From sequence record LR756500.1: a stretch of 64,000 nt of DNA, one strand, 5' to 3'. Under the pieces are notes generated by a model. That model saw only the letters and a program-made list of their open reading frames with translations. It did not search any database and had not been told where the DNA came from. Positions 1 to 64,000 of the stretch are shown here, piece by piece. Made by a program: the position numbers and the translations under genes. Numbering within the stretch: the first letter of the stretch is position 1; the number at the start of each line of letters is the position of its first letter.

Positions 1-381
1 TAATGCTAAATCTGCAGCATCTTTTAACTTTAGCCATTCTTTACGAAGCTTTTGAATTCTTTCATGCTGCTCAGATACTAATTTAACTCTTTCATCTGAT
101 TTTAAAATCTCTTTAGCAACAAAATGAAATAATCTATTTATACTACCTAAACTATTAACAAATCTACATTTATTTAAAAATCTTTTAAGCCTTTTTCTAT
201 CACATATTCCTAAATCAGTTATATGACTTTCTTTTACTTCTTGTAAAAGATCTTGTTTACCTTTAAAGGTATATACCTTTTTATCATCAATAATTGTGTT
301 ATTTTGTAATTTTTCAATTTCATTTATTGTATTATAATATTCATTGAACAAATTTGCGTTGTGATCTACTATTTTTTCCAT
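1..381 (-). CDS. Hypothetical protein, runs off the window edge (MEKIVDHTQICSM...KLRKEWLKLKDAADLAL)
   Basis: Manually translated: ATG at 381, frame open to position 1; absent from the ORF track because it is partial. Confidence 0.7.
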   Translation of the reverse strand, partial: MEKIVDHNANLFNEYYNTINEIEKLQNNTIIDDKKVYTFKGKQDLLQEVKESHITDLGICDRKRLKRFLNKCRFVNSLGSINRLFHFVAKEILKSDERVKLVSEQHERIQKLRKEWLKLKDAADLAL

Positions 382-435
382 TGTTTTAAATTTTTTATTT
401 TAAGTTGTTTTATTTTTGTTGGGTTTGTAATTAAT

Positions 436-483
436 TTAAAACAAATACGTAGGACCTCTAATTGTAATTTTAATCTATTTCAT
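436..483 (-). other. Short leader ORF MK*IKITIRGPTYLF with an in-frame amber at codon 3
   Basis: Minus strand reads ATG AAA TAG ATT AAA ATT ACA ATT AGA GGT CCT ACG TAT TTG TTT TAA; same GTTATGAARTAGATTAA start as the Pth2 gene. Confidence 0.5.
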
Positions 484-495
484 AACTTTAATTTT

Positions 496-837
496 TTAAA
501 TTTCACGAAGCATAAGTGGTAAACTTGAACATATTCTTTTAGACTCAATTCCTGGCTCAACAGCAATTGCAGTAAGTTGATTGCCTATATCAGGTTCTCT
601 AAATTCTGTATAAGCCAACTTAGAATGCATAAATTTAGAAATATACTTTTCTAATTCGCATTCATTTTTAACAGATAATAAACAAAGATAATTTGAATTT
701 TTATTCCAACATTTAGAAATTTCTGGATATTGATGTTGAAAATCTATAGCAGCATGTGTAGCCTGAACTGCCTGATAACCAGGCTTTAAATCTTCCCTAG
801 TAATAATAATTAGTTTATGATTATTAATCTACTTCAT
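496..837 (-). CDS. pth2: Peptidyl-tRNA hydrolase, Pth2 family, with in-frame TAG at codon 3
   Basis: MK*INNHKLIIITREDLKPGYQAVQATHAA...FREPDIGNQLTAIAVEP; the R.DL..G...Q..HA and D.G...TA.A..P motifs are typical of Pth2. Confidence 0.8.
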
Positions 838-861
838 AACAAAATTTATTTAATTATTATA

Positions 862-886
862 TGCAAATATAATAAAAATGTTTCAA
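862..886 (-). promoter_or_regulatory. Early-type promoter: AAAC-N8-TATATTTGCA (Bacteroidota TAnnTTTG -7 element)
   Basis: Minus strand TTGAAACATTTTTATTATATTTGCA just upstream of pth2; the motif recurs upstream of several other gene blocks. Confidence 0.6.
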
Positions 887-893
887 ATAAAAA

Positions 894-1316
894 TTATTTT
901 TTTAATTTATTTTTAACTATTATTTTTAATAATTCATAATTTAAATCATTTGGATGTAATTCCATACAATTTTTCATAAAAAAACCAAAATATGATTGTT
1001 CTCCATATATATGTTTATTAAATTCTTCATTATTATTTTTAATAACGTTATTTACTAAATTAATAGTTTCTTCTTCTGATAAATATTTTGGAAGATATTT
1101 TTCAATTATACAAATTTCATTTATTGCTTGTATGGTTCCTATTGTTTCTAGATTACTTATTAATGTTCTTAGAATAAAGTTAACTTCATAATCTTTTAAT
1201 ATTTTATTAAATTGTCTATGAAACTCTCCAATAATTACTTTTAATATACTAATATATTCCTTATCTTTATTTTTGATAGCTATTTTTAAGTCATTTTTAA
1301 TTTTATTTTGAAGCAT
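894..1316 (-). CDS. GatB/YqeY-like protein
   Basis: LK.AIK.KD...ISILK..IGE N-terminus and E..I..KYLP..LS.EE motif. Confidence 0.7.
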   Translation of the reverse strand: MLQNKIKNDLKIAIKNKDKEYISILKVIIGEFHRQFNKILKDYEVNFILRTLISNLETIGTIQAINEICIIEKYLPKYLSEEETINLVNNVIKNNNEEFNKHIYGEQSYFGFFMKNCMELHPNDLNYELLKIIVKNKLKK

Positions 1317-1342
1317 AATGAATGATCTTATTTATTTATTTA

Positions 1343-1585
1343 TTAAAAATAAAGTATCTGTCTTTTATTATTTTGTGGAAATATTTCCAATAATTTTTTT
1401 CTTTTATATTCTAATTCTAAAATATGATATCTTTCTAGTATTTTATCATATGCTTCTTTATCATTGTATTTTTTAAAAAATAATTCTAAATACTTTTTAG
1501 AATTATTTAATTGTGATAATGTTTTACAATTATTAACAGTACTAAAACATTTTTCGTATAATTTTACACTAATTAACAATTTCAT
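1343..1585 (-). CDS. Hypothetical protein
   Basis: 80-aa ORF in tight operon context. Confidence 0.55.
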   Translation of the reverse strand: MKLLISVKLYEKCFSTVNNCKTLSQLNNSKKYLELFFKKYNDKEAYDKILERYHILELEYKRKKLLEIFPQNNKRQILYF

Positions 1586-1783
1586 TATTTATTATTTTAA
1601 TAATTTTAGAAGAAACTAATTTATATTTATTCATAATTTCTTTAATTCTTTTTTTGGAATATCATAATGATCTGAGTGAAACTAACATTTTTTTACATTT
1701 AATTTCATTGTCATTAAATGTAAATTAAGCACGGAATACGGAATACAAATTAAATGCCTGCTATTATCACAGATAAATTCCAT
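1569..1783 (-). pseudogene. Disrupted small conserved phage protein (CD..RHL.C.PYS..NLH...C[W]FH..HYDIP type)
   Basis: In-frame TAG at 1682-1684 where Trp is expected, plus a -1 frameshift in the A-run after YDIP. Confidence 0.6.
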
Positions 1784-1793
1784 CTTTAATTAT

Positions 1794-2336
1794 TTAAGAT
1801 ATATCAATAATTAAATCTAATATTTCTTCTGCAGAATCTTCTATACTTAAAATATCAGTTCTTAATTCAAGATCTGGATCTTCTGGAGCTTCATATGGAG
1901 AATCTATTCCTGTAAAATCTTTTATTTTACCAGCTCTAACTTTTTTATAAAGTCCTTTAACATCTCTTCTTTCACATAATTCAATTGGAGCATTAACATA
2001 AATTTCTATAAAATTTTCTAAACCTATAATTTCTTTAGCTAAATCTCTAATTTCCTTAGTAGGACTAATAAAAGAAACTATTACATTTCTATTATTTAAT
2101 ATAAATAATTTTGCAATTTCGGCAACTCTTCTAATATTTTCTTTTCTATCATTATTAGTAAATCCTAAATCTTTATTTATACCAAGTCTTAAATCATCTC
2201 CATCAAGAATTATAATACCTGAATATTCTTTTTTTACCTGCTTTGCTATTGTTGTTTTACCAGCTCCAGATAATCCAGTTAACCAATATACTTTTTTCAT
2301 TGTTTTTAATTTATATATCGTATACTTCAGCGACAC
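1794..2336 (-). CDS. cysC: Adenylyl-sulfate (APS) kinase
   Basis: WLTGLSGAGKTT P-loop, LDGDDLR, DRKENIRRVAE, SFISP, CERRDVKGLY, FTGIDSPYEAP; true start probably the downstream MKKVYW. Confidence 0.95.
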   Translation of the reverse strand: MSLKYTIYKLKTMKKVYWLTGLSGAGKTTIAKQVKKEYSGIIILDGDDLRLGINKDLGFTNNDRKENIRRVAEIAKLFILNNRNVIVSFISPTKEIRDLAKEIIGLENFIEIYVNAPIELCERRDVKGLYKKVRAGKIKDFTGIDSPYEAPEDPDLELRTDILSIEDSAEEILDLIIDIS

Positions 2337-2745
2337 CGTGATCTACTATTACAACCATAGTTTCTGTTAAATTTTCTTTTAATTTTAAAGCAGCTTCTTT
2401 ATCAATAATATCAAGAACTTTTTGCATGTATTCTCTTAATGCTAAACCTCTTGCAAATGGAATTTCACCTCTATCTCTAATATCTTGCCAATTAAAATTA
2501 GGCATTAATGCATTAGCTATATCTAATCCAAATGGAGCATCAACATTAATAATAACTATAACTACATCATTATTTGTTAAATGTCTTTCATTAATTCTAT
2601 TTCTAAAATGTACAATTCTATCTATATTGAGATGAAATGTATTTATACAATTACTTTTTTCAACTGCTTTAATTACAGAAACTGCTTCAGGATCAATTAA
2701 AACAATTTCGCCATTAATATTTTCTATTCGTGGTAAATTTTCCAT
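2311..2745 (-). CDS. Hypothetical protein
   Basis: 144-aa ORF in operon context. Confidence 0.65.
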   Translation of the reverse strand: MENLPRIENINGEIVLIDPEAVSVIKAVEKSNCINTFHLNIDRIVHFRNRINERHLTNNDVVIVIINVDAPFGLDIANALMPNFNWQDIRDRGEIPFARGLALREYMQKVLDIIDKEAALKLKENLTETMVVIVDHGVAEVYDI

Positions 2746-3221
2746 TATTTTATAAAATCATTACGTAATTGTGTTAATACTTTTCCTAATAAATTTTGAC
2801 CTGGCCATTTATTTTCTGGAATATTTACAGCATCTTCTTCTAATAATCCAATACCCCATATTTTATCATAAGGACTTGCTTCTACTAAAGTTCTAGTTTC
2901 AGTAGCAATTAATTGTTTTAATAGGTTTGGATTTTGTTCAAATTTTTCTTTATTAACATCATACATAAAATTATATGATATTTTACTCCATTTATCAGTA
3001 TCAAATCCTTTAACTTTTCTTCCTAATTTTTTATTTAAACTCGGATTAGGTTCATTTAAAATTTCATTTGCTGTTTTAGAATCATTAAAATAATTTGCTT
3101 TTTCCCACATAAAAGCTTGTTCACTATTTGAAAATTCTAAACTTTTATAATTAAATTTAACAGAATACCAATTGGAATATATTCCATTCCAAAAAAATAC
3201 ATACTTATCAGTTGTTATCAT
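2745..3221 (-). CDS. NADAR (YbiA-like) family hydrolase
   Basis: FFW...SNWY, EQAFMWEKA, KKLGRKVKGFD, LVEASPYDKIWGIGL, G.NLLG..L..LR. Confidence 0.93.
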   Translation of the reverse strand: MITTDKYVFFWNGIYSNWYSVKFNYKSLEFSNSEQAFMWEKANYFNDSKTANEILNEPNPSLNKKLGRKVKGFDTDKWSKISYNFMYDVNKEKFEQNPNLLKQLIATETRTLVEASPYDKIWGIGLLEEDAVNIPENKWPGQNLLGKVLTQLRNDFIK

Positions 3222-3243
3222 TTCTAAAAATATTAAAAATTAG

Positions 3244-3314
3244 AGGGCCTAGAGGGATTCAAACCCCCGTAGTCAGCTTTGCAGGCTGCGACCTAATCAC
3301 TCGGACATAGGCCC
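3244..3314 (-). tRNA. trnC: tRNA-Cys(GCA)
   Basis: GGGCCTA/TAGGCCC acceptor stem, CT-GCA-AA anticodon loop, U73; D-loop and T-loop (TTTGAAT) slightly non-canonical. Confidence 0.82.
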
Positions 3315-3321
3315 ATATCGT

Positions 3322-4278
3322 TTATCTATTAAAAAACTCTTTTTCGTTATAATACAACATACTTAATCTAGTAGCAAATGTTTTATCAGATGTACTATCT
3401 CCTATCATTATACATTGTTTAGGATCTAACATATATTTATATATTAGATCTATACCCATTCCACTTTGAGGTTTTCTACAATAACAAATTTCCTTAGGTA
3501 TACTATGAGGACAATATTTATAATCATCAATAATATTATTCATTAAAGAATTTGTTTCTTTAATTATATCTTCAACGTTATCTATAAAGTGACCTTTATT
3601 AACTCCTGATTGATTAGTTACTGCTAAAATTAAAAATCCTCTATTTTTATATTTTTGTAAAATGCTTACGGTATTTTCTAAAATATATTGATCATTTAAG
3701 TTAATTGGATATTTTTCTCCACTAACTGTTTTTCTAACAGTACCATCTAAATCAATTAATAATGCTTTATTTTTTAAATTAGTATCCCAAATTCTTTCAA
3801 ATTCTGTAATTACTAATTCATTATAATCTGTAACTTTAGGCTTTTTAAATTCTTTTGAATACTTAAATATTGCTGGAAGAACCCAAACATTTGGATTATT
3901 TTTAAATATAATAGGAATAGTATCTGTATAATTATGAAAGCTTCCTGTAATTTTTTTAATTCTAATATAAGAATTAATTAATGCATCTTCTTTAGAAGTA
4001 TTCATTAAATGAAATCCTATTGTGTGTTTATGATATTTACAATTATCTATAAATAAATATCTTGTATTTTCATTAGGAAGAGTTGCATCAATTACTATTT
4101 TCTTAACACCGTCTTTTATATGTTTTTCATGAAGTGCAGCTAAATCTATCATAGAAATATTTAAGCTATCTCTATTTAAAATTAAATATCCTAATTTTTC
4201 GTATTCTTTTGAAATACTAGATTTTCCACTTGCTGGATATCCTCCAATTAAAACAGTATCAGTATTACAAAGTTTCAT
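3322..4278 (-). CDS. Polynucleotide kinase/3'-phosphatase-like (P-loop kinase + HAD-IIIA phosphatase)
   Basis: GGYPASGKS and IVIDAT kinase motifs; DLDGTVR, TNQSG, CRKP..GM and MIGD...D HAD-IIIA motifs. Confidence 0.8.
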   Translation of the reverse strand: MKLCNTDTVLIGGYPASGKSSISKEYEKLGYLILNRDSLNISMIDLAALHEKHIKDGVKKIVIDATLPNENTRYLFIDNCKYHKHTIGFHLMNTSKEDALINSYIRIKKITGSFHNYTDTIPIIFKNNPNVWVLPAIFKYSKEFKKPKVTDYNELVITEFERIWDTNLKNKALLIDLDGTVRKTVSGEKYPINLNDQYILENTVSILQKYKNRGFLILAVTNQSGVNKGHFIDNVEDIIKETNSLMNNIIDDYKYCPHSIPKEICYCRKPQSGMGIDLIYKYMLDPKQCIMIGDSTSDKTFATRLSMLYYNEKEFFNR

Positions 4279-4463
4279 ATTTCTTTATATTTTTTGAATA
4301 GTTCATCATATAATGCTTCATCTAACTTTTTCATTTTAGTAAACAATTTACCAATTCCTGATTCAGCTTTTGTTTTAGTACCATTCTTAATAGCATTCAT
4401 TAAGCCGATAATCTTTTGTTCAAGTTCTTTAATATGCTTCATATAATTCAACAATATGTCCAA
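4275..4463 (-). CDS. Hypothetical protein
   Basis: 62-aa ORF overlapping neighbours. Confidence 0.5.
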   Translation of the reverse strand: MDILLNYMKHIKELEQKIIGLMNAIKNGTKTKAESGIGKLFTKMKKLDEALYDELFKKYKEI

Positions 4464-4680
4464 TTTCTTTAAATTGCTTAGCTATTTCATTAGCTTCATT
4501 TATATCTTTTCTAAAAGATACTGTAATAGGTTCATTAGTATAATAAAGCTCATCATATATTTTTTTACATTCATATAATGAAAAATCAGTATTATCTTTT
4601 ATTAACCTAATTGTAAATAAAGGTCTTTTACCTTTTGTTAATAAGCTTACATTATATTTAATTTCCTCGTCTTCTTTCAT
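4429..4680 (-). CDS. Hypothetical protein (weak resemblance to the ribosomal L7/L12 C-terminal domain)
   Basis: IRLIKD.T..SL.ECK...D...EA.EI..QFKE.G..VEL pattern. Confidence 0.4.
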   Translation of the reverse strand: MKEDEEIKYNVSLLTKGKRPLFTIRLIKDNTDFSLYECKKIYDELYYTNEPITVSFRKDINEANEIAKQFKEIGHIVELYEAY

Positions 4681-4885
4681 ATTCTATATATAAATAATAT
4701 GATATTATCGTAAATAAAACCCAAAATAAAACATGATACAGATGTATCATAGTAGGTAAAAACGGCAAAGAAAGTGTTTGTAAAATTACTTCACTTACAC
4801 CAATTACTAACCACTTATTAAAAATACCTTTCTTCTTCCAAAAGTTTTTTAATTTATTCCAATAATAATTAAATTCTTTAATCAT
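4658..4885 (-). CDS. Small membrane protein
   Basis: Two hydrophobic segments. Confidence 0.5.
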   Translation of the reverse strand: MIKEFNYYWNKLKNFWKKKGIFNKWLVIGVSEVILQTLSLPFLPTMIHLYHVLFWVLFTIISYYLYIEYERRRGN

Positions 4886-4887
4886 AT

Positions 4888-4912
4888 TGTAAATATAATA
4901 ATAATGTTTAAC
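4888..4912 (-). promoter_or_regulatory. Early-type promoter AAAC-N8-TATATTTACA
   Basis: GTTAAACATTATTATTATATTTACA on the minus strand. Confidence 0.5.
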
Positions 4913-5026
4913 AAATAAAAATGTAATACTTTAAAGAGTGTAGTGAAGCTGCAGCTTCTGTGGGTACTACACATTTTATCCACTTTTATTAAAATCTCAT
5001 AGGTTAACAACCAATCATTTGAGAGT

Positions 5027-5254
5027 TTAATATGTTATTTGAATTCTTTTTTTCCCTTTACATGAATCAAGAGAGCACTGTAAATTATAATTTTCAGTTT
5101 TTAAATAAAAATTTTCTTTTTTAATTATTTCTAAATTTATTTCTTGTTCATCATTAATTTCATTATTATTTTCATCTGGAATAAACCATATAATAATTAT
5201 AATCATTATCATACCAATAAATGTAATATAGTCTTGTATTAAAATTTTATTCAT
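5027..5254 (-). CDS. Small membrane-anchored protein
   Basis: Single N-terminal hydrophobic helix; preceded by TATATAAATA. Confidence 0.5.
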   Translation of the reverse strand: MNKILIQDYITFIGMIMIIIIIWFIPDENNNEINDEQEINLEIIKKENFYLKTENYNLQCSLDSCKGKKRIQITY

Positions 5255-5279
5255 AATCTATTTATATATTGTAGCCGGG

Positions 5280-6098
5280 TTAATATCTTATTGTAAATAA
5301 AGAATAATCTATTTTATAATCTTTATAATATTCTTTAAATATTGGTAAATTTTCTAATTTTAAATTATCTAAATTTTTAAATTCATTTTTTTCTATTAAT
5401 CTTAAATCTATATTATTATATTCTAATACTTTATTCATTTTATAAATATCTCTATCTTTCATCCAGCCTTTTACTTCGATATAAATGTTAAAGTCAGGTA
5501 AATAAAAATCTGATGTATAAAACCTATTATTTAAATATTTTAATCTTTTTCTTTCCCAATAGATATTATTACTAGTTAACCATTCTGCAACTTTCTTTTC
5601 CCAGGTCCCTTGTACTTTAATATTAAATTTACCATTAAATACTTCATACCATAAAGTATGATGATCACCGTTATTTTCTAAAAATTTTATTCTACCTCTA
5701 CTTATAGATTCTTTATGTTTTTCAGTTAATGATATACCTATTCTCCGTTTAGTTGCACCTATAGATAATTTATTTCTATATTCTTTAGCCTTTTCTTTTC
5801 CTAATGCTTCTTCTAAAGTTCTTCCCTTTCTCCAAATCCATCCGTTAGTTGTAATACATCTTTTAATAGGTTCTTTCCCATTTCTATGAATTAAACAAAA
5901 TGAAAAATGTCCATTTAATGATTGTGCTTTTTCAAACTCTTTACCACATTCACATATATAAATATTTTTATCAACTATAAAATACTTACTTTTTTTCTTA
6001 ATAGCCTTTAAAATTATATCAAACTTATCACATTTAAATCCATATGTTGATAATCCTCTTTGTGTTTTAAATTCTTTTCCACAATTACACTTAAACAT
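5280..6098 (-). CDS. Free-standing PD-(D/E)xK endonuclease with Zn-finger and NUMOD3-like DNA-binding repeats
   Basis: C.CGKEF repeats, EKHKESIS, QGTWE..VA.WL, YTSDFYLPD.NIYIEVKGW. Confidence 0.75.
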   Translation of the reverse strand: MFKCNCGKEFKTQRGLSTYGFKCDKFDIILKAIKKKSKYFIVDKNIYICECGKEFEKAQSLNGHFSFCLIHRNGKEPIKRCITTNGWIWRKGRTLEEALGKEKAKEYRNKLSIGATKRRIGISLTEKHKESISRGRIKFLENNGDHHTLWYEVFNGKFNIKVQGTWEKKVAEWLTSNNIYWERKRLKYLNNRFYTSDFYLPDFNIYIEVKGWMKDRDIYKMNKVLEYNNIDLRLIEKNEFKNLDNLKLENLPIFKEYYKDYKIDYSLFTIRY

Positions 6099-6160
6099 AA
6101 TGATATTTTTATTTTATATATCATTATATCTAGTCTAAACCAATTACCATTATGACCTTG

Positions 6161-6242
6161 TAACGAAGGAGAGATTCGAACTCTCACGCAATTAAGCATC
6201 AGTTCCTAAGACTGACGGGTCTTACCGTTCCCCCACTTCGTC
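6161..6242 (-). tRNA. trnL: tRNA-Leu(TAG)
   Basis: GACGAAG/CTTCGTT acceptor, TCAGT-CTTAGGA-ACTGA anticodon arm, long variable arm, GAGAG-TTCGAAT-CTCTC T arm, A73. Confidence 0.9.
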
Positions 6243-6250
6243 ATTTATAT

Positions 6251-6484
6251 TTAAAACATTATACGGTCATCATCGGGTTCATATCGTGATTTATCAAATA
6301 ATACATGTATTGGACTATTACCATCACTTTGTATTTTAACCGTATAACCGGTTTGCTCTTTAATTCTATTAAACATCTTTTCCATTGCAGCTGGCATATC
6401 TTTAGTTGCTATACCTTCTATTTGATCACCAAATGAAATAGGCTGAACATTTCTAACTATTGGAAAACTCCATTCAAAATCCAT
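6251..6484 (-). CDS. Hypothetical protein
   Basis: 77-aa ORF. Confidence 0.55.
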   Translation of the reverse strand: MDFEWSFPIVRNVQPISFGDQIEGIATKDMPAAMEKMFNRIKEQTGYTVKIQSDGNSPIHVLFDKSRYEPDDDRIMF

Positions 6485-6495
6485 AATTTTATTTT

Positions 6496-6861
6496 TTAAA
6501 TTGTATCAATTTCTGGTGAACCATCATTCATTGTTATAAAATAATAATCTCTCGCAAACATTAATGTACTTGGATCTTCAACCATTTTATTTATCTTTCT
6601 TACTGCATCGAGAATAATCTTTGGTACATTTGAAATTCTTTTATCATTAAAATTAATTACACTTATATTTGGATAATTCTTTTTAATATAATGTTTGTGT
6701 ATATCAGGATATGATAAACTTGAAAGATAATCTATATCCCATAGTTTACCTTGATTTTTTTCAGATAGACCTATAAGCTTTCCTGATCTCCATATTCCAA
6801 ATGCATTATTTCCTAAAATTAAAATACTTAAATAAACATTCTTTATATTATTTGAACTCAT
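6496..6861 (-). CDS. Hypothetical protein
   Basis: 121-aa ORF. Confidence 0.6.
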   Translation of the reverse strand: MSSNNIKNVYLSILILGNNAFGIWRSGKLIGLSEKNQGKLWDIDYLSSLSYPDIHKHYIKKNYPNISVINFNDKRISNVPKIILDAVRKINKMVEDPSTLMFARDYYFITMNDGSPEIDTI

Positions 6862-6865
6862 AATT

Positions 6866-7102
6866 TTATTTTTTAACTCTATAACATATTCCTTCTAAAA
6901 TATATTTATCTTCTTTATCTATTCTAATTTTAGGAGCAGGAAGATCTTCATATTTACTATAAATAGCTTCTAATACACCACCATCACATTTTTTATTTTT
7001 ACATTTAGGACCATTATAATTTCTTTCGAATGATGTCCACATTTCACTTCCACATTTACTGCATATAGCAGATAGTCCTATATCATATATTCTTCCACTC
7101 AT
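6866..7102 (-). CDS. Small Zn-ribbon protein
   Basis: CSKC...CKNKKC cysteine pairs. Confidence 0.55.
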   Translation of the reverse strand: MSGRIYDIGLSAICSKCGSEMWTSFERNYNGPKCKNKKCDGGVLEAIYSKYEDLPAPKIRIDKEDKYILEGICYRVKK

Positions 7103-7347
7103 GACTTACAAATACTTAGATTACTTTCAAATACAAATGAATTTTGTTCAATTGCTTTTCTAATATATCTCATAAAAAGAATCGCTTTATCTTCATTTGA
7201 AAAAGTTGCATCTCCAATATCTTGAATAGGTACTGGAAATAAATATTTTTTATTATCAACATTTACATTATAATATAAATGTCCTGCTCTATAATATGAA
7301 AAATAAACTTTATTGTCTTTTATAATTTCTTTTATATTTGGTAACAT
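7099..7347 (-). CDS. Conserved phage hypothetical protein
   Basis: YYRAGHLYY...FPVPI.DIGDATF...KAI.FMRYIRKA pattern. Confidence 0.65.
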   Translation of the reverse strand: MLPNIKEIIKDNKVYFSYYRAGHLYYNVNVDNKKYLFPVPIQDIGDATFSNEDKAILFMRYIRKAIEQNSFVFESNLSICKS

Positions 7348-7367
7348 AACTTTTTTTATTTAGTTTG

Positions 7368-7444
7368 TCCGCTAAGATGGATTTGAACCAGCATGTAACC
7401 AATTAACCTTTCAACCGGGTATCAGCCGGAGGGTATATTAGCGG
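7368..7444 (-). ncRNA. Rearranged tRNA-like RNA with GAT (Ile) anticodon loop and no D-arm at the normal position
   Basis: CCGCTAA/TTAGCGG acceptor + A73, GCTGG-TTCAAAT-CCATC T arm, CCGG-CTGATAC-CCGG anticodon arm only 8 nt after the acceptor strand. Confidence 0.65.
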
Positions 7445-7455
7445 TTTATAATTTG

Positions 7456-7526
7456 CAGATCTACAAAGATTCGAACTCTGAAAGACGGGTCTGGAATCCG
7501 TCGTGTTACCATTACACTATAGACCT
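7456..7526 (-). tRNA. trnW: tRNA-Trp(CCA)
   Basis: AGGTCTA/TAGATCT acceptor, GTGT-AATGGTA-ACAC D arm, TT-CCA-GA loop, TTCGAAT T loop, G73. Confidence 0.9.
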
Positions 7527-7537
7527 ATTTAAATTCG

Positions 7538-7613
7538 TGGGAACTGAGAGATTTGAACTCCCGGCCTTAATTTTGTAAGAATTCTGCTCTAAACCAAACT
7601 GAGCTAAGCTCCC
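7538..7613 (-). tRNA. trnV: tRNA-Val(TAC)
   Basis: GGGAGCT/AGTTCCC acceptor, GCTC/GAGC D stem, CT-TAC-AA loop, A73. Confidence 0.92.
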
Positions 7614-7632
7614 ATTTACACCTAAACTTTTG

Positions 7633-7716
7633 TACTACGTATGGGATTCGAACCCATGAGTTGTTTCCAACACAACAGTGAAAGTGTTGCGACCTAAACC
7701 TCTAGTCGAACGTAGC
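7633..7716 (-). tRNA. trnE: tRNA-Glu(TTC) with long variable arm
   Basis: GCTACGT/ACGTAGT acceptor, CAACA-CTTTCAC-TGTTG anticodon arm, extra GTTG-GAAA-CAAC hairpin, ATGGG-TTCGAAT-CCCAT T arm. Confidence 0.88.
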
Positions 7717-7738
7717 ATTTAAATTTGGGTGGAAGATG

Positions 7739-7822
7739 GGTACCTGATAGGATTCGAACCTACGATGTTTCTAATGTATAGAGCCACAATCTATTGCCTT
7801 CGGCCGCTAGGCTACAGATACC
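7739..7822 (-). tRNA. trnH: tRNA-His(GTG) with encoded G-1 and 14-nt variable region
   Basis: G-1:C73 pair, GTATCTG/CAGGTAC acceptor, ATAGA-TTGTGGC-TCTAT anticodon arm. Confidence 0.9.
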
Positions 7823-7840
7823 ATATTAAATATTTCAAAG

Positions 7841-7880
7841 AACAAAATAAAAAGGTTCAAATCTTGCGATTTGAACCTTT
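7841..7880 (-). terminator. Intrinsic terminator directly upstream of the tRNA array
   Basis: Perfect 13-bp stem AAAGGTTCAAATC/GATTTGAACCTTT (7851-7880), GCAA loop, followed on the minus strand by a T-rich tract. Confidence 0.85.
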
Positions 7881-7910
7881 AAATATAGAATTATATAGTT
7901 AATGCACAAA

Positions 7911-7985
7911 TCACATAATATTAATGTTCACCTCTTCTAGAAGATGTTCCCAAATATGAATGATATGTACAGAAATTGCTTTCAT
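7911..7985 (-). CDS. 24-aa leader peptide MKAISVHIIHIWEHLLEEVNINIM (putative attenuator)
   Basis: Short ORF between promoter motifs (7990-7997, 8020-8042) and the terminator; codons 6-19 all match tRNA species encoded downstream. Confidence 0.65.
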   Translation of the reverse strand: MKAISVHIIHIWEHLLEEVNINIM

Positions 7986-8019
7986 TTGTTTATATATTAA
8001 AATTTTATTTGTAATTATA

Positions 8020-8042
8020 TGCAAATATATATAAAAAGTTTC
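8020..8042 (-). promoter_or_regulatory. Early-type promoter AAAC-N8-TATATTTGCA for the leader/tRNA unit
   Basis: GAAACTTTTTATATATATTTGCA on the minus strand. Confidence 0.6.
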
Positions 8043-8070
8043 GCATTTACAAATTTATTTTAAATTATTT

Positions 8071-9135
8071 TTAACTTATTTTATTTTGAAGTTCTTGTAT
8101 ACCTTTTTTATCTTTAATTTTATTACCAATATATTCAAATTGTCCTCTCCATTCATCACTTGAACTGTATGATTCTTTTTCTGTAAGAATTTTTTTATGT
8201 TGTAAATAAATTAAAATCGCATCTGCTAATTCAAAAAGTTGTTGATATTTTAATTTGCCTTTGTATTTTCCGATAAATTGATTAGTTTTAACATTATTGT
8301 ATTTTGTATTACCATTAAGTATTTTAGCAATTGAAGTACTACTATGTGAAGAAGGCAATTCATATATAAGTGTAAGTATATCATTTATGATTTCTTTTTC
8401 ATTAATTGAAAGTTCCGTTTTATCAAAAATATATAATGATAGAAATTTTTGATAATTATTCCATGAATCATTGGAATGATTATATACCGTATTCAAATCA
8501 TAATTATCATAAGTATCAATTTTATTTAAATCAAACGATTCATAACATTGTTCTTTAATAAAAAATATTTTATCAATTTCGTCTTGTGTATGAATTTGTG
8601 TATGTGGTAAGTGTAGTCTATATAACATAGCATTAGTATCTAAGTTATTATCCTTTTGGAATTTTGCCCAAAAATCATAAAAATCTTGTTCCTTTTTAAT
8701 GTAATAATTTACGCTATCATCATAATGATATTTATAACCAGAACCATTAGGATTGTTTATATCTAATTTATATTTTGTTATGCTTGCTATAGCATCAGGG
8801 TTATCTAAAAAATGAGCTCTTGATATTTTATAAAAATCTATTCTATTGAAATCATACGTATGTCCAGGTGACCATGTTATTAATTCAATATTATTTTTCC
8901 AGAAAAATTGTAATCTTGCTGCTAATTTTCTTTTTTGTAAAGTTTCATATAAATTATTATCGAATTTAAAAAGATGTAATGGAACTTCTTTTCCATATTT
9001 ATCTAAAACTATAATAAGTGGAATTTTATTGTGTATAAATATTTTAGAAATTTTATACATTTGATCTCTATGAAAATATAAAGATTGTTGTGATGCTTTT
9101 AAGCTATCACCAGGCATAAGATATTCTCTATTCAT
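8071..9135 (-). CDS. Hypothetical protein
   Basis: 354-aa ORF; no motif recognised with confidence. Confidence 0.75.
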   Translation of the reverse strand: MNREYLMPGDSLKASQQSLYFHRDQMYKISKIFIHNKIPLIIVLDKYGKEVPLHLFKFDNNLYETLQKRKLAARLQFFWKNNIELITWSPGHTYDFNRIDFYKISRAHFLDNPDAIASITKYKLDINNPNGSGYKYHYDDSVNYYIKKEQDFYDFWAKFQKDNNLDTNAMLYRLHLPHTQIHTQDEIDKIFFIKEQCYESFDLNKIDTYDNYDLNTVYNHSNDSWNNYQKFLSLYIFDKTELSINEKEIINDILTLIYELPSSHSSTSIAKILNGNTKYNNVKTNQFIGKYKGKLKYQQLFELADAILIYLQHKKILTEKESYSSSDEWRGQFEYIGNKIKDKKGIQELQNKIS

Positions 9136-9149
9136 TTAATAAAATATAA

Positions 9150-9189
9150 AAAAAGAACATAACTATATTAACTATATTATGTTCTTTTT
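9150..9189. terminator. Bidirectional-looking intrinsic terminator
   Basis: AAAAAGAACATAA / TTATGTTCTTTTT inverted repeat between ORFs. Confidence 0.6.
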
Positions 9190-9203
9190 AATTAATAAAA
9201 ATA

Positions 9204-9482
9204 TTATTTACTTTCATCAAAATATTCTTTATGAATTTTTTTCTGAAGCTCAATAGAAGCTTTAACTTCTTCAATTTCTTTGTGAATTTCTCTTATTGAA
9301 GCGAAATTTAGAGTTTGATGTTGAAATGCAGTGTTTAAAGCTCTTTTCTTAATAACAATTTCTTGTTCTAAAGAAGATACTTCTTTGTTTGATGCTGCAA
9401 TAGCTTCTTCTAATCTTAGAGAAGCATCTTGATTTGCTGTTTCTTTATCGTCAGCGCTGATTAGTTTAAGGTACTTGTTCAT
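9204..9482 (-). CDS. Coiled-coil hypothetical protein
   Basis: 92-aa ORF with heptad character. Confidence 0.6.
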   Translation of the reverse strand: MNKYLKLISADDKETANQDASLRLEEAIAASNKEVSSLEQEIVIKKRALNTAFQHQTLNFASIREIHKEIEEVKASIELQKKIHKEYFDESK

Positions 9483-9490
9483 AATAATAA

Positions 9491-10750
9491 TTATTTGGTT
9501 AATAAATTAAAAAATATATCAATTAAATGTTTTTCAAATTTTAAAGTTTTTTGTTTTGCATCACTTCTTATTAATTCTTGTTCTTTTATAAGAAGTTTGA
9601 AAAATTCCGTTTTTCTTAAATCAAATGCTTGTTCAGAAAGATAAATAGTTCTTTTAATATTATGAGATAGCAGCCCATTGTTATTAATTAAACCTTTAAT
9701 AGAAGCATTTAAGAAATATCCCTTTTTAGCTAGAAATAATCTAGCTTTTTCTACTTCATTTAGTTCTTTAGGTAAAAGTTCTCTTTCTTCACAACCTTCC
9801 GAGTTTTCAGCTAATCTACCTGCAACATGATTTATTCCACTAATTGTTTTAATGTTTTCAACCATTCCTTTAGGTAAAGATATAACTTCCTTTTTTGTTG
9901 ATTTAATAGATACCTTATAAGTATCTTTAAATTCAGATTCAACTATTCTTTTATTGCTTAAAACTTTTTTCCAAGAATCATTATAAGTATAAGCTCCAAA
10001 CCAATCCCATCTAAGATTTGCTTCATAAGTTTTTTCGATTTCATTACATACAGTAATTACTAAATCTTCTGGAAGAGATCCCGCAATTATTCTCACTATC
10101 TTATCATCCATATCCCAAGTATCTTTTACAATACGAGATTCATTTATTTTAAGATTATCTATATCATAATGAAAAATAGATGGAGCATTATATTCATAGC
10201 ATTTAATTCCTTTTCTGTAAATAATTAATTTATCTCCTCCTTTAAAAAGTTTAAATCCATTTCCTGTATATAATAAATCTTTTCGTTCAAATGAAAAATA
10301 ATAATCCCATTTATTAATAACTTCTTTTATAGATGGAATGATATCAATAAAAATACAAGTCTTATTATCTTCAGAATTAACTTCTTCAACAATTTCCCAT
10401 ATAGGATTTTCTTCATCTAAAGCATTACAATAAATTTCACGTATTACCATCCAAGGTTCCCATATAGTACCTCCCATATCAACACAAAAAGAAGTTTCTT
10501 TTCCATCTATAACAATAAATTCTGCATCTTCACCTCTAAATTTATGTGATGTTATACTAAAAAGTATTTCTCTATGACCAGAAAATGCATGAAATTTTAT
10601 TTTATTTCTCATTAACCAAGCAATAGCATAATTAAGACCACTTCCATATTCTCCTATTTTAGTGTCATCATTTTTCTTAGTAGAAAATCCTATTTTTTCA
10701 AAAGCTTTAGGTTCTATTTTACCTTTATTTGAAATTTTTAAGAATGCCAT
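9491..10750 (-). CDS. GHKL (HATPase_c)-family ATPase domain protein
   Basis: ISNKG.I...AF..IG.STK......IG.YGSGL.YA motifs; later W....REIYCNALDE. Confidence 0.75.
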   Translation of the reverse strand: MAFLKISNKGKIEPKAFEKIGFSTKKNDDTKIGEYGSGLNYAIAWLMRNKIKFHAFSGHREILFSITSHKFRGEDAEFIVIDGKETSFCVDMGGTIWEPWMVIREIYCNALDEENPIWEIVEEVNSEDNKTCIFIDIIPSIKEVINKWDYYFSFERKDLLYTGNGFKLFKGGDKLIIYRKGIKCYEYNAPSIFHYDIDNLKINESRIVKDTWDMDDKIVRIIAGSLPEDLVITVCNEIEKTYEANLRWDWFGAYTYNDSWKKVLSNKRIVESEFKDTYKVSIKSTKKEVISLPKGMVENIKTISGINHVAGRLAENSEGCEERELLPKELNEVEKARLFLAKKGYFLNASIKGLINNNGLLSHNIKRTIYLSEQAFDLRKTEFFKLLIKEQELIRSDAKQKTLKFEKHLIDIFFNLLTK

Positions 10751-10861
10751 TTAAATTATATTTAATGAATTAATTATGTAAATATAATAAAAAAGAGTTT
10801 AATTAAAAACAAAAAGAGCATAATTAAAAATTACACTCCTTATTAATTTAAAATATTTTGT

Positions 10862-11614
10862 TTATTTATTTTCAGTTGTTCCTTTTGCAGATTCTTTAAT
10901 TTCCTCAAATTGCTTTTGTACTTCAGCATAAGGTATTTGTTGTAAATCAAATGCTATAATATGTATAACCTTTAATTCATTATCTATAGTATTTGTAAAT
11001 GATGAATCAATTATAGAAGTAGATAAATATGTTTGAATTTGATTATCCATATTTGCATACATTTTATAATGTTCTTTATTTGAAGATAAATTTTCATCCA
11101 TTTTTAATCCTAATGGAATTATTTTACTAAATAATAAAATACCAGTACATATCAAAAATGTTGCTAATAAATTATCTGAAGAATCTCCCCATCCTTTTTT
11201 AGAAATAATTAAACCTAAAATTAAACAAACTATCATAAATATAGTTTGTAAAATTATAAAATAATATAAATTAGCTATAAAAAAATCTATAGTTTTATCG
11301 TGTGAATCTGCTCTTTTTCTTATAATTTTTAGTTGATTAAATATTCTATTTAATGTATATTTATCTTCATTTTTTTTAGGATTAACAATATATCTAGCAT
11401 TAGATACTTTATCATAAATGACTACAGTTTTTTCAGAATTAATAGAAGTATCCTTTAGGGTTAAAATATTTTTATCACCAGATAATTTATCTGATTTAGT
11501 TTCAGCCATTCTAATAGTAATAAAATGAAATATAAATAACATTAATATTAATATAATGGCTGAAACTAAAACAAATCTTTTTTTAATAAAATTTATAACC
11601 TTTACATAATTCAT
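10862..11614 (-). CDS. Multi-pass membrane protein
   Basis: Three hydrophobic segments. Confidence 0.65.
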   Translation of the reverse strand: MNYVKVINFIKKRFVLVSAIILILMLFIFHFITIRMAETKSDKLSGDKNILTLKDTSINSEKTVVIYDKVSNARYIVNPKKNEDKYTLNRIFNQLKIIRKRADSHDKTIDFFIANLYYFIILQTIFMIVCLILGLIISKKGWGDSSDNLLATFLICTGILLFSKIIPLGLKMDENLSSNKEHYKMYANMDNQIQTYLSTSIIDSSFTNTIDNELKVIHIIAFDLQQIPYAEVQKQFEEIKESAKGTTENK

Positions 11615-11659
11615 AGAATTAACTATATTAAATTATATATTGATCATAAACCCTTTTAA

Positions 11660-12280
11660 TTAGTCATTTAATAAACTAGATTTAGATTTATATAATTTTT
11701 CTTTACTCATACCTCTATAATTAGATGTACCTTTACTTATAGTGGCATAAGCGTTATTTGTTCCATCTGCAGTAGCTGCAAAACACATAGAATTACTTGT
11801 TGACATTCCCATAGATTGTCCAGCTTGCATAGCATCTTGATTTGCTGCTAAAAATATAAATTCCCAATCACCTTTTCTTTTCTCTTCAATAAGTTTAAAA
11901 ATATTTTCTCTTGTGAATTCTCTACTTGCATTTTCTTCTCCATCTGTAAGAATAACACATAGATATCTATCTGCTTCTATTTGCATTGATTCAACTTGGT
12001 GTACTCCTTTTCCAATTGCATCATATAATGCAGTTGAACCTCTAGGTACAAAAGTTTTGTCATTTAATTCTTCTATATTTTTGATATCTTCACCATGAGC
12101 AATAAGATCATATTCAGTATCAAATAAAGCTATGCTCATCATACATTTTCCTTCAATATTTTTTTGATCATTTAAAAATGTATTAAATCCACCTATAGCA
12201 TCATTTTTTATAGTTGACATAGATCCTGATCTATCTATAATTGCTAATATAACTGTTCCGTCAAATTTTTCTTTTTTCAT
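11660..12280 (-). CDS. von Willebrand factor A (vWA) domain protein
   Basis: MIDAS DRSGSM, T.LYDAI and ILTDG.EN.S motifs. Confidence 0.9.
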   Translation of the reverse strand: MKKEKFDGTVILAIIDRSGSMSTIKNDAIGGFNTFLNDQKNIEGKCMMSIALFDTEYDLIAHGEDIKNIEELNDKTFVPRGSTALYDAIGKGVHQVESMQIEADRYLCVILTDGEENASREFTRENIFKLIEEKRKGDWEFIFLAANQDAMQAGQSMGMSTSNSMCFAATADGTNNAYATISKGTSNYRGMSKEKLYKSKSSLLND

Positions 12281-12303
12281 AATTATTTTTATTTAAATTT
12301 AAT

Positions 12304-13273
12304 TGTTAAATATTCTCACTTTGTTGATTAAGTTGTTAAGGCTTTTAATCTAATTTTTCTCCACATGTTGGACAAAATTTCCATGTCGATTTTTTAATTC
12401 TTGATCTACATTCTGGACAATATTGTCTATTATCAGTTGGAAAAATAACAGTTTTTTGAGATTCAGGAAGAATCTTATATTCAACAAATGATGAACAATA
12501 AGAATTAAATTCAATATCTATTTGATCAAAATATTGACTTGAAGTTTTACCTTTAGATATTCTACCAGTTTCTTTTGTCGCAGACATTTTAGAACATTTA
12601 ACTGATCTTTTATTTTCATTTAAAAATCCTTTAGTTTGTTCTTGATTAGAATTTACATTAATATTGATATCTAAGCTATCTGTTGTAGTAGAATATTGTC
12701 CACTAGTATTTGTAACTCCTGTTGAATAAAAACATGTATTAATATTTTGAGTTCCATTTGTATACGTACCAGGAAACCAATAATCTTTGTCAAAAGATAA
12801 TGTTAAATTTTGATTTTTAACTTTTTCATCATAAAATTCTATACGTAAAATACCATTTTTTGCAATAGCATGATTAGTTGATTGATTATTTTCAACTTCA
12901 TACGTTTCAAAAAGAAATTTACGATTCTGATCTAAATATCTATCTAACCAAACTCGTTCACCTGGTTTTAAAACAAGTAAATTCTTTGACATAGAATTAC
13001 CATTAAAGATAATTTTAATACCGATAGTATTTTGTTTTGGATTATAGAGTTCTAATTCAAACTCATCTTTGTCTCTTAAAAAGACATTATTATCGTTTGC
13101 CTGGGAACGATAAACCCTTTGTCTGTTTTTGCCTATGGCCACGTGAGCCTCTGGCGTTCCATAAAATAATTGTACCATTTTTAATCTCTATTTTTATTTT
13201 TGCTAATTTTTTTGTCGCTCTTAAACGACTCTAAGCTTATTAAACTCAAAACTAACAAAGTGAGACCTTAACA
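12304..13273. repeat. Inverted repeat flanking gene 12345-13178 (12 bp perfect + 6 bp)
   Basis: TCTCACTTTGTT at 12314-12325 and AACAAAGTGAGA at 13254-13265; TGTTAA (12304-12309) and TTAACA (13268-13273). Confidence 0.6.
12345..13178 (-). CDS. Conserved phage protein with C-terminal Zn ribbon
   Basis: EFELELYNP...LVLKPGERVWLDRYLD; C-terminal YCPEC...FCPTCG. Confidence 0.75.
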   Translation of the reverse strand: MVQLFYGTPEAHVAIGKNRQRVYRSQANDNNVFLRDKDEFELELYNPKQNTIGIKIIFNGNSMSKNLLVLKPGERVWLDRYLDQNRKFLFETYEVENNQSTNHAIAKNGILRIEFYDEKVKNQNLTLSFDKDYWFPGTYTNGTQNINTCFYSTGVTNTSGQYSTTTDSLDININVNSNQEQTKGFLNENKRSVKCSKMSATKETGRISKGKTSSQYFDQIDIEFNSYCSSFVEYKILPESQKTVIFPTDNRQYCPECRSRIKKSTWKFCPTCGEKLD

Positions 13274-13307
13274 TTAATTATATGAAAATAAAATTAAAAG
13301 TTTCGAT

Positions 13308-14087
13308 TTAATTATCGAAAAATCCGAAATCACTTGAATTTTTTAAATGTTCATATTTATCTTTAAACCAGTTTGGAAAAAATTTCCAATTTTTATCATT
13401 TATATTGTTTATAAATTTTAAATTTTTAGATAAAATATCATCTAAATCTTTCCAAATATTTTTATTTTTATTTATTAATTTAGTATCAAATTCTAATGTA
13501 TCTTTTTCAAACATTGTATAATTTTTTCCTAAATCAAAAATTTTACGTATTTTATCTCCATCTTTATGATATTCTAATAAAGCAAAAAATAATCTACCTA
13601 AACTATTAAATTCTTCTGAATTTCCTACACCATTAGAATCTTCTATATCACCAGAATATAAAGCAGGATTACTAGTATTACTTGCTTCACATACAACATA
13701 TCTTATAGGAATATTTATTAAAAAATTATCATTAAATATATCATTTAAATTATCAACTCCACTAATATTATAATACTGATATCCTTTAAGAGATGGTAAA
13801 ATAGCAATTATAATTCTATAATCATCATTTTTTAAAAAAATTGGTGATACATCTGTTATATCACCTTCTTCCTTTAAATATTTAGTTGACCAATATTCTA
13901 ATTCAATACTTATAATATTAATATCATTACCGTGTTTAGATTCATAATTTTTAACTAAATGTTGAAATATTTCAATAACTATATCACCTTTAGCATTGTT
14001 ATATAAAATTTTACTAATTTCAGGGTATGGATTTCCATATGATTTACCTTCATTTAAAAAACTAATATAATCTTTAATAAATTTCAT
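13308..14087 (-). CDS. Hypothetical protein, possibly virion-associated
   Basis: MKFIKDYISFLNE N-terminus resembles T4-like head-internal proteins. Confidence 0.6.
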   Translation of the reverse strand: MKFIKDYISFLNEGKSYGNPYPEISKILYNNAKGDIVIEIFQHLVKNYESKHGNDINIISIELEYWSTKYLKEEGDITDVSPIFLKNDDYRIIIAILPSLKGYQYYNISGVDNLNDIFNDNFLINIPIRYVVCEASNTSNPALYSGDIEDSNGVGNSEEFNSLGRLFFALLEYHKDGDKIRKIFDLGKNYTMFEKDTLEFDTKLINKNKNIWKDLDDILSKNLKFINNINDKNWKFFPNWFKDKYEHLKNSSDFGFFDN

Positions 14088-14100
14088 TAATTATTTTATT

Positions 14101-14334
14101 TTATATATTTTCTTTTTTAGCTCTTAAAATTTTTGGTATAAATTCTTCATTAATATTTTTGCAATCTGCACATCTAAAACCTGGTATAGGTAAATTTTCC
14201 TTTTTACCTGTTCCTGATTGTAAAATAGATGCAATTTTAATTATATAAATTTGTTCAAATACATCACTACCACATTTTGAACAAACTGCATTAGGCATAT
14301 TTGGAATTTCATTTTTAATTGTTAATTGATTCAT
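14101..14334 (-). CDS. Small Zn-binding protein
   Basis: CSKCG...FRCADC. Confidence 0.6.
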   Translation of the reverse strand: MNQLTIKNEIPNMPNAVCSKCGSDVFEQIYIIKIASILQSGTGKKENLPIPGFRCADCKNINEEFIPKILRAKKENI

Positions 14335-16070
14335 GACATTAAATTTTTTAATCTGTTATTAAAGTGATCTGGAAAATTTTCTCTATTATTTAATATATTC
14401 ATTATAGTACCATCTATAAAATAAGTTATAGCCCAATCGTCTTTTGTTCTAATTGATCTACCCACGCCCTGAAAAATACTGATTTCTGTTTTCCAAGAAT
14501 ACCATTCATTTGATTTTTTTAATTTTGCTTTAACTAATGGATCTGATAATGATGGATATGGAACTTTAAAAAATATTTGAAATCTACTTATATCATCTTT
14601 TAAATCTAAACCTTCTAAAAGAGATGGTCCTATAAGTATTAAACCTTCTTTGTTATTTTTAAAAGTATTTAATATTTGTAATTTTTCTTGAGTATTAACG
14701 TAACTAATTAATCTATTTTTGTATTTTGAATTTTTTAAAATATAATTCATGAATTCATAAGATCCAGTATGAATAATACCTGAATTATTTTTATGTTTTT
14801 TCTCAATAATATAATCCATTACTTTTAATACATACGGAAGATTTTTTTCTTTTTCTTTATATGATAATTTATATTTAGGTAAATAGAAAATAGGTGATTT
14901 ATCATAATTAAAATCACTAGGTATTCTCATAAATTTAACTTTATCTAAAGCTATAACATTTGCATATCTCTGAGGTGTTCCAATAGTAGCACTCATAAAA
15001 ATTTTAAAACCTGCTTGTTTATGCATATGTTTAATTATCATAAATCTTTCATCTAAACAATTAAATTTAATTTCATCATTAGCTTCATTCTTTATAATAT
15101 TATCTACAGAAGTTAAAGTTATTATTTCATTATAATCTTCTAATTTACAATGTAAATCTTTTATCCAATCTAATATCCATAAACCTCTTTTCCATTCTTT
15201 AGGTAATTTTCTTTTATCAAAGGGATATAAATCTTTAAGTACTGTTTTTATTTCTTCCGCAATACTAATAAAAGGAACTAATATAGATTCAACTTCTTTT
15301 AATAATTCAAATAATATAGATGTGCTTTCATTATCATAAATACGCTCAATAATTTTTAATAAATTTGAATGATTATAACTAGCATTTAATTTAAAAAGAA
15401 AACCATTTTTATTAATAATTTGAGAAATTTCATATAAATAATCTCCAATATTTCTAGTTATTTTCGGTGAAAAATGATTCTGTATTATATCATCTATTTT
15501 ATGTGCTTCATCAAAAAATATAAAATCTCTTTTTTGAAAAGGAACTGGCTTATCGGCTTCTTCCATTTTTCTGGCTACGTAATTTCTTTGTATAAGCCAG
15601 TAATTATATGTTAATAAAGTAATTTTATTTTCAATAGCTTTATCTCTTGTAACTAAATATTCGCAATTACTTCTGCAATATAACAAATTAGGATTTAAAT
15701 TTCTACATCTACATTCTCCAATAGAAAATTTTTCATCATTAATATGACATTTATAATTATCTACACCATTAATAAATCCAAAATTTAATTTGTATTTTAT
15801 AAAATCTTCTTTATACTGTTCATATAACGAAATTTCACTAGTTAAAATATATCCAGAATATTTTAATTTTTCTAATACATATGATACAGCAAGTGCAATT
15901 ATACTTTTACCTGAACCTGTCGGTGCATCTAAAATAATTGAATCATATTTATTTTCTAAATATGTATTAATTACTTCTAATATTGCTTCTTTTTGCCATA
16001 ATCTAAATTTAAAATCATTAGAAATGCTAATTTTAAAATTATTTAAATGCTCATTTATAATATTAATCAT
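14331..16070 (-). CDS. dinG: DinG/XPD-family SF2 helicase
   Basis: Q motif FRLWQ, DAPTGSGKS, Fe-S cysteines (C..C..C...C), DEAH, MSAT, EGLD, K.PYP, QGVGRSIR. Confidence 0.9.
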   Translation of the reverse strand: MINIINEHLNNFKISISNDFKFRLWQKEAILEVINTYLENKYDSIILDAPTGSGKSIIALAVSYVLEKLKYSGYILTSEISLYEQYKEDFIKYKLNFGFINGVDNYKCHINDEKFSIGECRCRNLNPNLLYCRSNCEYLVTRDKAIENKITLLTYNYWLIQRNYVARKMEEADKPVPFQKRDFIFFDEAHKIDDIIQNHFSPKITRNIGDYLYEISQIINKNGFLFKLNASYNHSNLLKIIERIYDNESTSILFELLKEVESILVPFISIAEEIKTVLKDLYPFDKRKLPKEWKRGLWILDWIKDLHCKLEDYNEIITLTSVDNIIKNEANDEIKFNCLDERFMIIKHMHKQAGFKIFMSATIGTPQRYANVIALDKVKFMRIPSDFNYDKSPIFYLPKYKLSYKEKEKNLPYVLKVMDYIIEKKHKNNSGIIHTGSYEFMNYILKNSKYKNRLISYVNTQEKLQILNTFKNNKEGLILIGPSLLEGLDLKDDISRFQIFFKVPYPSLSDPLVKAKLKKSNEWYSWKTEISIFQGVGRSIRTKDDWAITYFIDGTIMNILNNRENFPDHFNNRLKNLMS

Positions 16071-16878
16071 TATTTAATTTTAAGTTATAACTCCAAAAAT
16101 AATTTTTGAATTTTTTATTTTTTCTAGCGACATATGAAATACTATTTCTTAAAAATCCAAGATTTTCATTTATTTCATTTGAAGAATTCCAAATTTTTAA
16201 TAATTTCCAATTTAAATCATATTGATATATTTTTTTAATATATTTACTCATAGCATTTTTAATATTATTTTTACCTTTTTCTGATCTAGGTTTACTCATA
16301 TTTTGTATTCTTTCTTTTGTATGTAATTTATTTTTTAATGAATTAGAAATATTTTTTTTTCTTTCTATTGAAAATATTTTATTTTTATTACCTTTTGATA
16401 TTTTTTCTTTATGATCTTTTGATAATTTTTTACCGTACATTGGATTTTTTGATCCTTTTTTTAAATCAGATAATTTTTTTTTTAATTCTGGATTATTAGC
16501 ATACATTATTTTTAATGATTCTGATTTTTTTCTACCTTCCTCTTTAGATCCTTTCCTATACTTAAATGAATATGCTATAGGTAAAATATTAAATCCTTTA
16601 TCTCTTTCATATGATTTATATAAATCTATATAATATTGTTCTCTCTCCTTTAATTGTTCTAAAAAAAATTCATCATAATATTCTAGTATTTCAATTTTAA
16701 AACATTCTTCTCCATATTTATTATAGCTTCTTTGTAATAATATTTGAGCTTTATTTTTTCTTAAAGCTTTAAAATGACCATTAATTCTTCTATTAATATC
16801 TTTACTTGAACCTATATAAATTTTATTATTAGCTTCACATATAATTTTATATATGCCCGGTTTACTTTTATAATACAT
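16063..16878 (-). CDS. Free-standing GIY-YIG homing endonuclease with NUMOD3/NUMOD1 tails
   Basis: GIYKI...NNKIYIGSS.D...R; NPMYGKK.S.DHK.KIS; IYQYDLN..LLK.W.S. Confidence 0.9.
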   Translation of the reverse strand: MYYKSKPGIYKIICEANNKIYIGSSKDINRRINGHFKALRKNKAQILLQRSYNKYGEECFKIEILEYYDEFFLEQLKEREQYYIDLYKSYERDKGFNILPIAYSFKYRKGSKEEGRKKSESLKIMYANNPELKKKLSDLKKGSKNPMYGKKLSKDHKEKISKGNKNKIFSIERKKNISNSLKNKLHTKERIQNMSKPRSEKGKNNIKNAMSKYIKKIYQYDLNWKLLKIWNSSNEINENLGFLRNSISYVARKNKKFKNYFWSYNLKLNND

Positions 16879-16943
16879 TTGTTTTTATTTATATATCAAA
16901 TATAATTATAGTAATTAGTTAATTCAATGGTTGATATGTCTAT

Positions 16944-17534
16944 TTAAAATAGTCCCTTTTTATTTCCAAATTTTTTGAGCATTAACCAAATTATAAAAGC
17001 GTGACCCATACTTTTATCTTCATAATTTATAACGTCTTTAAAAGACATAGATTTTTTAATATGATTATATCCATCGAAATCTCTTAAATAAATATCTTTA
17101 TCAGTTTCATTATATACATTTAAAAGTTGTTTAAATGCTTTAGATTTAATTAAAGCGTTTGCATATAATGGAAGATATATTTTTTTTCTTGCATCAATAT
17201 ATCCTAATCTTTTATTATTCCACAATGCAAATAATGGTTTACGTCCTTTACCCATTGGATATCTATAAGCTCTTATATCATTCCAACCTTTAATAGCCCA
17301 TTCAAAATAAGTATTTTTGATATTATTATTTTCATCTATAAATTCATTATATACTTTTGAAAACTGCCAAGCATTCTCGATATTTTTAGATACATAATTT
17401 TCATAAAGTTTAATTGGTCCTAAATAAAATGGACTTAATCCTTTAGTCCAATTCAATGATCTAGATGTAGTATTTATGTCTAAAGCATTTTCTGGAATTT
17501 CATCATCATATTTTGCTACAAATAAATTATTCAT
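16944..17534 (-). CDS. DUF6939-like conserved protein
   Basis: LSPFYLGP, SKNIENAWQFSKVY, Y.DARKKIY.PLY, L.DFD, GHA.I motifs; family assignment from memory. Confidence 0.55.
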   Translation of the reverse strand: MNNLFVAKYDDEIPENALDINTTSRSLNWTKGLSPFYLGPIKLYENYVSKNIENAWQFSKVYNEFIDENNNIKNTYFEWAIKGWNDIRAYRYPMGKGRKPLFALWNNKRLGYIDARKKIYLPLYANALIKSKAFKQLLNVYNETDKDIYLRDFDGYNHIKKSMSFKDVINYEDKSMGHAFIIWLMLKKFGNKKGLF

Positions 17535-17893
17535 TATTCTTTATTCTTTATAAAAAAAAATTCTTCATCATTTTCATCTCTCATGCTATCTATTATACCT
17601 TTTTGTTTTAAAGTATATAAGTGCACGCATGAAAAAATTAATTGTAAATCATTAACAGCAATTTTTTCATTTGTCCAAATAGTAATACAGTCTCCATTAT
17701 TGATATAATTATCAAATACTTTTTGACCTATTATTGAAGTAATAGCAGCTTCATATACAATATCATTTGTATTAAGAGGTTCAATACAATTTTCATATGC
17801 ATCATCTAATACCATATCTTTTATAACAGGTATTATACTCCTTAATACTTTTTGGACTTTTTTAGGATATATTGGTAAATCAAATTCATTCAT
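17534..17893 (-). CDS. Hypothetical protein
   Basis: 119-aa ORF. Confidence 0.6.
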   Translation of the reverse strand: MNEFDLPIYPKKVQKVLRSIIPVIKDMVLDDAYENCIEPLNTNDIVYEAAITSIIGQKVFDNYINNGDCITIWTNEKIAVNDLQLIFSCVHLYTLKQKGIIDSMRDENDEEFFFIKNKE

Positions 17894-17895
17894 AT

Positions 17896-19122
17896 TTAAT
17901 TATTTTTAGATTTTTCTCCTAAGTAACCGCCATGATGTCTTTTAGAATAATCTTCTTTTGTAAAATTTATTTTTTTCATTAATTGAACAACTATAATATC
18001 TCCAATAACCATCATAGCGGTTGTTGAAGCAGTAGGTGTTAATCCTAATGGACAAAGTTCTTCTTGTTCTCCCGTATAAAGTACAAAGTTAGCCAATTTA
18101 ACTAATTCAGAATCTAAATTTCCAATTAATACAATAACTTTTAAATCAGAATAAAGATTATGTGCTAAATGAATAAATTCTATAACTTCTTTAGTTTTAC
18201 CGGAATTAGAAATTAAAAATAAAACATCATTTTTTTGAATCATTCCCATATCACCATGCTGTGCTTCTGCTGCATGAATATATATAGCCGGAGTACCAGT
18301 TGAACTTAGTGTTGTTGCTATATTTAATCCAACTTGTCCAGCTTTTCCCATTCCAGAAATGACTACCTTAGATCCTAATTCATGAATATGTTTATAAATT
18401 AAATTAATAACTTCTTCATAAGGATTATCTAATGGTATTTTTTTTATAGCATAAATTTCTTTATCTAATAAATCTTTTATTTCGTTATTTAAATTATTTT
18501 TAACTTTTATTCTTAATCTTTTTATATTTGTATTAACATCACCTAATTTAGCTATTGTAAATAAATTATTATAAGATAATAATAAATGAATACCTTTATA
18601 AATTTTATTTCCAGAATGTTTTCTATAAACAATAATATCATCATTTACTCTTTCATCTATTATAACATCGAATGAGGAAATTTTATAATCTATAATATCA
18701 TTATCATATTTAACAATATTTAAATATTCTTTAAGATTATCATTAATAAAATTAAAAGTATTATTACTGATTACTATTATATTTCCAGGACCTATTCGAG
18801 ATTCTATAGAAATAGAAGATCCAGCACTTATTATTTTTGATAAATATTTTTTTGCTAATAATTTTTTATCATTGATATCATCTAAAACTATATCAATATT
18901 TTTATCTTTTGTTAATGTTAATAATTCATTTATTAATGTATCTTTAACATTAATTAAACTAAAATGTTTATCACATAAAAAGTTTGCTTCTATAATATCT
19001 AATTCTGGATATCCAGTTCTTATTATATTAGGTTCAGATTCATTAAAATCAAAATATTTTATAATATTTTCATCATTTTTGACTCTAATTACAGATATAA
19101 TTTGTTTTATTTTTTCTTCCAT
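17896..19122 (-). CDS. kdsD: Arabinose-5-phosphate isomerase (SIS-only KdsD) with ~205-aa N-terminal extension resembling a gp23-like capsid fragment
   Basis: SGMGKAG.V...IATTLSSTGTP, EAQHGD.G, SNSGKT.E, L.PT.STT, YSKRHHGGYLG. Confidence 0.9.
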   Translation of the reverse strand: MEEKIKQIISVIRVKNDENIIKYFDFNESEPNIIRTGYPELDIIEANFLCDKHFSLINVKDTLINELLTLTKDKNIDIVLDDINDKKLLAKKYLSKIISAGSSISIESRIGPGNIIVISNNTFNFINDNLKEYLNIVKYDNDIIDYKISSFDVIIDERVNDDIIVYRKHSGNKIYKGIHLLLSYNNLFTIAKLGDVNTNIKRLRIKVKNNLNNEIKDLLDKEIYAIKKIPLDNPYEEVINLIYKHIHELGSKVVISGMGKAGQVGLNIATTLSSTGTPAIYIHAAEAQHGDMGMIQKNDVLFLISNSGKTKEVIEFIHLAHNLYSDLKVIVLIGNLDSELVKLANFVLYTGEQEELCPLGLTPTASTTAMMVIGDIIVVQLMKKINFTKEDYSKRHHGGYLGEKSKNN

Positions 19123-19829
19123 TTTATTAAAAGTTTATATAAATCTTCTTTAGTATCAATTCCTATATGATCAAAATGTGTTTCTACACCATAAATATTA
19201 AGTCCATTATCAAGCCATCTTAATTGTTCTAAACTTTCAGATTTTTCTAATTCACTTTCAGATAATTGATTAATCTTAAACAATGCTTTATATGAAAACC
19301 CGTATATTCCTATATGTTTATATGGGTTATAATTATTTTGTTTTAAATTATATGGTATTGGAGATCTACTAAAATATAAAATTCTTTTATTAGATGCTAT
19401 AATTGCTTTAACTGTATTTTTATCTAAATATTCTTCTTTATCTTCTATCTTTTTATAAAGAGTTACAATATTTTTATTTTTTAACAGTTTACAAATATCA
19501 TCTATACATGTTGGATTAATTTCGGGTTCATCTCCTTGTATATTTAAATAATAATCATAATTATATTTTAAATATATTTCTATTAATCGTTCTGTTCCAT
19601 TCTTATGATCTTTGTTTGTAAATTCTACATTACCATTAAATGATTTTACTACATCATATATTCTTTGATCATCTGTTGCAACAATAACATTAGTTAATAA
19701 TTTAGATTTTTTAACTTGTTCATAAACACATTGTATCATAGGTTTTCCATTAATATCTATTAATGGTTTACCGGGTAATCTAGTAGAATTATAACGAGCT
19801 GGAATAACTCCTAAATATGTTTTATTCAT
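19107..19829 (-). CDS. kdsB: CMP-Kdo synthetase (3-deoxy-manno-octulosonate cytidylyltransferase)
   Basis: IPARY.STRLPGKPL, VATDD, NGTER, NIQGDEP, YFSRSPIP, KHIGIY, E.LEQLRWL. Confidence 0.95.
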   Translation of the reverse strand: MNKTYLGVIPARYNSTRLPGKPLIDINGKPMIQCVYEQVKKSKLLTNVIVATDDQRIYDVVKSFNGNVEFTNKDHKNGTERLIEIYLKYNYDYYLNIQGDEPEINPTCIDDICKLLKNKNIVTLYKKIEDKEEYLDKNTVKAIIASNKRILYFSRSPIPYNLKQNNYNPYKHIGIYGFSYKALFKINQLSESELEKSESLEQLRWLDNGLNIYGVETHFDHIGIDTKEDLYKLLIKWKKK

Positions 19830-20091
19830 ATTCTTTAAATGTGGGAGAACACCCTAAATATATTGTATTTCTAATCATTTGCTTTTCATAATCTGCTAAT
19901 CTTTTTTTATTAAAATTTGCTTCGATTATTTCATCACATCTTTTTTTATCTATTGTATAATTTGTAAAGAAAAATTCTTGTTCTGTTTCTTTAGTTGCTA
20001 CCATATTATCCCAATCTCCGACAGGATCTGTTTCTTTATAAAGATCTCTATAAATATTTTCAATAATTATTAAAAGTTTTTTATCTCTCAT
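19822..20091 (-). CDS. Hypothetical protein
   Basis: 89-aa ORF between kdsA and kdsB. Confidence 0.6.
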   Translation of the reverse strand: MRDKKLLIIIENIYRDLYKETDPVGDWDNMVATKETEQEFFFTNYTIDKKRCDEIIEANFNKKRLADYEKQMIRNTIYLGCSPTFKEYE

Positions 20092-20861
20092 TGTAATGCA
20101 TTTTTAATACGTAAACATTTAACTAATATATCATATAGCTTATCTATATGCAATATACTCGATGCATCCGATAAGCTCTCAGAAGGATTTGGATGTACTT
20201 CGAAAAATAATCCATCTACTCCTACTGCAGTAGCTGCTACTGCTAATGTTTCAATCATTTCAGGATTACCTCCTGTAGTATTTCCATTATTAGGTTTTTG
20301 AACAGAATGAGTACAATCCATAATTACTTTATCTGCATATCGTTTCATAATTGGAATAGATGTCATATCCACAACTAAATCTTTATATCCAAATGAACTT
20401 CCTCTTTCTGTTAGCCATACTTCACCGGTTGAAACAGATTTAACTTTTTCTACAACATTTTTCATTGATTCAGGCGACATCCATTGTCCCTTTTTAACAT
20501 TAACTATAGAATTAGTTTTACCTGCACTAATTAATAAATCAGTTTGTCTACATAAAAATGCAGGTATTTGTAAATATGATACATATGAAGATGCTAATGC
20601 AACTTCTATAGTTTCATGCACATCTGTTATAACTGGAATATTATATTGTTCCTTAATGTTTTTAAGAATTTTTAATGCTTCTATATCTCCTATTCCTGTA
20701 AATGAATTTAGATCAGATCTATTTGCTTTTTTATAACTTGCTTTAAATATTAAATCAACGTTTAAATCTTTAGTTATTTTTATTAATTTATTAACAATAT
20801 AATATGTAATATCATTATTTTCTATAACACAAGGACCTGCTATTAAAATTAAATTACTCAT
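20088..20861 (-). CDS. kdsA: Kdo-8-phosphate synthase
   Basis: IAGPCVIE, KASYKKANRS, TDVHE, QIPAFLCRQTDLL, NVKKGQ, ERG.SFGY, D.THSVQ, FFEVHP.P. Confidence 0.96.
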   Translation of the reverse strand: MSNLILIAGPCVIENNDITYYIVNKLIKITKDLNVDLIFKASYKKANRSDLNSFTGIGDIEALKILKNIKEQYNIPVITDVHETIEVALASSYVSYLQIPAFLCRQTDLLISAGKTNSIVNVKKGQWMSPESMKNVVEKVKSVSTGEVWLTERGSSFGYKDLVVDMTSIPIMKRYADKVIMDCTHSVQKPNNGNTTGGNPEMIETLAVAATAVGVDGLFFEVHPNPSESLSDASSILHIDKLYDILVKCLRIKNALQ

Positions 20862-21472
20862 ATCAATTTTTTAAATATTACTTCATTATTATTATATGAC
20901 AATTTTTCATTTTGTTTATTAAATTTATGAACAAATCCACTTTCATTTATAGTAGTATCTGTTATGATTTCGTATTTTGAAAATATATCAGAGTCACTAA
21001 ATAAATAATTTGCATTATAAATAACTAAATATCCATTTATATTTAATAATGAATCTAATTCATTAATCATGTCATTATACTTTTCAAACTCATAAATTCC
21101 TTTACTAGATAATACTTTTTCAGTTTCTGGCCATCTACATAAAACAGACATCGCAAAAATAATATCATATTTATGTTGTTTATGTTCATTTGTATCATAC
21201 AAGAAAAAATTATTATCCTTATATTTATTTTTTGCTTTTTTTATTGCATCAATATTAATATCAACACCATAAATATTTGAATTCTTAAAATACAATTCTT
21301 TTAATGTTTGTGTTTCTGCTCCTATTGAACATCCAAATGATAAAATTTTATCAGCATCCTTTTTTAATTCTGATAATTTTAAAAAAATATTAGGATATCT
21401 ATTATAATTTGTAACTATAGTACTTTGATGTAAATTATTCATATTAATTTTTATTTTTAAATGGACACACAT
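20858..21472 (-). CDS. Class I SAM-dependent methyltransferase
   Basis: ILSFGCSIG.E, IYGVDIN, YDIIFAMSVL. Confidence 0.75.
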   Translation of the reverse strand: MCVHLKIKINMNNLHQSTIVTNYNRYPNIFLKLSELKKDADKILSFGCSIGAETQTLKELYFKNSNIYGVDINIDAIKKAKNKYKDNNFFLYDTNEHKQHKYDIIFAMSVLCRWPETEKVLSSKGIYEFEKYNDMINELDSLLNINGYLVIYNANYLFSDSDIFSKYEIITDTTINESGFVHKFNKQNEKLSYNNNEVIFKKLI

Positions 21473-22229
21473 TATATAATTTATCTAAATCTATATCTAA
21501 TTTATAGGGTTTATATAAATTAAATACACTAGATATACTAGATGAATTATTAATTATTAATGGATTAGTATCATTTCTATTAACAGATCTAAAATAATCA
21601 TTAAATTTAAATCCGGCACCTAACACAGCATCAGAAAATTTTATCCAATAACTTGGAATTCCATAACTATCACCTGCTATTATTCCATGTAATGAACTAG
21701 ATACTATCATTTTACATGATTTAATTTCATTAACAACTTTATTTATATCATCTAAAATATTGATAATTTTTATATTAGATAAATCTTTAACATTATTTAA
21801 CCATTCATTATTTTGATCTACGTAATGTGGAATAATTCCTAAATCATATATTTGTTCTACTTTAGGATTATAAAATATAGAATATAAAAGAGCAGGATCA
21901 CCATATATTTCTGGGCATTTAATTCCTAATTGTATTAATCTATTTTTAGTTAAAGGTCCACGAACGGCATAAATATTTTTAGGAATAGATTTAACATTTC
22001 CATTTCTATTTATAAATCCAGATCCCCATATATTACAAGTTAAGTTAGCATTATCCAAAATACTACCAATAACTAAAAATTTTTCATTATCATTATTAAT
22101 CAAATTATATTCTACTTCTTTATTAGATATTAATTGTACAAGTAATGGATTTAATGCATCACCCCAATTATTACCTTTAATAGATTTAAACCACCATAAT
22201 GGTATTTTATTTATTATAATTTGCCCCAT
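21444..22229 (-). CDS. Polysaccharide pyruvyl transferase family protein
   Basis: NWGD.LN, IGSIL, WGSG, AVRGPLT, GDPALL, GIIPH, SSSLHGII..DSYGIP. Confidence 0.9.
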   Translation of the reverse strand: MGQIIINKIPLWWFKSIKGNNWGDALNPLLVQLISNKEVEYNLINNDNEKFLVIGSILDNANLTCNIWGSGFINRNGNVKSIPKNIYAVRGPLTKNRLIQLGIKCPEIYGDPALLYSIFYNPKVEQIYDLGIIPHYVDQNNEWLNNVKDLSNIKIINILDDINKVVNEIKSCKMIVSSSLHGIIAGDSYGIPSYWIKFSDAVLGAGFKFNDYFRSVNRNDTNPLIINNSSSISSVFNLYKPYKLDIDLDKLYNVCPFKNKN

Positions 22230-23029
22230 TCTTGTCCTATATTTCTAATTATTGAGTGATCGGATGCTAATAAAACATCTTGTTTTTTTCTTTCAACTTG
22301 TAATTTTTCAACATTTTCTGCTACTCTATCTTCTTCAGTAAACTTATGTCTATAATATAAATGCATAGATAAAATATTATCGTCTTTTATAGATTTTGCT
22401 CCGCCTTTTGTGTTTAAATATTTAAAAAGTCTTCTATGGAAATCAGAATCTTCATGTCCATATACTTTAAATCTTTCATCAAACCCTCCTATATTTAATA
22501 CATTATCTTTGTGAGTTACTAACCATGGTGCAAATGGCATTGTCTGTTTTAAATTTTTAGTAGGGTTTGATTCTTCTAAAAAATAACCAGTTATAATTGG
22601 CATATTAGGTTCAACTGAAAATGCTGTTTTATTTCTAATTAACCACCATTTTCCAGAAGTTAATACTATGTTTTTATTTTCAACATCTTTAAAATGTTCT
22701 AATGTTATACTTATAACATCTGAAAAATGAATTATATCACCATCACAAAAAGCTATTATATTTCCTTGAGCTTGTTTAATTCCAATATTTCTTGCATATC
22801 CTGGATTTCTAGAAATTATTTTTTCTTTACTTTTTATTACTTTTATATTAGAATATCTTTTTGTGATATCACTTAAATAATCATCGGTCCCATCTATCGA
22901 TCCATCGTCAACAACAATAATTTCCCATTTATCTATAGGAGCTAATGTAAATAGCATTGATCTAACTGTTAAATCAACGTGCATTTTTCTATTATATGTT
23001 GGTATAATTATACTTAAAAAATCATTCAT
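22214..23029 (-). CDS. GT2-family glycosyltransferase
   Basis: SIIIPTYNR, IIVVDDGS.D, ARN.GI, F.DGD, GGFDE.F..YG.EDSD. Confidence 0.92.
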   Translation of the reverse strand: MNDFLSIIIPTYNRKMHVDLTVRSMLFTLAPIDKWEIIVVDDGSIDGTDDYLSDITKRYSNIKVIKSKEKIISRNPGYARNIGIKQAQGNIIAFCDGDIIHFSDVISITLEHFKDVENKNIVLTSGKWWLIRNKTAFSVEPNMPIITGYFLEESNPTKNLKQTMPFAPWLVTHKDNVLNIGGFDERFKVYGHEDSDFHRRLFKYLNTKGGAKSIKDDNILSMHLYYRHKFTEEDRVAENVEKLQVERKKQDVLLASDHSIIRNIGQEWGKL

Positions 23030-23031
23030 AG

Positions 23032-23613
23032 TTAAAATTTATAGTTAAATAATTTAATATCTTTTTCATATATTTCAGATACTAATTGTATACTTTCTTT
23101 ATCATAATATACTTTATATGATTCGTATTCTTTAATACTTTTATTTATATTTAAAAGATCTAAATTAAAAATATTTTTAAATTGATTATTTATATTTTCA
23201 TGTTTATATACATTATTAATCATTAGTTTATTATCTTCATCATAAATATATTTATATTGATTTTTCCAACCTGGATGCCAAAATTTATCTGGATTATTTT
23301 TAAGTAATATTAAACACTCTTTAAATGTTAATCCTAATAATAAATCATAATCTTTATGTTTAGTTTCATCTTCAGTTGAATGCCAATAACTTTTTTCCAT
23401 TTTTGCATACTCATAGTTTGATACTACTCTATCCCAAGGATTTCTAACTACTGCAAATTTAAAATAATTATTCCAATTATCAGGAAAAGTATCTTTATAA
23501 TATTTCCAAGCTCTATGAAAAGATCTTTTCATATCTAAAATTTTAATAATAGATGTACCTGCATTTTTAGGTATATGTATAAATATTGCTCTGTACTTAT
23601 CTGATATTGGCAT
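23032..23613 (-). CDS. Sulfotransferase (Sulfotransfer_2 family)
   Basis: FIHIPKNAGTSI (5'-PSB), FAVVRNPWDR.VS.Y (3'-PB), Y..DI.LF.Y.F. Confidence 0.88.
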   Translation of the reverse strand: MPISDKYRAIFIHIPKNAGTSIIKILDMKRSFHRAWKYYKDTFPDNWNNYFKFAVVRNPWDRVVSNYEYAKMEKSYWHSTEDETKHKDYDLLLGLTFKECLILLKNNPDKFWHPGWKNQYKYIYDEDNKLMINNVYKHENINNQFKNIFNLDLLNINKSIKEYESYKVYYDKESIQLVSEIYEKDIKLFNYKF

Positions 23614-24229
23614 AATTATTAATATTTATATTTTCATTAACTATTCCTAATTTTGTTAACAAATATGATCTATCTTCTCTTTTCCAATATCCTATAAATT
23701 TTATACTTTTTCTCCTCATAAAAATCGTTTTAAACCCTGGAAATATTTCAAATATTTTATAAATATCATAACTTTGTAAATGATCTGGAGTTAATGGATT
23801 TTGATTATATGGAAATGAAAAATAAACATCATTTAAATTTTTCATCATAGTTTCTTTAAAATATATTAATGATTTATTATCTAAATGTTCTAGAACTTCT
23901 AATGCTATTAATAAATTACATTCTTTTAGAATTTCATTCGTTTGATCTAAATCTAATTTAATTAATGATAAATTTTTATATTTTCTAAAATATTCATTTC
24001 CATAATCTATAGCATCTTGAGCCATATCAAACCCTATAAATGTTAAATCAGGCCGTTTTGACGCTAAATATGCAGTTCCTACTCCTATTCCACATCCCAT
24101 TTCTACTACTTTTCCTGATTTAGGTAAAAATCTTTCAGCAAGTTCATATCTAAATTTAATATATGGAGCAATACTATCCCAATCAATTAATGTTGTTCTA
24201 TATTGTCCATCTGGTACATTTTTATTCAT
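23597..24229 (-). CDS. Class I SAM-dependent methyltransferase
   Basis: VVEMGCGIG.G, GFD, LEVLEHL. Confidence 0.8.
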   Translation of the reverse strand: MNKNVPDGQYRTTLIDWDSIAPYIKFRYELAERFLPKSGKVVEMGCGIGVGTAYLASKRPDLTFIGFDMAQDAIDYGNEYFRKYKNLSLIKLDLDQTNEILKECNLLIALEVLEHLDNKSLIYFKETMMKNLNDVYFSFPYNQNPLTPDHLQSYDIYKIFEIFPGFKTIFMRRKSIKFIGYWKREDRSYLLTKLGIVNENININNYANIR

Positions 24230-24232
24230 ATT

Positions 24233-25231
24233 TTATTCAAAGTATTTTAATGTTTTAATAATATCAGGATTTCCTGAATTAAACTGTAAATTTAATAATG
24301 ATGTTAAATATTTATTAATATTTGATTCATTAATTTTATAATTTAAAAAATTTCTTTGTTCTTCTATATTTTCCGAAGTTACTTCATATGTAACTCCTTT
24401 GTTTGAAAAATAATTTATACCATAAGTCATAATAGGTTTATGAAATAATAACATTTCATTAATAATAGTAGAATTAATTGCTATTATACCATTAGAATAA
24501 TAACCCCATGATATACTATTTAAACTTTCTGTATATTGTGTATTTGTATATTTTTGACATTCTTTTAAAATGTTCTGTTTATTAATAATACTATCTTTTG
24601 GATGAGGTTTAATAATTATTAATTTATCTTGAAATAACATAACAATATGTTTAATAAAACTTTCCATATCTTTAAAATATGGAGAATATTTAACTATTTG
24701 TGTATCAGTTTTTATTTGTAATGGTATAAATAAATAATTATTTGCATCAGGTTTTTTTATGTCTTTAATATATTCATTTTGTTTTATACGTATTAAATTT
24801 AAATTTATATTTTCATCTATAATATTTTTTTCTACATGTTCTGAACCACCATTAGTACCTTTTCTATCTATTACAAATATTCCTTTTTGTGGAAACCAAC
24901 CGTGTTCACAATATATTATTTTTGTGAATTTTTTTAATTCATTTAAAATAATAGGTTGATGTCCACGCTCTTCATCATCAAAATCTCCATTCCAAACAAT
25001 TACATGCGTAGCATTTAATGATTTAATTTTTTGTATAACTTCAATATCACTATTAAAAGAAAAAGAATTAGATTTCGTCATTAAATTATTATCGAAAAGC
25101 CGCGGAGGTTTAATATGATTTCTGCATATAAAATATTTTTGATATGGTATGCCCCAATATAAATTTTTAATTAATCCTGGCAAACTATTATGCCATGATA
25201 AAAAAATTATGATTTTATTGTCTCTTTCCAT
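24233..25231 (-). CDS. Capsule-synthesis (KpsS/KpsC, GT107-like) putative beta-Kdo transferase
   Basis: E.GWFP, F.PLQ...DTQI, IIKPHP.D, INST...E.LL..KP. Confidence 0.75.
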   Translation of the reverse strand: MERDNKIIIFLSWHNSLPGLIKNLYWGIPYQKYFICRNHIKPPRLFDNNLMTKSNSFSFNSDIEVIQKIKSLNATHVIVWNGDFDDEERGHQPIILNELKKFTKIIYCEHGWFPQKGIFVIDRKGTNGGSEHVEKNIIDENINLNLIRIKQNEYIKDIKKPDANNYLFIPLQIKTDTQIVKYSPYFKDMESFIKHIVMLFQDKLIIIKPHPKDSIINKQNILKECQKYTNTQYTESLNSISWGYYSNGIIAINSTIINEMLLFHKPIMTYGINYFSNKGVTYEVTSENIEEQRNFLNYKINESNINKYLTSLLNLQFNSGNPDIIKTLKYFE

Positions 25232-27717
25232 AATTGTACATATTGTTTAACGTGATTTTCCCATGTTAAATTTTTAACTTTTTCGCTGTTGATTAATCTA
25301 TTTTCTTCTAAAATTGATCTATTTTTATTAATATTATTAAGTGCATTAACAAACCCTTCGACATTATTTTGTTCAAATATGTATTCAGAACTTAAATGTT
25401 CAGGTACTTCTCCAACTCTTGTTGATAAAACAGTATGACCATATTTCATAGATTCTATTAATGGTAGTGGAGTACCTTCATATTTAGAAGTAATTAAAAC
25501 CACATCTATATTTTTATATAAATTAACAAAATTTCCATCTTTATTAGTTATTACTTCAAATCCTAATGCTTTAAGTTTATTAATAATTATATCCATATTA
25601 GGTGAAAGAATAGTAAATTTAAAAGATTTATTATCTATAGCATTTGCAATGGTTAATAATTTTTCTTCATTTTTTACTCCATCACTATAAGATCGTCCAA
25701 TATATCCTATATTTATTTTATTTTGTGAATTAATTGAATCTTTAGTAATAATAAAGTCGCTTACTCCTAATGGTATATACCTAACATCTATATTGCTAAG
25801 ACGACTTTTAATATAATTATATTGTTCTTTTGAAGTACATACTATAGTTTTAAACTTATCCATATTTTTAATTCTATAATTTGTGTTTGCTCTAGAAATA
25901 TCAAACAAACTGTCATGGATCATATGTATTCCTTTTCTTAATACATTATTTTTAATATTATATTTCATTCTTTCAAAATATAGTATAGATGTTCTATACA
26001 CAGGTCTCCAATGTTGATATACATCACAATCCATTAAAGGATTAATGGAAGGTATTATAGTAAATTCTGGAGCATATTTTTGATATTCTTTAATCATAGA
26101 GCTAAAAACCCAGCCCCAATGATTAGACATAACCATATTTATAATTGGTTTATTTATAGATTTTGCTTCTAATCTTTTCCTATTAGATTCTTCTTGTAAT
26201 TTTTTAAAAAATATTTCTTTTTCTGCAACAGTTTTTAATGTATTACTATATAACTCATTATCATTAAATAATTTTTCATCAATATTTTTGATATGATAAT
26301 TATTTTCATTAAACAGTACTTTTCTATTAGGTATACTATTATAGTTTGTAATACTTTTTTGTGTAGTCGAAACTTTATTTTTAAATCTTCTAGAGGCTTG
26401 ATAATGAATAATAACTGGATGTATATTTGGATATAATTTTTTCATCAAATCAAAAATAAATGTATATTCAGGAGGAAGATTTTTAACTATCAATCCATTA
26501 TTTTTCATTTTATCCATAGCTTTACCAAGGTTCCATTGTTCCATTGTTTTAGCATTAGGACCTTCTGCATTATTTTGATCTCTCCATATTCTACATAATT
26601 CTCGAGTTCTTTCATTATTTTCCATATATATGGTTCCACTAAGGCATTCATTTTCTCTCCATCTAAAATCTTGAAATCTAACTGCAACATCAGCTGTATA
26701 ATTTATAAAAAGCTCGGGAACTCTTTGTATAATTGCATCACAATCAATATATAACAATCTTTTATCTTTAAATTCATCTAGAACATAAAGCATAAATTCT
26801 GCTTTAAATCTAGTATTTTTTTGCCAATCACCTAAATTTTCTATACCTGCAAAATAATAATTTAGTTCAAATTTATCACATGATGCAATAGTTTTTTTAG
26901 CTTCTTCTTCATATGGAGTATTAATGGTAAAATATCCTACAACTAATATATCAGATAATCTATTTTTATTATTATAATTACATATAATAGATTTAATATT
27001 GCCTATATTATTTGTGATATTTATTTTATTATTTTTATCATCAGTAGTTTTCACTTTTTCATTATTATGTATTATATTAATATGTTTAAATTTATTTTTT
27101 GCATTGCTTAAAGATTTTTCAAAATTAGTTTTTATTCTTAAATCACTTATATTATTAGTATTTAAATCATAAATTATAATTTCTTGATAATCCATCAATA
27201 ATCCCAATTGTATAGCAGAATAATTACTACTATTTCCATTAATAAAATTATTTTTATCATTTGAAAATTCATTATTATTTAATGATTTAGATTCTAAAAT
27301 ATAATCAAATTTATGTAATTTATCATAAACTAATCCATGTTTATGATCATAAAAATGCCCATTATGAGAAGATAAATTAGAATTTATATTATTTAAAATA
27401 AATATCTTCTTAATTGAATTTTCAATATCTAATTTATTTAAATTTGAATAATTAATAGTTAAAAAAATATCAACTCTTTTTATATTATTAGTTGATATAT
27501 TACTAGCTAATATATCATATTCTTCTATATTAACTAATGAACTAATTTTAGAATATGATAAATTACCACATAAAATAATAAGTTTATTTCTTTTTTTAAC
27601 GGGTAACATATTTAAAATATTTGAATTATTTAAATTTTCATTTTTTTTACATAATTTTTTTGTATGAATATTTTTACTTAGAATTTGCGCATTTATTTTT
27701 AAAAAGTTCTGTTTCAC
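25207..27717 (-). CDS. Multidomain glycosyltransferase: degenerate N-terminal domain + GT-A (DxD) + C-terminal GT4-like GT-B
   Basis: YFT..TPYE...W.KN...KA...LYIDCDA central domain; S.YEG.PL.LIE.M..G..V.ST.VG C-terminal domain. Confidence 0.8.
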   Translation of the reverse strand: MKQNFLKINAQILSKNIHTKKLCKKNENLNNSNILNMLPVKKRNKLIILCGNLSYSKISSLVNIEEYDILASNISTNNIKRVDIFLTINYSNLNKLDIENSIKKIFILNNINSNLSSHNGHFYDHKHGLVYDKLHKFDYILESKSLNNNEFSNDKNNFINGNSSNYSAIQLGLLMDYQEIIIYDLNTNNISDLRIKTNFEKSLSNAKNKFKHINIIHNNEKVKTTDDKNNKINITNNIGNIKSIICNYNNKNRLSDILVVGYFTINTPYEEEAKKTIASCDKFELNYYFAGIENLGDWQKNTRFKAEFMLYVLDEFKDKRLLYIDCDAIIQRVPELFINYTADVAVRFQDFRWRENECLSGTIYMENNERTRELCRIWRDQNNAEGPNAKTMEQWNLGKAMDKMKNNGLIVKNLPPEYTFIFDLMKKLYPNIHPVIIHYQASRRFKNKVSTTQKSITNYNSIPNRKVLFNENNYHIKNIDEKLFNDNELYSNTLKTVAEKEIFFKKLQEESNRKRLEAKSINKPIINMVMSNHWGWVFSSMIKEYQKYAPEFTIIPSINPLMDCDVYQHWRPVYRTSILYFERMKYNIKNNVLRKGIHMIHDSLFDISRANTNYRIKNMDKFKTIVCTSKEQYNYIKSRLSNIDVRYIPLGVSDFIITKDSINSQNKINIGYIGRSYSDGVKNEEKLLTIANAIDNKSFKFTILSPNMDIIINKLKALGFEVITNKDGNFVNLYKNIDVVLITSKYEGTPLPLIESMKYGHTVLSTRVGEVPEHLSSEYIFEQNNVEGFVNALNNINKNRSILEENRLINSEKVKNLTWENHVKQYVQLWKETIKS

Positions 27718-28334
27718 ATTAATGTAATATTATTTGCTTTATTTATATATTTTGTAAAATATGTTTTTTCCACAATAGATGAATGACTTTTATGATAAAT
27801 AGATCTAAATACATTTTTTTCATTTTGTTTAAAATTTTCAAAAAAATCAAATCCATATAAGTTTAATTCTAAAAAATTTATTCTAGTAACTAAAAAATTA
27901 AAAGTAGCAGCTCCAGTGGAAGGAATAAACATTATTTTAAAATCTTTTCTTCTAAATTCATCATAAAACTCTTTACTACATATATAAACGTTATTAAATA
28001 ATTCTAAAAGTTTATTCTCTCTATCTGAATATCCAGTTTTCGACCATCTACTTAATTGAAGAATATATTTAGCATTTGCAGCTTTACATAATCTAACAGC
28101 ATTGGAAACAGTATTCATTTGTGGAACAAATATATGTGTTTTTTCTCCTAATGCATTTTTATATTTTGGTAATGCATCTATAGAATAATTTAATCTTATT
28201 ATTATATCGTTTGAATCAATAGATTTTCCATTATTTTCATTTAATAATTTAGTTGAATTTCCAACCAAAGCTATTTTTTTTCCATTACAATATTCTTGTA
28301 TTTTTTCTAAAGGAATAGATATATTTTTATTCAT
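27714..28334 (-). CDS. GT29 (sialyltransferase-like) protein
   Basis: IALVGNS..L....G..IDS.D.IIRLN...G.KT (L-motif), PSTG, LYGFDF. Confidence 0.75.
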   Translation of the reverse strand: MNKNISIPLEKIQEYCNGKKIALVGNSTKLLNENNGKSIDSNDIIIRLNYSIDALPKYKNALGEKTHIFVPQMNTVSNAVRLCKAANAKYILQLSRWSKTGYSDRENKLLELFNNVYICSKEFYDEFRRKDFKIMFIPSTGAATFNFLVTRINFLELNLYGFDFFENFKQNEKNVFRSIYHKSHSSIVEKTYFTKYINKANNITLM

Positions 28335-28420
28335 ATGGTAATACTTGGTAATAGCATATTTTAATTAATATGGTAAATTATATATTATTTATGCATACAT
28401 CAAGATGCATTATATAAACA

Positions 28421-28450
28421 CCGAATGCTAACAATAATGTTAGCATTTGG
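28421..28450. terminator. Hairpin/terminator downstream of hsp20
   Basis: AATGCTAACA-ATAA-TGTTAGCATT 10-bp stem. Confidence 0.5.
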
Positions 28451-28473
28451 AATATTTTAAATTTTAAGCTATA

Positions 28474-28830
28474 TTATAAAATTTTTACTTTCTTTGATTT
28501 TAGTTTTTCTTTTAAAGGACATTTAATACTTAAAACTCCATTTTTTATAGAAGCCTCTATATTATCTAAATCTACGTCCCCTTTTACTTTAAATTTCTTT
28601 TCAAATTTCTTTTTTAAACCTATTTCTTCTCCAGAGTAAGAAATTAAAATAATATCACCTTCAGTTTTTAAATCTATATCCGATTTATCATATCCGGGAA
28701 TAAGTACATCTAAAATATAATAATCATCTTCTTTTTTAACTTCATATGAAGGTGAAGTTATTGTATTTACACTTGTTAAAAGTGAATTAAATAATTCATT
28801 TGCTAAATCATTAAATGTTGTTGTTGTCAT
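28474..28830 (-). CDS. Small heat-shock protein (Hsp20/alpha-crystallin)
   Basis: Y.L....PG..K.DI, F.K.F......D...I.A...NGVL.I..P. Confidence 0.9.
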   Translation of the reverse strand: MTTTTFNDLANELFNSLLTSVNTITSPSYEVKKEDDYYILDVLIPGYDKSDIDLKTEGDIILISYSGEEIGLKKKFEKKFKVKGDVDLDNIEASIKNGVLSIKCPLKEKLKSKKVKIL

Positions 28831-28863
28831 AATTTAAAATTTTTTATATTAATTTATAAAATA

Positions 28864-28937
28864 TATTCAAAAATTATACCAAAAGTATATTTTAATTTAA
28901 AAATGACTATTCGTCATATATTTGACAAAAATGACAA
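28864..28937 (-). promoter_or_regulatory. Candidate sigma54-like promoter (TGGTAT-N-TTTGA) with upstream TGAC/GTCA boxes
   Basis: GG at 28880-28879 followed by N10 then GA; TGACGAATAGTCA and TGTCATTTTTGTCA upstream on the minus strand. Confidence 0.35.
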
Positions 28938-28940
28938 ATT

Positions 28941-28973
28941 AAAATAGGAATCTAGATTATAAATTCCTATTTT
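28941..28973. terminator. Intrinsic terminator
   Basis: AAAATAGGAAT / ATTCCTATTTT inverted repeat right after ORF 28981-29238. Confidence 0.6.
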
Positions 28974-28980
28974 AAAGTTA

Positions 28981-29238
28981 TTATGCTTGTACTTCAGCAT
29001 TAACTACTGGAGTTGAAGCTTCTGCTTCTTTTCTTGGTTTAAATACTCTAACTGCTTTAGATACTAATTCAGCATCTTCTAACGAATATACACCAGCTTT
29101 TTGAGCAAGTGATGCTCCTTGAATTAAAATACCAATTGCTTGTTCTTGAGTTAACTCATCTTTAAAAGGATCAAATTGTTTTTCTTTACTTTCCATAATT
29201 TTAAAATTTTTATTTGTAATTACATTTATTATATGCAA
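28981..29238 (-). CDS. Hypothetical protein (true start probably MESKEKQF)
   Basis: A TAGGTTTG promoter element (29236-29243) overlaps the annotated start. Confidence 0.6.
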   Translation of the reverse strand: MHIINVITNKNFKIMESKEKQFDPFKDELTQEQAIGILIQGASLAQKAGVYSLEDAELVSKAVRVFKPRKEAEASTPVVNAEVQA

Positions 29239-29256
29239 ACCTAATTATAAGTTTCA

Positions 29257-30345
29257 TTAAATATTTTTAATTATTATTTTAGATATATATTCAACATCAT
29301 TTTCAGTTAGTTCAGAATACATTGGTATAGCTAATACTTCTTTTGACAAATTTAATGCAATTGGCATTTCTATATTTCCATAAAGTTTTTTAATTAATGT
29401 AAATTCTGAACATATAGGATAAAAATAAGGTCTACTTGATACATTTTTAACTAATAAATCATTTTTAATTTTATCTCTATTTGGATGTTTAATTATCATA
29501 TAGATATAATTATAATGAATATTTTTATTATCATATTTGGTAAATATTATATCATTTGGAAGATATTTTTTATAAAACTCAAATACATTCTTTCTTTTTG
29601 ATATTATTAAATCCAAATCATCTAATATACATAAACCCATAGATGCTTGAAATTCATTCATTTTACCGTTTGTTCCTGGATATATTACGTCATATTCTTC
29701 ATTAAATCCAAAGTTACTGAATAGTTTAGATATTCTAAATATTTCTGGATTATTAAATGTAATTAATCCTCCTTCTATTGTATGAAATACTTTTGTAGCA
29801 TGAGTTGAAAAAACAGAAACATCTCCAAAATTACCTATACCAATATTATTAATAGTAACTCCAAACATATGAGCTGAATCATATATTGTATACAAATCAT
29901 ATTTTTTAGCAATAATTTCTATCTTTTCTATATCTACAGGATTACCATAAATATGAACTGGTAATATAGCAGCTGTATTTTTTGTTATTTTTTCTTCTAT
30001 TTTATTAATATCTATATTACCATCATTAATGTTAACATCAATAAATATAGGAATATTTCCAGAATTAATAATAGATGTTATGGTTGCAGCAAATGTAAAA
30101 GGAGTAGTTATTATTTCTTTTCCTTTTATTCCTAAAATAGAAATAGTAGCTTCTAAAGATGTTGTTCCATTTAAAAAAGGATACACATAATTTACACCTA
30201 AATAATTTTTAGCAGAATTAATATATTCATTATGAATAGGACCAAAATTAGTAAGCCAAGATTCTTTCCAAATTCTATTTAAATATTTAATATATTTCTT
30301 TTTATCAGGTAAATAAGGTTTAACTACAGGTATATGTTTTTTCAT
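29257..30345 (-). CDS. DegT/DnrJ/EryC1/StrS PLP aminotransferase (VioA-like NDP-4-keto-sugar aminotransferase)
   Basis: LTNFGP, NGT..L, TPFTF.AT, PVH.YGNP, YDSAH.FG, SFHATK-like STHATKVFHTIEGG, NGKMNEFQA. Confidence 0.92.
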   Translation of the reverse strand: MKKHIPVVKPYLPDKKKYIKYLNRIWKESWLTNFGPIHNEYINSAKNYLGVNYVYPFLNGTTSLEATISILGIKGKEIITTPFTFAATITSIINSGNIPIFIDVNINDGNIDINKIEEKITKNTAAILPVHIYGNPVDIEKIEIIAKKYDLYTIYDSAHMFGVTINNIGIGNFGDVSVFSTHATKVFHTIEGGLITFNNPEIFRISKLFSNFGFNEEYDVIYPGTNGKMNEFQASMGLCILDDLDLIISKRKNVFEFYKKYLPNDIIFTKYDNKNIHYNYIYMIIKHPNRDKIKNDLLVKNVSSRPYFYPICSEFTLIKKLYGNIEMPIALNLSKEVLAIPMYSELTENDVEYISKIIIKNI

Positions 30346-31265
30346 TATAAAATTTTATCACCAGTTGAATTAATAATTTTCCTTTTTGGAACTGTTTGTT
30401 TAATATCTTTTTTTAATTCTTCAGCGGTTTTATCTAACTCTTTTTCAAAATTTGATTTCTTCTTTTGATTATCTAATTCTTTTTTTATGTCTTCTAATTC
30501 TTTTTCAAATTTTGTTTTTTCTTCTTCGTATTTATTTTTATCTTTAAAATTAGAATTTTTTAAATTGTTAATAGTATCTATATGATCCTTTTCTTTTTCT
30601 TCTAACTCTTTAATTTTTATATGCTTTTCTTCTAACTCTTGTTGAATTTTATCATCTATTACGGATTGTAACTCATTTGTTAAATTTTTAGTAATTTCTT
30701 CTTCTTTATCTAATCCATATTCTTTCGATAATACTTCAATATTATTATCGTTAATTTCTTTTATTTTTTTATCTATAATATCTTCTCTTTTGTTTAATTC
30801 ATCATTTTTATCGGATTGTTTATCTGGTCTAATATAATCAACAAGTGATTTTATAAAGCCTAAAGCAACTATTGGTAATAAAGCACCTGATACTATTGCT
30901 AAAATTCTTTTTTGTAAAATTAATTCTAAATTATTTAATCCGAAAAGTTCAATCCATGCTTGAAAATTTATAACATTAACATAAGCAAAATAGGTATTAC
31001 CCATCATTTGAACAAGTGTTAAAAGAATAAATAAAAACCATATAAGATTTTTATTCATTTTATCTAATATAATTAATGATGCTAATGATGCTGCTGCTCC
31101 AATTTCGAAAGCAATAGCTAAACTTACAGATAACCAATACGGATTAGATAAAGCAAAAAAATCTATTACGTGAATAGTGGATATAACGCTCACAATAATA
31201 TAGAGAAATACAAATATTCCAATTACTGAATAATGAACTATATTGTGTTTTTTATTTAATTCCAT
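30345..31265 (-). CDS. Four-TM membrane protein with coiled-coil tail
   Basis: Four hydrophobic helices followed by a Lys/Glu-rich coil. Confidence 0.7.
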   Translation of the reverse strand: MELNKKHNIVHYSVIGIFVFLYIIVSVISTIHVIDFFALSNPYWLSVSLAIAFEIGAAASLASLIILDKMNKNLIWFLFILLTLVQMMGNTYFAYVNVINFQAWIELFGLNNLELILQKRILAIVSGALLPIVALGFIKSLVDYIRPDKQSDKNDELNKREDIIDKKIKEINDNNIEVLSKEYGLDKEEEITKNLTNELQSVIDDKIQQELEEKHIKIKELEEKEKDHIDTINNLKNSNFKDKNKYEEEKTKFEKELEDIKKELDNQKKKSNFEKELDKTAEELKKDIKQTVPKRKIINSTGDKIL

Positions 31266-31748
31266 TTAGTTATCCTCCTGACTTCTCAAGTATCTTTCTA
31301 TTCTTGATATTTTTATTTTACCTATAGATAAACATCCAATAGTTCTTATATTAGAAGGTTTATTATCTATTTGATTAAATGTTAATCTAATTTCTGCATA
31401 TAATCCTCCCATCATCATATTACTTGTCATTTCAGATGTTAAAGGTAATAATATTTTTCCTTGATTTTCTATACTAGAAGTTGATTCAAATTGTAATATT
31501 TGAATTTCATCAGTTACAAACGAATCTGTTGGATATTTAAACAAATTAGTTACTTCATCTCTATCATCGAAAAGAGCTATAAATATTTCAGAAACATTAT
31601 TTAAATCTAATAATGTCCCATCAGGATTAGTTAATTGTATGCTAATCTCAGTATCAGAACCTTGATAAATATTTTCAACACATGGTATAGAAGCAGTAAA
31701 AGATTTACAAGATGCACTACCACTACATTTAATTAAATCATTTGACAT
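31266..31748 (-). CDS. Hypothetical, possibly structural beta-sandwich protein
   Basis: IYQG.DT.I.I.L.N.DG..LDL pattern seen in baseplate-associated Ig-like domains. Confidence 0.5.
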   Translation of the reverse strand: MSNDLIKCSGSASCKSFTASIPCVENIYQGSDTEISIQLTNPDGTLLDLNNVSEIFIALFDDRDEVTNLFKYPTDSFVTDEIQILQFESTSSIENQGKILLPLTSEMTSNMMMGGLYAEIRLTFNQIDNKPSNIRTIGCLSIGKIKISRIERYLRSQEDN

Positions 31749-31755
31749 TATCTAT

Positions 31756-32094
31756 TTATTTTTTTATTATTGTATAATAGTCTTTAATTGTATAAGAATT
31801 ATATTCTGGTTTATCAGCTTGTCTTTCCCAATATAAAAATTTAGCAGTTTGTTCGTCATCATTTTCTTGAAATTTCACCGGTAAACTATCTACAATATTT
31901 TTATATTCTAATACAACATCATCTAATGAATCAATTTCATTCTTTAAAACTATTAATTCTTTTCTCATTAAAGTATTTTCACTATTATGAGAGCATGAAT
32001 TACAAGTATTTATTAATGTTAAAAAAAACATTCCAAATATAGAATATATTAGCCATTTAGCGGCTAAATCATGTAAAAATTTCATATTTTTCAT
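31756..32094 (-). CDS. Membrane/lipoprotein-like protein (possible spanin-like)
   Basis: N-terminal hydrophobic helix, CNSC, coiled coil. Confidence 0.45.
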   Translation of the reverse strand: MKNMKFLHDLAAKWLIYSIFGMFFLTLINTCNSCSHNSENTLMRKELIVLKNEIDSLDDVVLEYKNIVDSLPVKFQENDDEQTAKFLYWERQADKPEYNSYTIKDYYTIIKK

Positions 32095-32129
32095 TTTAAT
32101 TTATTTGTTTTTAATTATATATATAATAT

Positions 32130-32693
32130 TCAATTTGTTTCGTTTTTAACATGAAACACTTCTATTTTAATATTAAATTTAGATTCTAATTTCTTTACTT
32201 CATCTAAGTTTCTAATATCATCATCATAATAAATAAATTCTTTATATCCCTTATCTATTAATTCAATAAAAGCTTGCTTTTTCTTTAATGCAGTATTGCC
32301 ATTATATTTAATATTACCAACTGCATAAATCATATCAAAGGGAATATCAAATCCTAATGTATTTAAATAAGTTTTAACTAATATACTATCAGCTCTTGCT
32401 GTAATAATAGCAATTGGTTTATTATTATTATAATCTTCTCTAAATATATTTACTATTTTTGTATTAATACTTCCTTTAATAAGATAATCAATTTCATTAA
32501 ATTGATTCAAATCTAATTCTTCATTATCTTTAAGCTGTAAATTTGTAAATTCTGCTGATGTTAATTCTTTAATAATTTTGCCCGTTAATTTATCTTTAAT
32601 TAATGCCTTTGCAGAACTGTATACTATACAATCATCTAAATCGAAAATTGTAATTTTATAATTCCAATCTTGATACATTTCTAAAAGTTCCAT
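32130..32693 (-). CDS. HAD-superfamily phosphatase
   Basis: IFDLDDCI, IITAR, K, YYDDD..NL. Confidence 0.75.
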   Translation of the reverse strand: MELLEMYQDWNYKITIFDLDDCIVYSSAKALIKDKLTGKIIKELTSAEFTNLQLKDNEELDLNQFNEIDYLIKGSINTKIVNIFREDYNNNKPIAIITARADSILVKTYLNTLGFDIPFDMIYAVGNIKYNGNTALKKKQAFIELIDKGYKEFIYYDDDIRNLDEVKKLESKFNIKIEVFHVKNETN

Positions 32694-32705
32694 TTATTTA
32701 TTTTA

Positions 32706-33437
32706 TTAATTTATTTTATATTTTTTATGATATTCAATAACTCCATTCATAAAATCTTTAAAATATTTTTTAATTTCATTTTTTGAAACTGTAAATATTT
32801 GAGGAGTATAATCTTGTTCATTACTGATCCATATTTCTGCATGTGATGGTAATTTTCCAGTCATTTTATAGTATGCAACATAATAAGCTGAAAGTTGCAT
32901 TTTATAATTATCTACCCATTCATATTGTTTAGGTTTTTTACTAGTTTTAAAATCACAAATAACGTGATTATCTAATGAATCTGCATATATTAAATCTACT
33001 CTACCGGCGTATCCTCCACCCATAAAATTATAAAGCATTTTTTCTTGGATTATAACCTCTTTAACTTTATCAAATATTTGAGCATTATAAAAATTAAAAA
33101 ATAATTTTCTTCCAACTTCTATTTCGTCTGGAGTAAATCCTTCATTAATTCCCCATATTGAAGTTTTTTCTAAAGTATCTAAAAGCTTATCTTTTTTATT
33201 TTTTAAAGTACTACTTAAATAATTTTCATTAAACATGTGCATGCATGTTCCTCTATTTGCAGAAAATTTTGAAATAGCATTTGCCTTTTCTTCACCTATT
33301 CTTTTTTTCCAATCATCTAACCACTTGTCATCACTCATTGAACTTATTATAGTTGTAACACTTGGTAAATAATTAATTTGGTCGTCAGTTTTTACTATAT
33401 AGTGACGACCCCCATTTATTGTAACTGTATCAGACAT
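32706..33437 (-). CDS. Cas4-like PD-(D/E)xK exonuclease
   Basis: LPSVTTII, RGT.MH, YAGRVDL, DFKTS.K, Y..QLSAY. Confidence 0.88.
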   Translation of the reverse strand: MSDTVTINGGRHYIVKTDDQINYLPSVTTIISSMSDDKWLDDWKKRIGEEKANAISKFSANRGTCMHMFNENYLSSTLKNKKDKLLDTLEKTSIWGINEGFTPDEIEVGRKLFFNFYNAQIFDKVKEVIIQEKMLYNFMGGGYAGRVDLIYADSLDNHVICDFKTSKKPKQYEWVDNYKMQLSAYYVAYYKMTGKLPSHAEIWISNEQDYTPQIFTVSKNEIKKYFKDFMNGVIEYHKKYKIN

Positions 33438-33873
33438 TCTTAAAAAATTGAGTAATATAATCTATAACATTATTATCTATTATAGCAGTTATTAAAAATT
33501 TAGAAATAAAAAATATAACTGTCCATAATATAGTATTAAATAATATTTTTCTAAAACTTATATAAAATCTGCTTCCTTCTAAAACTAATAAATATGAATC
33601 AGTTCCATCTATTTTTTCAAATGTCGGATATATTAATTCAGTTAAATTTAATTTTAAAAGTATTGCATCATAATCTCTTAATTTAGAAAGTACATATGAC
33701 TCTTGAGATAATGGTTGAGATGCTATTTCTTCAGGCAAATTAATAACAGTATACATTCTTCCAAATGGATCAACTCTTATTTTATTTTCTTCTAAAAACT
33801 TTATATTTTTTTTTGTAGTCTTTTTTATAATTAACCAGTAATTAATTTCTTTAAATAAATTTATAAAATACAT
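33430..33873 (-). CDS. Conserved hypothetical membrane protein
   Basis: R.D..GR.YTVINLP; C-terminal TM helix. Confidence 0.65.
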   Translation of the reverse strand: MYFINLFKEINYWLIIKKTTKKNIKFLEENKIRVDPFGRMYTVINLPEEIASQPLSQESYVLSKLRDYDAILLKLNLTELIYPTFEKIDGTDSYLLVLEGSRFYISFRKILFNTILWTVIFFISKFLITAIIDNNVIDYITQFFKNV

Positions 33874-34241
33874 TATAATTCTCCTTTATAATTTTGCTCC
33901 TCTTGACCTAATAATCTTTGGAATTCAGTTTCATCGGCATCGATTTGCATTCGTAAATGTTCTATTTCTTTTTTTAAATCATTCTTTTCTTGAAAATCTT
34001 TATATGTAAGATTTAAGAATTTTTCTCTAAGCTTTAAATGATTTTCAATATTTGCTTTATGTTTATAAAATAATTCTTTTAATGGATTAGAATGTTTTTT
34101 AGTAGAATCAAATTTACCACTAAAACTATCTTTTTTAGAAGGTTCTGACTTTTTCTCAACCTTAATTTTTAAATTTTTTTCAGCATTTGAAACATTTTCT
34201 TCAAAAATATAATCTTCATATTTTGGTACTAATTCGTTCAT
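33873..34241 (-). CDS. Hypothetical protein
   Basis: 122-aa ORF. Confidence 0.6.
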   Translation of the reverse strand: MNELVPKYEDYIFEENVSNAEKNLKIKVEKKSEPSKKDSFSGKFDSTKKHSNPLKELFYKHKANIENHLKLREKFLNLTYKDFQEKNDLKKEIEHLRMQIDADETEFQRLLGQEEQNYKGEL

Positions 34242-34445
34242 AATATATTATTTTTTAATATATATTTGTTTTTATGATTATTTTTTGATATATAAATTAA
34301 ATAAGAAATTTGTGGAATAGATATTATTTAAATTAAATAATAAAAAGTAGTCAATAATTCTTAAAAAGATAATTGATAATAGGTTTATAGTATAACCTTT
34401 AATGATTAATATCTTATAAATAATACTATATCATAGTAATTTTAA

Positions 34446-35207
34446 TTACACTAACTCTATTCCCATAATTTCTGATAATATTTTACGGCCTCTTGCTATT
34501 CTATTTTTAACTGTTTGTTCTGTAATCATATTCTTTTTAATTTCATCTCTTTCAGATTTAAGAGTATTAAATAAAGTTTTATCTCCATTCGTATATGCTA
34601 CTTTTATTTTATCACATAAATCATTATATTTAGATTTATATTCTTCATTAAATTTTTCTTCTATTTGTCTATAACTTAAACCATTAAGGAATCGTTCTAC
34701 CATTATACATTTATAAATAGGTTTTAAATTATGTATTGCATCTAGTAATTTACTGTATTGATCATCTTTTTCATTTTGTTCTTTTTCATAATCACTATCA
34801 TCTTTAATTTCATCAATATCATGTTCATAAAAATCTGTAAAATTTCTATCTTTTTTACCAATTTCTGAATTATCAGTATTCTCACTAACTTCATATCCAT
34901 ATGATAAAGATACTCTTGAATTTCTTTCTCTTATAAATTGAATTGAATCATGATATGCTATAGTATATAGCCAAGTAGTTATTTGATATGTTTTATCGTA
35001 TTCATCAATTCTAGTATATAATTTAAACATTGTATTAGAAACCACGTCGTTCGCTGCATCTTCATCTTGAACTATTTTTAAAACATAATTTCTTATATTT
35101 GGATATATTTTTTCATATAAATTTTTAAATGCCTCATCACTACGAGTAGTATAAAATTCATTTGCTAATTCAGCATAAGTTACTTTTGATAAATCTAATT
35201 TTGCCAT
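34446..35207 (-). CDS. ECF-like RNA polymerase sigma-70 factor
   Basis: AF..LY.......V......D.D.A.DVVS.T..K....I..YD......TWLY.IA (region 2); LSY.QI and TVKNRIARGR (region 4). Confidence 0.88.
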   Translation of the reverse strand: MAKLDLSKVTYAELANEFYTTRSDEAFKNLYEKIYPNIRNYVLKIVQDEDAANDVVSNTMFKLYTRIDEYDKTYQITTWLYTIAYHDSIQFIRERNSRVSLSYGYEVSENTDNSEIGKKDRNFTDFYEHDIDEIKDDSDYEKEQNEKDDQYSKLLDAIHNLKPIYKCIMVERFLNGLSYRQIEEKFNEEYKSKYNDLCDKIKVAYTNGDKTLFNTLKSERDEIKKNMITEQTVKNRIARGRKILSEIMGIELV

Positions 35208-35236
35208 ATAATTTGCCTTTTTATTGTTATAAAAAT

Positions 35237-35767
35237 TTATAACGTTTGTTTATATTCATTAATTAATTCTTTTATTGTATCTATTTCAACAGGAGCTAAA
35301 TTCCAACAATCTGCGCATACATTAATTCTATTTTCATTTGCTTTATGCGGAAAATCTTTATAATTATGACCGTGAAAATGGAATATTCCATCTTCTTTTC
35401 CATTCCAGTATTCAAGAGGCCAATGACATAAAATAGCTTTTAATTTAGGTAATTCAATTATTTGATCATCATACATTTTTACATTATCATATAATTGAGC
35501 AGATTCTTTTAAAGCTTTATCTGTATTACCGTTTAAAAAATAAATTTTACCTTTTAATTTGCCTAGCATAATATTTGCTATAAAAGGATCCCATGCAAAA
35601 TTTCCTAAATGATAAACTATATCATTATCTTTAACTTTATCGTTCCATAATTTAGTCATTTTTTCATCCATTTCTTCAACTGATTTAAATGGTCTTTTAG
35701 CATGATTAATAATGTTCTTACGACCAAACATCGTATCGGAAGTAAGAAATATTTTAGTTTTACTCAT
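35237..35767 (-). CDS. Calcineurin-like metallophosphoesterase
   Basis: TSDT.FG..NII, WN..V..D.VYHLG.F, GN.D, LCH.P, HFHGH. Confidence 0.85.
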   Translation of the reverse strand: MSKTKIFLTSDTMFGRKNIINHAKRPFKSVEEMDEKMTKLWNDKVKDNDIVYHLGNFAWDPFIANIMLGKLKGKIYFLNGNTDKALKESAQLYDNVKMYDDQIIELPKLKAILCHWPLEYWNGKEDGIFHFHGHNYKDFPHKANENRINVCADCWNLAPVEIDTIKELINEYKQTL

Positions 35768-35769
35768 AA

Positions 35770-36750
35770 TTATCCAAATAATTTAATTTTAATTTGTTTT
35801 TCAGGAGTATTTTCTCCATAATATTCATCATGCCAATCATTAACTAAAGAAAAATCAAATTTGTCAAAATAATCATGTATTTCGCGTTCTTGAAAATTAG
35901 ATAATGAAGTTATTGATTTTTTAAACACTTGTTGTTTATAACTTTTATGCGTTATAACTAATGGCCATTTTTCTTGAAATAAATCATATTCTTTTTTTCT
36001 TATTTCCATTCTTCTATCTCCACCAATTGAACCTTTAGAATTATTAACATTATCTAAAGTTTCAAACTTTCTTTTTCCGTCTTCAAAATTTATTGTTGAC
36101 ATCGGTATAGTATGCATAAATGAAAAATACCTACTAATAATTAAAGGTAAAAATTTATGAGATGCAACCTGCATAGTAAAATCTGTATCTGATCTAAAAT
36201 TTTCAAATCTATTATCATAATTACATTTTTTAGCCACTTTAGTATTTATTATTACTAATTGAGCAGGATTTGAATATAAATTTATATAATTCTTTTGTTG
36301 TTTAGAAAAATGATGTATACTAATAGATGGAACTGTAACTAATCCTATTCTATCTAAGTCTGTTTTCATAACATGTTCTAAAGCTAATAATGTAGGATTA
36401 GATTCAAAAGTTTGTGAATGTTTAACATCATCATCATGATGAATATAATAATCTCCTAATGTACAACCCCAATCTTTAAGATATTTAAATGTATTAATTA
36501 TACCCATTCTAGTTGGATACCATTTAAATTCAACTTGTTTAAATTTTTCAACTAAATATTTTTTATCTTCATCTGAATATTCTTGTCCTAACACATGAAC
36601 ATTTGTTGCATTATAATGTTTAAATAAATTATCTAAACATGCATCAATCATTAACGTTTCTTTCTTATGTTTAGTATATCTTTTTAAAGATGGAATCATT
36701 ATAACTCCATTATATTCAAATCTATCATTTATTTTATTAGACATAATCAA
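35770..36750 (-). CDS. GT-A glycosyltransferase, TAGT / T2-T6 glucosyl-hmC glucosyltransferase-like
   Basis: YIHHDDDV, ..DTDFTMQV, S.GG, L.EKWP motifs. Confidence 0.6.
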   Translation of the reverse strand: MIMSNKINDRFEYNGVIMIPSLKRYTKHKKETLMIDACLDNLFKHYNATNVHVLGQEYSDEDKKYLVEKFKQVEFKWYPTRMGIINTFKYLKDWGCTLGDYYIHHDDDVKHSQTFESNPTLLALEHVMKTDLDRIGLVTVPSISIHHFSKQQKNYINLYSNPAQLVIINTKVAKKCNYDNRFENFRSDTDFTMQVASHKFLPLIISRYFSFMHTIPMSTINFEDGKRKFETLDNVNNSKGSIGGDRRMEIRKKEYDLFQEKWPLVITHKSYKQQVFKKSITSLSNFQEREIHDYFDKFDFSLVNDWHDEYYGENTPEKQIKIKLFG

Positions 36751-36958
36751 TCAATATTTTAGTTTTATGTTTTAAATTAATTTCTTCTTCAAATGATCTA
36801 TATTGAAACCAATAATCTCCAAAAGATTTTTCTTGACCTTCCTTCCAATTCATTTCTATATGTATAATATCATTTATTTCATTTATATTTTTTATACACA
36901 ATAAAGGATATTGTTTTACTAACTCTGATATATTTTCTATTAATTTATTATTTTTCAT
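36737..36958 (-). CDS. Hypothetical protein
   Basis: 73-aa ORF. Confidence 0.5.
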   Translation of the reverse strand: MKNNKLIENISELVKQYPLLCIKNINEINDIIHIEMNWKEGQEKSFGDYWFQYRSFEEEINLKHKTKILIDYV

Positions 36959-37643
36959 CTTTAATCAGTTTAATAAATTCATTTATTCCTTCAGTTGCTT
37001 TACTTTCAATTTTATTTATATACGCATAACCACCTACATTAGGAGTAGGATCAATATAATAAATAGGTTTTAAATCATTAACATATTGTAATAAAGTAGC
37101 AGCTGGATAAACTTGTAATGTTGTTCCAATAATTAAAAAAATATCAGCAGATTTAACAATATTCATAGCATCAGATAATAATGGAACACCCTCTCCAAAC
37201 CAAACTACAGCTGGCCTATATTCATTTAATTTAGAATTAGATAATTCTAAATATCCTATATTTATCCATTTAGAATTATCCATATCATCTTCATATTTTC
37301 GTATTTTTCTTAATTCACCATGAAGATGTAATATGTTTTTACTACCAGCTCTTTCGTGTAAATCATCCACATTTTGTGTTATAATAAATACATTATAATC
37401 TTTTTCTAATTCAACTAATTTAATATGACATTCATTTGGATGTACATTTGCTAATTCAGCTCTTACCGAATTATAAAAGGAATTCATTTCTTCTCTAATA
37501 GAATTCCATCCATTAATAGATGCATAAACTTCTGGATCATATTTTTCCCAAAGTCCACCTTTATCTCGATATGTAGGAATTCCGCTTTCTTGTGAAACAC
37601 CAGCTCCTGTAAATACTACTAAATTTTTCTTATTTTTTCCCAT
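36948..37643 (-). CDS. cobB: Sir2/CobB NAD-dependent deacylase
   Basis: FTGAGVSQESGIPTYRD, TQNVDDLHERAGS, HLHGEL, RPAVVWFGE, IGTTLQVYPAA. Confidence 0.95.
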   Translation of the reverse strand: MGKNKKNLVVFTGAGVSQESGIPTYRDKGGLWEKYDPEVYASINGWNSIREEMNSFYNSVRAELANVHPNECHIKLVELEKDYNVFIITQNVDDLHERAGSKNILHLHGELRKIRKYEDDMDNSKWINIGYLELSNSKLNEYRPAVVWFGEGVPLLSDAMNIVKSADIFLIIGTTLQVYPAATLLQYVNDLKPIYYIDPTPNVGGYAYINKIESKATEGINEFIKLIKDEK

Positions 37644-37941
37644 CTGCTATTTTATATCTTGAAATTAATTTTTTATTTGGTAATACACAATCTTCAATTA
37701 TAGCCGGTTCTCGTGTAGGAATAAACCAAGGAACCCATACATGTCCAGGTGTTTTTTCTTCAACGCTCATTTGCCAATCATTATATTCTTCATTTAAAAA
37801 TATATTTATTTTTTCTATTTTATCTGAATATGTTTTTTTACAATATTCTATAAAATCTTTAACAATAGGTTCTTGTACAAATATAAGATTTCCTTTAGGT
37901 AATTTAGGTAATTTTTCCATTTTATTAAAATAAATCTTCAA
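37630..37941 (-). CDS. Hypothetical protein
   Basis: 103-aa ORF. Confidence 0.55.
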   Translation of the reverse strand: MKIYFNKMEKLPKLPKGNLIFVQEPIVKDFIEYCKKTYSDKIEKINIFLNEEYNDWQMSVEEKTPGHVWVPWFIPTREPAIIEDCVLPNKKLISRYKIADGKK

Positions 37942-39181
37942 TTATATTATCTACCGATTTTGATTCAACTTTATTTTTTTTAGACTTTAAAGTTTTAATA
38001 CTTTTTGTAACATCATGCACTTTATGTAATTCAATTTGAATTGGTGTAACTTTATATTTTTCTTTATTGTCTCGTAATATATTAACCAATTCTTTAGAAT
38101 ATTCTTTATCATTAAAATTAACTGCTTTAAACTGTTCTTCTATTATTTGTTTTCTCATAGAAGGATTACTCTTTATAGCTTTTATTCTTTTTTCTACATC
38201 TTCTCTATTAGATACATAATTAAATTTTTGGCAAATATCTGAATGACCAAATACACGTTTAGTAGGATCTAATTCAATATCAATTAAAGTTATAACAGAA
38301 GCCCATATACTTTGATAACATCTCTGAGGCATATCTCTTCCTTCATACCACTCATCGCCTATAACAACATGAGTATATGTATCATTAGATTTTTCCATAT
38401 AATCTTTAGCATCAACTGACTTTCCATAAATAGGAGGTCTGGGATTACCATTTTTAGAAGCAATATTTAATAAATCTTCTGAATTTATTTTTCCAAACAT
38501 TTCAACATTTATACTATCAGAATATCCAAAATAATATTTAACCATTTTTTTAATTCTTCTATTACCTCGCATTGTCCCTCCATATATTAAATCATAATTT
38601 GGTTTATCATTCATGGATAACGGATTATCAAGACATGGAAATTTTTCGAATGGAAAATGAATAACATCTGCTACTTGTATTTCTGTTTTAGAAATAACTT
38701 CTCTAACATCATCTAATTTATATGGCTGTGAAATATATATTATATCATTTCGTGTTATTTCAATATCTTCTTGTTTATAATTAGAACTCCATTCTTTTCC
38801 TTTAATTGATCCCCAAGTTTGTCTTAATACTAATGCTGGATCACAATAAATATAATAAATTTGACCGACAAATTTATTAATAATGAAATAATTTAAAATT
38901 TGATCCCTAGATTCAGCACCACCAAAATAATTTATGGTTCCGTTCAATATAATTAATGCATCATATTTTCTATCATTAATTTTATCAAAATTATCTTCAA
39001 TATTATAAAAATTAAATGTATTTGGATTATTATCTTTTGCTAAAATTTTTGTATAAATATCTATTTTTGCCCCACCTCTATGTAGAGTTTCAATTATATA
39101 TCTAGCCTCATAATTTCCACCAGATGTATCTCTAGCATCCCATGCTATCCTAGAACCTATTTTAATTACTGCTATTTTCAT
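37925..39181 (-). CDS. bgt: T4-type DNA beta-glucosyltransferase homolog
   Basis: MKIAVI, YDALIILNGTINYFGG (T4: YDRLIVVNSSINFFGG), IYYIYCDP.L.L.Q.W..IK.K.W, LIYGGTMRG..R.KKM..Y.F (T4: VIYGGSFRSG.RE.KM..FLF). Confidence 0.85.
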   Translation of the reverse strand: MKIAVIKIGSRIAWDARDTSGGNYEARYIIETLHRGGAKIDIYTKILAKDNNPNTFNFYNIEDNFDKINDRKYDALIILNGTINYFGGAESRDQILNYFIINKFVGQIYYIYCDPALVLRQTWGSIKGKEWSSNYKQEDIEITRNDIIYISQPYKLDDVREVISKTEIQVADVIHFPFEKFPCLDNPLSMNDKPNYDLIYGGTMRGNRRIKKMVKYYFGYSDSINVEMFGKINSEDLLNIASKNGNPRPPIYGKSVDAKDYMEKSNDTYTHVVIGDEWYEGRDMPQRCYQSIWASVITLIDIELDPTKRVFGHSDICQKFNYVSNREDVEKRIKAIKSNPSMRKQIIEEQFKAVNFNDKEYSKELVNILRDNKEKYKVTPIQIELHKVHDVTKSIKTLKSKKNKVESKSVDNIIEDLF

Positions 39182-39467
39182 ATCTCATTACTTGTTCAAG
39201 TCTACCAAATATTAAATCTACAAATTTATGTGTTGTAGTATCTCTATCATATATTATTTTTGCACCTAATAAATTCATATCGATAATTTGTGGTACATTA
39301 TTAGTTTCATCACAAATAACATCAATATTTTCGTGATTAATTAAAAATATTCCCTTTAAAATTAAAGCAAATCCTTCTCTAAATTCAGCAGTATTAAAAT
39401 AATGAGGATTATTCATTAATTCAGAGTTAACTTTACTATAAATATTTGACACTAATTCTTTTTTCAT
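39162..39467 (-). CDS. Hypothetical protein
   Basis: 101-aa ORF. Confidence 0.55.
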   Translation of the reverse strand: MKKELVSNIYSKVNSELMNNPHYFNTAEFREGFALILKGIFLINHENIDVICDETNNVPQIIDMNLLGAKIIYDRDTTTHKFVDLIFGRLEQVMRYENSSN

Positions 39468-39524
39468 TATATTCTTATTTTATTATTCAGACCTATCTCA
39501 AACTATATTAAATTTAAGATCTAA

Positions 39525-39740
39525 TTATTTGTTAAGTTGGAAGATTCTTGATAGATATTCTTTACTTAAAGTTTCAGCATCTTTTAGTTTACTAAACATT
39601 TCTTCTCTGACATCTTTCAAAGTCCTATCATTTGTTTCAAAACGCGATTGTAGGAAAGTATGAAAATTTATTTTATCTTCATCAGATAATTTATCGTATA
39701 TTTTTTTAATTGCTTCTAAATATGTTAATTTATTTTGCAA
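39525..39740 (-). CDS. Hypothetical protein
   Basis: 71-aa ORF; similar to its neighbour (IY.KLS..DKI.F). Confidence 0.5.
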   Translation of the reverse strand: MQNKLTYLEAIKKIYDKLSDEDKINFHTFLQSRFETNDRTLKDVREEMFSKLKDAETLSKEYLSRIFQLNK

Positions 39741-39949
39741 ATTTGTTTTGTTAAAAATTCAACATTAAAATAAGGTTCTTCTTTATCATTTTTTAATTTT
39801 AATAAATCATTAATAATATCTAATCTTTCATTAATTAATTCTAGATTTTCAACTTCTTGACTTCGTTTAATAAAAAAACCAAATTTTATTTTATCTCTAT
39901 GACTTAATGATTTATATAAATCTTTTATGTCTTCTAATTTATTTTCCAT
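39725..39949 (-). CDS. Hypothetical protein
   Basis: 74-aa ORF (LYKSLS..DKIKF). Confidence 0.5.
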   Translation of the reverse strand: MENKLEDIKDLYKSLSHRDKIKFGFFIKRSQEVENLELINERLDIINDLLKLKNDKEEPYFNVEFLTKQICKIN

Positions 39950-40100
39950 TTTTATCCTCCGTATTTTGTAATTTTTGTTTTAATTCTATTAAAATTTTAT
40001 ATTGATCGTCTGACCAAATTTGAACTTTCTTTTTATTAAAACCTTCATTTTCATCATTTCTATTTCGATCATTATTAGATCTTTCTTTAGTATTTTCCAT

Positions 40101-40604
40101 TTAAAAAATTTTGTTTTGTTTTATTTTATTATTGTTTTTATTATCTAAATATATTATATCTATATCAAAAGGTGATACATAATATTTATTTATTTTATAA
40201 TCAGCATATTTAACTTTGTTTATTTGATAATATATTTTAATATTTGAATTATTTTCTAATGTATACCAAATATATTTAACAGATTTATTATTTAATCTGA
40301 ATTCTTGTCTTTCTTTTATTTTTAAATGATTTTTATCGAATTCAATATATGGTCCATGATCACCTATAACTATTCTATTATATCCTATTACAAAAACTTC
40401 TTTGTTAAAAATTAATAAATTATTTTCAGAAATATTTTGAAATTTATAATATTTATCTAAATATTTTTTATAAATATTTCTTATTATTTGACTATCAATA
40501 TTATCTAAACAATTATAATTTCCTCTATTAATATTTTCCCAATAAAAATTCCAAACTTCTAATTCTTTATTATCTTTAATTTCTTTTAATATAAAATTAT
40601 ACAT
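40101..40604 (-). CDS. Conserved hypothetical protein
   Basis: GYNRIVIGDHGPYIEF, KY.WY, V.YADYK...YYVSP. Confidence 0.65.
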   Translation of the reverse strand: MYNFILKEIKDNKELEVWNFYWENINRGNYNCLDNIDSQIIRNIYKKYLDKYYKFQNISENNLLIFNKEVFVIGYNRIVIGDHGPYIEFDKNHLKIKERQEFRLNNKSVKYIWYTLENNSNIKIYYQINKVKYADYKINKYYVSPFDIDIIYLDNKNNNKIKQNKIF

Positions 40605-41478
40605 TACTTTTTATATTTGTATAAATCCAATTAAATAATTTATCTTCACTTATAAATAATTTATCTTCTAATATACATGAAGTTAAATATTTAAATACAG
40701 AACTCATTTTACCTTTATTATCTATTATATTTAAATCTATTAATGGTAATTCTAAAGGTACAAAAGGATGCGCTAACATTTCATTAATGAGTTCAAAATT
40801 TCGTTGATATATGTGAAGTGAATTATCTATATGTGTATATTTTCCAAGTTGTAAATCATGATATTTATCTTCCTTAAGAAGTTTAAACATTTGTTGATGT
40901 AATAAAGTAAAAAACGCTATATCAGTTGGTAAACCTAATATAGCATCGTTTGACCGCATTTCAACAGTAAAATCTAATTTATTATCTCTAATATGAAATA
41001 TACCTGTTAGTGTACATACAAAATCTTTATTACCTTCAAATTGATGATCTGGTGTATTAAAATGCATTATAGCTTGTCTTGTATCTTTATCAGATATTAA
41101 TGAATCATAAGCCCATTCCCATTGATTTTTATTATGTTCATTTACTCTATTAAATAATAAATATCCATAAGCACTATTAACAGTTAATCCATCAGGATTA
41201 ACTATTTGATTCCAAAATTTTGCGTATTTTGATATAAATTCTATAGTATTATAACCATTAAAATACCATATTAATTCCGCGGAAATATATTGTAATTGAC
41301 TGCCTCTTCTTTCATTTTTATATAATGCTGACAATGGATTTGTTATTTCAATAGATACATTAATATCTTCATTTACATTTTGACCTCTTGGAGATGTAAT
41401 ATATTGAGGATTATAATACAAATCAACTAATATTTTTTTATATGCTAAAGCAAATGTCTGTTCAGTATAAGTTTTCAT
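40597..41478 (-). CDS. Thymidylate-synthase-family enzyme, dCMP hydroxymethylase (T4 gp42)-like
   Basis: EL.WY, VNSAYG (gp42 INSNYG), DTRQAI, DFVCT, MRSNDAILGLPTD with Asp at the dCMP-specificity position (gp42 MRSNDVVFGFRND), SLHIY. Confidence 0.85.
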   Translation of the reverse strand: MKTYTEQTFALAYKKILVDLYYNPQYITSPRGQNVNEDINVSIEITNPLSALYKNERRGSQLQYISAELIWYFNGYNTIEFISKYAKFWNQIVNPDGLTVNSAYGYLLFNRVNEHNKNQWEWAYDSLISDKDTRQAIMHFNTPDHQFEGNKDFVCTLTGIFHIRDNKLDFTVEMRSNDAILGLPTDIAFFTLLHQQMFKLLKEDKYHDLQLGKYTHIDNSLHIYQRNFELINEMLAHPFVPLELPLIDLNIIDNKGKMSSVFKYLTSCILEDKLFISEDKLFNWIYTNIKSNV

Positions 41479-42114
41479 TACTGATTAGCTTTTAATATTA
41501 TATTTTTTATTTGATTATTAATTTCTTCAGGTGTATGATTAGAAACATTTATAAGATATTTATGATAAATTTTACTTTTATTAAAAGCTTCTTCAAATGC
41601 TTCTTTTTCTATTTTAACTTCTTCTACATTTTTATAAAATGATAAACCATCATCTCTTTTAAGAATTGTTTCTGGATCATTTACAAATACAAACATAAAT
41701 AAATTATCTTTTAATTCATTTACATATTGTTTTTCTATATCTAAAATATAATCACCAGAATATTTTCTATATAAAGGAGCATATACCAATTCTCCTAAAT
41801 GACTCCTATCAAAAATATAATTATAAGAATTATTAGAAAACAAATCTGATGACATTTTATTATTTATACTTTCTATCATCATTGTAAACATTTGATTGTA
41901 TAAAGTAGTAGAATAATTTATATGTTCTTCGTCTTTATTGAAAGGTAATCCACTATAATGAAATGTTTGAAATACATTTCCTTTTCCTAAAATATCAGAA
42001 GCTTGTATAAGTTTTATTTGAGTTCCTTTACCTGTATTGTACTCAGTCTGGCCCTTCCATAATAATATGCAATGGAAGGGCCAGATTTTTAATTTTATTT
42101 TTTATTTTGTTCAT
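41478..42114 (-). CDS. tmk: Thymidylate/dNMP kinase interrupted by a 7-nt insert containing TGA in the P-loop
   Basis: IIMEGPD-[TGAGTAC]-NTGKGTQ; downstream frame open through DRSHLGELVY. Confidence 0.7.
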
Positions 42115-42140
42115 ATTTTAAATATTTTTCTTGTGTTATT

Positions 42141-42758
42141 TTATCGAATATTATTAATTTCTGCTTTATTATCAATAAAGGATTCTATAGTACCCTTATT
42201 TTTTTCTTCTTTAACGTTTTCTTCTACTAAAATTAAGTCTCTATAATTAGGATATCTTTTAATTAAAATTTCTAACATTTTAATATCATTATGTTCTCTT
42301 ATTTCTTCTGATTTTAATTTTTTTATTTTTTCTTCTTCAATATGAGCTAACTCAACCTCTTTTCTAAGAAGTTCTATAACTTTCCAATCTTTATGTGTTT
42401 TAATTAAAACATCTGCATTTTCATGATTATGAATTAATTCAATATTAAAATAAAGTTCTTTAATATTAGAATTTAAAGTATTATAACTTGATTGTAATGG
42501 TAAAAATTGTGATAAATATTTATTAATATCTATATCAGCATATAAATCTATATTTAATTCATTAATTACATTATATTTAATAATATAAAAAGAATATTCA
42601 TAATAAGCTAATTTATTTTGGTTTTCTATTTCAGTTAATAAAATATTAATAATTTCTTCAACATTTGAACCTTTTATTACAATTTCATTATCATAAAATT
42701 TAGTATATCCTTTTAATTGAAATTCACTCTTGTAATTTAATGCTAATTTATTTTCCAT
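42141..42758 (-). CDS. Hypothetical protein
   Basis: 205-aa ORF. Confidence 0.65.
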   Translation of the reverse strand: MENKLALNYKSEFQLKGYTKFYDNEIVIKGSNVEEIINILLTEIENQNKLAYYEYSFYIIKYNVINELNIDLYADIDINKYLSQFLPLQSSYNTLNSNIKELYFNIELIHNHENADVLIKTHKDWKVIELLRKEVELAHIEEEKIKKLKSEEIREHNDIKMLEILIKRYPNYRDLILVEENVKEEKNKGTIESFIDNKAEINNIR

Positions 42759-42805
42759 AATTTTTATTAATTTTATTATATTATATGCACAATATTATAT
42801 TTTGT

Positions 42806-43099
42806 TTAAATTTTATTAAATAATTTTTCAATTATTAATTCCGTTTCTTTTATATCGTCTTCAGTAGGTATAGGAACAATATTAACTTCAAAGATTGGAC
42901 CTTTTTCTACTTTTCCATTATCTATTATTTTGCCCATCGCTCTTAATGATATATTTAAAGTTTGTCCAAATTTTTCCTTTATTTCATTAAACAATGAGTT
43001 GTTAGTAATTTTAAAATTTATTAGTGTATTATTACTTTCATCAAATTCAGTCCAGCCGACAATCTGTTCTATATATTTAACAGGTACTAATCCGTTCAT
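42806..43099 (-). CDS. Hypothetical, weakly like a degenerate prohead protease fragment
   Basis: ISLRAMG.I resembles the gp21 GxSSRG.G motif. Confidence 0.4.
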   Translation of the reverse strand: MNGLVPVKYIEQIVGWTEFDESNNTLINFKITNNSLFNEIKEKFGQTLNISLRAMGKIIDNGKVEKGPIFEVNIVPIPTEDDIKETELIIEKLFNKI

Positions 43100-43100
43100 C

Positions 43101-43847
43101 TTATTTTATATTATTGAAATAATTATTAATTTCATTTAATTCACTTTCAGTATTAAAACTTTTTGTTAAAAATTTATCATCTAATATTAATAAATGAGCA
43201 GGTTCATTTATATTCCATAAATAATGAACAATATCTAAAAATATTAATTCTTTATTTATATACTTTCCATTTTTATCTAAAACATTATGAGCAGTTAATA
43301 AATGATTATAAAAATTATTATTTATCACAAATATAGATTGATCGTGATATCCATCCGAAATTTTATCACCTCTTTTACTAAACATTGCTTGTTCTGCTTT
43401 ATTGTCTGAAAATTTAAACCATACATACGGATTTTTTTCATATATTACAGGTATAGTAAGACTAGTAGTAGTTTTAATATTTGATATATTTTCAAACAAT
43501 TCTTTATTTGAAAAATAAGTATCTCCCCAACAAATAGAAATATTATCATATACATTAGTATCTATAAATCCTAATGTTTCTAATATTGCATGCCCACAAC
43601 CTCTTCCTGATTTAATAGGTATTAAATGTATTTTATCATCTAAATCTATATAATTATGTATAACTTCTTTATAAAGATCAAAATTTGTATGATTAGAGGC
43701 AATTATAATTTGATCATAAAATTCATAAGCATTTTCTATAGTATGCAATAAATTTGGTTTACCGTTTATTAAAGATATCGCTTTAGGCAAATATCCCATT
43801 CTTGAACTGTCACCAGCCGCTATTATAAGTAATACTTTTTTATTCAT
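43101..43847 (-). CDS. NTP-transferase (nucleotidyltransferase, MobA/GlmU-like fold)
   Basis: LIIAAG.SSRMG.LPK, GCGHA, I.WGD, FNT..EL. Confidence 0.82.
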   Translation of the reverse strand: MNKKVLLIIAAGDSSRMGYLPKAISLINGKPNLLHTIENAYEFYDQIIIASNHTNFDLYKEVIHNYIDLDDKIHLIPIKSGRGCGHAILETLGFIDTNVYDNISICWGDTYFSNKELFENISNIKTTTSLTIPVIYEKNPYVWFKFSDNKAEQAMFSKRGDKISDGYHDQSIFVINNNFYNHLLTAHNVLDKNGKYINKELIFLDIVHYLWNINEPAHLLILDDKFLTKSFNTESELNEINNYFNNIK

Positions 43848-44244
43848 TAGTAATGAGATCGAATGTAAATATTTTTTTAAAAATTATTTCTTGTTCATTT
43901 TGTGTGCCTGTAGATCTAATTCCAACTCTTAAATCATCTAAAATTTCTTTTGCTATATTACCTTTAGGTGTTTTTAATATTTCTAAATTAACATAAATTT
44001 CATTATCATTTTCATAATAAATGTCTGTTATAAGATGAGATACATTAGCTAAAGAAATTTCAAATTCAGTAGGATTATATAATTCTCCTAATAATGTTTT
44101 ATTTTTAATTTTTTCTTTTAAGTGTTCTATATTTTGTTTTAGACTTTCCTTATTAACATTTACCCATCTAGGTTCTGTTAAATCTAATGCTAATGCTTTA
44201 TAAGCAATAGGAATTAATTTATATTTTTCTTTATTCATTTTCAA
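43840..44244 (-). CDS. Short gp21/S77 prohead protease paralog, probably inactive
   Basis: LLGELYNP, VSHLI, EIL.TP.G..AK, GIRSTG. Confidence 0.7.
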   Translation of the reverse strand: MKMNKEKYKLIPIAYKALALDLTEPRWVNVNKESLKQNIEHLKEKIKNKTLLGELYNPTEFEISLANVSHLITDIYYENDNEIYVNLEILKTPKGNIAKEILDDLRVGIRSTGTQNEQEIIFKKIFTFDLITNE

Positions 44245-44701
44245 TAATTAAATTTGTAAAATATCTTTTTTTAATTTCAAAAAAATTATTTTTAGAATTT
44301 GAATATTTTTTTACAGTATCTTTATCACAATATCCAGCAAATATAATATTTATTTCATTATGTGATATATTTTCAATTTGCATTAATGCAATATAATCAA
44401 ATGTTAATTTTTTAAAATAAACATTATCGTGATATGTAGCTCTATTTGTTTTAACATCTATTTTAAATCCAGCATGTATAAAATCATATCCACCATCACC
44501 TTTAACATTATTAGTATAATTTATTTCTGATACTTTATCTTCAAATAATTTTTTATACGCTAATTCACCTAATTTGCCTATAATAATATCTTTCTTAACT
44601 TTTCGTTTTTCTCTATATTGAGCATTATGATTATTGAAAGATTTATTTGCAAATTCAAATAAATCTTTCAATTCATTTCGTTTTATTTGTATTTTTATCA
44701 T
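44231..44701 (-). CDS. Restriction-endonuclease-like PD-(D/E)xK protein
   Basis: G.LGE.A, DGGYDF...G.KIDVKT. Confidence 0.65.
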   Translation of the reverse strand: MIKIQIKRNELKDLFEFANKSFNNHNAQYREKRKVKKDIIIGKLGELAYKKLFEDKVSEINYTNNVKGDGGYDFIHAGFKIDVKTNRATYHDNVYFKKLTFDYIALMQIENISHNEINIIFAGYCDKDTVKKYSNSKNNFFEIKKRYFTNLIIENE

Positions 44702-45077
44702 AATTGCTTTTAAATAATTCTATAAATTCAGGATAAAACCATCCTTTAAAATTTTTATCTTTTTCTAATTTTAAAATAAAATCATAAGACTCTTTAGATC
44801 CTATTTGTACATGTAATGTTTTAAGTTCTCTTTCACTTTCACGAAGTTTAATATGATCATTAGAAAAATTTCTAGCAATTTTATAAATATCTTTTGGATC
44901 AGGAGCATTATCAGGATTATGAACACGCTTCCAAATGAGATTATGAATATAAGCACTTGCTGTTTTAGTATGATAATCTGTTTTAACTTCTTCTGAATAT
45001 TCACGTTTAACAATATAATAGTATTGTAATTCTCCTATTGCTCCATCTTGTAATTCAAAAAATCCATCTTCTATCAT
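44673..45077 (-). CDS. Hypothetical protein
   Basis: 134-aa ORF. Confidence 0.55.
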   Translation of the reverse strand: MIEDGFFELQDGAIGELQYYYIVKREYSEEVKTDYHTKTASAYIHNLIWKRVHNPDNAPDPKDIYKIARNFSNDHIKLRESERELKTLHVQIGSKESYDFILKLEKDKNFKGWFYPEFIELFKSNYDKNTNKTK

Positions 45078-45078
45078 T

Positions 45079-46917
45079 TTACGAAATTAATTTTAAAAGT
45101 TTCAATGTATCATGTGGATTATTGACATCATATACAATAGTTGTTTTAACTTCTCTAAATACTGAATCGTTTCCTTTTTCTAATTCATCTCCGACGAATA
45201 AAATTGATGCGTCTTTAAATCTATTATATTCAAATATAACTAATTTACTATATCCTTTATGCATTATGTCTATAGTAGATCTTCCATTTAATTTAATTTC
45301 ATATTTATCTCCAATTAATACTTCTAAATCTTTCGCCTTTATTATTCTTTCATTTTCTTTAAATCGTCTAAATGAAATAATCACATTATTTCTATTTTCA
45401 AATTTATATACTGGTATATTACATTTAACTGCAGCATTATAAATTTCATTAATTTGATCATTTGTTAATACATATTTATTAGTTAAGTAATGCGAAAAAA
45501 TATATTCTCTTTTCTTATTATCCCATACACATTTACTATTTCCACCATCACAAAATAACTCGTTTTTATAATCACCAGAAGTATTACAATATTTTTTAAG
45601 TTGTTTATTAATGTGCTCAACAGAATTACCAGTTAAAATTGAAAATTCTGGATTTTTATATATTATTTCTAGATTATGTCTAGATTCGTTAATAAATGAA
45701 TCCTCGTATCTAGATACTAAAGTACCATCAAAATCAAATATAATTTTATCTTTATTAATTAATTCTGTATAATAATTTCTAATAATTATTTTGGCTAAAA
45801 GATCACCATTATGTACACTTGCAATAGTTAGAGAATAAGGATCATTAATAATATCTTCTGTTATAATATCATTAGTTAAAGCAGTTTCAATATATTTAAA
45901 AGAAGGATCAATTTTTCGCATACTTTCATGAGCATTAGAATTAACTATAGTTATTATGTCTTCTAATGGAAGATATTTATTTAGAATATGTTGCATTTGA
46001 CCAGCATTTATGCCTTTCATATCGCTATCTTGTACATTATTCATAATTAAAAATTTTAAAGCTTTTGATTCTTTAATAATTTTTTTGAAGTCTTTATGTT
46101 TATAAGTAGGTATTAAAGAGGACCACTGTGTACCAGGTCCAAAAGTTATGATATCTGCTTCTTTAATTTTTTCTAAAACTTCATTAGAAATTTCGGGAAT
46201 TACTTCTTCATTTTTATTATTTACCAATCTAATATCTACTATAGGATCATCTTCATTATCCCATTTAACAATAATTGCTTCATCTAATAGTAATTTACCA
46301 GATTTAGTAAATGCTTGTAAATATAAACTAACATCTGATATTAATAATACTCTATCTTCAAGTATTCTAAATACCTCTTTAGCCATTATCTTACCAGCAG
46401 TCGCTAATGAAAAATTATTCAATCCAGCTAAACCTGCATATATCATGTTAGCAATAGAAAAATTATTAAATGATATTAAATCTATATTCCTTTGAGAAAA
46501 GAAACTATCTACAGCAGGATTAATTATATTATCTAAAATATTTAAATTTAATGTTTTATCTTCTTCATTAAATGAACAATTATTAATAATTTCTTTTTTT
46601 ATTTCTAATAACATTTCATTAATATGATTAAAACTAGCATCTTTAGAATTTAAATCTATTCTTTTAAATAAAAAACCTTTAATTAAATTAGCAAGTGGAC
46701 TATTATCGATAAATCCATATGCGTATTCTTGATTTTTTCTTAAATCTGAAGGTCCTAATATTTTACCATCATAATTTTTTCTAACTTCTCCTGTTGATAA
46801 TCCATTATCATAACAATTAGTTATTAAAGTTAAAGTTAAATCTTTATCAAGAAGTCTATCTAATCCATTTTGTAGAGTTATTGTACCTCCACCACCTGTA
46901 AATGATACTATTTTCAT
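45079..46917 (-). CDS. CofD/YvcK-family transferase fused to a HAD-IIB phosphatase
   Basis: GGGG..L..GL, T.YDNG.STG..R, GPSDLRKN, ADII.FGPGT.WSSLIP; C-terminal FDFDGTL, LTGN, K, FVGDE..GND. Confidence 0.8.
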   Translation of the reverse strand: MKIVSFTGGGGTITLQNGLDRLLDKDLTLTLITNCYDNGLSTGEVRKNYDGKILGPSDLRKNQEYAYGFIDNSPLANLIKGFLFKRIDLNSKDASFNHINEMLLEIKKEIINNCSFNEEDKTLNLNILDNIINPAVDSFFSQRNIDLISFNNFSIANMIYAGLAGLNNFSLATAGKIMAKEVFRILEDRVLLISDVSLYLQAFTKSGKLLLDEAIIVKWDNEDDPIVDIRLVNNKNEEVIPEISNEVLEKIKEADIITFGPGTQWSSLIPTYKHKDFKKIIKESKALKFLIMNNVQDSDMKGINAGQMQHILNKYLPLEDIITIVNSNAHESMRKIDPSFKYIETALTNDIITEDIINDPYSLTIASVHNGDLLAKIIIRNYYTELINKDKIIFDFDGTLVSRYEDSFINESRHNLEIIYKNPEFSILTGNSVEHINKQLKKYCNTSGDYKNELFCDGGNSKCVWDNKKREYIFSHYLTNKYVLTNDQINEIYNAAVKCNIPVYKFENRNNVIISFRRFKENERIIKAKDLEVLIGDKYEIKLNGRSTIDIMHKGYSKLVIFEYNRFKDASILFVGDELEKGNDSVFREVKTTIVYDVNNPHDTLKLLKLIS

Positions 46918-47192
46918 TTTAAAATTGTTAAAATTATCATATTAATAATTGCGAATATAAACCAATACATTAAATATTCATTAGTATCCGAATTAAATTT
47001 TATACTAAATTCTTCTTGAGATATCTCTTTTATTATTTTATATCCCATATAATTATATTCTATATTATTTGAATCAATATAAACATTTTTATTATTACTA
47101 TTTTGAATAGCCTCATCTATTAATTTATCAGTTCCATTTATATTCAGATAATACTGATCTTTATTTTGTATTTTAATTTTTTTCATAATCAA
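46914..47192 (-). CDS. Small membrane-anchored protein
   Basis: C-terminal hydrophobic helix. Confidence 0.5.
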   Translation of the reverse strand: MIMKKIKIQNKDQYYLNINGTDKLIDEAIQNSNNKNVYIDSNNIEYNYMGYKIIKEISQEEFSIKFNSDTNEYLMYWFIFAIINMIILTILK

Positions 47193-47878
47193 AAATCGGG
47201 ATTTGTAATTCTTATATCGTAAGTTGTAAAATTTTCAAAATCTAATTCATCTGCTTCTAATCTTCTATTTAAACTATCACCTGGCATTTTTCTTTGTGCT
47301 AATCTAGTTTTTCTAACAGTTTTAGGTATGTCAAAATACATTATAAAACAATTTTTTCTATCAGCTTGTGAAATTTTAGATATACCAGATGGTGTCATTA
47401 TAAAAATATCATCTTTATAAAATTGTTGTTTTGATGTTCCATAATGCCATCCATTAAAACTAACGTATTCATACCAAAACCTTGATTGTATTTTTTCTTC
47501 AAAATCTTTATTTGAAATAAAAACATAATCTTTATTATTTACTTCTCCATCTCTTGGTGGCCTAGTAGTATACGATGTAGCATACACATATCCTTTATCT
47601 TCAAATAATTTTCTAGCATAATCTTTGCCAGATGCAGCTGCTCCTACTAATATTATTCTTTTATGATTTCTATAAAAATATTTTACTTCTATTGTGCATG
47701 TTTGCATACTTCTAGCAACTGGTAAAATATTAATTTCTTGAATATCAACCATTATAGGATCTAAACCATTTCTAATTAAATTTTTTTCTAATATAATATT
47801 AGTCAATTTATTATTTCTATCATATTTTTCAAATAAGCTAGAATCATCTTTTGATATTATAAAAGTTGTAGATAACAT
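47189..47878 (-). CDS. gmk: Guanylate kinase-like protein with N-terminal extension
   Basis: VGAAASGKD, SYTTRPPRDGE.N.KDY.F, YGTS, RRL.AD. Confidence 0.85.
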   Translation of the reverse strand: MLSTTFIISKDDSSLFEKYDRNNKLTNIILEKNLIRNGLDPIMVDIQEINILPVARSMQTCTIEVKYFYRNHKRIILVGAAASGKDYARKLFEDKGYVYATSYTTRPPRDGEVNNKDYVFISNKDFEEKIQSRFWYEYVSFNGWHYGTSKQQFYKDDIFIMTPSGISKISQADRKNCFIMYFDIPKTVRKTRLAQRKMPGDSLNRRLEADELDFENFTTYDIRITNPDF

Positions 47879-48402
47879 TATATTTTCATTTTAAAATTAT
47901 GTTGTTTAATAATTGCTAATATAGCTTCTGCATTTCCTTTTGCATCGTCTAAAGCATTATGTGTATGCTTGGTTTTTCTTAAATGTTTAAAAGAAGCATA
48001 ATAATCTCCTGCTATACCTTTATATAGTGATGTTAAACTTGTACAACTAAATCCAAAGGGATTTGATTGAGTATAATGATTTAAATACCAACACATAAAC
48101 ATCCAATCAAATCCAGCATTATCTGCTATCATTCTAGGTTGTCCTATATTTGTTTTTAAAATCCAGTCTTTGAATTCAAGCATAACATCTAATGGATTTC
48201 TAAACGTTATACATTGATCTCTGGTAAATCCTGATACTGATAATGCTTCTGGAATCCATTTTTGTGAAATAGGTTTAAGTTCTGTGTAAAATGTTTTGTC
48301 TAATTTTCCTTCTTTATCTATCATTACAGCACCAAACGAAATCATTGAATAGTCACCAGGTATAGGGCCATCAGCCTCTACATCTATTGAGAAAAAACTC
48401 AT
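47878..48402 (-). CDS. DEDDh 3'-5' exonuclease
   Basis: SIDVEADGP, MISFGAV, N.GFDW.F, H.H.ALDDA. Confidence 0.88.
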   Translation of the reverse strand: MSFFSIDVEADGPIPGDYSMISFGAVMIDKEGKLDKTFYTELKPISQKWIPEALSVSGFTRDQCITFRNPLDVMLEFKDWILKTNIGQPRMIADNAGFDWMFMCWYLNHYTQSNPFGFSCTSLTSLYKGIAGDYYASFKHLRKTKHTHNALDDAKGNAEAILAIIKQHNFKMKI

Positions 48403-48458
48403 AGTTATTTAATTTTAAATTTATTTAATTATAAGGGAATAATTAATTTAGTTTCGCA

Positions 48459-49256
48459 TTAAACCGATGTAGTTTTAGCGAAATGATTTTCTAATCTTTG
48501 TAATAGTTTTGTTGTTACAAATTTAGTATCTAAAGGCATATCTGATTTATTAATAATCCAGCTAAAATAGCTTTTATCTGTCTTAAAAACTTCAGCTACG
48601 GTTTTTCCTTGATATTTACCAAAATTAAAAATGATTTTTTTATCTTCAGTCATTTTAAATCTTCTAGCATAATCAACAATGTTAGGTTCATTAATCAATT
48701 TATCGATTTCATCTATTGATGAAGGCATTTTTTCACCATAAACCTCTAATTGTTTATTAAATATTTCTATTGTTGCATCTATATCAGCTTCTGCTGTATG
48801 CGCATTTTCTAATGTTTTTCCTGTATATTTTTCGTATACTGCTTCTAATTTTCTAGATTCCATCGTAGTTAAAATTGAATATGCATCTATAACTCTAACT
48901 TGACGAGGATCATAATTAATTCCAGCTCTCATGAATTCTTCAATTAGTATTGGAATATCAAATCTCATACAGTTATATCCACCTAAATCACAATTATTTA
49001 TAAATGAAAATATTTCATTTGAAACAGATTTAAATGTTGGACTATTTTTAAGATCTTCTAAACTAATACCATGTTTTTCGAAAGCACCAAGTTCAATCGT
49101 TTTTCCCTCTGGATTAATCCTTGAATAATATACTGCTGTAGAATAATCTACATTAATTTTTTTAATACAAATTTCTATAATTCTATCTTGTGATATATTT
49201 AAGCCTGTCGTCTCTACATCAAAAAAGGCTATACTTTTATTTAATTTTATTTTCAT
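48459..49256 (-). CDS. DNA polymerase III epsilon-like 3'-5' exonuclease
   Basis: FFDVETTG, DRIIEI, GYN..RFD.P.L, AH.AEADI, FNFGKY.G. Confidence 0.9.
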   Translation of the reverse strand: MKIKLNKSIAFFDVETTGLNISQDRIIEICIKKINVDYSTAVYYSRINPEGKTIELGAFEKHGISLEDLKNSPTFKSVSNEIFSFINNCDLGGYNCMRFDIPILIEEFMRAGINYDPRQVRVIDAYSILTTMESRKLEAVYEKYTGKTLENAHTAEADIDATIEIFNKQLEVYGEKMPSSIDEIDKLINEPNIVDYARRFKMTEDKKIIFNFGKYQGKTVAEVFKTDKSYFSWIINKSDMPLDTKFVTTKLLQRLENHFAKTTSV

Positions 49257-49396
49257 TTTATAATTTTATTGCAAATTATTAATATTAAGTTAATTTAAAT
49301 AATATTTCGGTATTTGCTATTAAATCTTAATTATAATTTAATATGGCATTATATTAAATTATATGCTATTACGGATATGCACCGGTTAGGACTTAA

Positions 49397-49675
49397 TTAG
49401 GTAAAATATTTTTTAAGAGTTTCAATTGATAAATCTGCGTTTTTTAATTGCTCTGTATATTCAACTAATTTTGTTAAAATACTTTTATCCTGTAAAACAG
49501 ATATATCCTCAAGAGTAAAAGCCTTGCTTAAAACAGCTAAGGCTTCATCTCTTCGAGATTCATAATATCTAAATAATGATTTAAATAAAAGTTCTTGTGT
49601 ACTTTCATTTTCATTATGTTCAGAATCTTCAGGAATCTTATTTAATGGATTATTATGATTTTTAATTAATTCCAT
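49397..49675 (-). CDS. Hypothetical protein
   Basis: 92-aa ORF. Confidence 0.55.
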   Translation of the reverse strand: MELIKNHNNPLNKIPEDSEHNENESTQELLFKSLFRYYESRRDEALAVLSKAFTLEDISVLQDKSILTKLVEYTEQLKNADLSIETLKKYFT

Positions 49676-49905
49676 TATATTGATTTAAAATCAAATTTAT
49701 CTTTTATATTATTATTGAAAAATGTTCCTTGAGAATCTGAATATACAAATTTATTAAATGTATCTTCATCGACATTGTAATAATTATAACATTTTCCACC
49801 TTTAAATTCTACTGTTAAAACATTTTTAGTATGGTTATAGCTACTTTTAACAATCATAGTTGAATCAAATTCGTGATTCGAAATTTTTTCTGCTGTTTTT
49901 TTCAT
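49675..49905 (-). CDS. KTSC domain protein
   Basis: S..I....Y......L.VEFK.G..Y.Y.NV....F..F..S.S.G.FFN..IK. Confidence 0.88.
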   Translation of the reverse strand: MKKTAEKISNHEFDSTMIVKSSYNHTKNVLTVEFKGGKCYNYYNVDEDTFNKFVYSDSQGTFFNNNIKDKFDFKSI

Positions 49906-49924
49906 AAATTTATTTTTAAATTGT

Positions 49925-50404
49925 TTATAATATTTCTATTCTATTATGTATTTCCATTTTAACTAAAACATTACTAGATTTATCGTTATAATTAGATTTT
50001 TCTTCTATATAAAGATTATACTCTTTAACACAATGATTATTAACAAAAAAATACATTATATGAAAATTTTGTTTTTTACTAAAAAGGCTATATATAATAG
50101 TATCATTATCAGTATTATGTGTTATATCTAAACTAAAATGTTCAAGCATTACCTTTTCAAGTATTTCTTCATGAGTACGAATTCCACATTCTGGACTACA
50201 GACTGATACAGTAACTAAAACATTACTTTCATTTATATATGAATAACATTTATTTTCTAATTCTTCATATACATAATTAATCATTGGAATATAAGAGTCT
50301 TTAACTAAATTTATGTATACTCCATTTATTTCAACTTGTTTATTTTCTTGACTAAACGACATTAATGTTAATATTATTAATGCTAAAGTAAAAATTTGTT
50401 TCAT
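49925..50404 (-). CDS. Secreted hypothetical protein
   Basis: MKQIFTLALIIL..MSFSQ Bacteroidota-style signal peptide. Confidence 0.6.
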   Translation of the reverse strand: MKQIFTLALIILTLMSFSQENKQVEINGVYINLVKDSYIPMINYVYEELENKCYSYINESNVLVTVSVCSPECGIRTHEEILEKVMLEHFSLDITHNTDNDTIIYSLFSKKQNFHIMYFFVNNHCVKEYNLYIEEKSNYNDKSSNVLVKMEIHNRIEIL

Positions 50405-50405
50405 A

Positions 50406-50985
50406 TTATTTCATATTATCTGCTAAAGTGAAAAGCAGTAGTTTATTAAAATCTATTAAATCAGTTTCTGTATTGCCTATTCTATTCATTAGTTTTTTTC
50501 GTTTAGAGTCTTTCATTTCATAAAAAACTTTAATTTTTCATATGATTTTCAACTAACCATTTTATTAAAATTACATCACCACCTAAATCCTCAATAAATT
50601 TAATATTTTCTTTTTCATTTATAAATTTAATAGCAAGTGTTGGATGATCATGAGTTTTTAATTTTCCAGTTTTCATATTTAATAAAAAACGATTTATTGA
50701 AAAATGTTTATTATCATTGAATTCTTCCATTGCTAATTTATAATCATTATTTATATCTAAAATAGCAGCGTCAAATTTACATATATCGTGATATAAACCT
50801 GCCAATATTAAATTAATATCATTTGTAGTAATTAATTTTTCAACAACAATTTTAATATGCTCTGCTGTATTTTTTTCAGAATGAAAATCACTTCTTTCTT
50901 TTAAACGTTTGCATTGAAGAAATTTTTGTATTAAAAATAAAGGAGCAATATTTAATAAATCATAAATAGAATTAATTTTATGCAT
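50406..50985 (-). pseudogene. HD-domain protein with an apparent frameshift near the C-terminus
   Basis: FH.E...EH, AGLYHDICK, H; one extra A at 50534-50538 stops the ORF, and removing it gives NHMKIKVFYEMKDSKRKK...LLLFTLADNMK. Confidence 0.55.
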
Positions 50986-51023
50986 TATAAATTTATATGG
51001 GATATTAATAAATTGTTTAAAAA

Positions 51024-51224
51024 TTAATGTGTTCCGTTAATTAATGAGATTCCATGTTTTAAACCTCTTATAAAATCATCTTTTTCGAATCCTAAATCAT
51101 TTGAAATATATTTACCGATTACAATACCTATAATATTACCAACATCTCCAAGATCACCTTTTTCAAATGATACTTTATCTATTTCATTTTTAATTTCTAA
51201 AAATATTTTTTCTAAGTTTTGCAT
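51024..51224 (-). CDS. Hypothetical protein
   Basis: 66-aa ORF. Confidence 0.5.
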   Translation of the reverse strand: MQNLEKIFLEIKNEIDKVSFEKGDLGDVGNIIGIVIGKYISNDLGFEKDDFIRGLKHGISLINGTH

Positions 51225-51471
51225 TGAATATAATATTAATAATTAAAAAAAATAATTGCAGCGGTGCAATAACTATAAATAAAAAAATTAAAATAACAAT
51301 TAATATTAAAACTATAATTGTATAAATAATACCTACTTTATTAGTTTCTTTAAATAAAGAATTTAATGTTTCATTTAATTTATATGTTTCATTTTTAAGT
51401 ATTATAAAACATATTAATGTATATAAAAATCCAATAAAAATCCAATTAGTAATAAATTGATTTAATTCCAT
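51190..51471 (-). CDS. Small membrane protein
   Basis: Two hydrophobic helices. Confidence 0.55.
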   Translation of the reverse strand: MELNQFITNWIFIGFLYTLICFIILKNETYKLNETLNSLFKETNKVGIIYTIIVLILIVILIFLFIVIAPLQLFFLIINIIFNAKLRKNIFRN

Positions 51472-51746
51472 CTTGCTCCAGTTAAATCTTCAATTAATTG
51501 TTCAAAATCTAAACATATTGATTGTAATTTAGTTTTAACCATACTATGTGTTTCAGAATAATTATTTATTACTTCATTTTCATTATATAGTGTTTTTGTA
51601 ATATCAATCATTCCATTTTCTCTAACTGTAACAAAAATATCTGAATTAATTTCACAACACCATATTGTTTCCATATCAGTTAATTCAAATTTTTTATCTA
51701 ATCTATTTTCTAATAAACTTTTTAATCTTATTGCTGATAGTTCCAT
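51462..51746 (-). CDS. Hypothetical protein
   Basis: 94-aa ORF. Confidence 0.55.
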   Translation of the reverse strand: MELSAIRLKSLLENRLDKKFELTDMETIWCCEINSDIFVTVRENGMIDITKTLYNENEVINNYSETHSMVKTKLQSICLDFEQLIEDLTGARWN

Positions 51747-51757
51747 ATAAATATATT

Positions 51758-52144
51758 TTAAATTAAAAGATTTCTAGCTATAGAAGATGCATCTTGTCCA
51801 TTATACTGACCTACATATTTATTATTTAGAAAACTCATTATTTTTCCTATAGAATTTTTACCAATTAAATTAGAATTAGATATTTCTTGTTTAATTATTT
51901 CTTCTAATTGTTCTTTTTCTAATAATTTAGGTAGATATTCCTTTAAATATATATTCTCATGTTCACAGTGCGTAATTTCATTATTTTCAACCATTTTTTT
52001 AATAATTCTTATTACATCACTATCACTTGGATCTTTAGATTCTCTATCTAATTCACCTATTAAAGTTCCTAATACTAATCTTTTTTCAGGCTGCTTATTT
52101 ATCATAGCCTGTTTACGATCATCAATTATTTTTTCTTTTAACAT
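51758..52144 (-). CDS. GatB/YqeY-like protein (second copy)
   Basis: I..D.K.AM..K......L..LIGE, E..YL.EYLP..L, G.IM..L...Y.GQ..G. Confidence 0.82.
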   Translation of the reverse strand: MLKEKIIDDRKQAMINKQPEKRLVLGTLIGELDRESKDPSDSDVIRIIKKMVENNEITHCEHENIYLKEYLPKLLEKEQLEEIIKQEISNSNLIGKNSIGKIMSFLNNKYVGQYNGQDASSIARNLLI

Positions 52145-52148
52145 ATTT

Positions 52149-53381
52149 TTATTTTAGAGATTTTTTTAATTCTTTTAAATCATTAATATACATTTCTTTA
52201 GGAATTAATTTTTTAGTTTCAATTAATTCTGCCTTTTTAATTTCAAACTGATTCATTAATTCATCATATTTTTCTTTTGTTAATGAATGAATAGCCATTG
52301 ACAATAAATAAGAATAAGAATCATCAATTTTATCAAATTTTAACTTACTTAATGATTCAATTATTTTATCTTTAGGAACTTTATTAACTTTAATTTCATT
52401 ATCTATTATTCCCTTTATAAAGCGTGCTTTGTTAGATAATATTTTAACTTCATATTCTGATTTATCGATTAGATAATCTTTTCTTTTTTGATAGTAATTT
52501 AATCTAAAATCAACAAAATATTGAACTATATCTTTAGCAGATTTAAATATTTTAAGCTTTCCTGTTTCATCAAGAGTTGTTAAATTTTCAGTTTCATATT
52601 CTTGTAGCTTAAATAAATCTTCAATTTTTTCCTTTTTAAGGAAAGTCGCTAAATTTGTTCTAGAAAATTTAATTTCATAATTTATATTTTGTGAACAATT
52701 ATCTTCATATGAAGCTATTTCTTTTTTTGCTAATTTAGAATTTAAATGTTTTTCATATTTTTCATATGTTGTGCTAGGTGGTAATTCTGATATAATTATT
52801 GTACTTGTATTTGTTACTGCATATTTTCCTTCAAATATCCACCTGTTAGATTTTTCTTCATCTTTATAAATGCCTCCTGTAAAATCTTTAATCCATGGTG
52901 GTAATTCTCTAATTTTTTTACTATCTAAATGATCAAGACATGCATCAATTAATGTTTTTGGATTTCTATTTAATATATTTGTTGCAAATCCTACAGCAAT
53001 TCCTGAACTTCCATTTAATAATACAGTCGGTATTATGGGTAAGAAGAAATTCGGTTCAATTTCATTTCCTTCTTCTATTTTAGATTCTAATAATTCGAAA
53101 TCTTTATATAATAATCTAAAATTAGGATGTAACCTAGTTGATATATATCTAGGAGCTCCTGCTTCGGGAGATCTTAAACTACCAAATTGTCCAATTTCAT
53201 CTAGTAGTGGCATAGAATTTTTATAAGATTGTGCCATTCCTATAATTGCTTGATTTAATGCTGAATTATGAACTACTATTTTAGATTTACCTACTACAAA
53301 ACTTTCATATTCAGGAACTGATATATCATAATATTTTTTAGGTTCATTTAAAATATTAATTTTTATACTCTTTATTTTCAT
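52149..53381 (-). CDS. gyrA: Type II topoisomerase A subunit (gp52/GyrA-like), C-terminal fragment preceded by a 39-aa split-intein C part
   Basis: MKIKSIK...YDISV....F......VVHN|S, then AIIGMAQ, GQFGS, APRY (catalytic Tyr), PTVLLNG..GIAVGFATNI; no GyrA pinwheel CTD. Confidence 0.92.
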   Translation of the reverse strand: MKIKSIKINILNEPKKYYDISVPEYESFVVGKSKIVVHNSALNQAIIGMAQSYKNSMPLLDEIGQFGSLRSPEAGAPRYISTRLHPNFRLLYKDFELLESKIEEGNEIEPNFFLPIIPTVLLNGSSGIAVGFATNILNRNPKTLIDACLDHLDSKKIRELPPWIKDFTGGIYKDEEKSNRWIFEGKYAVTNTSTIIISELPPSTTYEKYEKHLNSKLAKKEIASYEDNCSQNINYEIKFSRTNLATFLKKEKIEDLFKLQEYETENLTTLDETGKLKIFKSAKDIVQYFVDFRLNYYQKRKDYLIDKSEYEVKILSNKARFIKGIIDNEIKVNKVPKDKIIESLSKLKFDKIDDSYSYLLSMAIHSLTKEKYDELMNQFEIKKAELIETKKLIPKEMYINDLKELKKSLK

Positions 53382-54280
53382 ATATTTTCATTTATAAAAT
53401 CAATACATAGTTTATAATTTTCTTCAATAGATTCTGTATCCCATATAACTAAAACTTTAAAATTATTTAATTTTGCTAATTGTATTTTTTCTTCAAATAT
53501 TTTTAAATATTTTTTATATCCTTCTTTAGTCATTGGATGATACCATTTATTTAATTTGTTAATATATCTATAATCTGGATGCCATCTACATCCATTAAAT
53601 TCTATTATTAATTTTTTTGTTTTAATTGTTAAATCATAGAAAAAATAACTATTATTTTTTCTTTCTAAATAAAATTCATTTTTATTTTTATTACTATCTC
53701 CATAATAAATATCATAAGTATTAATACTTTTATCGGTTATTAAATAATTTATAACTTTACTAAAAACTTTCATAGAAGCATTAGAAGCATTAGAATTAAA
53801 AGGTTTATAATACCCATTTCTTTTTATTAATATATTTTTAACTTTTAATTTTACTTCTTCTATTTGACCTGGATTAATAATTCCTTCTCCATATCTTTCT
53901 GTAAANNNNNNNNNNNNNNNNNNNNNTACTTTATCTCTTTGAAAAACATTTACAATTCCCTCAGTTTCTAATAATTTATTTTCCCAATTAATTCTAGATT
54001 TAGAGTTTTTAGAAAAATTATGTTTAGTTCCACAACTTTTGATATATCCAAGTTTTTTATTTTCATCTCCACATTTTTTAGAACAAGTTTCTTCACCATT
54101 TTTATTAAAATATTCTTTATCACATATTTTACACTTTTGATATTTTCTACATTTAGAACATTTAGTTGAATATAAATTTAAATCTTTTTCAATATATTTT
54201 AAACTTATAAATTTATTATTATATTCTTTATTACATCTTTTACATATTAAATTTTCATTTTTAATTTCTTTTAAATCCAT
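53378..54280 (-). CDS. Vsr-like (EDxHD) homing endonuclease; contains a 21-N assembly gap (53906-53926)
   Basis: FFYDL......IIEFNG.RWH...K...A...F.VL.IW; CKIC/TCSKKC Zn motifs. Confidence 0.8.
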   Translation of the reverse strand: MDLKEIKNENLICKRCNKEYNNKFISLKYIEKDLNLYSTKCSKCRKYQKCKICDKEYFNKNGEETCSKKCGDENKKLGYIKSCGTKHNFSKNSKSRINWENKLLETEGIVNVFQRDKVXXXXXXXFTERYGEGIINPGQIEEVKLKVKNILIKRNGYYKPFNSNASNASMKVFSKVINYLITDKSINTYDIYYGDSNKNKNEFYLERKNNSYFFYDLTIKTKKLIIEFNGCRWHPDYRYINKLNKWYHPMTKEGYKKYLKIFEEKIQLAKLNNFKVLVIWDTESIEENYKLCIDFINENI

Positions 54281-54331
54281 GTTTTATTTTATATATTAAC
54301 ATAAATTTAAGCTTTTTATTAGCATGAAGAC

Positions 54332-54871
54332 TTAGGTTAAATAAGATATAATATCATCACCTTCTTTTAAGTCTTTTACATATTTCCAAATATTACCTTT
54401 TAATAAAAATGGATGATACTCGGTAAATTTAAATATTTCGCCATTTTCCATTTCTATTTCGTATTCTTTATCTGTAATTTGACCTATACGTGCATTGCAT
54501 CCTTCAGCAATAACAAATTTATTATTAATATCATCAAATGCGATTATATTCATTTTTTTATTAGGGTAGTTTTCAGCCCATTCACCAATTTTAATATAAC
54601 TACCGTCTTCTAATAAAATAGGAGTATCATAATCCCCGCAGTCACCATGATGATAAAAAGCTTCTGCAGATACTTTACCTCCTAATTGAAATACTTTTAA
54701 AGGTTTTTCTTTACCTGTCTTCCAAATTTTATTTGCAATAAAAACTATTTTTCTTGCTGTAGGTTTTAACCCATCAATTACGGATGGAATTGCTCTATGT
54801 TCAACTACGTATTGTGCATACTCTAAATAATCTTCATCACAATATTGTGATATTGTTTTATTATTTACCAT
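54332..54871 (-). CDS. gyrA: Type II topoisomerase A subunit, N-terminal fragment + 102-aa split-intein N part
   Basis: RAIPSVIDGLKPTARK, YHHGD|CGDYDT.I, block B FT.YHPF, W..VKDLK.GD.I. Confidence 0.92.
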   Translation of the reverse strand: MVNNKTISQYCDEDYLEYAQYVVEHRAIPSVIDGLKPTARKIVFIANKIWKTGKEKPLKVFQLGGKVSAEAFYHHGDCGDYDTPILLEDGSYIKIGEWAENYPNKKMNIIAFDDINNKFVIAEGCNARIGQITDKEYEIEMENGEIFKFTEYHPFLLKGNIWKYVKDLKEGDDIISYLT

Positions 54872-54879
54872 AAATGTGT

Positions 54880-55614
54880 TTAAAATAAAGCTGTTTCTAA
54901 AATTAAAGGTTCACCTAATATTTTTTCTTTTCGTTCATCAGATTCCCCAGCAAACCAAGCTGATAATGTACTTTGATATTCTCCATCCTTTGTAATTTTT
55001 ATTACTTTAGGATTTTTTAATATTTCTTCATACTCATAATCTTCCAATGAAGCTAATCCCTTTTTATATTCTACATTCCAACTTTTAACATCTTTAATAG
55101 AATGCTCCCATTTATCATATTCATCTTGAGTATAAAAATAATTTATAGCAGTTCCTTTTTTAGTTACAACTAACGGAGTCATAACTTTATATATTTTTTC
55201 CTGCTCGAATAATTCTGGCCAATATTTTGCAAAGAAATGTATTAATGCGCCTGCAATAGCATTACCATCTGGATCAGCATCTGTATAAATATATAATTTT
55301 CCATATCTTAATCCAGCAGGTACTTCACCTAATTTTAATCCTACTGCGCCCATTAAACCTAATACTTCTTCGTTTTTAATTACTTTAGCATTAGTTAATT
55401 CACTTACATTAATAAATTTACCTTTTAATGGAAAAGCTCCAAACTTTTGAGAATCTCTAAATTTACGTACGGCTGAAAGGGCTGAATTGTGTGAAATAAT
55501 TCCATTAGATAAAATAAAACTCTCATCTTCATCTATTGCTATATCGACGACATTTTTATATCCATTATCTTTAATATACTCTATATCACATAATTCTAAA
55601 AAATTATTTTCCAT
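54880..55614 (-). CDS. gyrB: Type II topoisomerase B subunit TOPRIM fragment preceded by a 43-aa split-intein C part
   Basis: VVDIAI....SFILSNGIISHN|SA, FPLKGK, LRYGK..I.TDAD.DG..I, YKKGLAS. Confidence 0.92.
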   Translation of the reverse strand: MENNFLELCDIEYIKDNGYKNVVDIAIDEDESFILSNGIISHNSALSAVRKFRDSQKFGAFPLKGKFINVSELTNAKVIKNEEVLGLMGAVGLKLGEVPAGLRYGKLYIYTDADPDGNAIAGALIHFFAKYWPELFEQEKIYKVMTPLVVTKKGTAINYFYTQDEYDKWEHSIKDVKSWNVEYKKGLASLEDYEYEEILKNPKVIKITKDGEYQSTLSAWFAGESDERKEKILGEPLILETALF

Positions 55615-56725
55615 ATTTACTAATCTTTTCTATTAATTCATTAATATTAATACTACATTTACCTTTTTTTCCTAAGTTTACTTTAGCATCAACTAAAGCT
55701 AAATTTTCAATATGACCTATTATATTAGGACTAATCATATTTAAAAATCCAAATTTAATACTTATCATATGATCTAGATGTAACTTATTTTCCTTTTTAT
55801 ATTTTTTCCATTCTACACCAAATTTTGCTTTTCCACCTATTAATAAATTATAGTTGGTTTCATCCCATACTAATTGTGAATATATTAAATATTCATATTT
55901 TTTATCTTTAGGAATTAATTCGTATCCTTTTTCAATTAATGAAATAAGTCTATTTGATGTTCTTTTATTTATTAATTTTAACCCTTTATCAATTCCGTAT
56001 TTATCTATATAATCTTCATTAGAAGAAGAGCAGGTTGCTTTCCAATGTTCTAATTTAATAGTAGCATCATCTACACCATATTTATTTATCAAATTTGTTA
56101 GTGTTATTGCTTTTTTAGCACATAGTTGTTTCCACAAATCTTCACCGCTATCTCCATAATTATCTAAATAATATTGTTTACTGTTACTATATTTACTTTT
56201 TTTACAAAAATCTTCATATTTGTAAATTCCTTGTTCTTCTCCATATTTAGTAATAAAATATTTTTTATTTCTACTTTGACTTTTTTTATAGTCATCATAA
56301 TTTTTATGATTAATTAAATAAAATGGTGACTTATTATTTTTATGAATATAATCTAATGCTTCATTTTTATTTAAATTTAAAGTTAACGAAATAAATTCAG
56401 CAGAATTAGAATTCATTTTTAAGCCAGGACAATTTAAATTTTTTCCATAACAATAATTTTTATTATAATTACCGGTTCTCTTACCATATTGTATATTTGA
56501 AATAAATACTTGATTATCTTTAATATCAAATTCTAAATAAAAATTATGATTGTATTCTTTATTACATATATTACATTTTTTAATTTTAAATCCTAAACTT
56601 ATTAAATAATTAATTAAATTTATATTATTTTTAATTAACAACTTTTTAACAACGGCTCCAATTAATTCTATTTTAGAAGATTTAAAATATTTTTTTTCAT
56701 TATTTATTATGATATAATATTGCAT
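55604..56725 (-). CDS. HNH homing endonuclease with KYG repeats
   Basis: Four (K/N)YG repeats; C-terminal HLDH.IS......G...NL......N..K. Confidence 0.75.
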   Translation of the reverse strand: MQYYIIINNEKKYFKSSKIELIGAVVKKLLIKNNINLINYLISLGFKIKKCNICNKEYNHNFYLEFDIKDNQVFISNIQYGKRTGNYNKNYCYGKNLNCPGLKMNSNSAEFISLTLNLNKNEALDYIHKNNKSPFYLINHKNYDDYKKSQSRNKKYFITKYGEEQGIYKYEDFCKKSKYSNSKQYYLDNYGDSGEDLWKQLCAKKAITLTNLINKYGVDDATIKLEHWKATCSSSNEDYIDKYGIDKGLKLINKRTSNRLISLIEKGYELIPKDKKYEYLIYSQLVWDETNYNLLIGGKAKFGVEWKKYKKENKLHLDHMISIKFGFLNMISPNIIGHIENLALVDAKVNLGKKGKCSININELIEKISKYGK

Positions 56726-56739
56726 ATGTTTTATTTTAT

Positions 56740-56775
56740 ATATTTGAAGGCTACTAGTACTTTTCCTTCAAATAT
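56740..56775. other. 11-bp hairpin overlapping the gyrB-N stop codon and the promoter-like motif of the HNH gene
   Basis: ATATTTGAAGG (56740-56750) / CCTTCAAATAT (56765-56775). Confidence 0.5.
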
Positions 56776-58558
56776 GTAGAACGTTAACGAAAAACATTAT
56801 ATCTTTATTTATTTCTGTAATATCTAACATTTTTATTTCATTTGTAATTATATTAAATATTGCCAATTTTGTATTAACAGTTATTAATAATTCATCATTT
56901 TTTAAAATAATTTTATATTTAAATTTTTTATCATTTATTTCAATAATATCCAATATTTCATCAAGTGATTTTAAATATATTAATTTATTTTTAACAAATT
57001 GATGATATTCTATATTTATATCTTTAACTTGTACCCAATCAAATAAATTATTTCTTTTATCATATAAATAAAAAGCGTGCTTTTCAGTAGGTTCAATTAT
57101 ACCTACTCCTTTTATTTTTATTTGTTTAACTTTTTCTATTCTTTTTGATATTTGGTTTACATCACGTAATCTATTTTTATGAGTAATTACAGTATCTGTT
57201 ATTTTTAAATCTTTTATTTTTATATCTTCTAAAAATGAGTCTCTTAATACTTTTACAAATGTATTTTCTTCTAAACATAGTCCCTCGAATATTCCTAATA
57301 TACAATGATTTCTTTGTCCTTTTGCTTTTGCATCAATTAATTTTTCAACTTTAGTAGAAGATAAATTTTTATTTAATTTTCTTAATTCTCTTCTTTCTTC
57401 TGCAGATTTTTTCTTTTCTAACCAATCTAAAACATTTTTAACTATATCAGATTCAAATACTGCCTTCATAAAGGTATCTGATACTATATGTTCTGTACCA
57501 AAATCTATTTGAGCTGTTATAAGTTTTTCCTTTGTTTGGGATCCAAATGAACTATTAATAACAGTAGCATTAACAAATAAAAACATATATTGTTTTAGTT
57601 CTGATGGTTTAACATCTATTTTATATTTCTTTTGTATTTTATCTCGTAACCAATTTATTATTTGATTAATTATATAATCAACATGAGTTCCACCTTCCTT
57701 TGTTTCAACTGAATTAACAAATGAAACGTGTCTATAACCATCTTTTGATAATCCTAACCCTATTTGCCAATCTTTTGATTTTTCGTAAAATACATGTGGA
57801 ACATATAATTCAGTATATTTATGAAAATCAGAATATTTTAATAATTTTTCATTTAAATATATTTTAAGATTAGGATTACAGGCTGCAATATCTATTAATC
57901 GTTTTGTTATAATATCTTTACTAATTTCATCTATACCTATTTTTAACATTCCAAATTTATCTAAATCTGGATAATAAATTATTTCAGTATAATGTTTTGT
58001 AGTGGTTTTAATAATAGGATTAGATCGTTTACGCATGTTTTCAGTAAATTCCTGTTCAAATGATTTTTCACCATCTGCAGTTTTAACAATAAACTTTTTA
58101 CTAAAAATATTTGTAAGTGTTGCTCCTTCACCGTGCAAGCCTGCTCCTGTTCGATCATCAACATCATTAAAATTACTGCCTGCTTTTAATTCAGAAAATA
58201 ACATTTCCGGTATATAAATATTTTCTACTGGATGTATTTCTACTGGAATTCCACCATTATCCCATATTGATATAAAATTTTCAGTTGTATTAATTGTAAC
58301 TTTAATTGTATTTAATAGTGAATCTTTATTTTTGAATTCATCAACTGAATTTGAAATAATTTCATCAAATAATTTCAAAAATCCAGGATTGAATGTAATA
58401 TCGTAAAGTTCAAATTTTTGAGAATCTTCATCAAATAAATATGATTCTCTTTTATGAAATGAAGTAGATCCAATATATCGTCCAGGTCTTAAAAGAACAT
58501 GATCTACATCATCTAATTTTTTGTATTTATTTGCTAAAAAATCTTTTGATTTTTTCAT
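56768..58558 (-). CDS. gyrB: Type II topoisomerase B subunit ATPase fragment + 169-aa split-intein N part
   Basis: HVLLRPG.YIGS, FDEII.NSVDE, WDNG.GIP, GSNF.D, G.HG.GA, KL.DA, EGL|CL.ENT.V, block B T.KH.F. Confidence 0.93.
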   Translation of the reverse strand: MKKSKDFLANKYKKLDDVDHVLLRPGRYIGSTSFHKRESYLFDEDSQKFELYDITFNPGFLKLFDEIISNSVDEFKNKDSLLNTIKVTINTTENFISIWDNGGIPVEIHPVENIYIPEMLFSELKAGSNFNDVDDRTGAGLHGEGATLTNIFSKKFIVKTADGEKSFEQEFTENMRKRSNPIIKTTTKHYTEIIYYPDLDKFGMLKIGIDEISKDIITKRLIDIAACNPNLKIYLNEKLLKYSDFHKYTELYVPHVFYEKSKDWQIGLGLSKDGYRHVSFVNSVETKEGGTHVDYIINQIINWLRDKIQKKYKIDVKPSELKQYMFLFVNATVINSSFGSQTKEKLITAQIDFGTEHIVSDTFMKAVFESDIVKNVLDWLEKKKSAEERRELRKLNKNLSSTKVEKLIDAKAKGQRNHCILGIFEGLCLEENTFVKVLRDSFLEDIKIKDLKITDTVITHKNRLRDVNQISKRIEKVKQIKIKGVGIIEPTEKHAFYLYDKRNNLFDWVQVKDINIEYHQFVKNKLIYLKSLDEILDIIEINDKKFKYKIILKNDELLITVNTKLAIFNIITNEIKMLDITEINKDIMFFVNVLHI

Positions 58559-58690
58559 ATAGAAAATATAAAATATTAAATATTAAATTTATATGCTAAT
58601 ATAATAATAAAGTTTCAAAAATAAAACGATAGAAATAAAAAAAGCCACATAATTTTCATTATATAGCTTTTTTTAATTTTTTAAAACTTA

Positions 58691-59908
58691 TTATTTTTTG
58701 ATTCCTAAATCAAGACTTAAATCATTTGCATATTTAACAGTCATGAAATCTACTAATTTATTTGCTCCATTACTATTGCCTTGAGATTCACCCATTACTA
58801 TATTTGGTACCCAATTTCCTGTATATCCTTTAACAGCATCAGCCCAATATTTTTGTACATTTTCATATGTTTCTAATTTTTGCTTTAGAGCACCATCTGC
58901 TTGCATTACTAATCTTTTATAAGTTGCTTCTCCCTCACCACGTAGTGTTTGTTCTTTCTTATAGTATTCAGCTTCTTCTGCACCTAATCTTGCTACTTCT
59001 TTTGTTTGTTCAGCTTCAGTTACCATTTTAGCTTTTATAACCTCTTGATCCCATTTAGCTTTAGCTGCAGATGCTTTACCTTCTTCTTCTACTTTAATAG
59101 CATTTTGTTCAGCTTTCTTTGTTTCAGCAATAGCTGTTTGAACATCCATTATAGCCTTTTGTTGAGCTTTAATTTGTTGATCAACTACTTCATCATATAC
59201 AATTTTATTAATAGATAAATTATAAATACCGATACCTATATCAGCAAGAGGTGATTCACCTTGTCTTTTAAGAGTATTAGCAGTTGTATCTTTAACTATT
59301 TCTACAACAGTAACAGTCTTTTCTTTTCCAGATAATGGATCTATACCTTTAACTTCTTTAGTAGTTGTTTTATAAACTCCATATGCTGCTTGATCATCTA
59401 TAAATGACAATAAATCATTTCTACGTTCAGCATAAGATTCTTTTGAACTCATTAATGGGCCTGTCATATAAACAGATTTTTCTATTACTGTTCTAATTAA
59501 TTGTTGTTCTACTGCTTCTTGTGAACCATATAACATATGAATTTTACTCATATTAGTCTCATCCATTGGTAATTTAAAACGAATACTACCTGAAATTTTA
59601 GCATGCCCACCATCATTAAAACGAATTTTAATACTTTGATCTGCAGCACTACCTTGATCAACTGCAGATGAAAACCAATACTGTGATTCTTTTTTGTAAT
59701 GTTGTGCTGTACCAAAATTTTGATACTTTAAACCTGGCGAAAAATAGAAATGTAATTCTCCGTCAACTGGATCTTGTATTACTACAATTTCATCGGCATC
59801 TACACTTTCAACTATACTGCCTGAAAGTGCAATTAATACTATTGCGGCAATTGCAAATAAAACGAGGAAAAATAATTTTGTTCCTCTGGGTTTGATTGAA
59901 TCTGTCAT
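58691..59908 (-). CDS. SPFH / band 7 / prohibitin-family membrane protein
   Basis: N-terminal TM helix, VVIQ...G.L, I.F.DGG.A.ISG..R, Ala/Glu-rich coiled-coil tail. Confidence 0.88.
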   Translation of the reverse strand: MTDSIKPRGTKLFFLVLFAIAAIVLIALSGSIVESVDADEIVVIQDPVDGELHFYFSPGLKYQNFGTAQHYKKESQYWFSSAVDQGSAADQSIKIRFNDGGHAKISGSIRFKLPMDETNMSKIHMLYGSQEAVEQQLIRTVIEKSVYMTGPLMSSKESYAERRNDLLSFIDDQAAYGVYKTTTKEVKGIDPLSGKEKTVTVVEIVKDTTANTLKRQGESPLADIGIGIYNLSINKIVYDEVVDQQIKAQQKAIMDVQTAIAETKKAEQNAIKVEEEGKASAAKAKWDQEVIKAKMVTEAEQTKEVARLGAEEAEYYKKEQTLRGEGEATYKRLVMQADGALKQKLETYENVQKYWADAVKGYTGNWVPNIVMGESQGNSNGANKLVDFMTVKYANDLSLDLGIKK

Positions 59909-59932
59909 TGTTAATTTAAATTTAAGTGAATA

Positions 59933-60160
59933 TTAATTATTTGGTGTTATTGGTGTTTCGTTTTCATTCTTTTTGTTAGTTGTATCATGCCCATTACATT
60001 TATCGTCATGACAACATTTACAATCTTTCTTTTTATAAAAAATTGATTTGAAAATACTAAATAATGGTTTATTTGTTAAAATGGGAATTAATATATCAAA
60101 AATTGCCCATACTAAAATTACTATTGGAAGTAAAACTCTTATAAAAAATAATATAATCAT
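59933..60160 (-). CDS. Small membrane protein
   Basis: N-terminal hydrophobic helix. Confidence 0.5.
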   Translation of the reverse strand: MIILFFIRVLLPIVILVWAIFDILIPILTNKPLFSIFKSIFYKKKDCKCCHDDKCNGHDTTNKKNENETPITPNN

Positions 60161-60186
60161 AATGCAATAAATTAATTAAACTTGTA

Positions 60187-60260
60187 TGTAAATATAATAA
60201 AAAAGAATTTAATTAAAAATATATAGTTTAATTTTAAATTAATTTGTAAATATAATAAAA
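60187..60260 (-). promoter_or_regulatory. Tandem early-type promoters (TTATATTTACA x2)
   Basis: TTTTTTATTATATTTACA at 60187-60204 and 60245-60262. Confidence 0.5.
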
Positions 60261-60263
60261 AAG

Positions 60264-60291
60264 AAAGGGTATAAATTAATTTATACCCTTT
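60264..60291. terminator. Perfect 28-bp palindrome, probable terminator
   Basis: AAAGGGTATAAATT|AATTTATACCCTTT directly after ORF 60297-60590. Confidence 0.6.
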
Positions 60292-60296
60292 AAAAA

Positions 60297-60590
60297 TTAT
60301 AATTCTGATGGATGTAATCGAACAGAATCTATAGTTAGATTTTGTTCATATCCATATTCTGTTTGTAATGTTACACCCTCATCTGGCCAACCTGGATCAC
60401 CAGCATAATGATATGATTTCATATATTTTTTTTCTTCATATTCATCTCCAGCAACCCATATTCTTTTACCTTTACATAATGATAGTACTTTTTCATTACG
60501 ATCTATTTTAGCCCATACATAATAAAGAATATTATGTTTTTTAGTATATTTAATCTCTGTTAAATATTTTATATCATTTTCAAATATCAT
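60297..60590 (-). CDS. Hypothetical protein
   Basis: 97-aa ORF. Confidence 0.55.
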   Translation of the reverse strand: MIFENDIKYLTEIKYTKKHNILYYVWAKIDRNEKVLSLCKGKRIWVAGDEYEEKKYMKSYHYAGDPGWPDEGVTLQTEYGYEQNLTIDSVRLHPSEL

Positions 60591-60700
60591 AATAAATAAT
60601 CTTTTTATTCTTATATATTACATTTTTCCGACTCAATAGCGATAAATTTTATATTGGGTAATTAAAAAATGTTTTGGATTACCCAGGTTATTTTTATAAA

Positions 60701-63700
60701 TTATTGAATATTTAATTGTTGATTAGTAACTCTGACTTTAAGTTCACCTTTTATTTCATTAATTAATTCATCTAATTTACTAGACATGTTATCCATAGAT
60801 AATTTAAGAGATGTTAGATCAGCAACTGCTTGTACAGTTGCTGATTTTGTTGGTGCATTCGTAGGTTCATTTTTAGTAATTGCAACAGGTGTTACTACTG
60901 CAGCAGATTTAGTACTAGATTTAAACATATTATTTATTTTATCTGAAAATTGTCCTATTAAATCTAAACCTTTTTCTATACCAGTACTTATACCTTCTGA
61001 TATTCCTGATGCTATACCATCTCCACCAACTTTAATTTCATATTTGTATATTTCTGAAATACTATCAAACATAGTATTCATTTTATCTACTTTACGTATA
61101 TTTAAATCATTAATTGCTTCTTTAAAATCTGCAGTACTTTTAGCTATTCTTTCAAAAGATGATGCAACTTTATCCATTGCATTTGCATGTTTAGCAATTG
61201 CTTCAACCATACCTGCAAAATTTTGTGGCATAGTTTCAGTTAATAATTTTACAGTATTTTTATCTCTTAATTGATCTTTAGTTAAATTATATACTGCTAA
61301 TAAACCAAGAGGAGCTGCCATTATTATATGTTTAACGTTACTTGCTAATAATTCAGCATCATCAAACTTTGAAATTCTTTCTGTTATATCAATAAGATTG
61401 TCAAATTTTCCATCTAACATTTCAATTATTTCAACACCTTTTTTAATATTATCTATTCCAAATATATTGTATTTTAAATGTGTAGCTTTATCATCAGATC
61501 CTAATAATCCTATAGGAAAAGTTAATCCTCTAATCATAGAATTAATATTATTTTCAAATAATCCAGGCGCTAAAAGTATTCCATTTTTGTCGTATACTCC
61601 AAATATTCCATCATTTTCAGTTCCAATTTTAATTATATCATCTACTACTCCAATTAATACTCCAAATCTATTTCCTATATTTTCTATTACATCTAATCCA
61701 TTAGTCATATCTGAATCAGTAAACCAACCATGTTTAGCACTATCTTTAGAACCTACTTCTCCTATAGTTTTAGTTAATCCCATTACCATAGCTTTAATAT
61801 TTTTATCAACTACAGCAATTTTATTTTCATCTAATTTAACGTCACCAAATGTTAAATTAGCCATTTTTTCAACCATTGTTGCTAAATTTAAAAGAGGTTC
61901 ACCAATATTTTTAATTTGATTAATACCTTTTTCAATATTAGATTCTCCGAAAAACCAATCAGTTTGTGCACCACCAGATGCACCTAACTCACCAAATATT
62001 CCAGTTAATCCACCAGTACGTTTTCCATTTTTATCTACGTATCCACTAATTATAGATCTAATATTATTTTGAACCATTGCAATATGTCCTGGTGTTATTT
62101 GAATTTCATGACCATTATACATAAATTTAAGCCCGGCCCAATCTATAATTGCTTTAGCTAATTCTGATAAAGGTTCACCCATTCCTTTAATTGAATTGAT
62201 ACCTTTTTCAATATTAGATTCTCCAAACCACCAATCAGTTTGTGCATTGGGACTAGCACCTAATGTTCCAAATACTCCAGTTAATCCTCCTTTGCCATCT
62301 TCCCCACTTATTATCATTTTAATATTTCTCTCAAGATTTCTAAAGTCTCCACGTCCTAATTTAAATTCTTTTCCATTTAATGTAAATTTAAGATTTGCCC
62401 AGGATTGAACTCCATAAGCTAAACTAGAAAGTACTTCTCCCATTCCACTTACCATTCTTATTCCTTTGGAAACTGGATCACCACCCATAAAACTTAATAC
62501 TAATCCTGTTAAACCTGATCCTCCAAATTTTATACCTATATCTCCAAATGCTTTAGCTACTACCATTGTGATATAAGCTATATTAAGTCCTAATGTTTTT
62601 ATATCAATTTTATCTTTTACTAATTGTGTAAATTTAGCAAGACCTTCTCCTATTGTTATTAATGATAATCCTGCCATTATTAATGCTGGTGCTACTGCAT
62701 ATATTTTAAGTGTATCTTTAAATCCTATACTAGAAAAACCATTAGTAACTGATTGTAACATTATTTCTAAATTAGTTTTCTTTCTATCTAAAGAACTTGG
62801 TAAAAATAATTCTCTACCTTCATTATATACTTTACTCATAATAAATAAACCACCCGCAATTAAAACTAATGCACTACCTGCAACTATCATAGCACCAGCA
62901 CCTAATGTTATAAATGCGGCAATTACTGGTATACCTGCTGCAGCCATAGCAGCCCCTAATCCAACAATTACAGTTCCCATTAATGCAGTCATTTCCCAAG
63001 GACTATCTACTTTAGATAATGCATCCATAAATATCCAAACTCCTGCACTTATAACACCTAAAGCTGCTGCTGCAATTAACATTACTTCTGCACCTTTTTT
63101 AATAGAATCATTTACTCCTTTTAATCCAGCTACTGCCATTACAGCTCCTAATCCAACTACAATTGCTCCCATTATTGCAATCATCTCCCAAGGATCTCCT
63201 TTAATTCTGCCTAAGCCTTCTATAAATAAAAATATACCTGCACCTATTGCGCCTATTGCTGCGCCTGCATATAACATCGAAGTAGCTCCATTTTTTATAG
63301 AATCACCTCCAAATTTACCTATAATTGCTAAAGCCGTACCAAATACAACAATTGCAATACCTGTCGATATAATCCATTCTAACGGTAGTGCTTTTGGATC
63401 ATTAGGCAGTGCTTGAAATATCCATGCTAATGATACTATTGATGCACCTATTACGTCAAGCTGAAGTGACGTATAAAGAAGATTTTTAATTTTTAATTTA
63501 CTAAATATTAAATAAGTTAATCCAAATAATGAAACTGCAATAGCGGCTTTTAATGACCATGCATATGGAGGTGATTTAAATTGTTTTTCGTCAGGAAGAG
63601 CTTTAAAAGTCCAAGCTAAAAGTACAATAGCTACACCAATAATGCCCATAGCAAGAGCAACTAAACCAATAGATCCTATATCAGCTCCTTTAATATTTCT

Positions 63701-64000
63701 AATTAATATAGCCATTCCAATTGAAAATGCTGCTACTGCTAATCCAGCTTTAAGACTCCATGCAAATGGAGGAGATTTAAATGCTTTTTCTGTGGGCAAA
63801 AACATAAATAAATATGCTAAACCTATTACTCCTAATCCAATACCTAACATAGCTAAAGTAGCCAATCCTATTTCTTTTAATCCAAGTTTTTGTCCTAATT
63901 CATTTTCACCTTTTATTGATTTAATTAACATTGACATTCCAATTGAAAACATAACAGCTGCTAATCCTACTTTAAGAATCCACATTAATGGGGGAGCTTT
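60701..64000 (-). CDS. Tail tape-measure-like protein, 5' end beyond the window
   Basis: >1094 aa, Gly/Ala-rich amphipathic repeats with periodic Trp/Pro (KSPP.AWSLKA; QTDW.FGESNIEKGIN x2); frame open to 64000. Confidence 0.7.
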   Translation of the reverse strand, partial: KAPPLMWILKVGLAAVMFSIGMSMLIKSIKGENELGQKLGLKEIGLATLAMLGIGLGVIGLAYLFMFLPTEKAFKSPPFAWSLKAGLAVAAFSIGMAILIRNIKGADIGSIGLVALAMGIIGVAIVLLAWTFKALPDEKQFKSPPYAWSLKAAIAVSLFGLTYLIFSKLKIKNLLYTSLQLDVIGASIVSLAWIFQALPNDPKALPLEWIISTGIAIVVFGTALAIIGKFGGDSIKNGATSMLYAGAAIGAIGAGIFLFIEGLGRIKGDPWEMIAIMGAIVVGLGAVMAVAGLKGVNDSIKKGAEVMLIAAAALGVISAGVWIFMDALSKVDSPWEMTALMGTVIVGLGAAMAAAGIPVIAAFITLGAGAMIVAGSALVLIAGGLFIMSKVYNEGRELFLPSSLDRKKTNLEIMLQSVTNGFSSIGFKDTLKIYAVAPALIMAGLSLITIGEGLAKFTQLVKDKIDIKTLGLNIAYITMVVAKAFGDIGIKFGGSGLTGLVLSFMGGDPVSKGIRMVSGMGEVLSSLAYGVQSWANLKFTLNGKEFKLGRGDFRNLERNIKMIISGEDGKGGLTGVFGTLGASPNAQTDWWFGESNIEKGINSIKGMGEPLSELAKAIIDWAGLKFMYNGHEIQITPGHIAMVQNNIRSIISGYVDKNGKRTGGLTGIFGELGASGGAQTDWFFGESNIEKGINQIKNIGEPLLNLATMVEKMANLTFGDVKLDENKIAVVDKNIKAMVMGLTKTIGEVGSKDSAKHGWFTDSDMTNGLDVIENIGNRFGVLIGVVDDIIKIGTENDGIFGVYDKNGILLAPGLFENNINSMIRGLTFPIGLLGSDDKATHLKYNIFGIDNIKKGVEIIEMLDGKFDNLIDITERISKFDDAELLASNVKHIIMAAPLGLLAVYNLTKDQLRDKNTVKLLTETMPQNFAGMVEAIAKHANAMDKVASSFERIAKSTADFKEAINDLNIRKVDKMNTMFDSISEIYKYEIKVGGDGIASGISEGISTGIEKGLDLIGQFSDKINNMFKSSTKSAAVVTPVAITKNEPTNAPTKSATVQAVADLTSLKLSMDNMSSKLDELINEIKGELKVRVTNQQLNIQ

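What the first reader, a model, noticed from the sequence alone, without database searches (positions are those of the whole stretch)
35770..41478. Candidate glycosyl-hydroxymethylcytosine DNA hypermodification system in a Bacteroidota jumbo phage
The TS-family enzyme has Asp instead of Asn at the substrate-specificity position (MRSNDAILGLPTD versus T4 gp42 MRSNDVVFGFRND), pointing to dCMP as substrate. Nearby are a recognisable T4 beta-glucosyltransferase homolog, a second GT-A enzyme resembling TAGT or T2/T6 second-sugar transferases, and a dNMP kinase. T4-type BGT is mostly known from enterobacterial T-even phages. The pairing suggests mono- or disaccharide-modified cytosine, possibly with a non-glucose sugar given the sugar-activation genes nearby.
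Basis: partly seen in the sequence, partly recalled or inferred. Interest (0 to 1): 0.75.

Follow-up and report, generated by a model that had tools for sequence, protein, structure and literature searches.

The report
Phage genes for sugar-modified DNA cytosine
A 462-kb uncultured groundwater phage carries intact genes that most likely turn its DNA cytosine into sugar-coated hydroxymethylcytosine, the T4-style disguise against bacterial nucleases, but within a larger, undescribed gene module shared with other jumbo phages.

Summary
The core observation holds. Window 40597-41478(-) encodes a thymidylate-synthase homolog with the full 5-hydroxymethyl-dCMP-synthase signature, not that of a thymidylate or 5-hydroxy-dCMP synthase. 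37925-39181(-) is a clear T4 beta-glucosyltransferase (BGT) homolog with catalytic and UDP-phosphate residues kept. 35770-36750(-) is an orphan protein with a GT-A fold and an invariant DDD motif.

Corrections:
- The "dNMP kinase" is a thymidylate-kinase-like gene broken by 7 nt and an in-frame TGA inside its P-loop.
- No T4-type dCTPase or MazG was found in the 462-kb genome.
- BGT homologs are not confined to T-even phages.

New here: the hydroxymethylase and BGT belong to a module conserved in at least six divergent jumbo-phage contigs, including cultured Ralstonia phage RsoM2USA. Its other members are a YvcK/CofD-like + phosphomannomutase-like fusion (45079-46917), a nucleotidyltransferase (43101-43847) and a guanylate-kinase-like enzyme (47189-47878). 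The likeliest role is phage-encoded sugar-donor supply. No searched paper links these genes to DNA modification.

Verdict: a real, probably functional hmC-glycosylation system and a new variant of a known kind. The chemistry is untested, and the sugar and the extent of cytosine replacement are unknown.

The parts
47189..47878 (-). Guanylate-kinase-like NMP kinase (229 aa) with P-loop GAAASGKD and the TTRPPRDGE nucleotide-binding motif. It is the candidate kinase for hm-dCMP, or a recycler of NMP.
   Evidence: PHROG guanylate kinase 2.2e-33. TIGR03263 1.9e-20, below its cutoff. Orthologs sit beside the nucleotidyltransferase in L111, L114 and L116, and are present in L112. Sequence.
45079..46917 (-). 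Fusion protein (612 aa). The N-terminal domain is YvcK/CofD-like (PF01933). The C-terminal domain is a HAD-IIB, eukaryotic-type phosphomannomutase / alpha-phosphoglucomutase-like domain with intact DxDxT, K and GND motifs.
   Evidence: TIGR01826 8e-20 and HAD-IIB 7e-5. Model pLDDT 92. Foldseek: YvcK family 2hzb 1.5e-14 (TM 0.75 by the target; 0.78 for 2o2z, same protein); atypical alpha-PGM 4bnd 5e-10; CofD/FbiA about 1e-8. Invariant D395, D397, T399, K558. Co-occurs with the hydroxymethylase-type TS and BGT in RsoM2USA, L010, L111, L112, L114 and L116.
43101..43847 (-). Nucleotidyltransferase (248 aa) of the NTP_transf_3 / GlmU-N / IspD-like kind. It probably makes the activated (NDP-linked) donor.
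   Evidence: GlmU N-terminal domain 3.6e-9, ribitol-5-P cytidylyltransferase 4.6e-9. Orthologs lie directly after the fusion gene in L111, L112, L114 and L116, and also in bacterial polysaccharide clusters L113, L115 and L117.
41478..42114 (-). Thymidylate-kinase-like (AAA_28) kinase gene, interrupted. It runs ATG 42114, 23 codons ending in GPD, then TGA at 42045-42043. The frame resumes at 42038 with NTGKGT. The 7 nt at 42045-42039 split the Walker A motif.
   Evidence: phrog_761 2.5e-8 for the C-terminal part only. Intact homologs: 212 aa in L010, 209 aa RsoM2USA gp6, 192 aa in L116. An independent contig of the source run at depth 54 carries the same letters.
42048..42084 (-). Very stable hairpin inside the kinase coding sequence, ending just before the in-frame TGA. 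The arms are 13 nt and perfectly complementary; the predicted stem has 14 pairs.
   Evidence: dG -26.7 kcal/mol, z -5.7, and 0 of 200 shuffles fold as well. The arms are unique in the window.
40597..41478 (-). Thymidylate-synthase-family enzyme with the 5-hydroxymethyl-dCMP synthase signature, read in E. coli ThyA numbering. Cys146 is kept, Leu143 is Asp, Asp169 is kept, Asn177 is Asp, and Ser167 and Arg126 are of the deoxyribose type.
   Evidence: Diagnostic positions come from PMC13326640 and PMC5175136. It is the only ThyA-family gene in the genome, and a ThyX is present elsewhere.
40101..40604 (-). 167-aa ORF of unknown function. Its start overlaps the end of the hydroxymethylase gene by 8 nt.
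   Evidence: No PHROG or NCBIfam hit. No usable atlas hit. No counterpart in L010.
37925..39181 (-). T4 beta-glucosyltransferase homolog (GT-B, PF09198), 418 aa.
   Evidence: 1bgt 4.3e-33. phrog_7922 2e-52. E22, D100, G188, R191, R195, Y261 and R269 are conserved; E272 is Q. It is 42-47% identical to the BGTs of the module in other jumbo phages.
36948..37643 (-). Sir2-family NAD-dependent deacylase-like gene lying between BGT and the GT-A gene. It is not part of the conserved module; relatives carry a MazG-like gene and two other ORFs at this position.
   Evidence: phrog_2162 2e-47, NF001753 7e-53. Comparison with L010.
35770..36750 (-). Orphan GT-A-fold glycosyltransferase (326 aa) with invariant D104-D105-D106. 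It may transfer a second sugar onto DNA; the acceptor is unproven.
   Evidence: The motif and TarP resemblance match phage DNA GT-A enzymes described in preprint 10.1101/2023.12.21.572611. Its position after BGT is conserved in L009-L011.
35237..35767 (-). Metallophosphoesterase (176 aa), a conserved neighbour. A paralog sits next to the kinase in the relative L010. It may act on nucleotides; this is inference only.
   Evidence: phrog_547 1.8e-35. L010 homologs at 10995-11525 and 4911-5453.

Best explanation
This is a pre-replicative plus post-replicative cytosine hypermodification system of the T4 type.

1. [quoted passage not shown]
2. A phage or host kinase raises it to the triphosphate. 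The guanylate-kinase-like enzyme is the likeliest phage candidate, because the thymidylate-kinase-like gene is broken here.
3. The phage polymerase incorporates it into DNA.
4. The BGT homolog then transfers a hexose from an NDP-sugar onto the hydroxymethyl group in DNA.
5. The upstream fusion protein (phosphohexomutase-like HAD domain plus a UDP-sugar-binding YvcK-like domain) and the adjacent nucleotidyltransferase most likely make that NDP-sugar donor in the infected cell.
6. The lineage-specific GT-A enzyme may add a further sugar.

Shown: homology, active-site signatures, folds and conserved gene neighbourhood. Inferred: every chemical step, the identity of the sugar, and how much cytosine is replaced.
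For: - Hydroxymethylase signature D/C/S/D/D, identical to T4 gp42. It differs from RB69 5-hydroxy-dCMP synthase (N at the ThyA-169 position) and from a true ThyA in the related contig L112 (L...N) (rules).
- PDB ranking is hydroxymethylases above synthases.
- The genome has a separate ThyX for dTMP and no second ThyA.
- The BGT homolog keeps catalytic and UDP-phosphate residues.
- Hydroxymethylase, BGT, fusion, nucleotidyltransferase and guanylate-kinase-like gene lie within about 10-17 kb of one another in the window, L111, L112, L114 and L116. RsoM2USA and L010 show the first three plus the TMK-like kinase.
- The fusion's C-terminal domain folds like alpha-phosphoglucomutase / PMM with intact HAD catalytic motifs. 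Its N-terminal domain folds like UDP-sugar-binding YvcK.
- Bacterial homologs of the fusion and nucleotidyltransferase sit in polysaccharide clusters, where donor synthesis is expected.
- Phage-encoded donor synthesis has a precedent in RB69 and DLP3.
Against: - No biochemical or mass-spectrometry data exist for this phage or for any carrier of the module.
- The thymidylate-kinase-like gene is interrupted in the P-loop.
- No T4 gp56-type, MazG-type or PRA-PH-type NTP pyrophosphatase was found in the 462-kb record. dCTP exclusion, and hence full replacement, is therefore unsupported.
- BGT Glu272 is Gln and two uracil-contacting positions differ, so the donor nucleotide may not be UDP.
- The YvcK/CofD domain has no assigned catalytic role in a donor pathway.
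- The GT-A gene borders a separate glycan (Kdo) cluster and could belong to that instead.
Confidence: 0.6

Rival explanations
1. The system goes beyond glycosyl-hmC. The CofC-like nucleotidyltransferase and the CofD-like domain act as in coenzyme F420 synthesis: they activate a phospho-compound on a nucleotide and transfer it as a phosphodiester onto a hydroxyl. Here the acceptor would be hmC or its sugar. The reaction releases NMP, which the adjacent guanylate-kinase-like enzyme recycles.
For: - The CofD-family domain, NTP_transf_3 and guanylate kinase genes are contiguous or overlapping in L111, L114 and L116.
- An NMP kinase fits an NMP-releasing transfer better than a Leloir glycosyl transfer.
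- Bacterial homologs lie beside Glyphos_transf or LicD phosphotransferase genes in teichoic-acid-like clusters.
- No searched paper assigns a function to these phage genes.
Against: - The N-terminal domain is structurally closer to non-catalytic UDP-sugar-binding YvcK (1.5e-14, TM 0.75 for 2hzb, up to 0.78 for 2o2z) than to CofD/FbiA (about 1e-8, TM 0.6).
- The HAD domain resembles phosphohexomutases, which fits plain NDP-sugar synthesis.
- The kinase may simply phosphorylate hm-dCMP.
Confidence: 0.13
2. In this particular phage the module is decaying. With the kinase broken and no dCTPase, little or no hmC reaches DNA, and the remaining genes are relics or have been put to other uses.
For: - A 7-nt interruption with an in-frame TGA in Walker A is supported by a depth-54 contig of the source run.
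- The relatives' MazG-like gene is absent and replaced by other ORFs.
- No NTP pyrophosphatase was found.
Against: - The hydroxymethylase, BGT, GT-A, fusion, nucleotidyltransferase and guanylate-kinase-like genes are all full-length, with catalytic residues conserved.
- In L111 and L114 no thymidylate-kinase-like homolog was seen within the 10 kb shown on each side, so the guanylate-kinase-like enzyme may suffice.
- A dUTPase-family protein of 187 aa exists elsewhere in the genome.
Confidence: 0.12
3. The enzyme is an ordinary thymidylate synthase or a dUMP hydroxymethylase, and the glycosyltransferases act on cell-surface or virion glycans rather than on DNA.
For: PHROG and NCBIfam name the family 'thymidylate synthase'. 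A large glycan-synthesis cluster lies 5-18 kb away.
Against: - Asp stands at the ThyA Asn177 position and Asp at the Leu143 position.
- All NCBIfam TS scores are far below their cutoffs (55 against 327 bits).
- ThyX is present.
- A related contig carries both a true ThyA and the Asp-type enzyme.
- In every phage context read here (T-even phages, the Enterococcus phage nattely, RsoM2USA and the metagenomic contigs) the BGT homolog lies near an Asp-type TS homolog. This does not hold for four IMG/VR contigs where none was found within 8 kb.
Confidence: 0.04
4. The base made is 5-hydroxycytosine, as in RB69 and DLP3, and is then glycosylated through an ether link.
For: The enzyme family is the same, with Asp at the 177 position and an acidic residue at the 143 position, both shared with 5-hydroxy-dCMP synthases.
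Against: All tested 5-hydroxy-dCMP synthases have Asn at the ThyA Asp169 position. The window enzyme keeps Asp, as T4 gp42 does. Its closest PDB relatives are hydroxymethylases.
Confidence: 0.04

Closest known systems
T4 / T-even glucosyl-hydroxymethylcytosine system (gp42 dCMP hydroxymethylase, gp1 dNMP kinase, gp56 dCTPase, alpha- and beta-glucosyltransferases)
   Same: - The hydroxymethylase is homologous and has an identical active-site signature.
- The BGT is homologous, with the catalytic Asp100 and Glu22 and the UDP-phosphate arginines kept.
- The two genes lie close together, as gene 42 and b-gt do in T4.
   Different: - Identity is only 27-29% to T-even BGTs; no figure was computed for gp42.
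- There is no gp56-type dCTPase, no gp1-family kinase and no alpha-GT.
- The kinases are of the TMK-like (broken) and guanylate-kinase-like types.
- Phage-encoded putative donor-synthesis genes are present.
- There is an extra orphan GT-A enzyme.
- The host is probably Bacteroidota, and the genome is 462 kb at 22% GC.
Ralstonia jumbo phage RsoM2USA genes 1, 2, 6 and 10 (function not studied)
   Same: It has the same gene set within 8.5 kb: the YvcK/CofD-PMM fusion (35% identity), BGT (46%), the TMK-like kinase (37%) and the Asp-type TS homolog (36%). It is the only cultured phage among 50,697 records that carries the fusion.
   Different: - Its kinase is intact.
- It also has a true Td thymidylate synthase and an NTP pyrophosphatase elsewhere.
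- No GT-A homolog was found in its first 15.6 kb.
- The published description lists gene 2 under signal transduction and does not discuss DNA modification.
RB69 / DLP3 arabosyl-5-hydroxycytosine system (Lee et al., NAR 2026)
   Same: A TS-homolog makes a modified dCMP, a phage dNMP kinase follows, the phage encodes its own NDP-sugar synthesis, and DNA glycosyltransferases are clustered.
   Different: The diagnostic residue differs (Asp here, Asn there), so the expected base is 5hmC rather than 5hoC. The glycosyltransferases and donor enzymes are unrelated.
TET/5mYOX- and ThyS-associated phage DNA glycosyltransferases (GT-A with R..DDD..EDY/F motifs; preprint 10.1101/2023.12.21.572611)
   Same: The 326-aa protein has a GT-A fold, an invariant DDD motif, TarP as its top PDB neighbour, and TET-associated glycosyltransferases among its top viral fold matches.
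   Different: It matches no sequence family. TM scores are only about 0.45-0.5, no better than for generic GT2 enzymes. Its acceptor is unknown.
Enterococcus siphophages VPE25 / VFW / nattely
   Same: An Asp-type TS homolog and a BGT homolog lie about 0.5 kb apart. Their DNA resists bisulfite conversion at cytosines (PMC4999554).
   Different: These are small (86 kb) Gram-positive phages without the fusion, nucleotidyltransferase and guanylate-kinase set (one search shows only a weak partial hit in one Enterococcus phage).

Membership tests
dCMP hydroxymethylase branch of the thymidylate synthase superfamily | Thymidylate-synthase fold and family homology | tested here: met
   phrog_160 9e-37. 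PDB MilA 6.6e-27, T4 dCMP hydroxymethylase 1.9e-18.
dCMP hydroxymethylase branch of the thymidylate synthase superfamily | Catalytic Cys (T4 Cys148), Glu60, and His216/Tyr218 for the sugar | tested here: met
   All are conserved in the alignment.
dCMP hydroxymethylase branch of the thymidylate synthase superfamily | Asp instead of Asn at ThyA position 177 (cytosine specificity) | tested here: met
   GLPTD aligns with T4 GFRND. The rule is stated in PMC13326640.
dCMP hydroxymethylase branch of the thymidylate synthase superfamily | Acidic residue at ThyA Leu143 (water access), and Asp kept at ThyA 169 (Asn marks 5-hydroxy-dCMP synthases) | tested here: met
   Asp in KDFVC and Asp in RSND. RB69 gp48 has E and N.
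dCMP hydroxymethylase branch of the thymidylate synthase superfamily | Deoxyribose-type Ser and Arg (MilA has Ala176 and Lys133 for ribose) | tested here: met
   Ser in MRSND and Arg in DTRQ.
dCMP hydroxymethylase branch of the thymidylate synthase superfamily | Enzymatic conversion of dCMP to 5hm-dCMP | not testable with these tools
   Needs an enzyme assay or an in vivo LC-MS assay.
T4 beta-glucosyltransferase family (PF09198, GT-B) | Full-length sequence homology to T4 BGT | tested here: met
   1bgt 4.3e-33 over residues 62-355. PHROG profile matched over residues 1-355. Orthologs in related contigs (L009-L011, L111, L112, L114, L116) carry PF09198.
T4 beta-glucosyltransferase family (PF09198, GT-B) | Catalytic base Asp100 and Glu22; UDP-phosphate ligands Arg191, Arg195 and Arg269 | tested here: met
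   All are conserved. The identity of Asp100 is supported by the D100A mutant entry 1nzd seen. The residue roles come from established knowledge of T4 BGT structures.
T4 beta-glucosyltransferase family (PF09198, GT-B) | Ribose- and uracil-contacting residues (Glu272, Ile238, Met240) that imply UDP-glucose as donor | tested here: inconclusive
   Glu272 is Gln, Ile238 is Val and Met240 is Ala. The donor cannot be read from this.
T4 beta-glucosyltransferase family (PF09198, GT-B) | Transfer of glucose to 5hmC in duplex DNA | not testable with these tools
   Needs an in vitro assay on hmC DNA.
Phage DNA GT-A glycosyltransferases (TET-associated / base-J glucosyltransferase-like) | GT-A fold with a DDD metal/donor motif | tested here: met
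   pLDDT 81. TarP 1.6e-6. Invariant D104-D106. Motif description.
Phage DNA GT-A glycosyltransferases (TET-associated / base-J glucosyltransferase-like) | Sequence-level membership (profile match) | tested here: not met
   No PHROG, NCBIfam, Pfam or PDB sequence hit. The TET-associated glycosyltransferase resemblance is fold-level only and no better than for generic GT2.
T2/T6-type beta-glucosyl-HMC alpha-glucosyltransferase | Homology to the annotated second-sugar transferase next to b-gt in T6-like phages | tested here: not met
   hhalign probability 1.6% against Erwinia phage COW86c gene 39.
Complete T4-type dC-replacement pathway | dCTPase of the gp56 type or another NTP pyrophosphatase | tested here: not met
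   phrog_173, phrog_671 and the relative's MazG have no match in LR756500.1. Only dUTPase-family proteins were found.
Complete T4-type dC-replacement pathway | Intact phage dNMP kinase | tested here: inconclusive
   The gp1 family gives only weak P-loop matches. The TMK-like gene is interrupted. The guanylate-kinase-like gene is intact, but its substrate is unknown.

The most novel reading that the evidence does not exclude
The hydroxymethylase and BGT are only part of a conserved jumbo-phage module that also includes the YvcK/CofD-PMM fusion, a CofC/IspD-like nucleotidyltransferase and a guanylate-kinase-like enzyme. This module may make a DNA base more elaborate than glucosyl-hmC. Candidates are a non-glucose hexose from a phage-made donor, or a phosphodiester-linked, teichoic-acid-like substituent on the sugar. 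Such a base would be present in cultured Ralstonia phage RsoM2USA and in many uncultured huge phages.
Probability: 0.2. Interest if true: 0.8.

Novelty: new variant of a known kind. Interest (0 to 1): 0.55.

Why it matters
- Modified cytosines decide whether restriction enzymes, CRISPR nucleases and DNA glycosylases can attack a phage. They also affect how such genomes are sequenced and cloned.
- This locus places a T4-style hmC-glycosylation pathway in huge environmental phages of a different host phylum.
- It ties that pathway to a set of partner genes never linked to DNA modification in the papers searched: a YvcK/CofD-phosphomutase fusion, a nucleotidyltransferase and a guanylate-kinase-like enzyme.
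- One cultured phage, RsoM2USA, carries the same set, so the chemistry can be tested directly.
- If the partners only supply the donor, this shows how jumbo phages free themselves from the host UDP-glucose pool. If they add a further group, it is a new DNA base.

Tried and rejected
- No whole genome is held for the window. I searched the public record LR756500.1 through a locus handle instead, and did not read the record at the place of the window's masked 21 N (53906-53926).
- T4 gp56 family, a PRA-PH/NTP-pyrophosphatase family and the relative's MazG: no match in the 462-kb record.
- T4 gp1 family: only weak P-loop matches. One of them is a dephospho-CoA-kinase-like ORF.
- Similarity of the GT-A protein to the T6-type second-sugar transferase: none.
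- The 167-aa ORF after the hydroxymethylase: no family, no atlas lead.
- My first idea, that the hairpin at 42048-42084 was an inserted non-coding element or terminator, was dropped. Both arms encode residues colinear with the homolog, and the real break is the 7 nt after it.
- Promoter and terminator scan of 35000-48500: no more sites than in shuffles, so uninformative in 22% GC DNA.
- Four more distant BGT-bearing IMG/VR contigs show no hydroxymethylase within 8 kb by BLAST, so they were not used.
- The second groundwater sample (X3) does not cover the break, so the 7-nt interruption lacks independent-sample support. The nearest IMG/VR record G001 is identical there and is probably the same data.
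- Literature: no paper mentions LR756500, and none links CofD/YvcK with phage cytosine modification.

Full report
**What the window is.** The window is identical to part of LR756500.1, an unannotated 462,018-bp 'uncultured phage' record. The DNA occurs in groundwater metagenome runs. GC content is about 22% and essentially all genes lie on the minus strand. The closest cellular homologs of its KdsA gene (48-57% identity) are almost all Bacteroidota, with some Ignavibacteriota. A Bacteroidota or FCB-group host is therefore a reasonable inference, not a demonstration.

**The thymidylate-synthase homolog (40597-41478, minus).**
- By sequence the protein is closer to solved cytosine hydroxymethylases than to any thymidylate synthase. 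MilA scores 6.6e-27, T4 gp42 1.9e-18, and the best synthase 3.6e-11. All NCBIfam synthase models score far below their cutoffs.
- I read four published diagnostic positions from alignments with T4 gp42, RB69 gp48 and others.
  - The catalytic Cys is kept.
  - ThyA Asn177 is Asp, which marks cytosine as substrate.
  - ThyA Leu143 is Asp, which allows water access and a product other than methyl.
  - ThyA Asp169 is kept. Lee et al. 2026 showed that every tested 5-hydroxy-dCMP synthase has Asn there.
- The two positions that make MilA prefer ribo-CMP (Ala176, Lys133) are Ser and Arg here, as in deoxy-specific enzymes.
- The genome has no second ThyA-family gene. It does have a ThyX gene, split by an intein-like insert, which can supply dTMP.
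- A related contig (L112) carries both a true ThyA (Leu...Asn) and the Asp-type enzyme, which serves as an internal control.
- The signature therefore points to 5-hydroxymethyl-dCMP synthesis. Activity itself is untested.

**The BGT homolog (37925-39181, minus).**
- It matches T4 BGT at 4.3e-33 and the PHROG family at 2e-52.
- Glu22, Asp100, Gly188, Arg191, Arg195, Tyr261 and Arg269 are conserved. Glu272 is Gln and two uracil-side positions differ. The enzyme looks active, but the donor nucleotide-sugar cannot be read off.
- The family is not confined to T-even phages. It comprises about 270 clusters at 50% identity in 1.84 billion representative proteins.
- It occurs in Enterococcus siphophages whose cytosines resist bisulfite and in Ralstonia jumbo phage RsoM2USA.

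**The GT-A protein (35770-36750, minus).**
- It has no sequence-family match and only 13 relatives, all in related phage contigs.
- The alignment-based model (pLDDT 81) is a GT-A fold. TarP is the top PDB neighbour. Viral GT2 and TET-associated glycosyltransferases are among the top viral matches.
- D104-D105-D106 are invariant. A preprint on phage DNA glycosyltransferases describes exactly this combination of DDD motif and TarP as nearest structure.
- TM scores are modest, however. There is no similarity to the T6-type second-sugar transferase.
- The gene borders a separate glycan cluster, so DNA as its acceptor is an inference from position only.

**The kinase.**
- The 137-aa ORF is the C-terminal part of a thymidylate-kinase-like gene. 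Intact homologs are 192-212 aa.
- In the window the gene starts at ATG 42114 and encodes 23 residues ending in ..EGPD. It then meets TGA at 42045-42043.
- The homologous reading resumes at 42038 with NTGKGT. Seven nucleotides thus split the Walker A motif.
- A contig assembled independently from the source run at depth 54 has the same letters. A second sample does not cover the site.
- The gene is most likely dead in this phage.
- A very stable hairpin ends right before the stop. Omitting exactly the 7 nt restores perfect colinearity. I therefore note, without support, the alternative of a short translational bypass.

**Missing parts.** No gp56-type dCTPase, MazG or PRA-PH pyrophosphatase was found in the whole record, although relatives have one next to BGT or the kinase. 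Only dUTPase-family proteins are present. Complete replacement of cytosine is therefore not supported.

**The wider module.**
- Relatives at 43-65% protein identity for the module genes (L009-L011) keep the same gene order over the roughly 20 kb compared.
- Further afield, the same genes recur together in divergent phage contexts.
  - The Asp-type hydroxymethylase, BGT (42-47% identity), the 612-aa fusion, the NTP_transf_3 nucleotidyltransferase and the guanylate-kinase-like gene occur together in L111 (368 kb), L112, L114 (343 kb) and L116.
  - Cultured RsoM2USA has the fusion, BGT, the TMK-like kinase and the hydroxymethylase as genes 1, 2, 6 and 10.
- All phage contexts of the fusion that I sampled carry BGT and the hydroxymethylase. 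The three bacterial contexts are cell-surface polysaccharide or teichoic-acid-like clusters.
- RsoM2USA is the only one of 50,697 phage records with the fusion. Its description does not mention DNA modification.
- The fusion's model (pLDDT 92) has two domains.
  - The N-terminal domain resembles UDP-sugar-binding YvcK proteins more than CofD/FbiA.
  - The C-terminal domain resembles eukaryotic-type phosphomannomutase / alpha-phosphoglucomutase. Its HAD catalytic motifs are invariant.
- With the adjacent GlmU-N/IspD-like nucleotidyltransferase, the simplest reading is phage-encoded synthesis of the NDP-sugar donor. This parallels the donor genes of RB69.
- A less likely but more novel reading uses CofC/CofD-type chemistry, a phosphodiester transfer that releases NMP. 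The contiguous NMP kinase would fit that.

**Verdict.** The hmC-plus-glycosylation interpretation is well supported at the level of homology, signatures and conserved context. It needs three corrections: the kinase is broken, no dCTPase was found, and the GT-A acceptor is uncertain. It also needs extending upstream to 47878. This is a new variant of a known kind, and there is a testable chance of new chemistry.

Noticed in passing
window 17896-31265 (minus strand): - This is a large glycan-synthesis cluster containing a complete CMP-Kdo route: a KdsD-like isomerase domain (17896-19122), KdsB (19107-19829) and KdsA (20088-20861).
- It also has two methyltransferases, a GT2 (22214-23029) and an 836-aa protein with a GT4-like domain. 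The homolog of that protein in L010 carries a faint MptE/Maf-like Pfam hit.
- A 206-aa ORF has a relative annotated as sialyltransferase-family (PF00777). There is also a DegT-type sugar aminotransferase (29257-30345).
- The cluster more likely glycosylates surface or virion targets than DNA.
   Followed up: partly
window 42039-42084 (minus strand): A unique, very stable hairpin (dG -26.7 kcal/mol, z -5.7) lies inside the kinase coding sequence and ends one base before the in-frame TGA. Skipping exactly 7 nt restores the homolog's P-loop. The last codon before the break is GAC and the codon just before the resumed frame is TAC. This is either a recent insertion or, speculatively, a short translational bypass.
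   Followed up: partly
LR756500.1 276509-278146 (outside the window; loci L103 and L104): A 572-aa ORF carries two halves of ThyX (model positions 18-86 and 86-210) separated by about 330 residues with HNH-like motifs. It is a flavin-dependent thymidylate synthase with an intein-like insert.
   Followed up: partly
window 36948-37643 (minus strand): A Sir2-family NAD-dependent deacylase-like gene sits between BGT and the GT-A gene, where relatives carry a MazG-like gene and two small ORFs. RsoM2USA also encodes a Sir2-like protein elsewhere.
   Followed up: no
window 14331-16878 (minus strand): A GIY-YIG 'group I intron endonuclease'-type ORF (16063-16878, 1e-36) lies directly upstream of a DinG/Rad3-like helicase gene (14331-16070). 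It may be a homing endonuclease.
   Followed up: no
window 6160-7821 (minus strand): A cluster of five tRNA genes: Leu-TAG, Trp-CCA, Val-TAC, Glu-TTC and His-GTG.
   Followed up: no
L108 (Xanthomonas phage Xp15) and L110 (Bacillus phage G): Other Asp-type TS homologs sit beside different tailoring enzymes. In Xp15 the neighbour is a carbamoyltransferase, which fits the published 5-carbamoyloxymethylcytosine system. In the 497-kb phage G the neighbours are an alpha-glucosyltransferase, a thymidylate kinase and a dCMP deaminase.
   Followed up: partly
L010 19-522 and 5450-5968; L116 8189-8662: Nucleoside 2-deoxyribosyltransferase-family genes (PF05014/PF15891; per established knowledge, the family of the hm-CMP hydrolase MilB) lie next to the hydroxymethylase or BGT in relatives. 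BLAST found no counterpart in window 15000-52000.
   Followed up: no
window 53906-53926: A stretch of 21 N, an assembly gap or deliberately masked, lies inside a 300-aa ORF region. It was left untouched and was not looked up in the public record.
   Followed up: no

Follow-up and report, generated by a model that had tools for sequence, protein, structure and literature searches.

A split intein with a Vsr-like endonuclease gene between its halves in the medium subunit of a phage topoisomerase II

How would a phage make one subunit of its topoisomerase from two open reading frames (ORFs) that are separated by a third gene? The window, a stretch of 64,000 nucleotides from sequence record LR756500.1, raises this question for the gp52-like medium (A) subunit of the topoisomerase II of a huge phage, which is read as two ORFs of 179 aa and 410 aa on the minus strand. 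An earlier note on this DNA had claimed that the A subunit contains a second split intein whose halves are separated by a Vsr-like endonuclease gene, and the ORFs, profile scores and extein continuity bear this out. We consider it very likely that the locus is a "fractured gene", in which a mini-intein at YHHGD|S was invaded by a Vsr-like homing endonuclease gene and the two halves are trans-spliced.

The medium subunit and its intein

The N fragment (54871-54332, minus strand, 179 aa) is made up of a 77-aa extein and a 102-aa IntN, and the C fragment (53381-52149, minus strand, 410 aa) of a 39-aa IntC and a 371-aa extein. The gp52/GyrA-like N-extein (residues 1-77, 54641-54871) ends in YHHGD and matches phrog_551 (1.6e-23), as does the C-extein, 371 aa and a stop codon at 52149-53264 (9.7e-114). 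Residues 2-83 of the N fragment fall on positions 7-86 of this profile and residues 40-409 of the C fragment on positions 81-453. The matches abut across the junction and cover the whole breakage-reunion domain together with the active-site tyrosine motif. GyrA/ParC models cover residues 3-87 of the N fragment. Joined, the exteins read YHHGD-SAL and give a subunit of 448 aa. Ser+1, the first residue of the C-extein, is Ser40 of the C fragment (codon 53264-53262), and the tyrosine of the catalytic-site APRY is residue 79 (codon 53147-53145); the insertion site YHHGD|S is 39 residues upstream of this tyrosine. The same medium subunit is uninterrupted in a relative, LR745206.1, where the junction is YHHGNASL and the intact gene is 59.5% identical to the N-extein. 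At the insertion site, the sequence in intact relatives is YHHG[DN]-x-SL. The C-extein shares 57-69% identity with many homologs, both intact and fractured.

The IntN (N-fragment residues 78-179; 54335-54640, minus strand; stop codon 54334-54332) begins with Cys78, its Cys1 (codon 54640-54638), and has T-E-Y-H as block B, within FTEYHPF. Residues 78-156 of the N fragment score 38.7 bits with TIGR01445 intein_Nterm (cut-off 24.5). The IntC, MKIKSIK...VVHN at 53265-53381 on the minus strand, is recognized by TIGR01443 intein_Cterm over C-fragment residues 18-40, at 27.2 bits (cut-off 15.6). The ORF positions, the Cys codon, the lengths of the two intein parts and the restored YHHGDSAL are all as they had been read from the letters before. 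Metagenomes contain at least 54 clusters of proteins with the same IntN at the same site. The first residue is Cys, and TxxH is present, in 54/54 IntN homolog clusters, with T73 and H76 invariant in the family alignment. All 45 fractured IntC homologs end in HN, which is followed by Ser+1 in 43 of them and by Thr+1 in the other 2. A single-sequence search with the IntN gave one weak intein match (E 0.05), while the family profile matched inteins among solved structures, the best being the NrdJ-1 split intein, 8ubs_A (E 3.5e-8). At the level of sequence, the element reads as a naturally split HINT-domain intein of class 1.

The block-F His is absent from this IntC, which reads Glu-Ser-Phe at that block versus His-Asn-Phe in 41 of the 45 family members. 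A few close relatives of this copy also have Glu-Ser-Phe, and a cis-splicing relative (P0099) likewise has no block-F His (E-N-F). Splicing of this copy could be slower or impaired without it. The residue is probably dispensable in this subclade, however, because P0099, which must splice for an essential enzyme, is also without it. In silico, IntN and IntC of the A subunit gave a predicted complex with a score of 0.74 versus 0.01 for the best control; among solved complexes 51 of 78 reach that score, among mismatched pairs 2 of 108. Contacts agreed by at least 92% between prediction runs, and partner pLDDT was at least 76. The model is consistent with association of the two parts, and its high score may come from a memory of solved split inteins.

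The endonuclease gene, its gap and the large subunit

Between the A-subunit halves lies a free-standing homing endonuclease gene of 300 codons as written (53378-54280, minus strand), recognized by its homologs and predicted fold. The 33 homologs are 301-330 aa long and 34-41% identical, and for some of them the JGI name is very-short-patch-repair endonuclease. A Cys-rich, putatively DNA-binding module with 8 invariant Cys takes up residues 1-118, and a Vsr-like nuclease domain residues ~160-300 (53381-53803). The AF2 model has a pLDDT of 87.8, and its top three Foldseek matches are 1cw0_A, 1vsr and 3r3p_B. By VIA-align, the C-terminal domain matches I-Bth0305I (3r3p_A) with Z 10.2, rmsd 2.7 Å and 22% identity over 94/97 residues, and Vsr (1cw0_A) with Z 9.5. 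In an alignment of 22 rows D216, E227 and H234 are invariant. E227 is at +11 and H234 at +18 from D216, which by spacing rather than 3D superposition equals the catalytic positions D51, position 62 and H69 of Vsr (PMC2677866). No invariant Asp comparable to Vsr D97 or I-Bth0305I D222 follows H234 in the 22 rows; the nearly invariant E253 and the invariant K265 are candidates for the last motif residue. PDB sequence searches with the single sequence and with the 22-row profile matched neither Vsr nor I-Bth0305I. The earlier Vsr-like/EDxHD label thus stands by fold (Foldseek and VIA-align) but not by sequence search of solved structures. It was the fold search alone that identified the endonuclease. 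Going by its predicted activity and target, the protein would cleave element-free alleles site-specifically.

The sole N run in the window, 21 unread or masked letters at 53906-53926, falls on endonuclease codons 119-125. On each side of it just one of three frames is open, on the same strand and in frame as written, and the gene reads through as 118 codons, 7 unread codons, 175 codons and a stop. In the 22-row alignment the masked columns hold exactly 7 residues, with no indel, in 21/21 homologs from other genomes (35-44% identity). Two full-length homologs in a separate comparison also have 7 residues there. A public protein collection has, for a 462,018-bp contig, a 300-aa protein (P0217) at 98% identity and 100% coverage, values as listed there. 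Continuity and frame of the endonuclease across the gap are well supported by these comparisons. The gap is confined to the endonuclease gene, outside both the intein and the topoisomerase sequences, and therefore does not affect the intein claim; the architecture, which had been thought open to revision at this point, holds.

A spacer of 51 nt (54281-54331, minus strand) separates the A-subunit N fragment from the endonuclease gene and holds a possible hairpin and the start of an 18-nt motif, ATATATAAAATAAAACAT, which lies at 54296-54279 and runs into the endonuclease start codon. Exactly the same 18-mer precedes the B-subunit endonuclease at 56743-56726. It contains TATAAAATA, which has 3 matches in the window; 8 of 100 shuffles had as many or more. 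The possible hairpin over the A-locus start codon is weak (-9.5 kcal/mol, z -1.5), and the hairpins upstream of the two endonuclease genes (z -1.5 and -1.9) are not significantly more stable than shuffles. The endonuclease stop and the IntC ATG overlap by 4 nt (ATGA, 53378-53381) at the A locus; the overlap at the B locus is 11 nt. A scan for sigma-70 promoters and terminators was uninformative, with 56 sites versus 64.8 expected. The public runs that hold the locus are groundwater metagenome DNA runs, with no RNA run among them.

The large (B) subunit is divided in the same way. Its gp39/GyrB-like N fragment (56768-58558, minus strand) comprises a 427-aa extein ending in GIFEGL and a 169-aa IntN whose Cys start is codon 57277-57275. 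The C fragment (54880-55614, minus strand) comprises a 43-aa IntC ending in ISHN and a Toprim extein that starts with SALSAV. Between them is an HNH-type free-standing endonuclease gene (55604-56725, minus strand; phrog_22677 and phrog_5104), which has a full-length ortholog with 51% identity at the same position in another lineage (L022). On phrog_543, residues 2-426 of the N fragment align with positions 18-444 and residues 43-232 of the C fragment with positions 445-636. TIGR01443 scores the IntC at 21.7 bits (cut-off 15.6). TIGR01445 does not recognise the B-subunit IntN, and the family profile of this IntN aligns to that of the A-subunit IntN with Cys1 and TxxH in register (hhalign probability 81%, E 1.2e-5). 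We rejected the idea that the ~75 aa by which the B-subunit IntN is extended at its C-terminus are a decayed IntC repeat, a likeness seen by eye that was not significant by BLAST (E 0.06). One enzyme is encoded, as had been proposed, as four polypeptides that need two predicted splicing reactions, and both C-exteins do start with Ser-Ala-Leu (SALNQA in A, SALSAV in B).

Beyond the window we used the GenBank record LR756500.1 and a near-identical IMG/VR record (G001), with the gap region left out. The genome has six split inteins in total, and the six proteins to be trans-spliced are both topoisomerase subunits, DNA polymerase, the clamp loader, ribonucleotide reductase and PhoH. In global alignment the A and B intein pairs share ~29% identity between the IntN and 32% between the IntC, for which the best local match is 45% over 31 aa. 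Their net charges have opposite polarity (A: IntN -9, IntC +3; B: IntN +3, IntC -8). Given the low identity and the opposite charges, it is plausible that the two pairs are mutually orthogonal. This would be neither surprising nor special, because orthogonality is usual between unrelated split inteins and was found for 15/16 of them by Pinto et al. 2020 (PMC7090010).

Allele states and competing explanations

Related phages were surveyed for intact and fractured alleles, as had been suggested, and both were found, along with cis-intein and endonuclease-decayed ones. The site is empty in 74 of the best 120 homologs. The same intein occurs uninterrupted, as a cis intein, at this site in two lineages (P0099/L015 and L032). 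Many lineages are fractured and carry an endonuclease of ~300 aa, and in some fractured lineages (L003, L030, L041 and L042) the endonuclease is truncated or missing. Across relatives, the endonuclease between the A-subunit halves is either Vsr-type or HNH-type, on a shared DNA-binding module. The large subunit is fractured as well in about a third of the surveyed lineages, in one of them into three pieces, and there are relatives with three split-intein pairs in one enzyme. Over 20 independent contigs of other samples show the three-gene layout, and the arrangement, as read from metagenomic sequence, is common in uncultured phages. A tblastn search of 50,697 phage records with the A-subunit IntC found the LR756500.1 record itself only, and no cultured phage in that set has the A-subunit intein. 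In the literature searched, no split intein in gp52 is described. The earlier note had nevertheless overstated the uniqueness of the locus, which is of the known fractured-gene type (PMC2677866), is found in dozens of metagenomic phages and belongs to a genome with six split inteins, not two.

The following sequence of events would account for the locus. A free-standing Vsr-like endonuclease gene would have invaded the mini-intein at the usual endonuclease insertion point, bringing its own start signals, a stop codon and a short spacer, as well as the start codon from which the downstream half is read, with the consequence that the medium subunit would be made as two polypeptides. The acidic IntN and the basic IntC would associate and rebuild the HINT fold. 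Trans-splicing by Cys1, the block-B Thr/His, the terminal His-Asn and Ser+1 would then yield the normal 448-aa subunit, which would join the likewise trans-spliced large subunit. The endonuclease would cut intein-less alleles of co-infecting relatives, and repair would copy the whole cassette (homing). What the sequences and models show is the anatomy, the family membership, the conserved catalytic residues, the predicted fit of IntN and IntC and the polymorphism of the alleles; splicing itself, as well as the activity and target of the endonuclease, we infer. Trans-splicing very probably restores the medium subunit after translation.

Trans-splicing could also work as a switch after translation, setting when or under which conditions the topoisomerase, and hence replication, is active, an idea that is compatible with a fractured gene and close to the control point that had been proposed for this locus. 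Six replication or nucleotide-metabolism proteins of the genome need trans-splicing, and both endonuclease genes have the 18-nt, late-promoter-like motif in common. However, near-identical exteins differ in element state (a tree of 114 rows requires at least 18 gains or losses, versus 36 with shuffled labels), close relatives manage with intact genes, and no sensor or conditional feature was found. Such flips of state, together with decay or loss of the endonuclease, fit the homing cycle of a selfish element, of which polymorphism and endonuclease decay, as read from the alleles, are the signature. A switch is in our view quite unlikely, and the control point finds no support. We give just as little credence to the larger proposal that the phage co-opted the shared dependence of six proteins on trans-splicing to gate the start of replication in a coordinated, post-translational way, with six inteins that co-evolved to be mutually orthogonal and alternate in charge polarity.

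It is very unlikely that the intein halves are instead non-splicing docking domains that hold the subunit halves together non-covalently, in the manner of T4 gp39/gp60 or Aeh1 NrdA. Split phage enzymes that work without splicing do exist, as T4 39/mobA/60 and Aeh1 nrdA demonstrate (PMC2988022; bioRxiv 10.1101/2022.08.31.505936), and this copy lacks the block-F His. Nevertheless, the 54 IntN and 45 IntC clusters keep all residues of the splicing chemistry, which would be unexpected for mere docking tails, and the family's cis-intein alleles have to splice. The split is also within a conserved motif beside the active site, where an insert of 141 aa would probably disturb the fold. An assembly artefact tied to the N gap, with contigs misjoined or the middle ORF representing two genes, has an N run in the region in its favor but next to no chance of being correct, and we rejected it on the open frame on each side of a gap inside the endonuclease gene, the 7 residues in 21/21 homologs, the 300-aa product recorded for the 462-kb contig and the recurrence of the layout on more than 20 independent contigs.

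Significance and comparison with known systems

The locus reveals no new kind of mechanism. The fractured-gene arrangement is already known, and the gp52 topoisomerase subunit is a newly reported host protein for it; T4-type topoisomerase II, in both subunits, joins the proteins fractured by split inteins. A single site displays every stage of the life cycle in public metagenomes, from empty through the cis mini-intein and the fractured gene (Vsr or HNH) to a decayed or missing endonuclease, and this allele series lends itself to studying how homing endonucleases fracture inteins and genes. The locus also offers new candidate split inteins, a short family with an IntN of ~100 aa, an IntC of 39 aa and Cys1/Ser+1. 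The six co-resident pairs, along with the three-pair relatives, are candidate orthogonal tools for protein ligation, although the practical gain would be incremental as many orthogonal split inteins already exist.

The closest precedent is the set of fractured genes of Dassa et al. 2009 (PMC2677866), which includes gp41-1, gp41-8, NrdJ-1, IMPDH-1, NrdA-2 and others in eight enzyme types. The gene order is the same, on one strand: host N half with IntN, spacer, endonuclease, and IntC with host C half. The A-locus spacer of 51 nt is inside their range of 27-51 nt. In both, the 3' end of the endonuclease gene overlaps the IntC start, although the 4 nt at the A locus is shorter than their 6-69 nt. 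Their arrangement also includes a 5' UTR hairpin and a late-promoter-like element that conceal the start of the endonuclease gene; what the present loci have there are hairpins with z -1.5 and -1.9 and the 18-mer common to both. Both have a Vsr-like endonuclease and a phage host, an IntN of ~100 aa and an IntC of ~40 aa with opposite net charges, and Cys1 with Ser+1 as in NrdJ-1, the best solved relative of the family. In contrast, topoisomerase II is a new host protein outside their eight enzyme types, the N-terminal module of the endonuclease is Cys-rich (8 invariant Cys) where theirs has NUMOD repeats, and here two subunits of one enzyme and six genes of one genome are affected.

The endonuclease resembles the I-Bth0305I/EDxHD homing endonuclease family (Taylor et al. 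2011, PMC3239194, PDB 3R3P) and Vsr of E. coli in its C-terminal fold, with invariant Asp, Glu and His at Vsr spacing. Like I-Bth0305I it has two parts, a DNA-binding N-terminal region, here putative, and a nuclease domain. It differs in having no significant PDB sequence match to either protein and no clear place for the last acidic residue of the motif, while the invariant Lys, K265, is present. Its N-terminal module is also a different one, and the gene is free-standing between intein halves, not in an intron.

In T4, the large topoisomerase subunit is split into genes 39 and 60 by a MobA HNH cassette (PMC2988022; bioRxiv 10.1101/2022.08.31.505936), and the latter study also describes one metagenomic large-subunit ORF that is interrupted by a Vsr endonuclease with flanking Hint domains. 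As in our genome, a free-standing homing endonuclease interrupts a gene for a T4-type topoisomerase II within its Toprim region, with repeated gain and loss among relatives and swapping of endonuclease types. However, T4 has no intein, and its pieces stay separate, held by added tails, with a translational bypass of 50 nt. The T4 split is in the large subunit, at a site different from the B-subunit junction; phrog_7229, which we read as gp60-like, starts ~30 residues after this junction.

Bacterial GyrA and GyrB have contiguous inteins (Novikova et al. 2016, PMC4760082; NCBIfam NF038098 GyrA_w_intein). These and the inteins described here are all in type IIA topoisomerase subunits, near active-site motifs, but theirs are cis-splicing and in cellular gyrases. 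The mycobacterial GyrA intein is directly after the catalytic Tyr; the A-subunit intein of this phage lies 39 residues upstream of it, at the YH(P)HGD|S motif.

Split intein in the topoisomerase A subunit

LR756500.1 is an unannotated "uncultured phage" genome of 462,018 bp with a G+C content of about 23%. The public sequencing runs containing it are groundwater metagenomes, and IMG/VR holds a near-identical record of 429 kb (G001). In the topoisomerase region of the window, six ORFs follow in succession on the minus strand. The N part of the gp39/GyrB-like B subunit with an extra tail (58558-56768, 596 aa) is followed by an HNH-type endonuclease (56725-55604, 373 aa) and a B-subunit C fragment consisting of a short leader and the Toprim part (55614-54880, 244 aa). 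Then come the N part of the gp52/GyrA-like A subunit, also with an extra tail (54871-54332, 179 aa), an endonuclease ORF with a 21-N run inside (54280-53378, 300 codons), and an A-subunit C fragment with a short leader and the remainder of gp52 (53381-52149, 410 aa).

The A-subunit junctions are where the earlier note had placed them. The N-terminal intein half (IntN) comprises 102 aa from Cys78 (codon 54640-54638, minus strand), and the C-terminal half (IntC) 39 aa ending in VVHN, with Ser40 as the first C-extein residue (+1) and the APRY tyrosine 39 residues past it. NCBI curated models match both: intein_Nterm at residues 78-156 of the N fragment (38.7 bits, cut-off 24.5) and intein_Cterm at residues 18-40 of the C fragment (27.2 bits, cut-off 15.6). 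Against the topoisomerase profile phrog_551, the N fragment reaches position 86 and the C fragment begins at position 81. In a 635-kb relative, LR745206.1, the A subunit is in one piece with YHHGNASL at the junction, and the large subunit is likewise intact (GIFEGDSAAG). An IntN profile of 28 homologs, compared with solved inteins, had its best match in NrdJ-1 (8ubs_A, E 3.5e-8), which is also a split intein from a fractured gene, followed by DnaB, DnaX and DnaE inteins. The predicted complex of IntN (residues 72-179) and IntC (1-46) scored 0.74 against 0.01 for the best control, a mark that 51 of the 78 solved complexes reached, as did 2 of the 108 mismatched pairs, with at least 92% contact agreement between runs and partner pLDDT of at least 76. 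The prediction supports IntN-IntC binding, although the score may partly reflect the model's memory of solved split inteins.

Block F reads E-S-F in this copy versus H-N-F in 41 of 45 family members. Because an allele with the uninterrupted intein (P0099) has also lost the block-F His, this residue is probably dispensable here. The A-subunit locus is a fractured gene, that is, a split intein with a homing endonuclease cassette between its halves, in a new host protein, and the A subunit is very probably trans-spliced. Searches of the literature outside subscription journals turned up no account of a split gp52 intein. The T4 large subunit is split by a MobA cassette without an intein (PMC2988022), a 2022 preprint on this cassette mentions one metagenomic large-subunit ORF that is interrupted by a Vsr endonuclease with Hint domains on either side (bioRxiv 10.1101/2022.08.31.505936), and contiguous inteins are common in bacterial GyrA and GyrB (PMC4760082).

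The intervening endonuclease

The only N run in the region (53906-53926) lies within the A-locus endonuclease ORF and leaves the intein halves and topoisomerase exteins untouched. Just one frame is stop-free on each side, on the same strand, and the two join in frame as written (118 + 7 + 175 codons). The masked columns of a 22-row alignment are filled by exactly seven residues, with no indel, in every one of the 21 homologs taken from other genomes (35-44% identical along their full length), and two full-length homologs show the same. A 300-aa protein, 98% identical at full coverage, is on record for the 462-kb contig. As written, the frame continues across the gap, where the earlier note had seen a possible refutation should resequencing reveal a different architecture.

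The family alignment has eight invariant Cys within the first 70 residues and, in the C-terminal domain, invariant D190, E202, D216, E227, H234, W246, K265 and W280. The spacing of D216/E227/H234 equals that of Vsr D51/position 62/H69, and E227 corresponds to the family-specific Glu noted in fractured-gene Vsr-like endonucleases (Dassa et al., PMC2677866). PDB searches with the endonuclease, as single sequence and as profile, returned nothing. For an AlphaFold model of residues 126-300 (pLDDT 87.8), Foldseek ranked Vsr (1cw0_A, E 5e-3; 1vsr) and I-Bth0305I (3r3p_B) at the top, none reaching E 0.001; with a second structural aligner, 3r3p_A scored Z 10.2 (22% identity, with 94 of 97 residues aligned at rmsd 2.7 A), 3hrl Z 9.6 and 1cw0_A Z 9.5. 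Fold and motif support the Vsr-like/EDxHD label proposed for the gene between the A-subunit halves, with a different putative DNA-binding module. Most lineages combine the Cys-rich N-terminal module with the Vsr-like nuclease domain; in four loci of metagenomic relatives, L005 (8958-9878), L039, L044 and L045, the same module is joined to an HNH-like nuclease domain. Within a single lineage of homing endonucleases that share a target site, the nuclease domain has been swapped.

Allele states in related phages

A search with the 179-aa fragment recovered 54 further clusters of 167-186 aa, which are 44-68% identical along their entire length and come from contigs as long as 566 kb. Wherever the junction can be recognised, which is in 54 sequences counting this copy, the intein is inserted after YHHG[D/N/S], begins with Cys and contains TxxH. 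In one related gp52 N fragment, P0055 (167 aa, 7.4-kb JGI contig), it begins after KVASD, seven residues further upstream than at the usual site (YHHGD); either the intein has a second insertion point there or the fragment has lost residues locally.

Among the C fragment's 120 best homologs are 74 intact intein-less alleles (446-455 aa), 45 fractured C pieces, and P0099 (593 aa), the sole one of the 120 with the same intein uninterrupted; L032 has a second such allele. All 45 fractured pieces start MKIK... and end their IntC in HN, with Ser (43) or Thr (2) at +1. The typical locus order is N fragment, ~300-aa endonuclease, C fragment, and the endonuclease is shortened or missing in L003, L030, L041 and L042. 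The survey of relatives that the earlier note had proposed thus finds empty, cis, fractured, and endonuclease-shortened or -less alleles.

On a tree of 114 C-exteins (FastTree only; six intact rows whose junction motif could not be recognised were excluded), intein-bearing and empty alleles require at least 18 changes, compared with about 36 for shuffled labels, and well-supported branches force at least 10. Near-identical exteins occur in opposite states (for example, P0102 and P0141). The pattern is that of a mobile homing element, gained and lost repeatedly. The earlier interpretation is supported in part: the fractured A subunit with split intein and endonuclease is confirmed, and the suggested replication-control role is not supported. 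The element reads as selfish, not regulatory.

Other split inteins and known fractured genes

The A-subunit element has many counterparts, both in this genome and in related ones. LR756500.1 has seven intein_Cterm matches over the cut-off. Besides both topoisomerase subunits, the family-B DNA polymerase, clamp loader, ribonucleotide reductase large subunit and PhoH genes are fractured, each with a split intein and intervening endonuclease gene (read from G001 loci L009-L013), so that one phage genome carries six split inteins; ThyX has a contiguous HNH-containing intein. These five lie outside the window at about 39.4, 208.8-210.6, 249.6-251.8, 257.4-259.0 and 276.9-277.9 kb. The polymerase intein is Ser1/Ser+1, at a DTD/S motif (slash, splice junction). 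The PhoH intein (L013:1595-4419, minus strand, G001) has an atypical split site within the P-loop, GKAG/C ... SSHN/TGKT. Its IntN is only ~26 aa and its ~175-aa "IntC" holds block B plus blocks F and G, resembling atypically split terminase inteins.

The B-subunit IntC passes intein_Cterm, and its IntN (169 aa) fails TIGR01445; the IntN family profiles of the two subunits can be aligned at 81% probability (E 1.2e-5), and Cys1 and TxxH then fall in the same register. Global identity between the pairs is about 29% for IntN and 32% for IntC; by BLAST, IntN reaches only about 26%, and IntC 45% within a stretch of 31 aa. Net charges are opposite, -9 (IntN) and +3 (IntC) in the A pair and +3 and -8 in the B pair. 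The orthogonality that the earlier note had put forward would be expected rather than remarkable, since 15 of 16 unrelated split inteins were mutually orthogonal (Pinto et al. 2020, PMC7090010).

At 169 aa, the B-subunit IntN is ~70 aa longer than usual; its last ~75 aa (56771-57000, minus strand) are kept in relatives (alignment A5) and have no assigned fold. By eye they resemble a decayed IntC or block-B repeat, a similarity that is not significant. The residue before the B-subunit intein (57278-57280, minus strand) takes the place that Asp occupies in the Toprim motif EGDSA, and in fractured B alleles it is Leu (here, L022, L043), Asp (L003, L018), Phe (L005) or Met (L023); EGDSA is kept in the intact relative's large subunit.

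Both subunits are fractured in this genome, L003, L005, L018/L026, L022, L023/24 and L043, and about 14 other lineages have a fractured A with an intact B. In the 103-kb relative L018 (3679-6633, minus strand; same as L026), the B subunit occupies three ORFs (583, 209 and 177 aa) with two split inteins, FEGD/C...HN/SAS and YTDAD/C...HN/CDGN. Counting its fractured A subunit, this topoisomerase is in five pieces and so would need three trans-splicing reactions.

The known fractured-gene arrangement comes from 26 loci covering eight types of enzyme, topoisomerase not among them (Dassa et al. 2009, PMC2677866). In those loci a split intein is interrupted by a free-standing endonuclease gene of GIY-YIG or Vsr-like type; the spacer measures 27-51 nt, a 5' hairpin carries a late-promoter-like element, and the 3' end of the gene overlaps the IntC ORF. 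At the two topoisomerase loci, hairpins upstream of both endonuclease genes are weak. An identical 18-mer, ATATATAAAATAAAACAT, containing the T4-late-promoter-like TATAAAATA, runs into both endonuclease start codons (54279-54296 and 56726-56743, minus strand), which suggests that the mobile cassettes may carry shared control signals. The A-locus spacer of 51 nt falls inside the published range, and the endonuclease and IntC ORFs overlap by 4 nt at the A locus and 11 nt at the B locus.

What the first reader, a model, noticed from the sequence alone, without database searches (positions are those of the whole stretch)
54880..58558. Topoisomerase II B subunit fractured by a naturally split intein with an HNH gene in between
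The ATPase ORF ends ...GIFEGL|CLEENTFVKV (Cys codon 57275-57277), followed by a 169-aa intein N part with a TxxH block B. The TOPRIM ORF begins with a 43-aa intein C part ending ISHN|S. Splicing would restore the EGxSA TOPRIM motif (EGLSA). An HNH endonuclease ORF (55604-56725) separates the halves, the known 'fractured gene' arrangement, which I know mainly from gp41, nrd, dnaE, IMPDH and terminase genes. The N part is unusually long and seems to carry a degenerate second block-B-like segment.
Basis: partly seen in the sequence, partly recalled or inferred. Interest (0 to 1): 0.8.

Follow-up and report, generated by a model that had tools for sequence, protein, structure and literature searches.

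The report
Split-intein fractured phage topoisomerase II gene
A huge groundwater phage encodes its topoisomerase II large subunit as two genes joined at the protein level by a naturally split intein, with a homing-endonuclease gene between them; this is a known arrangement in a host protein I found no report for, and its N-terminal intein half carries a conserved, duplicated extra module.

Summary
On the minus strand, ORF1 (58558..56768) is the GHKL ATPase and transducer part plus a 169-aa intein N half starting at Cys428. After a 42-nt spacer comes a 373-aa HNH-like ORF. It overlaps ORF3 (55614..54880) by 11 nt. ORF3 is a 43-aa intein C half (..ISHN|S) plus TOPRIM. One topoisomerase profile is matched at positions 18-444 by ORF1 and 445-636 by ORF3. 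Related huge phages have the uninterrupted gene (FEGDSA). The catalytic residues Cys1, TEKH, His-Asn and Ser+1 are present. A complex prediction supports N/C pairing (0.67, best control 0.00). At least 62 metagenomic protein clusters share the architecture. A contiguous mini-intein allele and an allele with a decayed endonuclease also exist. So this is a genuine "fractured gene" in the sense of Dassa 2009.

Three things look unreported in the papers I could search: the host protein and site, the HNH-type endonuclease, and the long N half. Its last ~70 residues are an old duplication of the block-B module (hhalign 97.9%). They are conserved family-wide and fold on their own, and their role is unknown. 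The topoisomerase medium-subunit gene just downstream is fractured in the same way. Splicing itself is untested.

The parts
57278..58558 (-). N-extein: topoisomerase II large subunit (gp39/GyrB-like), GHKL ATPase plus transducer, residues 1-427, ending ...GIFEGL
   Evidence: phrog_543 E 2e-116, profile 18-444. GyrB/ParE NCBIfam models. 53% identity to residues 6-418/419 of the uninterrupted homologues L001 and L002.
56978..57277 (-). Intein N half, canonical core (intein residues 1-100): Cys1 (57277-57275), N2 motif D28-x-V-x-T-H33, block B T64-E-K-H67 (57088-57077)
   Evidence: In the 61-sequence family alignment Cys1 is present in 56 of 61 (Thr in 5) and His67 in 61 of 61. The interface with the C half uses about residues 1-100. 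Residues 1-99 of the AF2 model align to the Ssp DnaE intein 5ol5_C with Z 5.6, rmsd 2.9 A over 91 residues.
56771..56977 (-). Intein N half, extra C-terminal tail (intein residues 101-169): a linker strand plus B' (118-165, 56783-56926), a degenerate duplicate of the block-B module. Stop codon TGA at 56770-56768
   Evidence: hhalign of tail against core gives probability 97.9%, E 5.8e-13. The family motif is S/T133 in 57 of 61 and His136 in 54 of 61; the window has Thr136. AF2 pLDDT is 93-98 here, and the tail aligns separately to small beta modules. These residues are not listed among the confident IntC contacts in the predicted complex (the tool warns that an unlisted residue is uncertain, not shown to be out of contact).
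56737..56778 (-). RNA hairpin (11-bp core stem) that encloses the stop codon of the N-half ORF, at the start of the 42-nt spacer
   Evidence: MFE -11.2 kcal/mol, z -1.7 in the window. Hairpins sit at the same position with different sequence in L004 (z -2.4) and L006 (z -4.6). Hairpins upstream of the endonuclease gene are described for fractured genes (PMC2677866).
56728..56744 (-). 17-mer AATATATAAAATAAAAC just upstream of the endonuclease ATG; it resembles the T4 late-promoter box TATAAATA
   Evidence: There are two exact copies in the window, one here and one at 54281-54297 before the second endonuclease gene. Promoter function was not tested.
55604..56725 (-). Free-standing homing-endonuclease gene, 373 aa: Cys-rich N-terminal and middle region plus a C-terminal HNH-like (beta-beta-alpha-Me) nuclease
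   Evidence: D318, H319, N341, N350 and K353 are invariant in 11 homologues. Orthologues of 376-387 aa with 43-54% identity sit at the same place in other contigs. Atlas neighbours are DUF7487, NUMOD3 and HNH. There is no NCBIfam or PDB sequence hit.
55486..55614 (-). Intein C half, 43 aa (MENNF...VVDIAIDEDESFILSNGIISHN). Its ATG lies inside the last 11 nt of the endonuclease ORF
   Evidence: TIGR01443 gives 21.7 bits against a cut-off of 15.6. All 18 family members end in SHN followed by SA. Residues 5-44 form the interface.
54883..55485 (-). C-extein: TOPRIM and C-terminal part of the large subunit, residues 44-244, starting with Ser+1 (SALSAVRKF...). Stop codon at 54882-54880
   Evidence: phrog_543 profile 445-636, E 1.9e-57. 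Aligns from residue 420 of L002.

Best explanation
This is a 'fractured' phage topoisomerase II large-subunit gene. An ancestral mini-intein sat between the Asp and Ser of the TOPRIM EGDSA motif. A free-standing homing-endonuclease gene invaded it at the usual endonuclease insertion point and broke the gene in two. ORF1 makes the ATPase-transducer part fused to the intein N half. ORF3 makes the intein C half fused to TOPRIM, and is probably translated by coupling to the overlapping endonuclease ORF. The two halves pair into a HINT domain. This class-1 domain (Cys1, TxxH, His-Asn, Ser+1) ligates the exteins in trans into a 628-aa enzyme reading ...FEGL-SALSA..., and releases the two intein pieces. 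The endonuclease is a selfish passenger that spreads the cassette to alleles lacking it, and it can decay without harm to the host gene. The N half also carries a ~70-aa tail made of an IntC-like strand plus a duplicate of the block-B module. I infer that it is a selected accessory module, perhaps aiding folding or solubility of the N half or timing its pairing. It is not part of the catalytic core. Shown here: the anatomy, the homology, the conservation and the predicted pairing. Inferred: splicing, translational coupling, homing and the role of the tail.
For: The extein junction is exact. Uninterrupted homologues exist in related huge phages. The C half is above the curated HMM cut-off. 25 of 61 N-half homologues hit TIGR01445. 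phmmer links the N half to contiguous inteins in other host proteins. Catalytic residues are conserved across the family: Cys1 (or Thr) in 61 of 61, His67 in 61 of 61, and HN|S in 18 of 18. The complex prediction gives ipSAE 0.67 against a best control of 0.00; 51 of 78 solved complexes and 2 of 108 mismatched pairs reach that mark. The runs agree in at least 93% of contacts and the partner pLDDT is at least 77. The evolutionary series is complete: a contiguous mini-intein at the same site (P0075), a split form with an intact endonuclease (window, L006, L007, L084, L087, L088), and a split form with a 56-codon endonuclease remnant (L004, L005). The spacer is 42 nt, the overlap is 11 nt and a hairpin is present, as published for fractured genes (PMC2677866). 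No RNA family matches, so nothing found supports an intron.
Against: No protein or RNA data exist; only DNA runs from groundwater metagenomes hold the sequence. The window's own N half fails the curated intein HMM. The -1 residue is Leu where relatives have the Asp of EGDSA, so the spliced enzyme departs from the consensus. Other family members carry D, L, M, F, Q, N, S, E or A at this position. The window's B' has lost the His that 54 of 61 relatives keep, so if the tail matters this copy may be impaired. Complex predictors can score known families from memory.
Confidence: 0.82

Rival explanations
1. The intein halves no longer splice. They act only as a tight non-covalent clamp, so the enzyme works as separate polypeptides, as T4 gp39/gp60 and Aeh1 NrdA-a/NrdA-b do through their tails.
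For: T4 topoisomerase II works with its large subunit split near this region by the mobA insertion, and Aeh1 NrdA is assembled through tails (PMC3045599, PMC11461880). The window's -1 residue is Leu and its B' module is degenerate.
Against: Every catalytic residue needed only for splicing is kept under strong conservation: Cys1, His67, and the terminal His-Asn plus Ser+1. The break lies inside the catalytic EGxSA loop, where an unremoved ~210-residue HINT domain would sit at the Mg/DNA-cleavage site.
Confidence: 0.1
2. The gene is inactivated. The endonuclease insertion killed the topoisomerase gene and the pieces are decaying pseudogenes.
For: Huge phages carry many selfish elements. A near-identical record has 6 intein C-terminal and 5 N-terminal HMM hits.
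Against: Both pieces are intact ORFs with 50-53% identity to functional-looking homologues. The same split is conserved in at least 62 clusters below 50% identity without frameshifts. The split persists where the endonuclease has decayed.
Confidence: 0.04
3. The break is an artefact or is healed at the RNA level, through misassembly, a group I intron carrying the endonuclease ORF, or recoding.
For: Related huge-phage lineages are rich in group I introns with HNH genes (PMC12880540).
Against: No Rfam family matches at E<=1 over 51500-59500. Removing the segment between the ORFs as RNA would leave the intein halves in frame, and those are HINT sequences, not intron. The same layout is found in many independent assemblies. 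Two runs listed under one sample hold 99% of the sampled words, but that sample may be the source of the assembly, so this is not independent support. The ORFs are open under code 11.
Confidence: 0.02

Closest known systems
Fractured genes with naturally split inteins (Dassa et al. 2009, PMC2677866): gp41, NrdA, NrdJ, IMPDH, DnaE, DNA ligase and terminase loci from GOS metagenomes
   Same: Three co-oriented ORFs: N-extein with IntN, a free-standing endonuclease, and IntC with C-extein. The spacer is short (27-51 nt published, 42 nt here). The endonuclease 3' end overlaps the IntC start (6-69 bp published, 11 bp here). A hairpin and a late-promoter-like box precede the endonuclease. The context is a phage. 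The break is at the usual endonuclease insertion point. The nucleophiles are Cys1 and Ser+1.
   Different: The host protein, topoisomerase II large subunit at EGD|SA, is not among the published hosts. The endonuclease is HNH-like, whereas only GIY-YIG and Vsr-like types were seen there and HNH was only predicted. IntN is 169 aa, not about 90-125 (that range is from my memory), because of a duplicated block-B module. Two adjacent subunit genes are both fractured.
T4 topoisomerase II gp39/gp60 split by the mobA insertion
   Same: The same enzyme is split in the TOPRIM region, and a mobile endonuclease gene lies at the break (PMC3045599, PMC11461880).
   Different: T4 has no intein. Its pieces stay separate and are held together by ~70 aa of tails. 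By the gp60-like profile phrog_7229, which starts at ORF3 residue 74, the T4 break point lies about 30 residues downstream of the site used here.
Contiguous GyrB and GyrA inteins of bacteria and archaea (for example the Ssp GyrB and Mxe GyrA inteins)
   Same: They are HINT inteins in type IIA topoisomerase subunits. GyrB and GyrA are recurrent intein hosts (PMC4760082).
   Different: Those inteins are single-chain and cellular. I could not verify with the tools that the known GyrB insertion site equals EGD|SA; I recall this only from memory.
Engineered caged split inteins ('intein zymogens'), in which a partial partner fragment is fused to an intein half (recalled from memory, not checked here)
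   Same: An intein half carries in cis an extra piece derived from HINT sequence. Here that piece is an IntC-like strand plus a block-B copy.
   Different: Here the extra piece is natural and conserved. It is predicted to fold as its own small beta module and does not occupy the IntC groove. No caging was shown.

Membership tests
Intein (HINT domain, class 1) | Nucleophile (Cys, Ser or Thr) as first intein residue, directly after the N-extein | tested here: met
   Cys428 of ORF1 follows the last extein-matching residue. The family has Cys in 56 of 61 and Thr in 5 of 61.
Intein (HINT domain, class 1) | Block B TxxH about 60-75 residues after residue 1 | tested here: met
   T64-E-K-H67. His is invariant (61 of 61) and Ser or Thr is present in 58 of 61.
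Intein (HINT domain, class 1) | Block G ending His-Asn, followed by a Cys, Ser or Thr +1 nucleophile | tested here: met
   ...GIISHN|S44. TIGR01443 gives 21.7 bits against a cut-off of 15.6. All 18 relatives end SHN|SA.
Intein (HINT domain, class 1) | N-terminal splicing region recognised by a curated profile (TIGR01445) | tested here: inconclusive
   The window's own copy has no hit at E<=0.1. 25 of 61 homologues hit, best E 2.8e-6. phmmer reaches contiguous inteins in other host proteins.
Intein (HINT domain, class 1) | HINT fold formed by the two halves | tested here: inconclusive
   The complex prediction gives 0.67 against controls at 0.00, with about 230 contacts between IntN 1-100 and IntC 5-44. 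IntN alone matches intein structures only at Z 5-6. No coordinates of the complex were available for a fold search.
Intein (HINT domain, class 1) | In-frame insertion whose removal restores a conserved host motif without a gap | tested here: met
   FEGL+SALSAVRKF aligns to FEGDSAAGAVRKY. phrog_543 profile positions run 444|445 across the break.
Intein (HINT domain, class 1) | Protein (trans-)splicing activity | not testable with these tools
   No proteomic or RNA data are available; only DNA runs hold the sequence.
Fractured gene (Dassa 2009) | Same-strand order of IntN piece, short spacer, free-standing endonuclease gene, IntC piece, with the endonuclease 3' end overlapping the IntC start | tested here: met
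   42-nt spacer and 11-nt overlap, against the published 27-51 nt and 6-69 bp.
Fractured gene (Dassa 2009) | Hairpin and late-promoter-like element upstream of the endonuclease gene | tested here: inconclusive
   A hairpin is present at the same position in three loci (z -1.7, -2.4 and -4.6). A TATA(T)AAAATA box is shared by both endonuclease genes. Function was not tested.
HNH (beta-beta-alpha-Me) homing endonuclease | Catalytic His (usually in a DH or HH pair) followed by conserved Asn and a final Asn or His within about 35 residues | tested here: met
   D318-H319 ... N341 ... N350..K353 are invariant in 11 homologues.
HNH (beta-beta-alpha-Me) homing endonuclease | Match to an HNH profile or to a solved HNH structure | tested here: not met
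   There is no NCBIfam hit and no PDB hit by sequence or profile. Only Atlas leads were found: HNH clusters at 0.86-0.87 and TM 0.45-0.49.
HNH (beta-beta-alpha-Me) homing endonuclease | Site-specific cleavage of the endonuclease-less allele (homing) | not testable with these tools
   This is inferred only from the patchy presence, decay and nuclease-domain swaps among alleles.

The most novel reading that the evidence does not exclude
The conserved ~70-aa tail of the N half, an IntC-like strand plus a second block-B module that keeps its (S/T)xxH in 54 of 61 clusters, is a functional built-in pseudo-partner. It would fold or shield the otherwise disordered N half and control when, or how fast, the true C half can engage. 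That would make it a natural counterpart of engineered 'caged' split inteins, born from a duplication during endonuclease invasion.
Probability: 0.2. Interest if true: 0.8.

Novelty: new variant of a known kind. Interest (0 to 1): 0.6.

Why it matters
Naturally split inteins are rare and are prized tools for protein ligation. This locus defines a large, previously undescribed family with Cys1 and Ser+1 nucleophiles: at least 62 clusters for the N half and 18 C-half proteins found here. It sits in an enzyme whose activity is easy to assay. The family preserves every stage of the proposed fracturing pathway: a contiguous mini-intein, a split form with an endonuclease, and a split form with a decayed endonuclease. 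It also shows endonucleases that keep one shared N-terminal and middle region (probably DNA-binding) while swapping HNH and Vsr-like nuclease domains. The duplicated HINT half-module on the N half is a structural feature I found no report of. If it modulates pairing or solubility, it could inform split-intein engineering. The locus also shows a type IIA topoisomerase encoded by four genes, two for each subunit, with an endonuclease gene between each pair. A 2024 structural paper calls T4's three-subunit enzyme the sole known case of more than two (PMC11461880).

Tried and rejected
- A word-indexed homologue search with the N half found only the protein itself. The exhaustive HMMER search was needed to find relatives.
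- phmmer of the N half against PDB gave only chance hits such as IL-13.
- AF2 of the N half without an alignment was useless, with pLDDT 34.
- Foldseek on the good model found nothing at E<=0.001. VIA alignments gave only Z 5-6 for each sub-module. The half alone is therefore not in a full HINT conformation, and the tail's fold assignment (AXH-like, riboflavin-synthase-barrel-like or half-HINT) is unresolved.
- I first read the tail as a decayed copy of the C half. hhalign gives that only 4% probability (E 0.0098) and limits it to the linker strand, whereas the block-B duplication gets 97.9%.
- I considered that the tail goes with the HNH type of endonuclease and rejected it. Tails occur next to PD-(D/E)xK-type endonucleases (L087, L088), and one tail-less N half occurs with a Vsr-like one (L084).
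- BLASTP between the two endonucleases of the window shows only a short shared Cys motif (E 0.01).
- The sigma-70 promoter scan is uninformative in this 22% GC DNA, with 56 sites found against 63 expected.
- The window's own assembly is not held, so I used a near-identical record, G001.
- Six literature searches found no report of a split intein in a phage topoisomerase II. That library lacks most subscription journals, so absence is not proof.
- I could not verify that the known bacterial GyrB intein site is the same site.
Full report
**Source and context**

The 3.7-kb stretch is 100% identical to LR756500.1, an unannotated 462-kb 'uncultured phage' genome. The only sequencing runs that hold it are groundwater metagenomes. 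The region has about 15-30% GC, and all genes discussed lie on the minus strand.

**Anatomy**

- ORF1 (58558..56768, 596 aa) matches the phage 'DNA topoisomerase II large subunit' family phrog_543 at profile positions 18-444 with its residues 2-426 (E 2e-116). It also matches GyrB/ParE models.
- Residue 428 is Cys (57277-57275). The remaining 169 residues match no topoisomerase profile.
- After the TGA stop comes a 42-nt spacer, then a 373-aa ORF (56725..55604).
- The last 11 nt of that ORF contain the ATG of ORF3 (55614..54880, 244 aa).
- ORF3 residues 43-232 match phrog_543 positions 445-636 (E 1.9e-57). Residues 24-44 match the curated intein C-terminal model TIGR01443 (21.7 bits, cut-off 15.6).
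- The profile is thus continued exactly, 444|445, across the break.

Two related huge phages, LR745206 and LR756502, encode the protein uninterrupted (614 and 615 aa...GIFEGDSAAGAVRKY...). The window's pieces, joined at Leu427/Ser44, align to them without a gap.

**Is it an intein?**

The class-1 signature is complete: Cys1, T64-E-K-H67 (block B), a C half ending in His42-Asn43, and Ser+1.

The window's N half misses TIGR01445 and has no PDB sequence match. An exhaustive HMMER search of 1.84 billion representatives nevertheless found 89 clusters at E<=1e-3.
- 62 clusters have the same architecture...EGx|C(T)..., then 140-200 residues to the end of the protein.
- The rest include contiguous inteins in other host proteins, for instance inside the GGSPC|F motif that I read as a cytosine-methyltransferase motif.
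- Of 61 aligned family members, 25 hit TIGR01445.
- His67 is invariant and Cys1 is present in 56 of 61, with Thr in the other 5.
- Eighteen C-half proteins all read ...SFxLSNGIISHN|SA.

A complex prediction of the N half (with 5 extein residues) and the C half supports pairing.
- The score is 0.67 in the median of three runs, with a best control of 0.00.
- 51 of 78 solved complexes and 2 of 108 mismatched pairs reach that mark.
- The runs agree in at least 93% of contacts, and the partner pLDDT is at least 77.
- The interface covers intein residues about 1-100 and C-half residues 5-44.

This supports likeness to known split inteins. It does not prove binding.

No Rfam family, including group I introns, matches at E<=1 across 51500-59500.

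**Evolutionary series**

- L006 and L007 (IMG/VR) repeat the window's layout, with a 380-aa orthologue of the endonuclease.
- L004 and L005 keep both intein halves. Between them lie only 204 nt, encoding a 56-codon remnant of the endonuclease C-terminus that still overlaps the C-half ATG.
- P0075 carries a contiguous ~148-aa mini-intein at the same site, with an almost identical block F/G (...HSFVLSNGIISHN|SA). Its contig folds back on itself further downstream, which is an assembly artefact beyond the intein.
- L084, L087, L088 and one more contig show the same fracture in more distant phages.

Invasion, fixation and decay of the endonuclease are therefore all represented. The split intein outlives the endonuclease, which argues that it is the functional solution.

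**The endonuclease**

Eleven homologues share invariant D318-H319...N341...N350..K353, the pattern of a beta-beta-alpha-Me (HNH) site. ESM-Atlas neighbours are DUF7487, NUMOD3 and HNH clusters. No curated profile or solved structure is matched, so 'HNH-like' is the honest label.

Its N-terminal and middle region (C-x2-C ... C-P-G-x-K-(L/M)-N-x-N-S ... NKSPFY) recurs in the intervening ORFs of L084, L087 and L088. Those end instead in Vsr-like or PD-(D/E)xK domains. One shared N-terminal and middle region, probably the DNA-binding part, has therefore been combined with different nucleases.

Dassa et al. saw only GIY-YIG and Vsr-like endonucleases in fractured genes and predicted that HNH could occur.

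**Expression signals**

A hairpin encloses the stop codon of ORF1 (56737-56778). Hairpins with different sequence sit at the same place in L004 and L006 (z -1.7, -2.4 and -4.6).

The 17-mer AATATATAAAATAAAAC precedes both endonuclease ATGs of the window and occurs nowhere else exactly. It resembles the T4 late box. These features match those described for fractured genes, but their function is untested.

**The long N half**

Published split N halves are about 90-125 aa (from memory). Here the N half is 169 aa.

- Profile-profile comparison of the family alignment shows that tail residues 118-165 are homologous to core residues 48-95, the block-B module (probability 97.9%, E 5.8e-13).
- Similarity of the tail to the C half is weak (E 0.0098) and confined to the linker strand.
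- The copy keeps the signature (S/T)xxH(K/R)-aromatic-x-V-aromatic-(D/N). Ser or Thr is present in 57 of 61 and His in 54 of 61.
- B scores against its own B' no better than against the B' of other sequences (31.6 against 29.9; the shuffled control is 1.4 +/- 8.2). This points to a single old duplication without later gene conversion.
- With the alignment, AF2 gives pLDDT 92.9 and pTM 0.58. Residues 1-99 align to intein N halves (5ol5_C: Z 5.6, rmsd 2.9 A, 91 residues).
- Residues 97-169 align separately to small beta modules: AXH at Z 5.2, and the IntC-plus-IntN part of the Npu SICLOPPS intein 5ol6_A at Z 5.4 over 105-169.
- The tail residues are not listed among the confident contacts with the C half, though the tool warns that an unlisted residue is uncertain rather than shown to be out of contact.
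- One tail-less split form (P0058, 101-aa N half) and the contiguous form show that the tail is not indispensable to the intein as such.

My inference is that a segment made of an IntC-like strand plus block B was duplicated when the cassette arrived, and has been kept as an accessory module. What it does is unknown.

**Comparison with known systems**

In kind this is a fractured gene with a naturally split intein (PMC2677866). What I found no report of:
- The host protein and site. Topoisomerase is not among the published hosts, and six literature searches found no report.
- The HNH-like endonuclease.
- The duplicated module on the N half.
- The tandem fracture of both subunits.

T4 solves a nearby break in the same enzyme without an intein, through ~70 aa of tails (PMC3045599, PMC11461880).

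**Verdict**

This is a new variant of a known kind. Splicing activity and the role of the tail need bench tests.

Noticed in passing
window 52149-54871 (-): The next gene, the topoisomerase II medium subunit (gp52/GyrA-like, phrog_551), is fractured in the same way. ORF 54871..54332 ends ...AFYHHGD|C78 and carries a 102-aa intein N half (TIGR01445, 38.7 bits). A 300-aa Vsr-like endonuclease ORF follows at 54280..53378. An ATGA overlap leads into ORF 53381..52149, which starts with a 39-aa intein C half ...IVVHN|S40 (TIGR01443, 27.2 bits). Relatives have the uninterrupted YHHGDSSLSNAI. The same double fracture is present in L004, L005 and L007 (in L006 the stored locus ends before that gene).
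   Followed up: partly
window 53906-53926: A 21-nt run of N lies inside the Vsr-like endonuclease ORF and gives 7 X codons. It was left as it is. Only the part downstream of it was used for a family search (phrog_22677).
   Followed up: no
window 54281-54297 and 56728-56744 (-); near-copies at 14093-14109 and 6106-6122 (-): The identical 17-mer AATATATAAAATAAAAC sits directly upstream of both endonuclease start codons. One-mismatch and two-mismatch copies precede ORFs 14087..13308 and 6098..5280. It may be a phage (late?) promoter box or the 5' end of the mobile cassettes.
   Followed up: partly
window 5280-6098 (-): A 272-aa ORF with two C-x-C...H...C zinc-finger-like motifs and a PD-(D/E)xK-type C-terminus (phrog_9019, phrog_945 'endonuclease', phrog_9084 'homing endonuclease'). 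It looks like another free-standing homing endonuclease, and it is preceded by the near-copy of the 17-mer.
   Followed up: partly
L006/L007 1-3036: A third fractured gene in relatives. A helicase-like protein (uninterrupted, 529 aa, in L004) is broken in its GTGKS motif (the P-loop by my reading). A Vsr-like endonuclease ORF overlaps a 651-aa ORF whose first ~160 residues end ...NGISNHN|TGKS. That is an unusually long intein C part, so the split may be atypical, with a short N half. The N piece lies off the contig.
   Followed up: no
L088 6402-7589: In a distant relative the TOPRIM piece carries, besides the split-intein C half, a second and contiguous mini-intein inside the DxD motif (FLTDAD|CITEEH...YILTHN|CDGSH). 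The same lineage has Thr instead of Cys as the first residue of the split intein (EGD|TI..., 5 of 61 clusters).
   Followed up: no
L004/L005 5797-6000 and 6752-7510: The endonuclease between the intein halves is reduced to a 56-codon remnant that keeps an ATG and the overlap with the C-half start, which may preserve translational coupling. A 252-aa paralogue with the same HNH-like C-terminus lies downstream of the TOPRIM gene.
   Followed up: partly
G001 (near-identical 429-kb virus record): The genome holds 6 intein C-terminal and 5 N-terminal HMM hits. One N/C pair lies in a single 577-aa frame and is a contiguous intein. Four pairs are 1.1-1.8 kb apart and are split or fractured. The phage is therefore riddled with fractured genes outside the window.
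   Followed up: partly
family alignment A1, residue -1: The residue before the intein, the Asp of EGDSA, is D in many clusters but L, M, F, Q, N, S, E or A in others. The spliced enzymes therefore differ at a position inside the catalytic TOPRIM loop.
   Followed up: no
L085 (contig of P0075): The contig carrying the contiguous mini-intein allele is a perfect fold-back, with its genes mirrored around about position 4769. This is an assembly or amplification artefact, and the protein is unreliable beyond about residue 617.
   Followed up: yes
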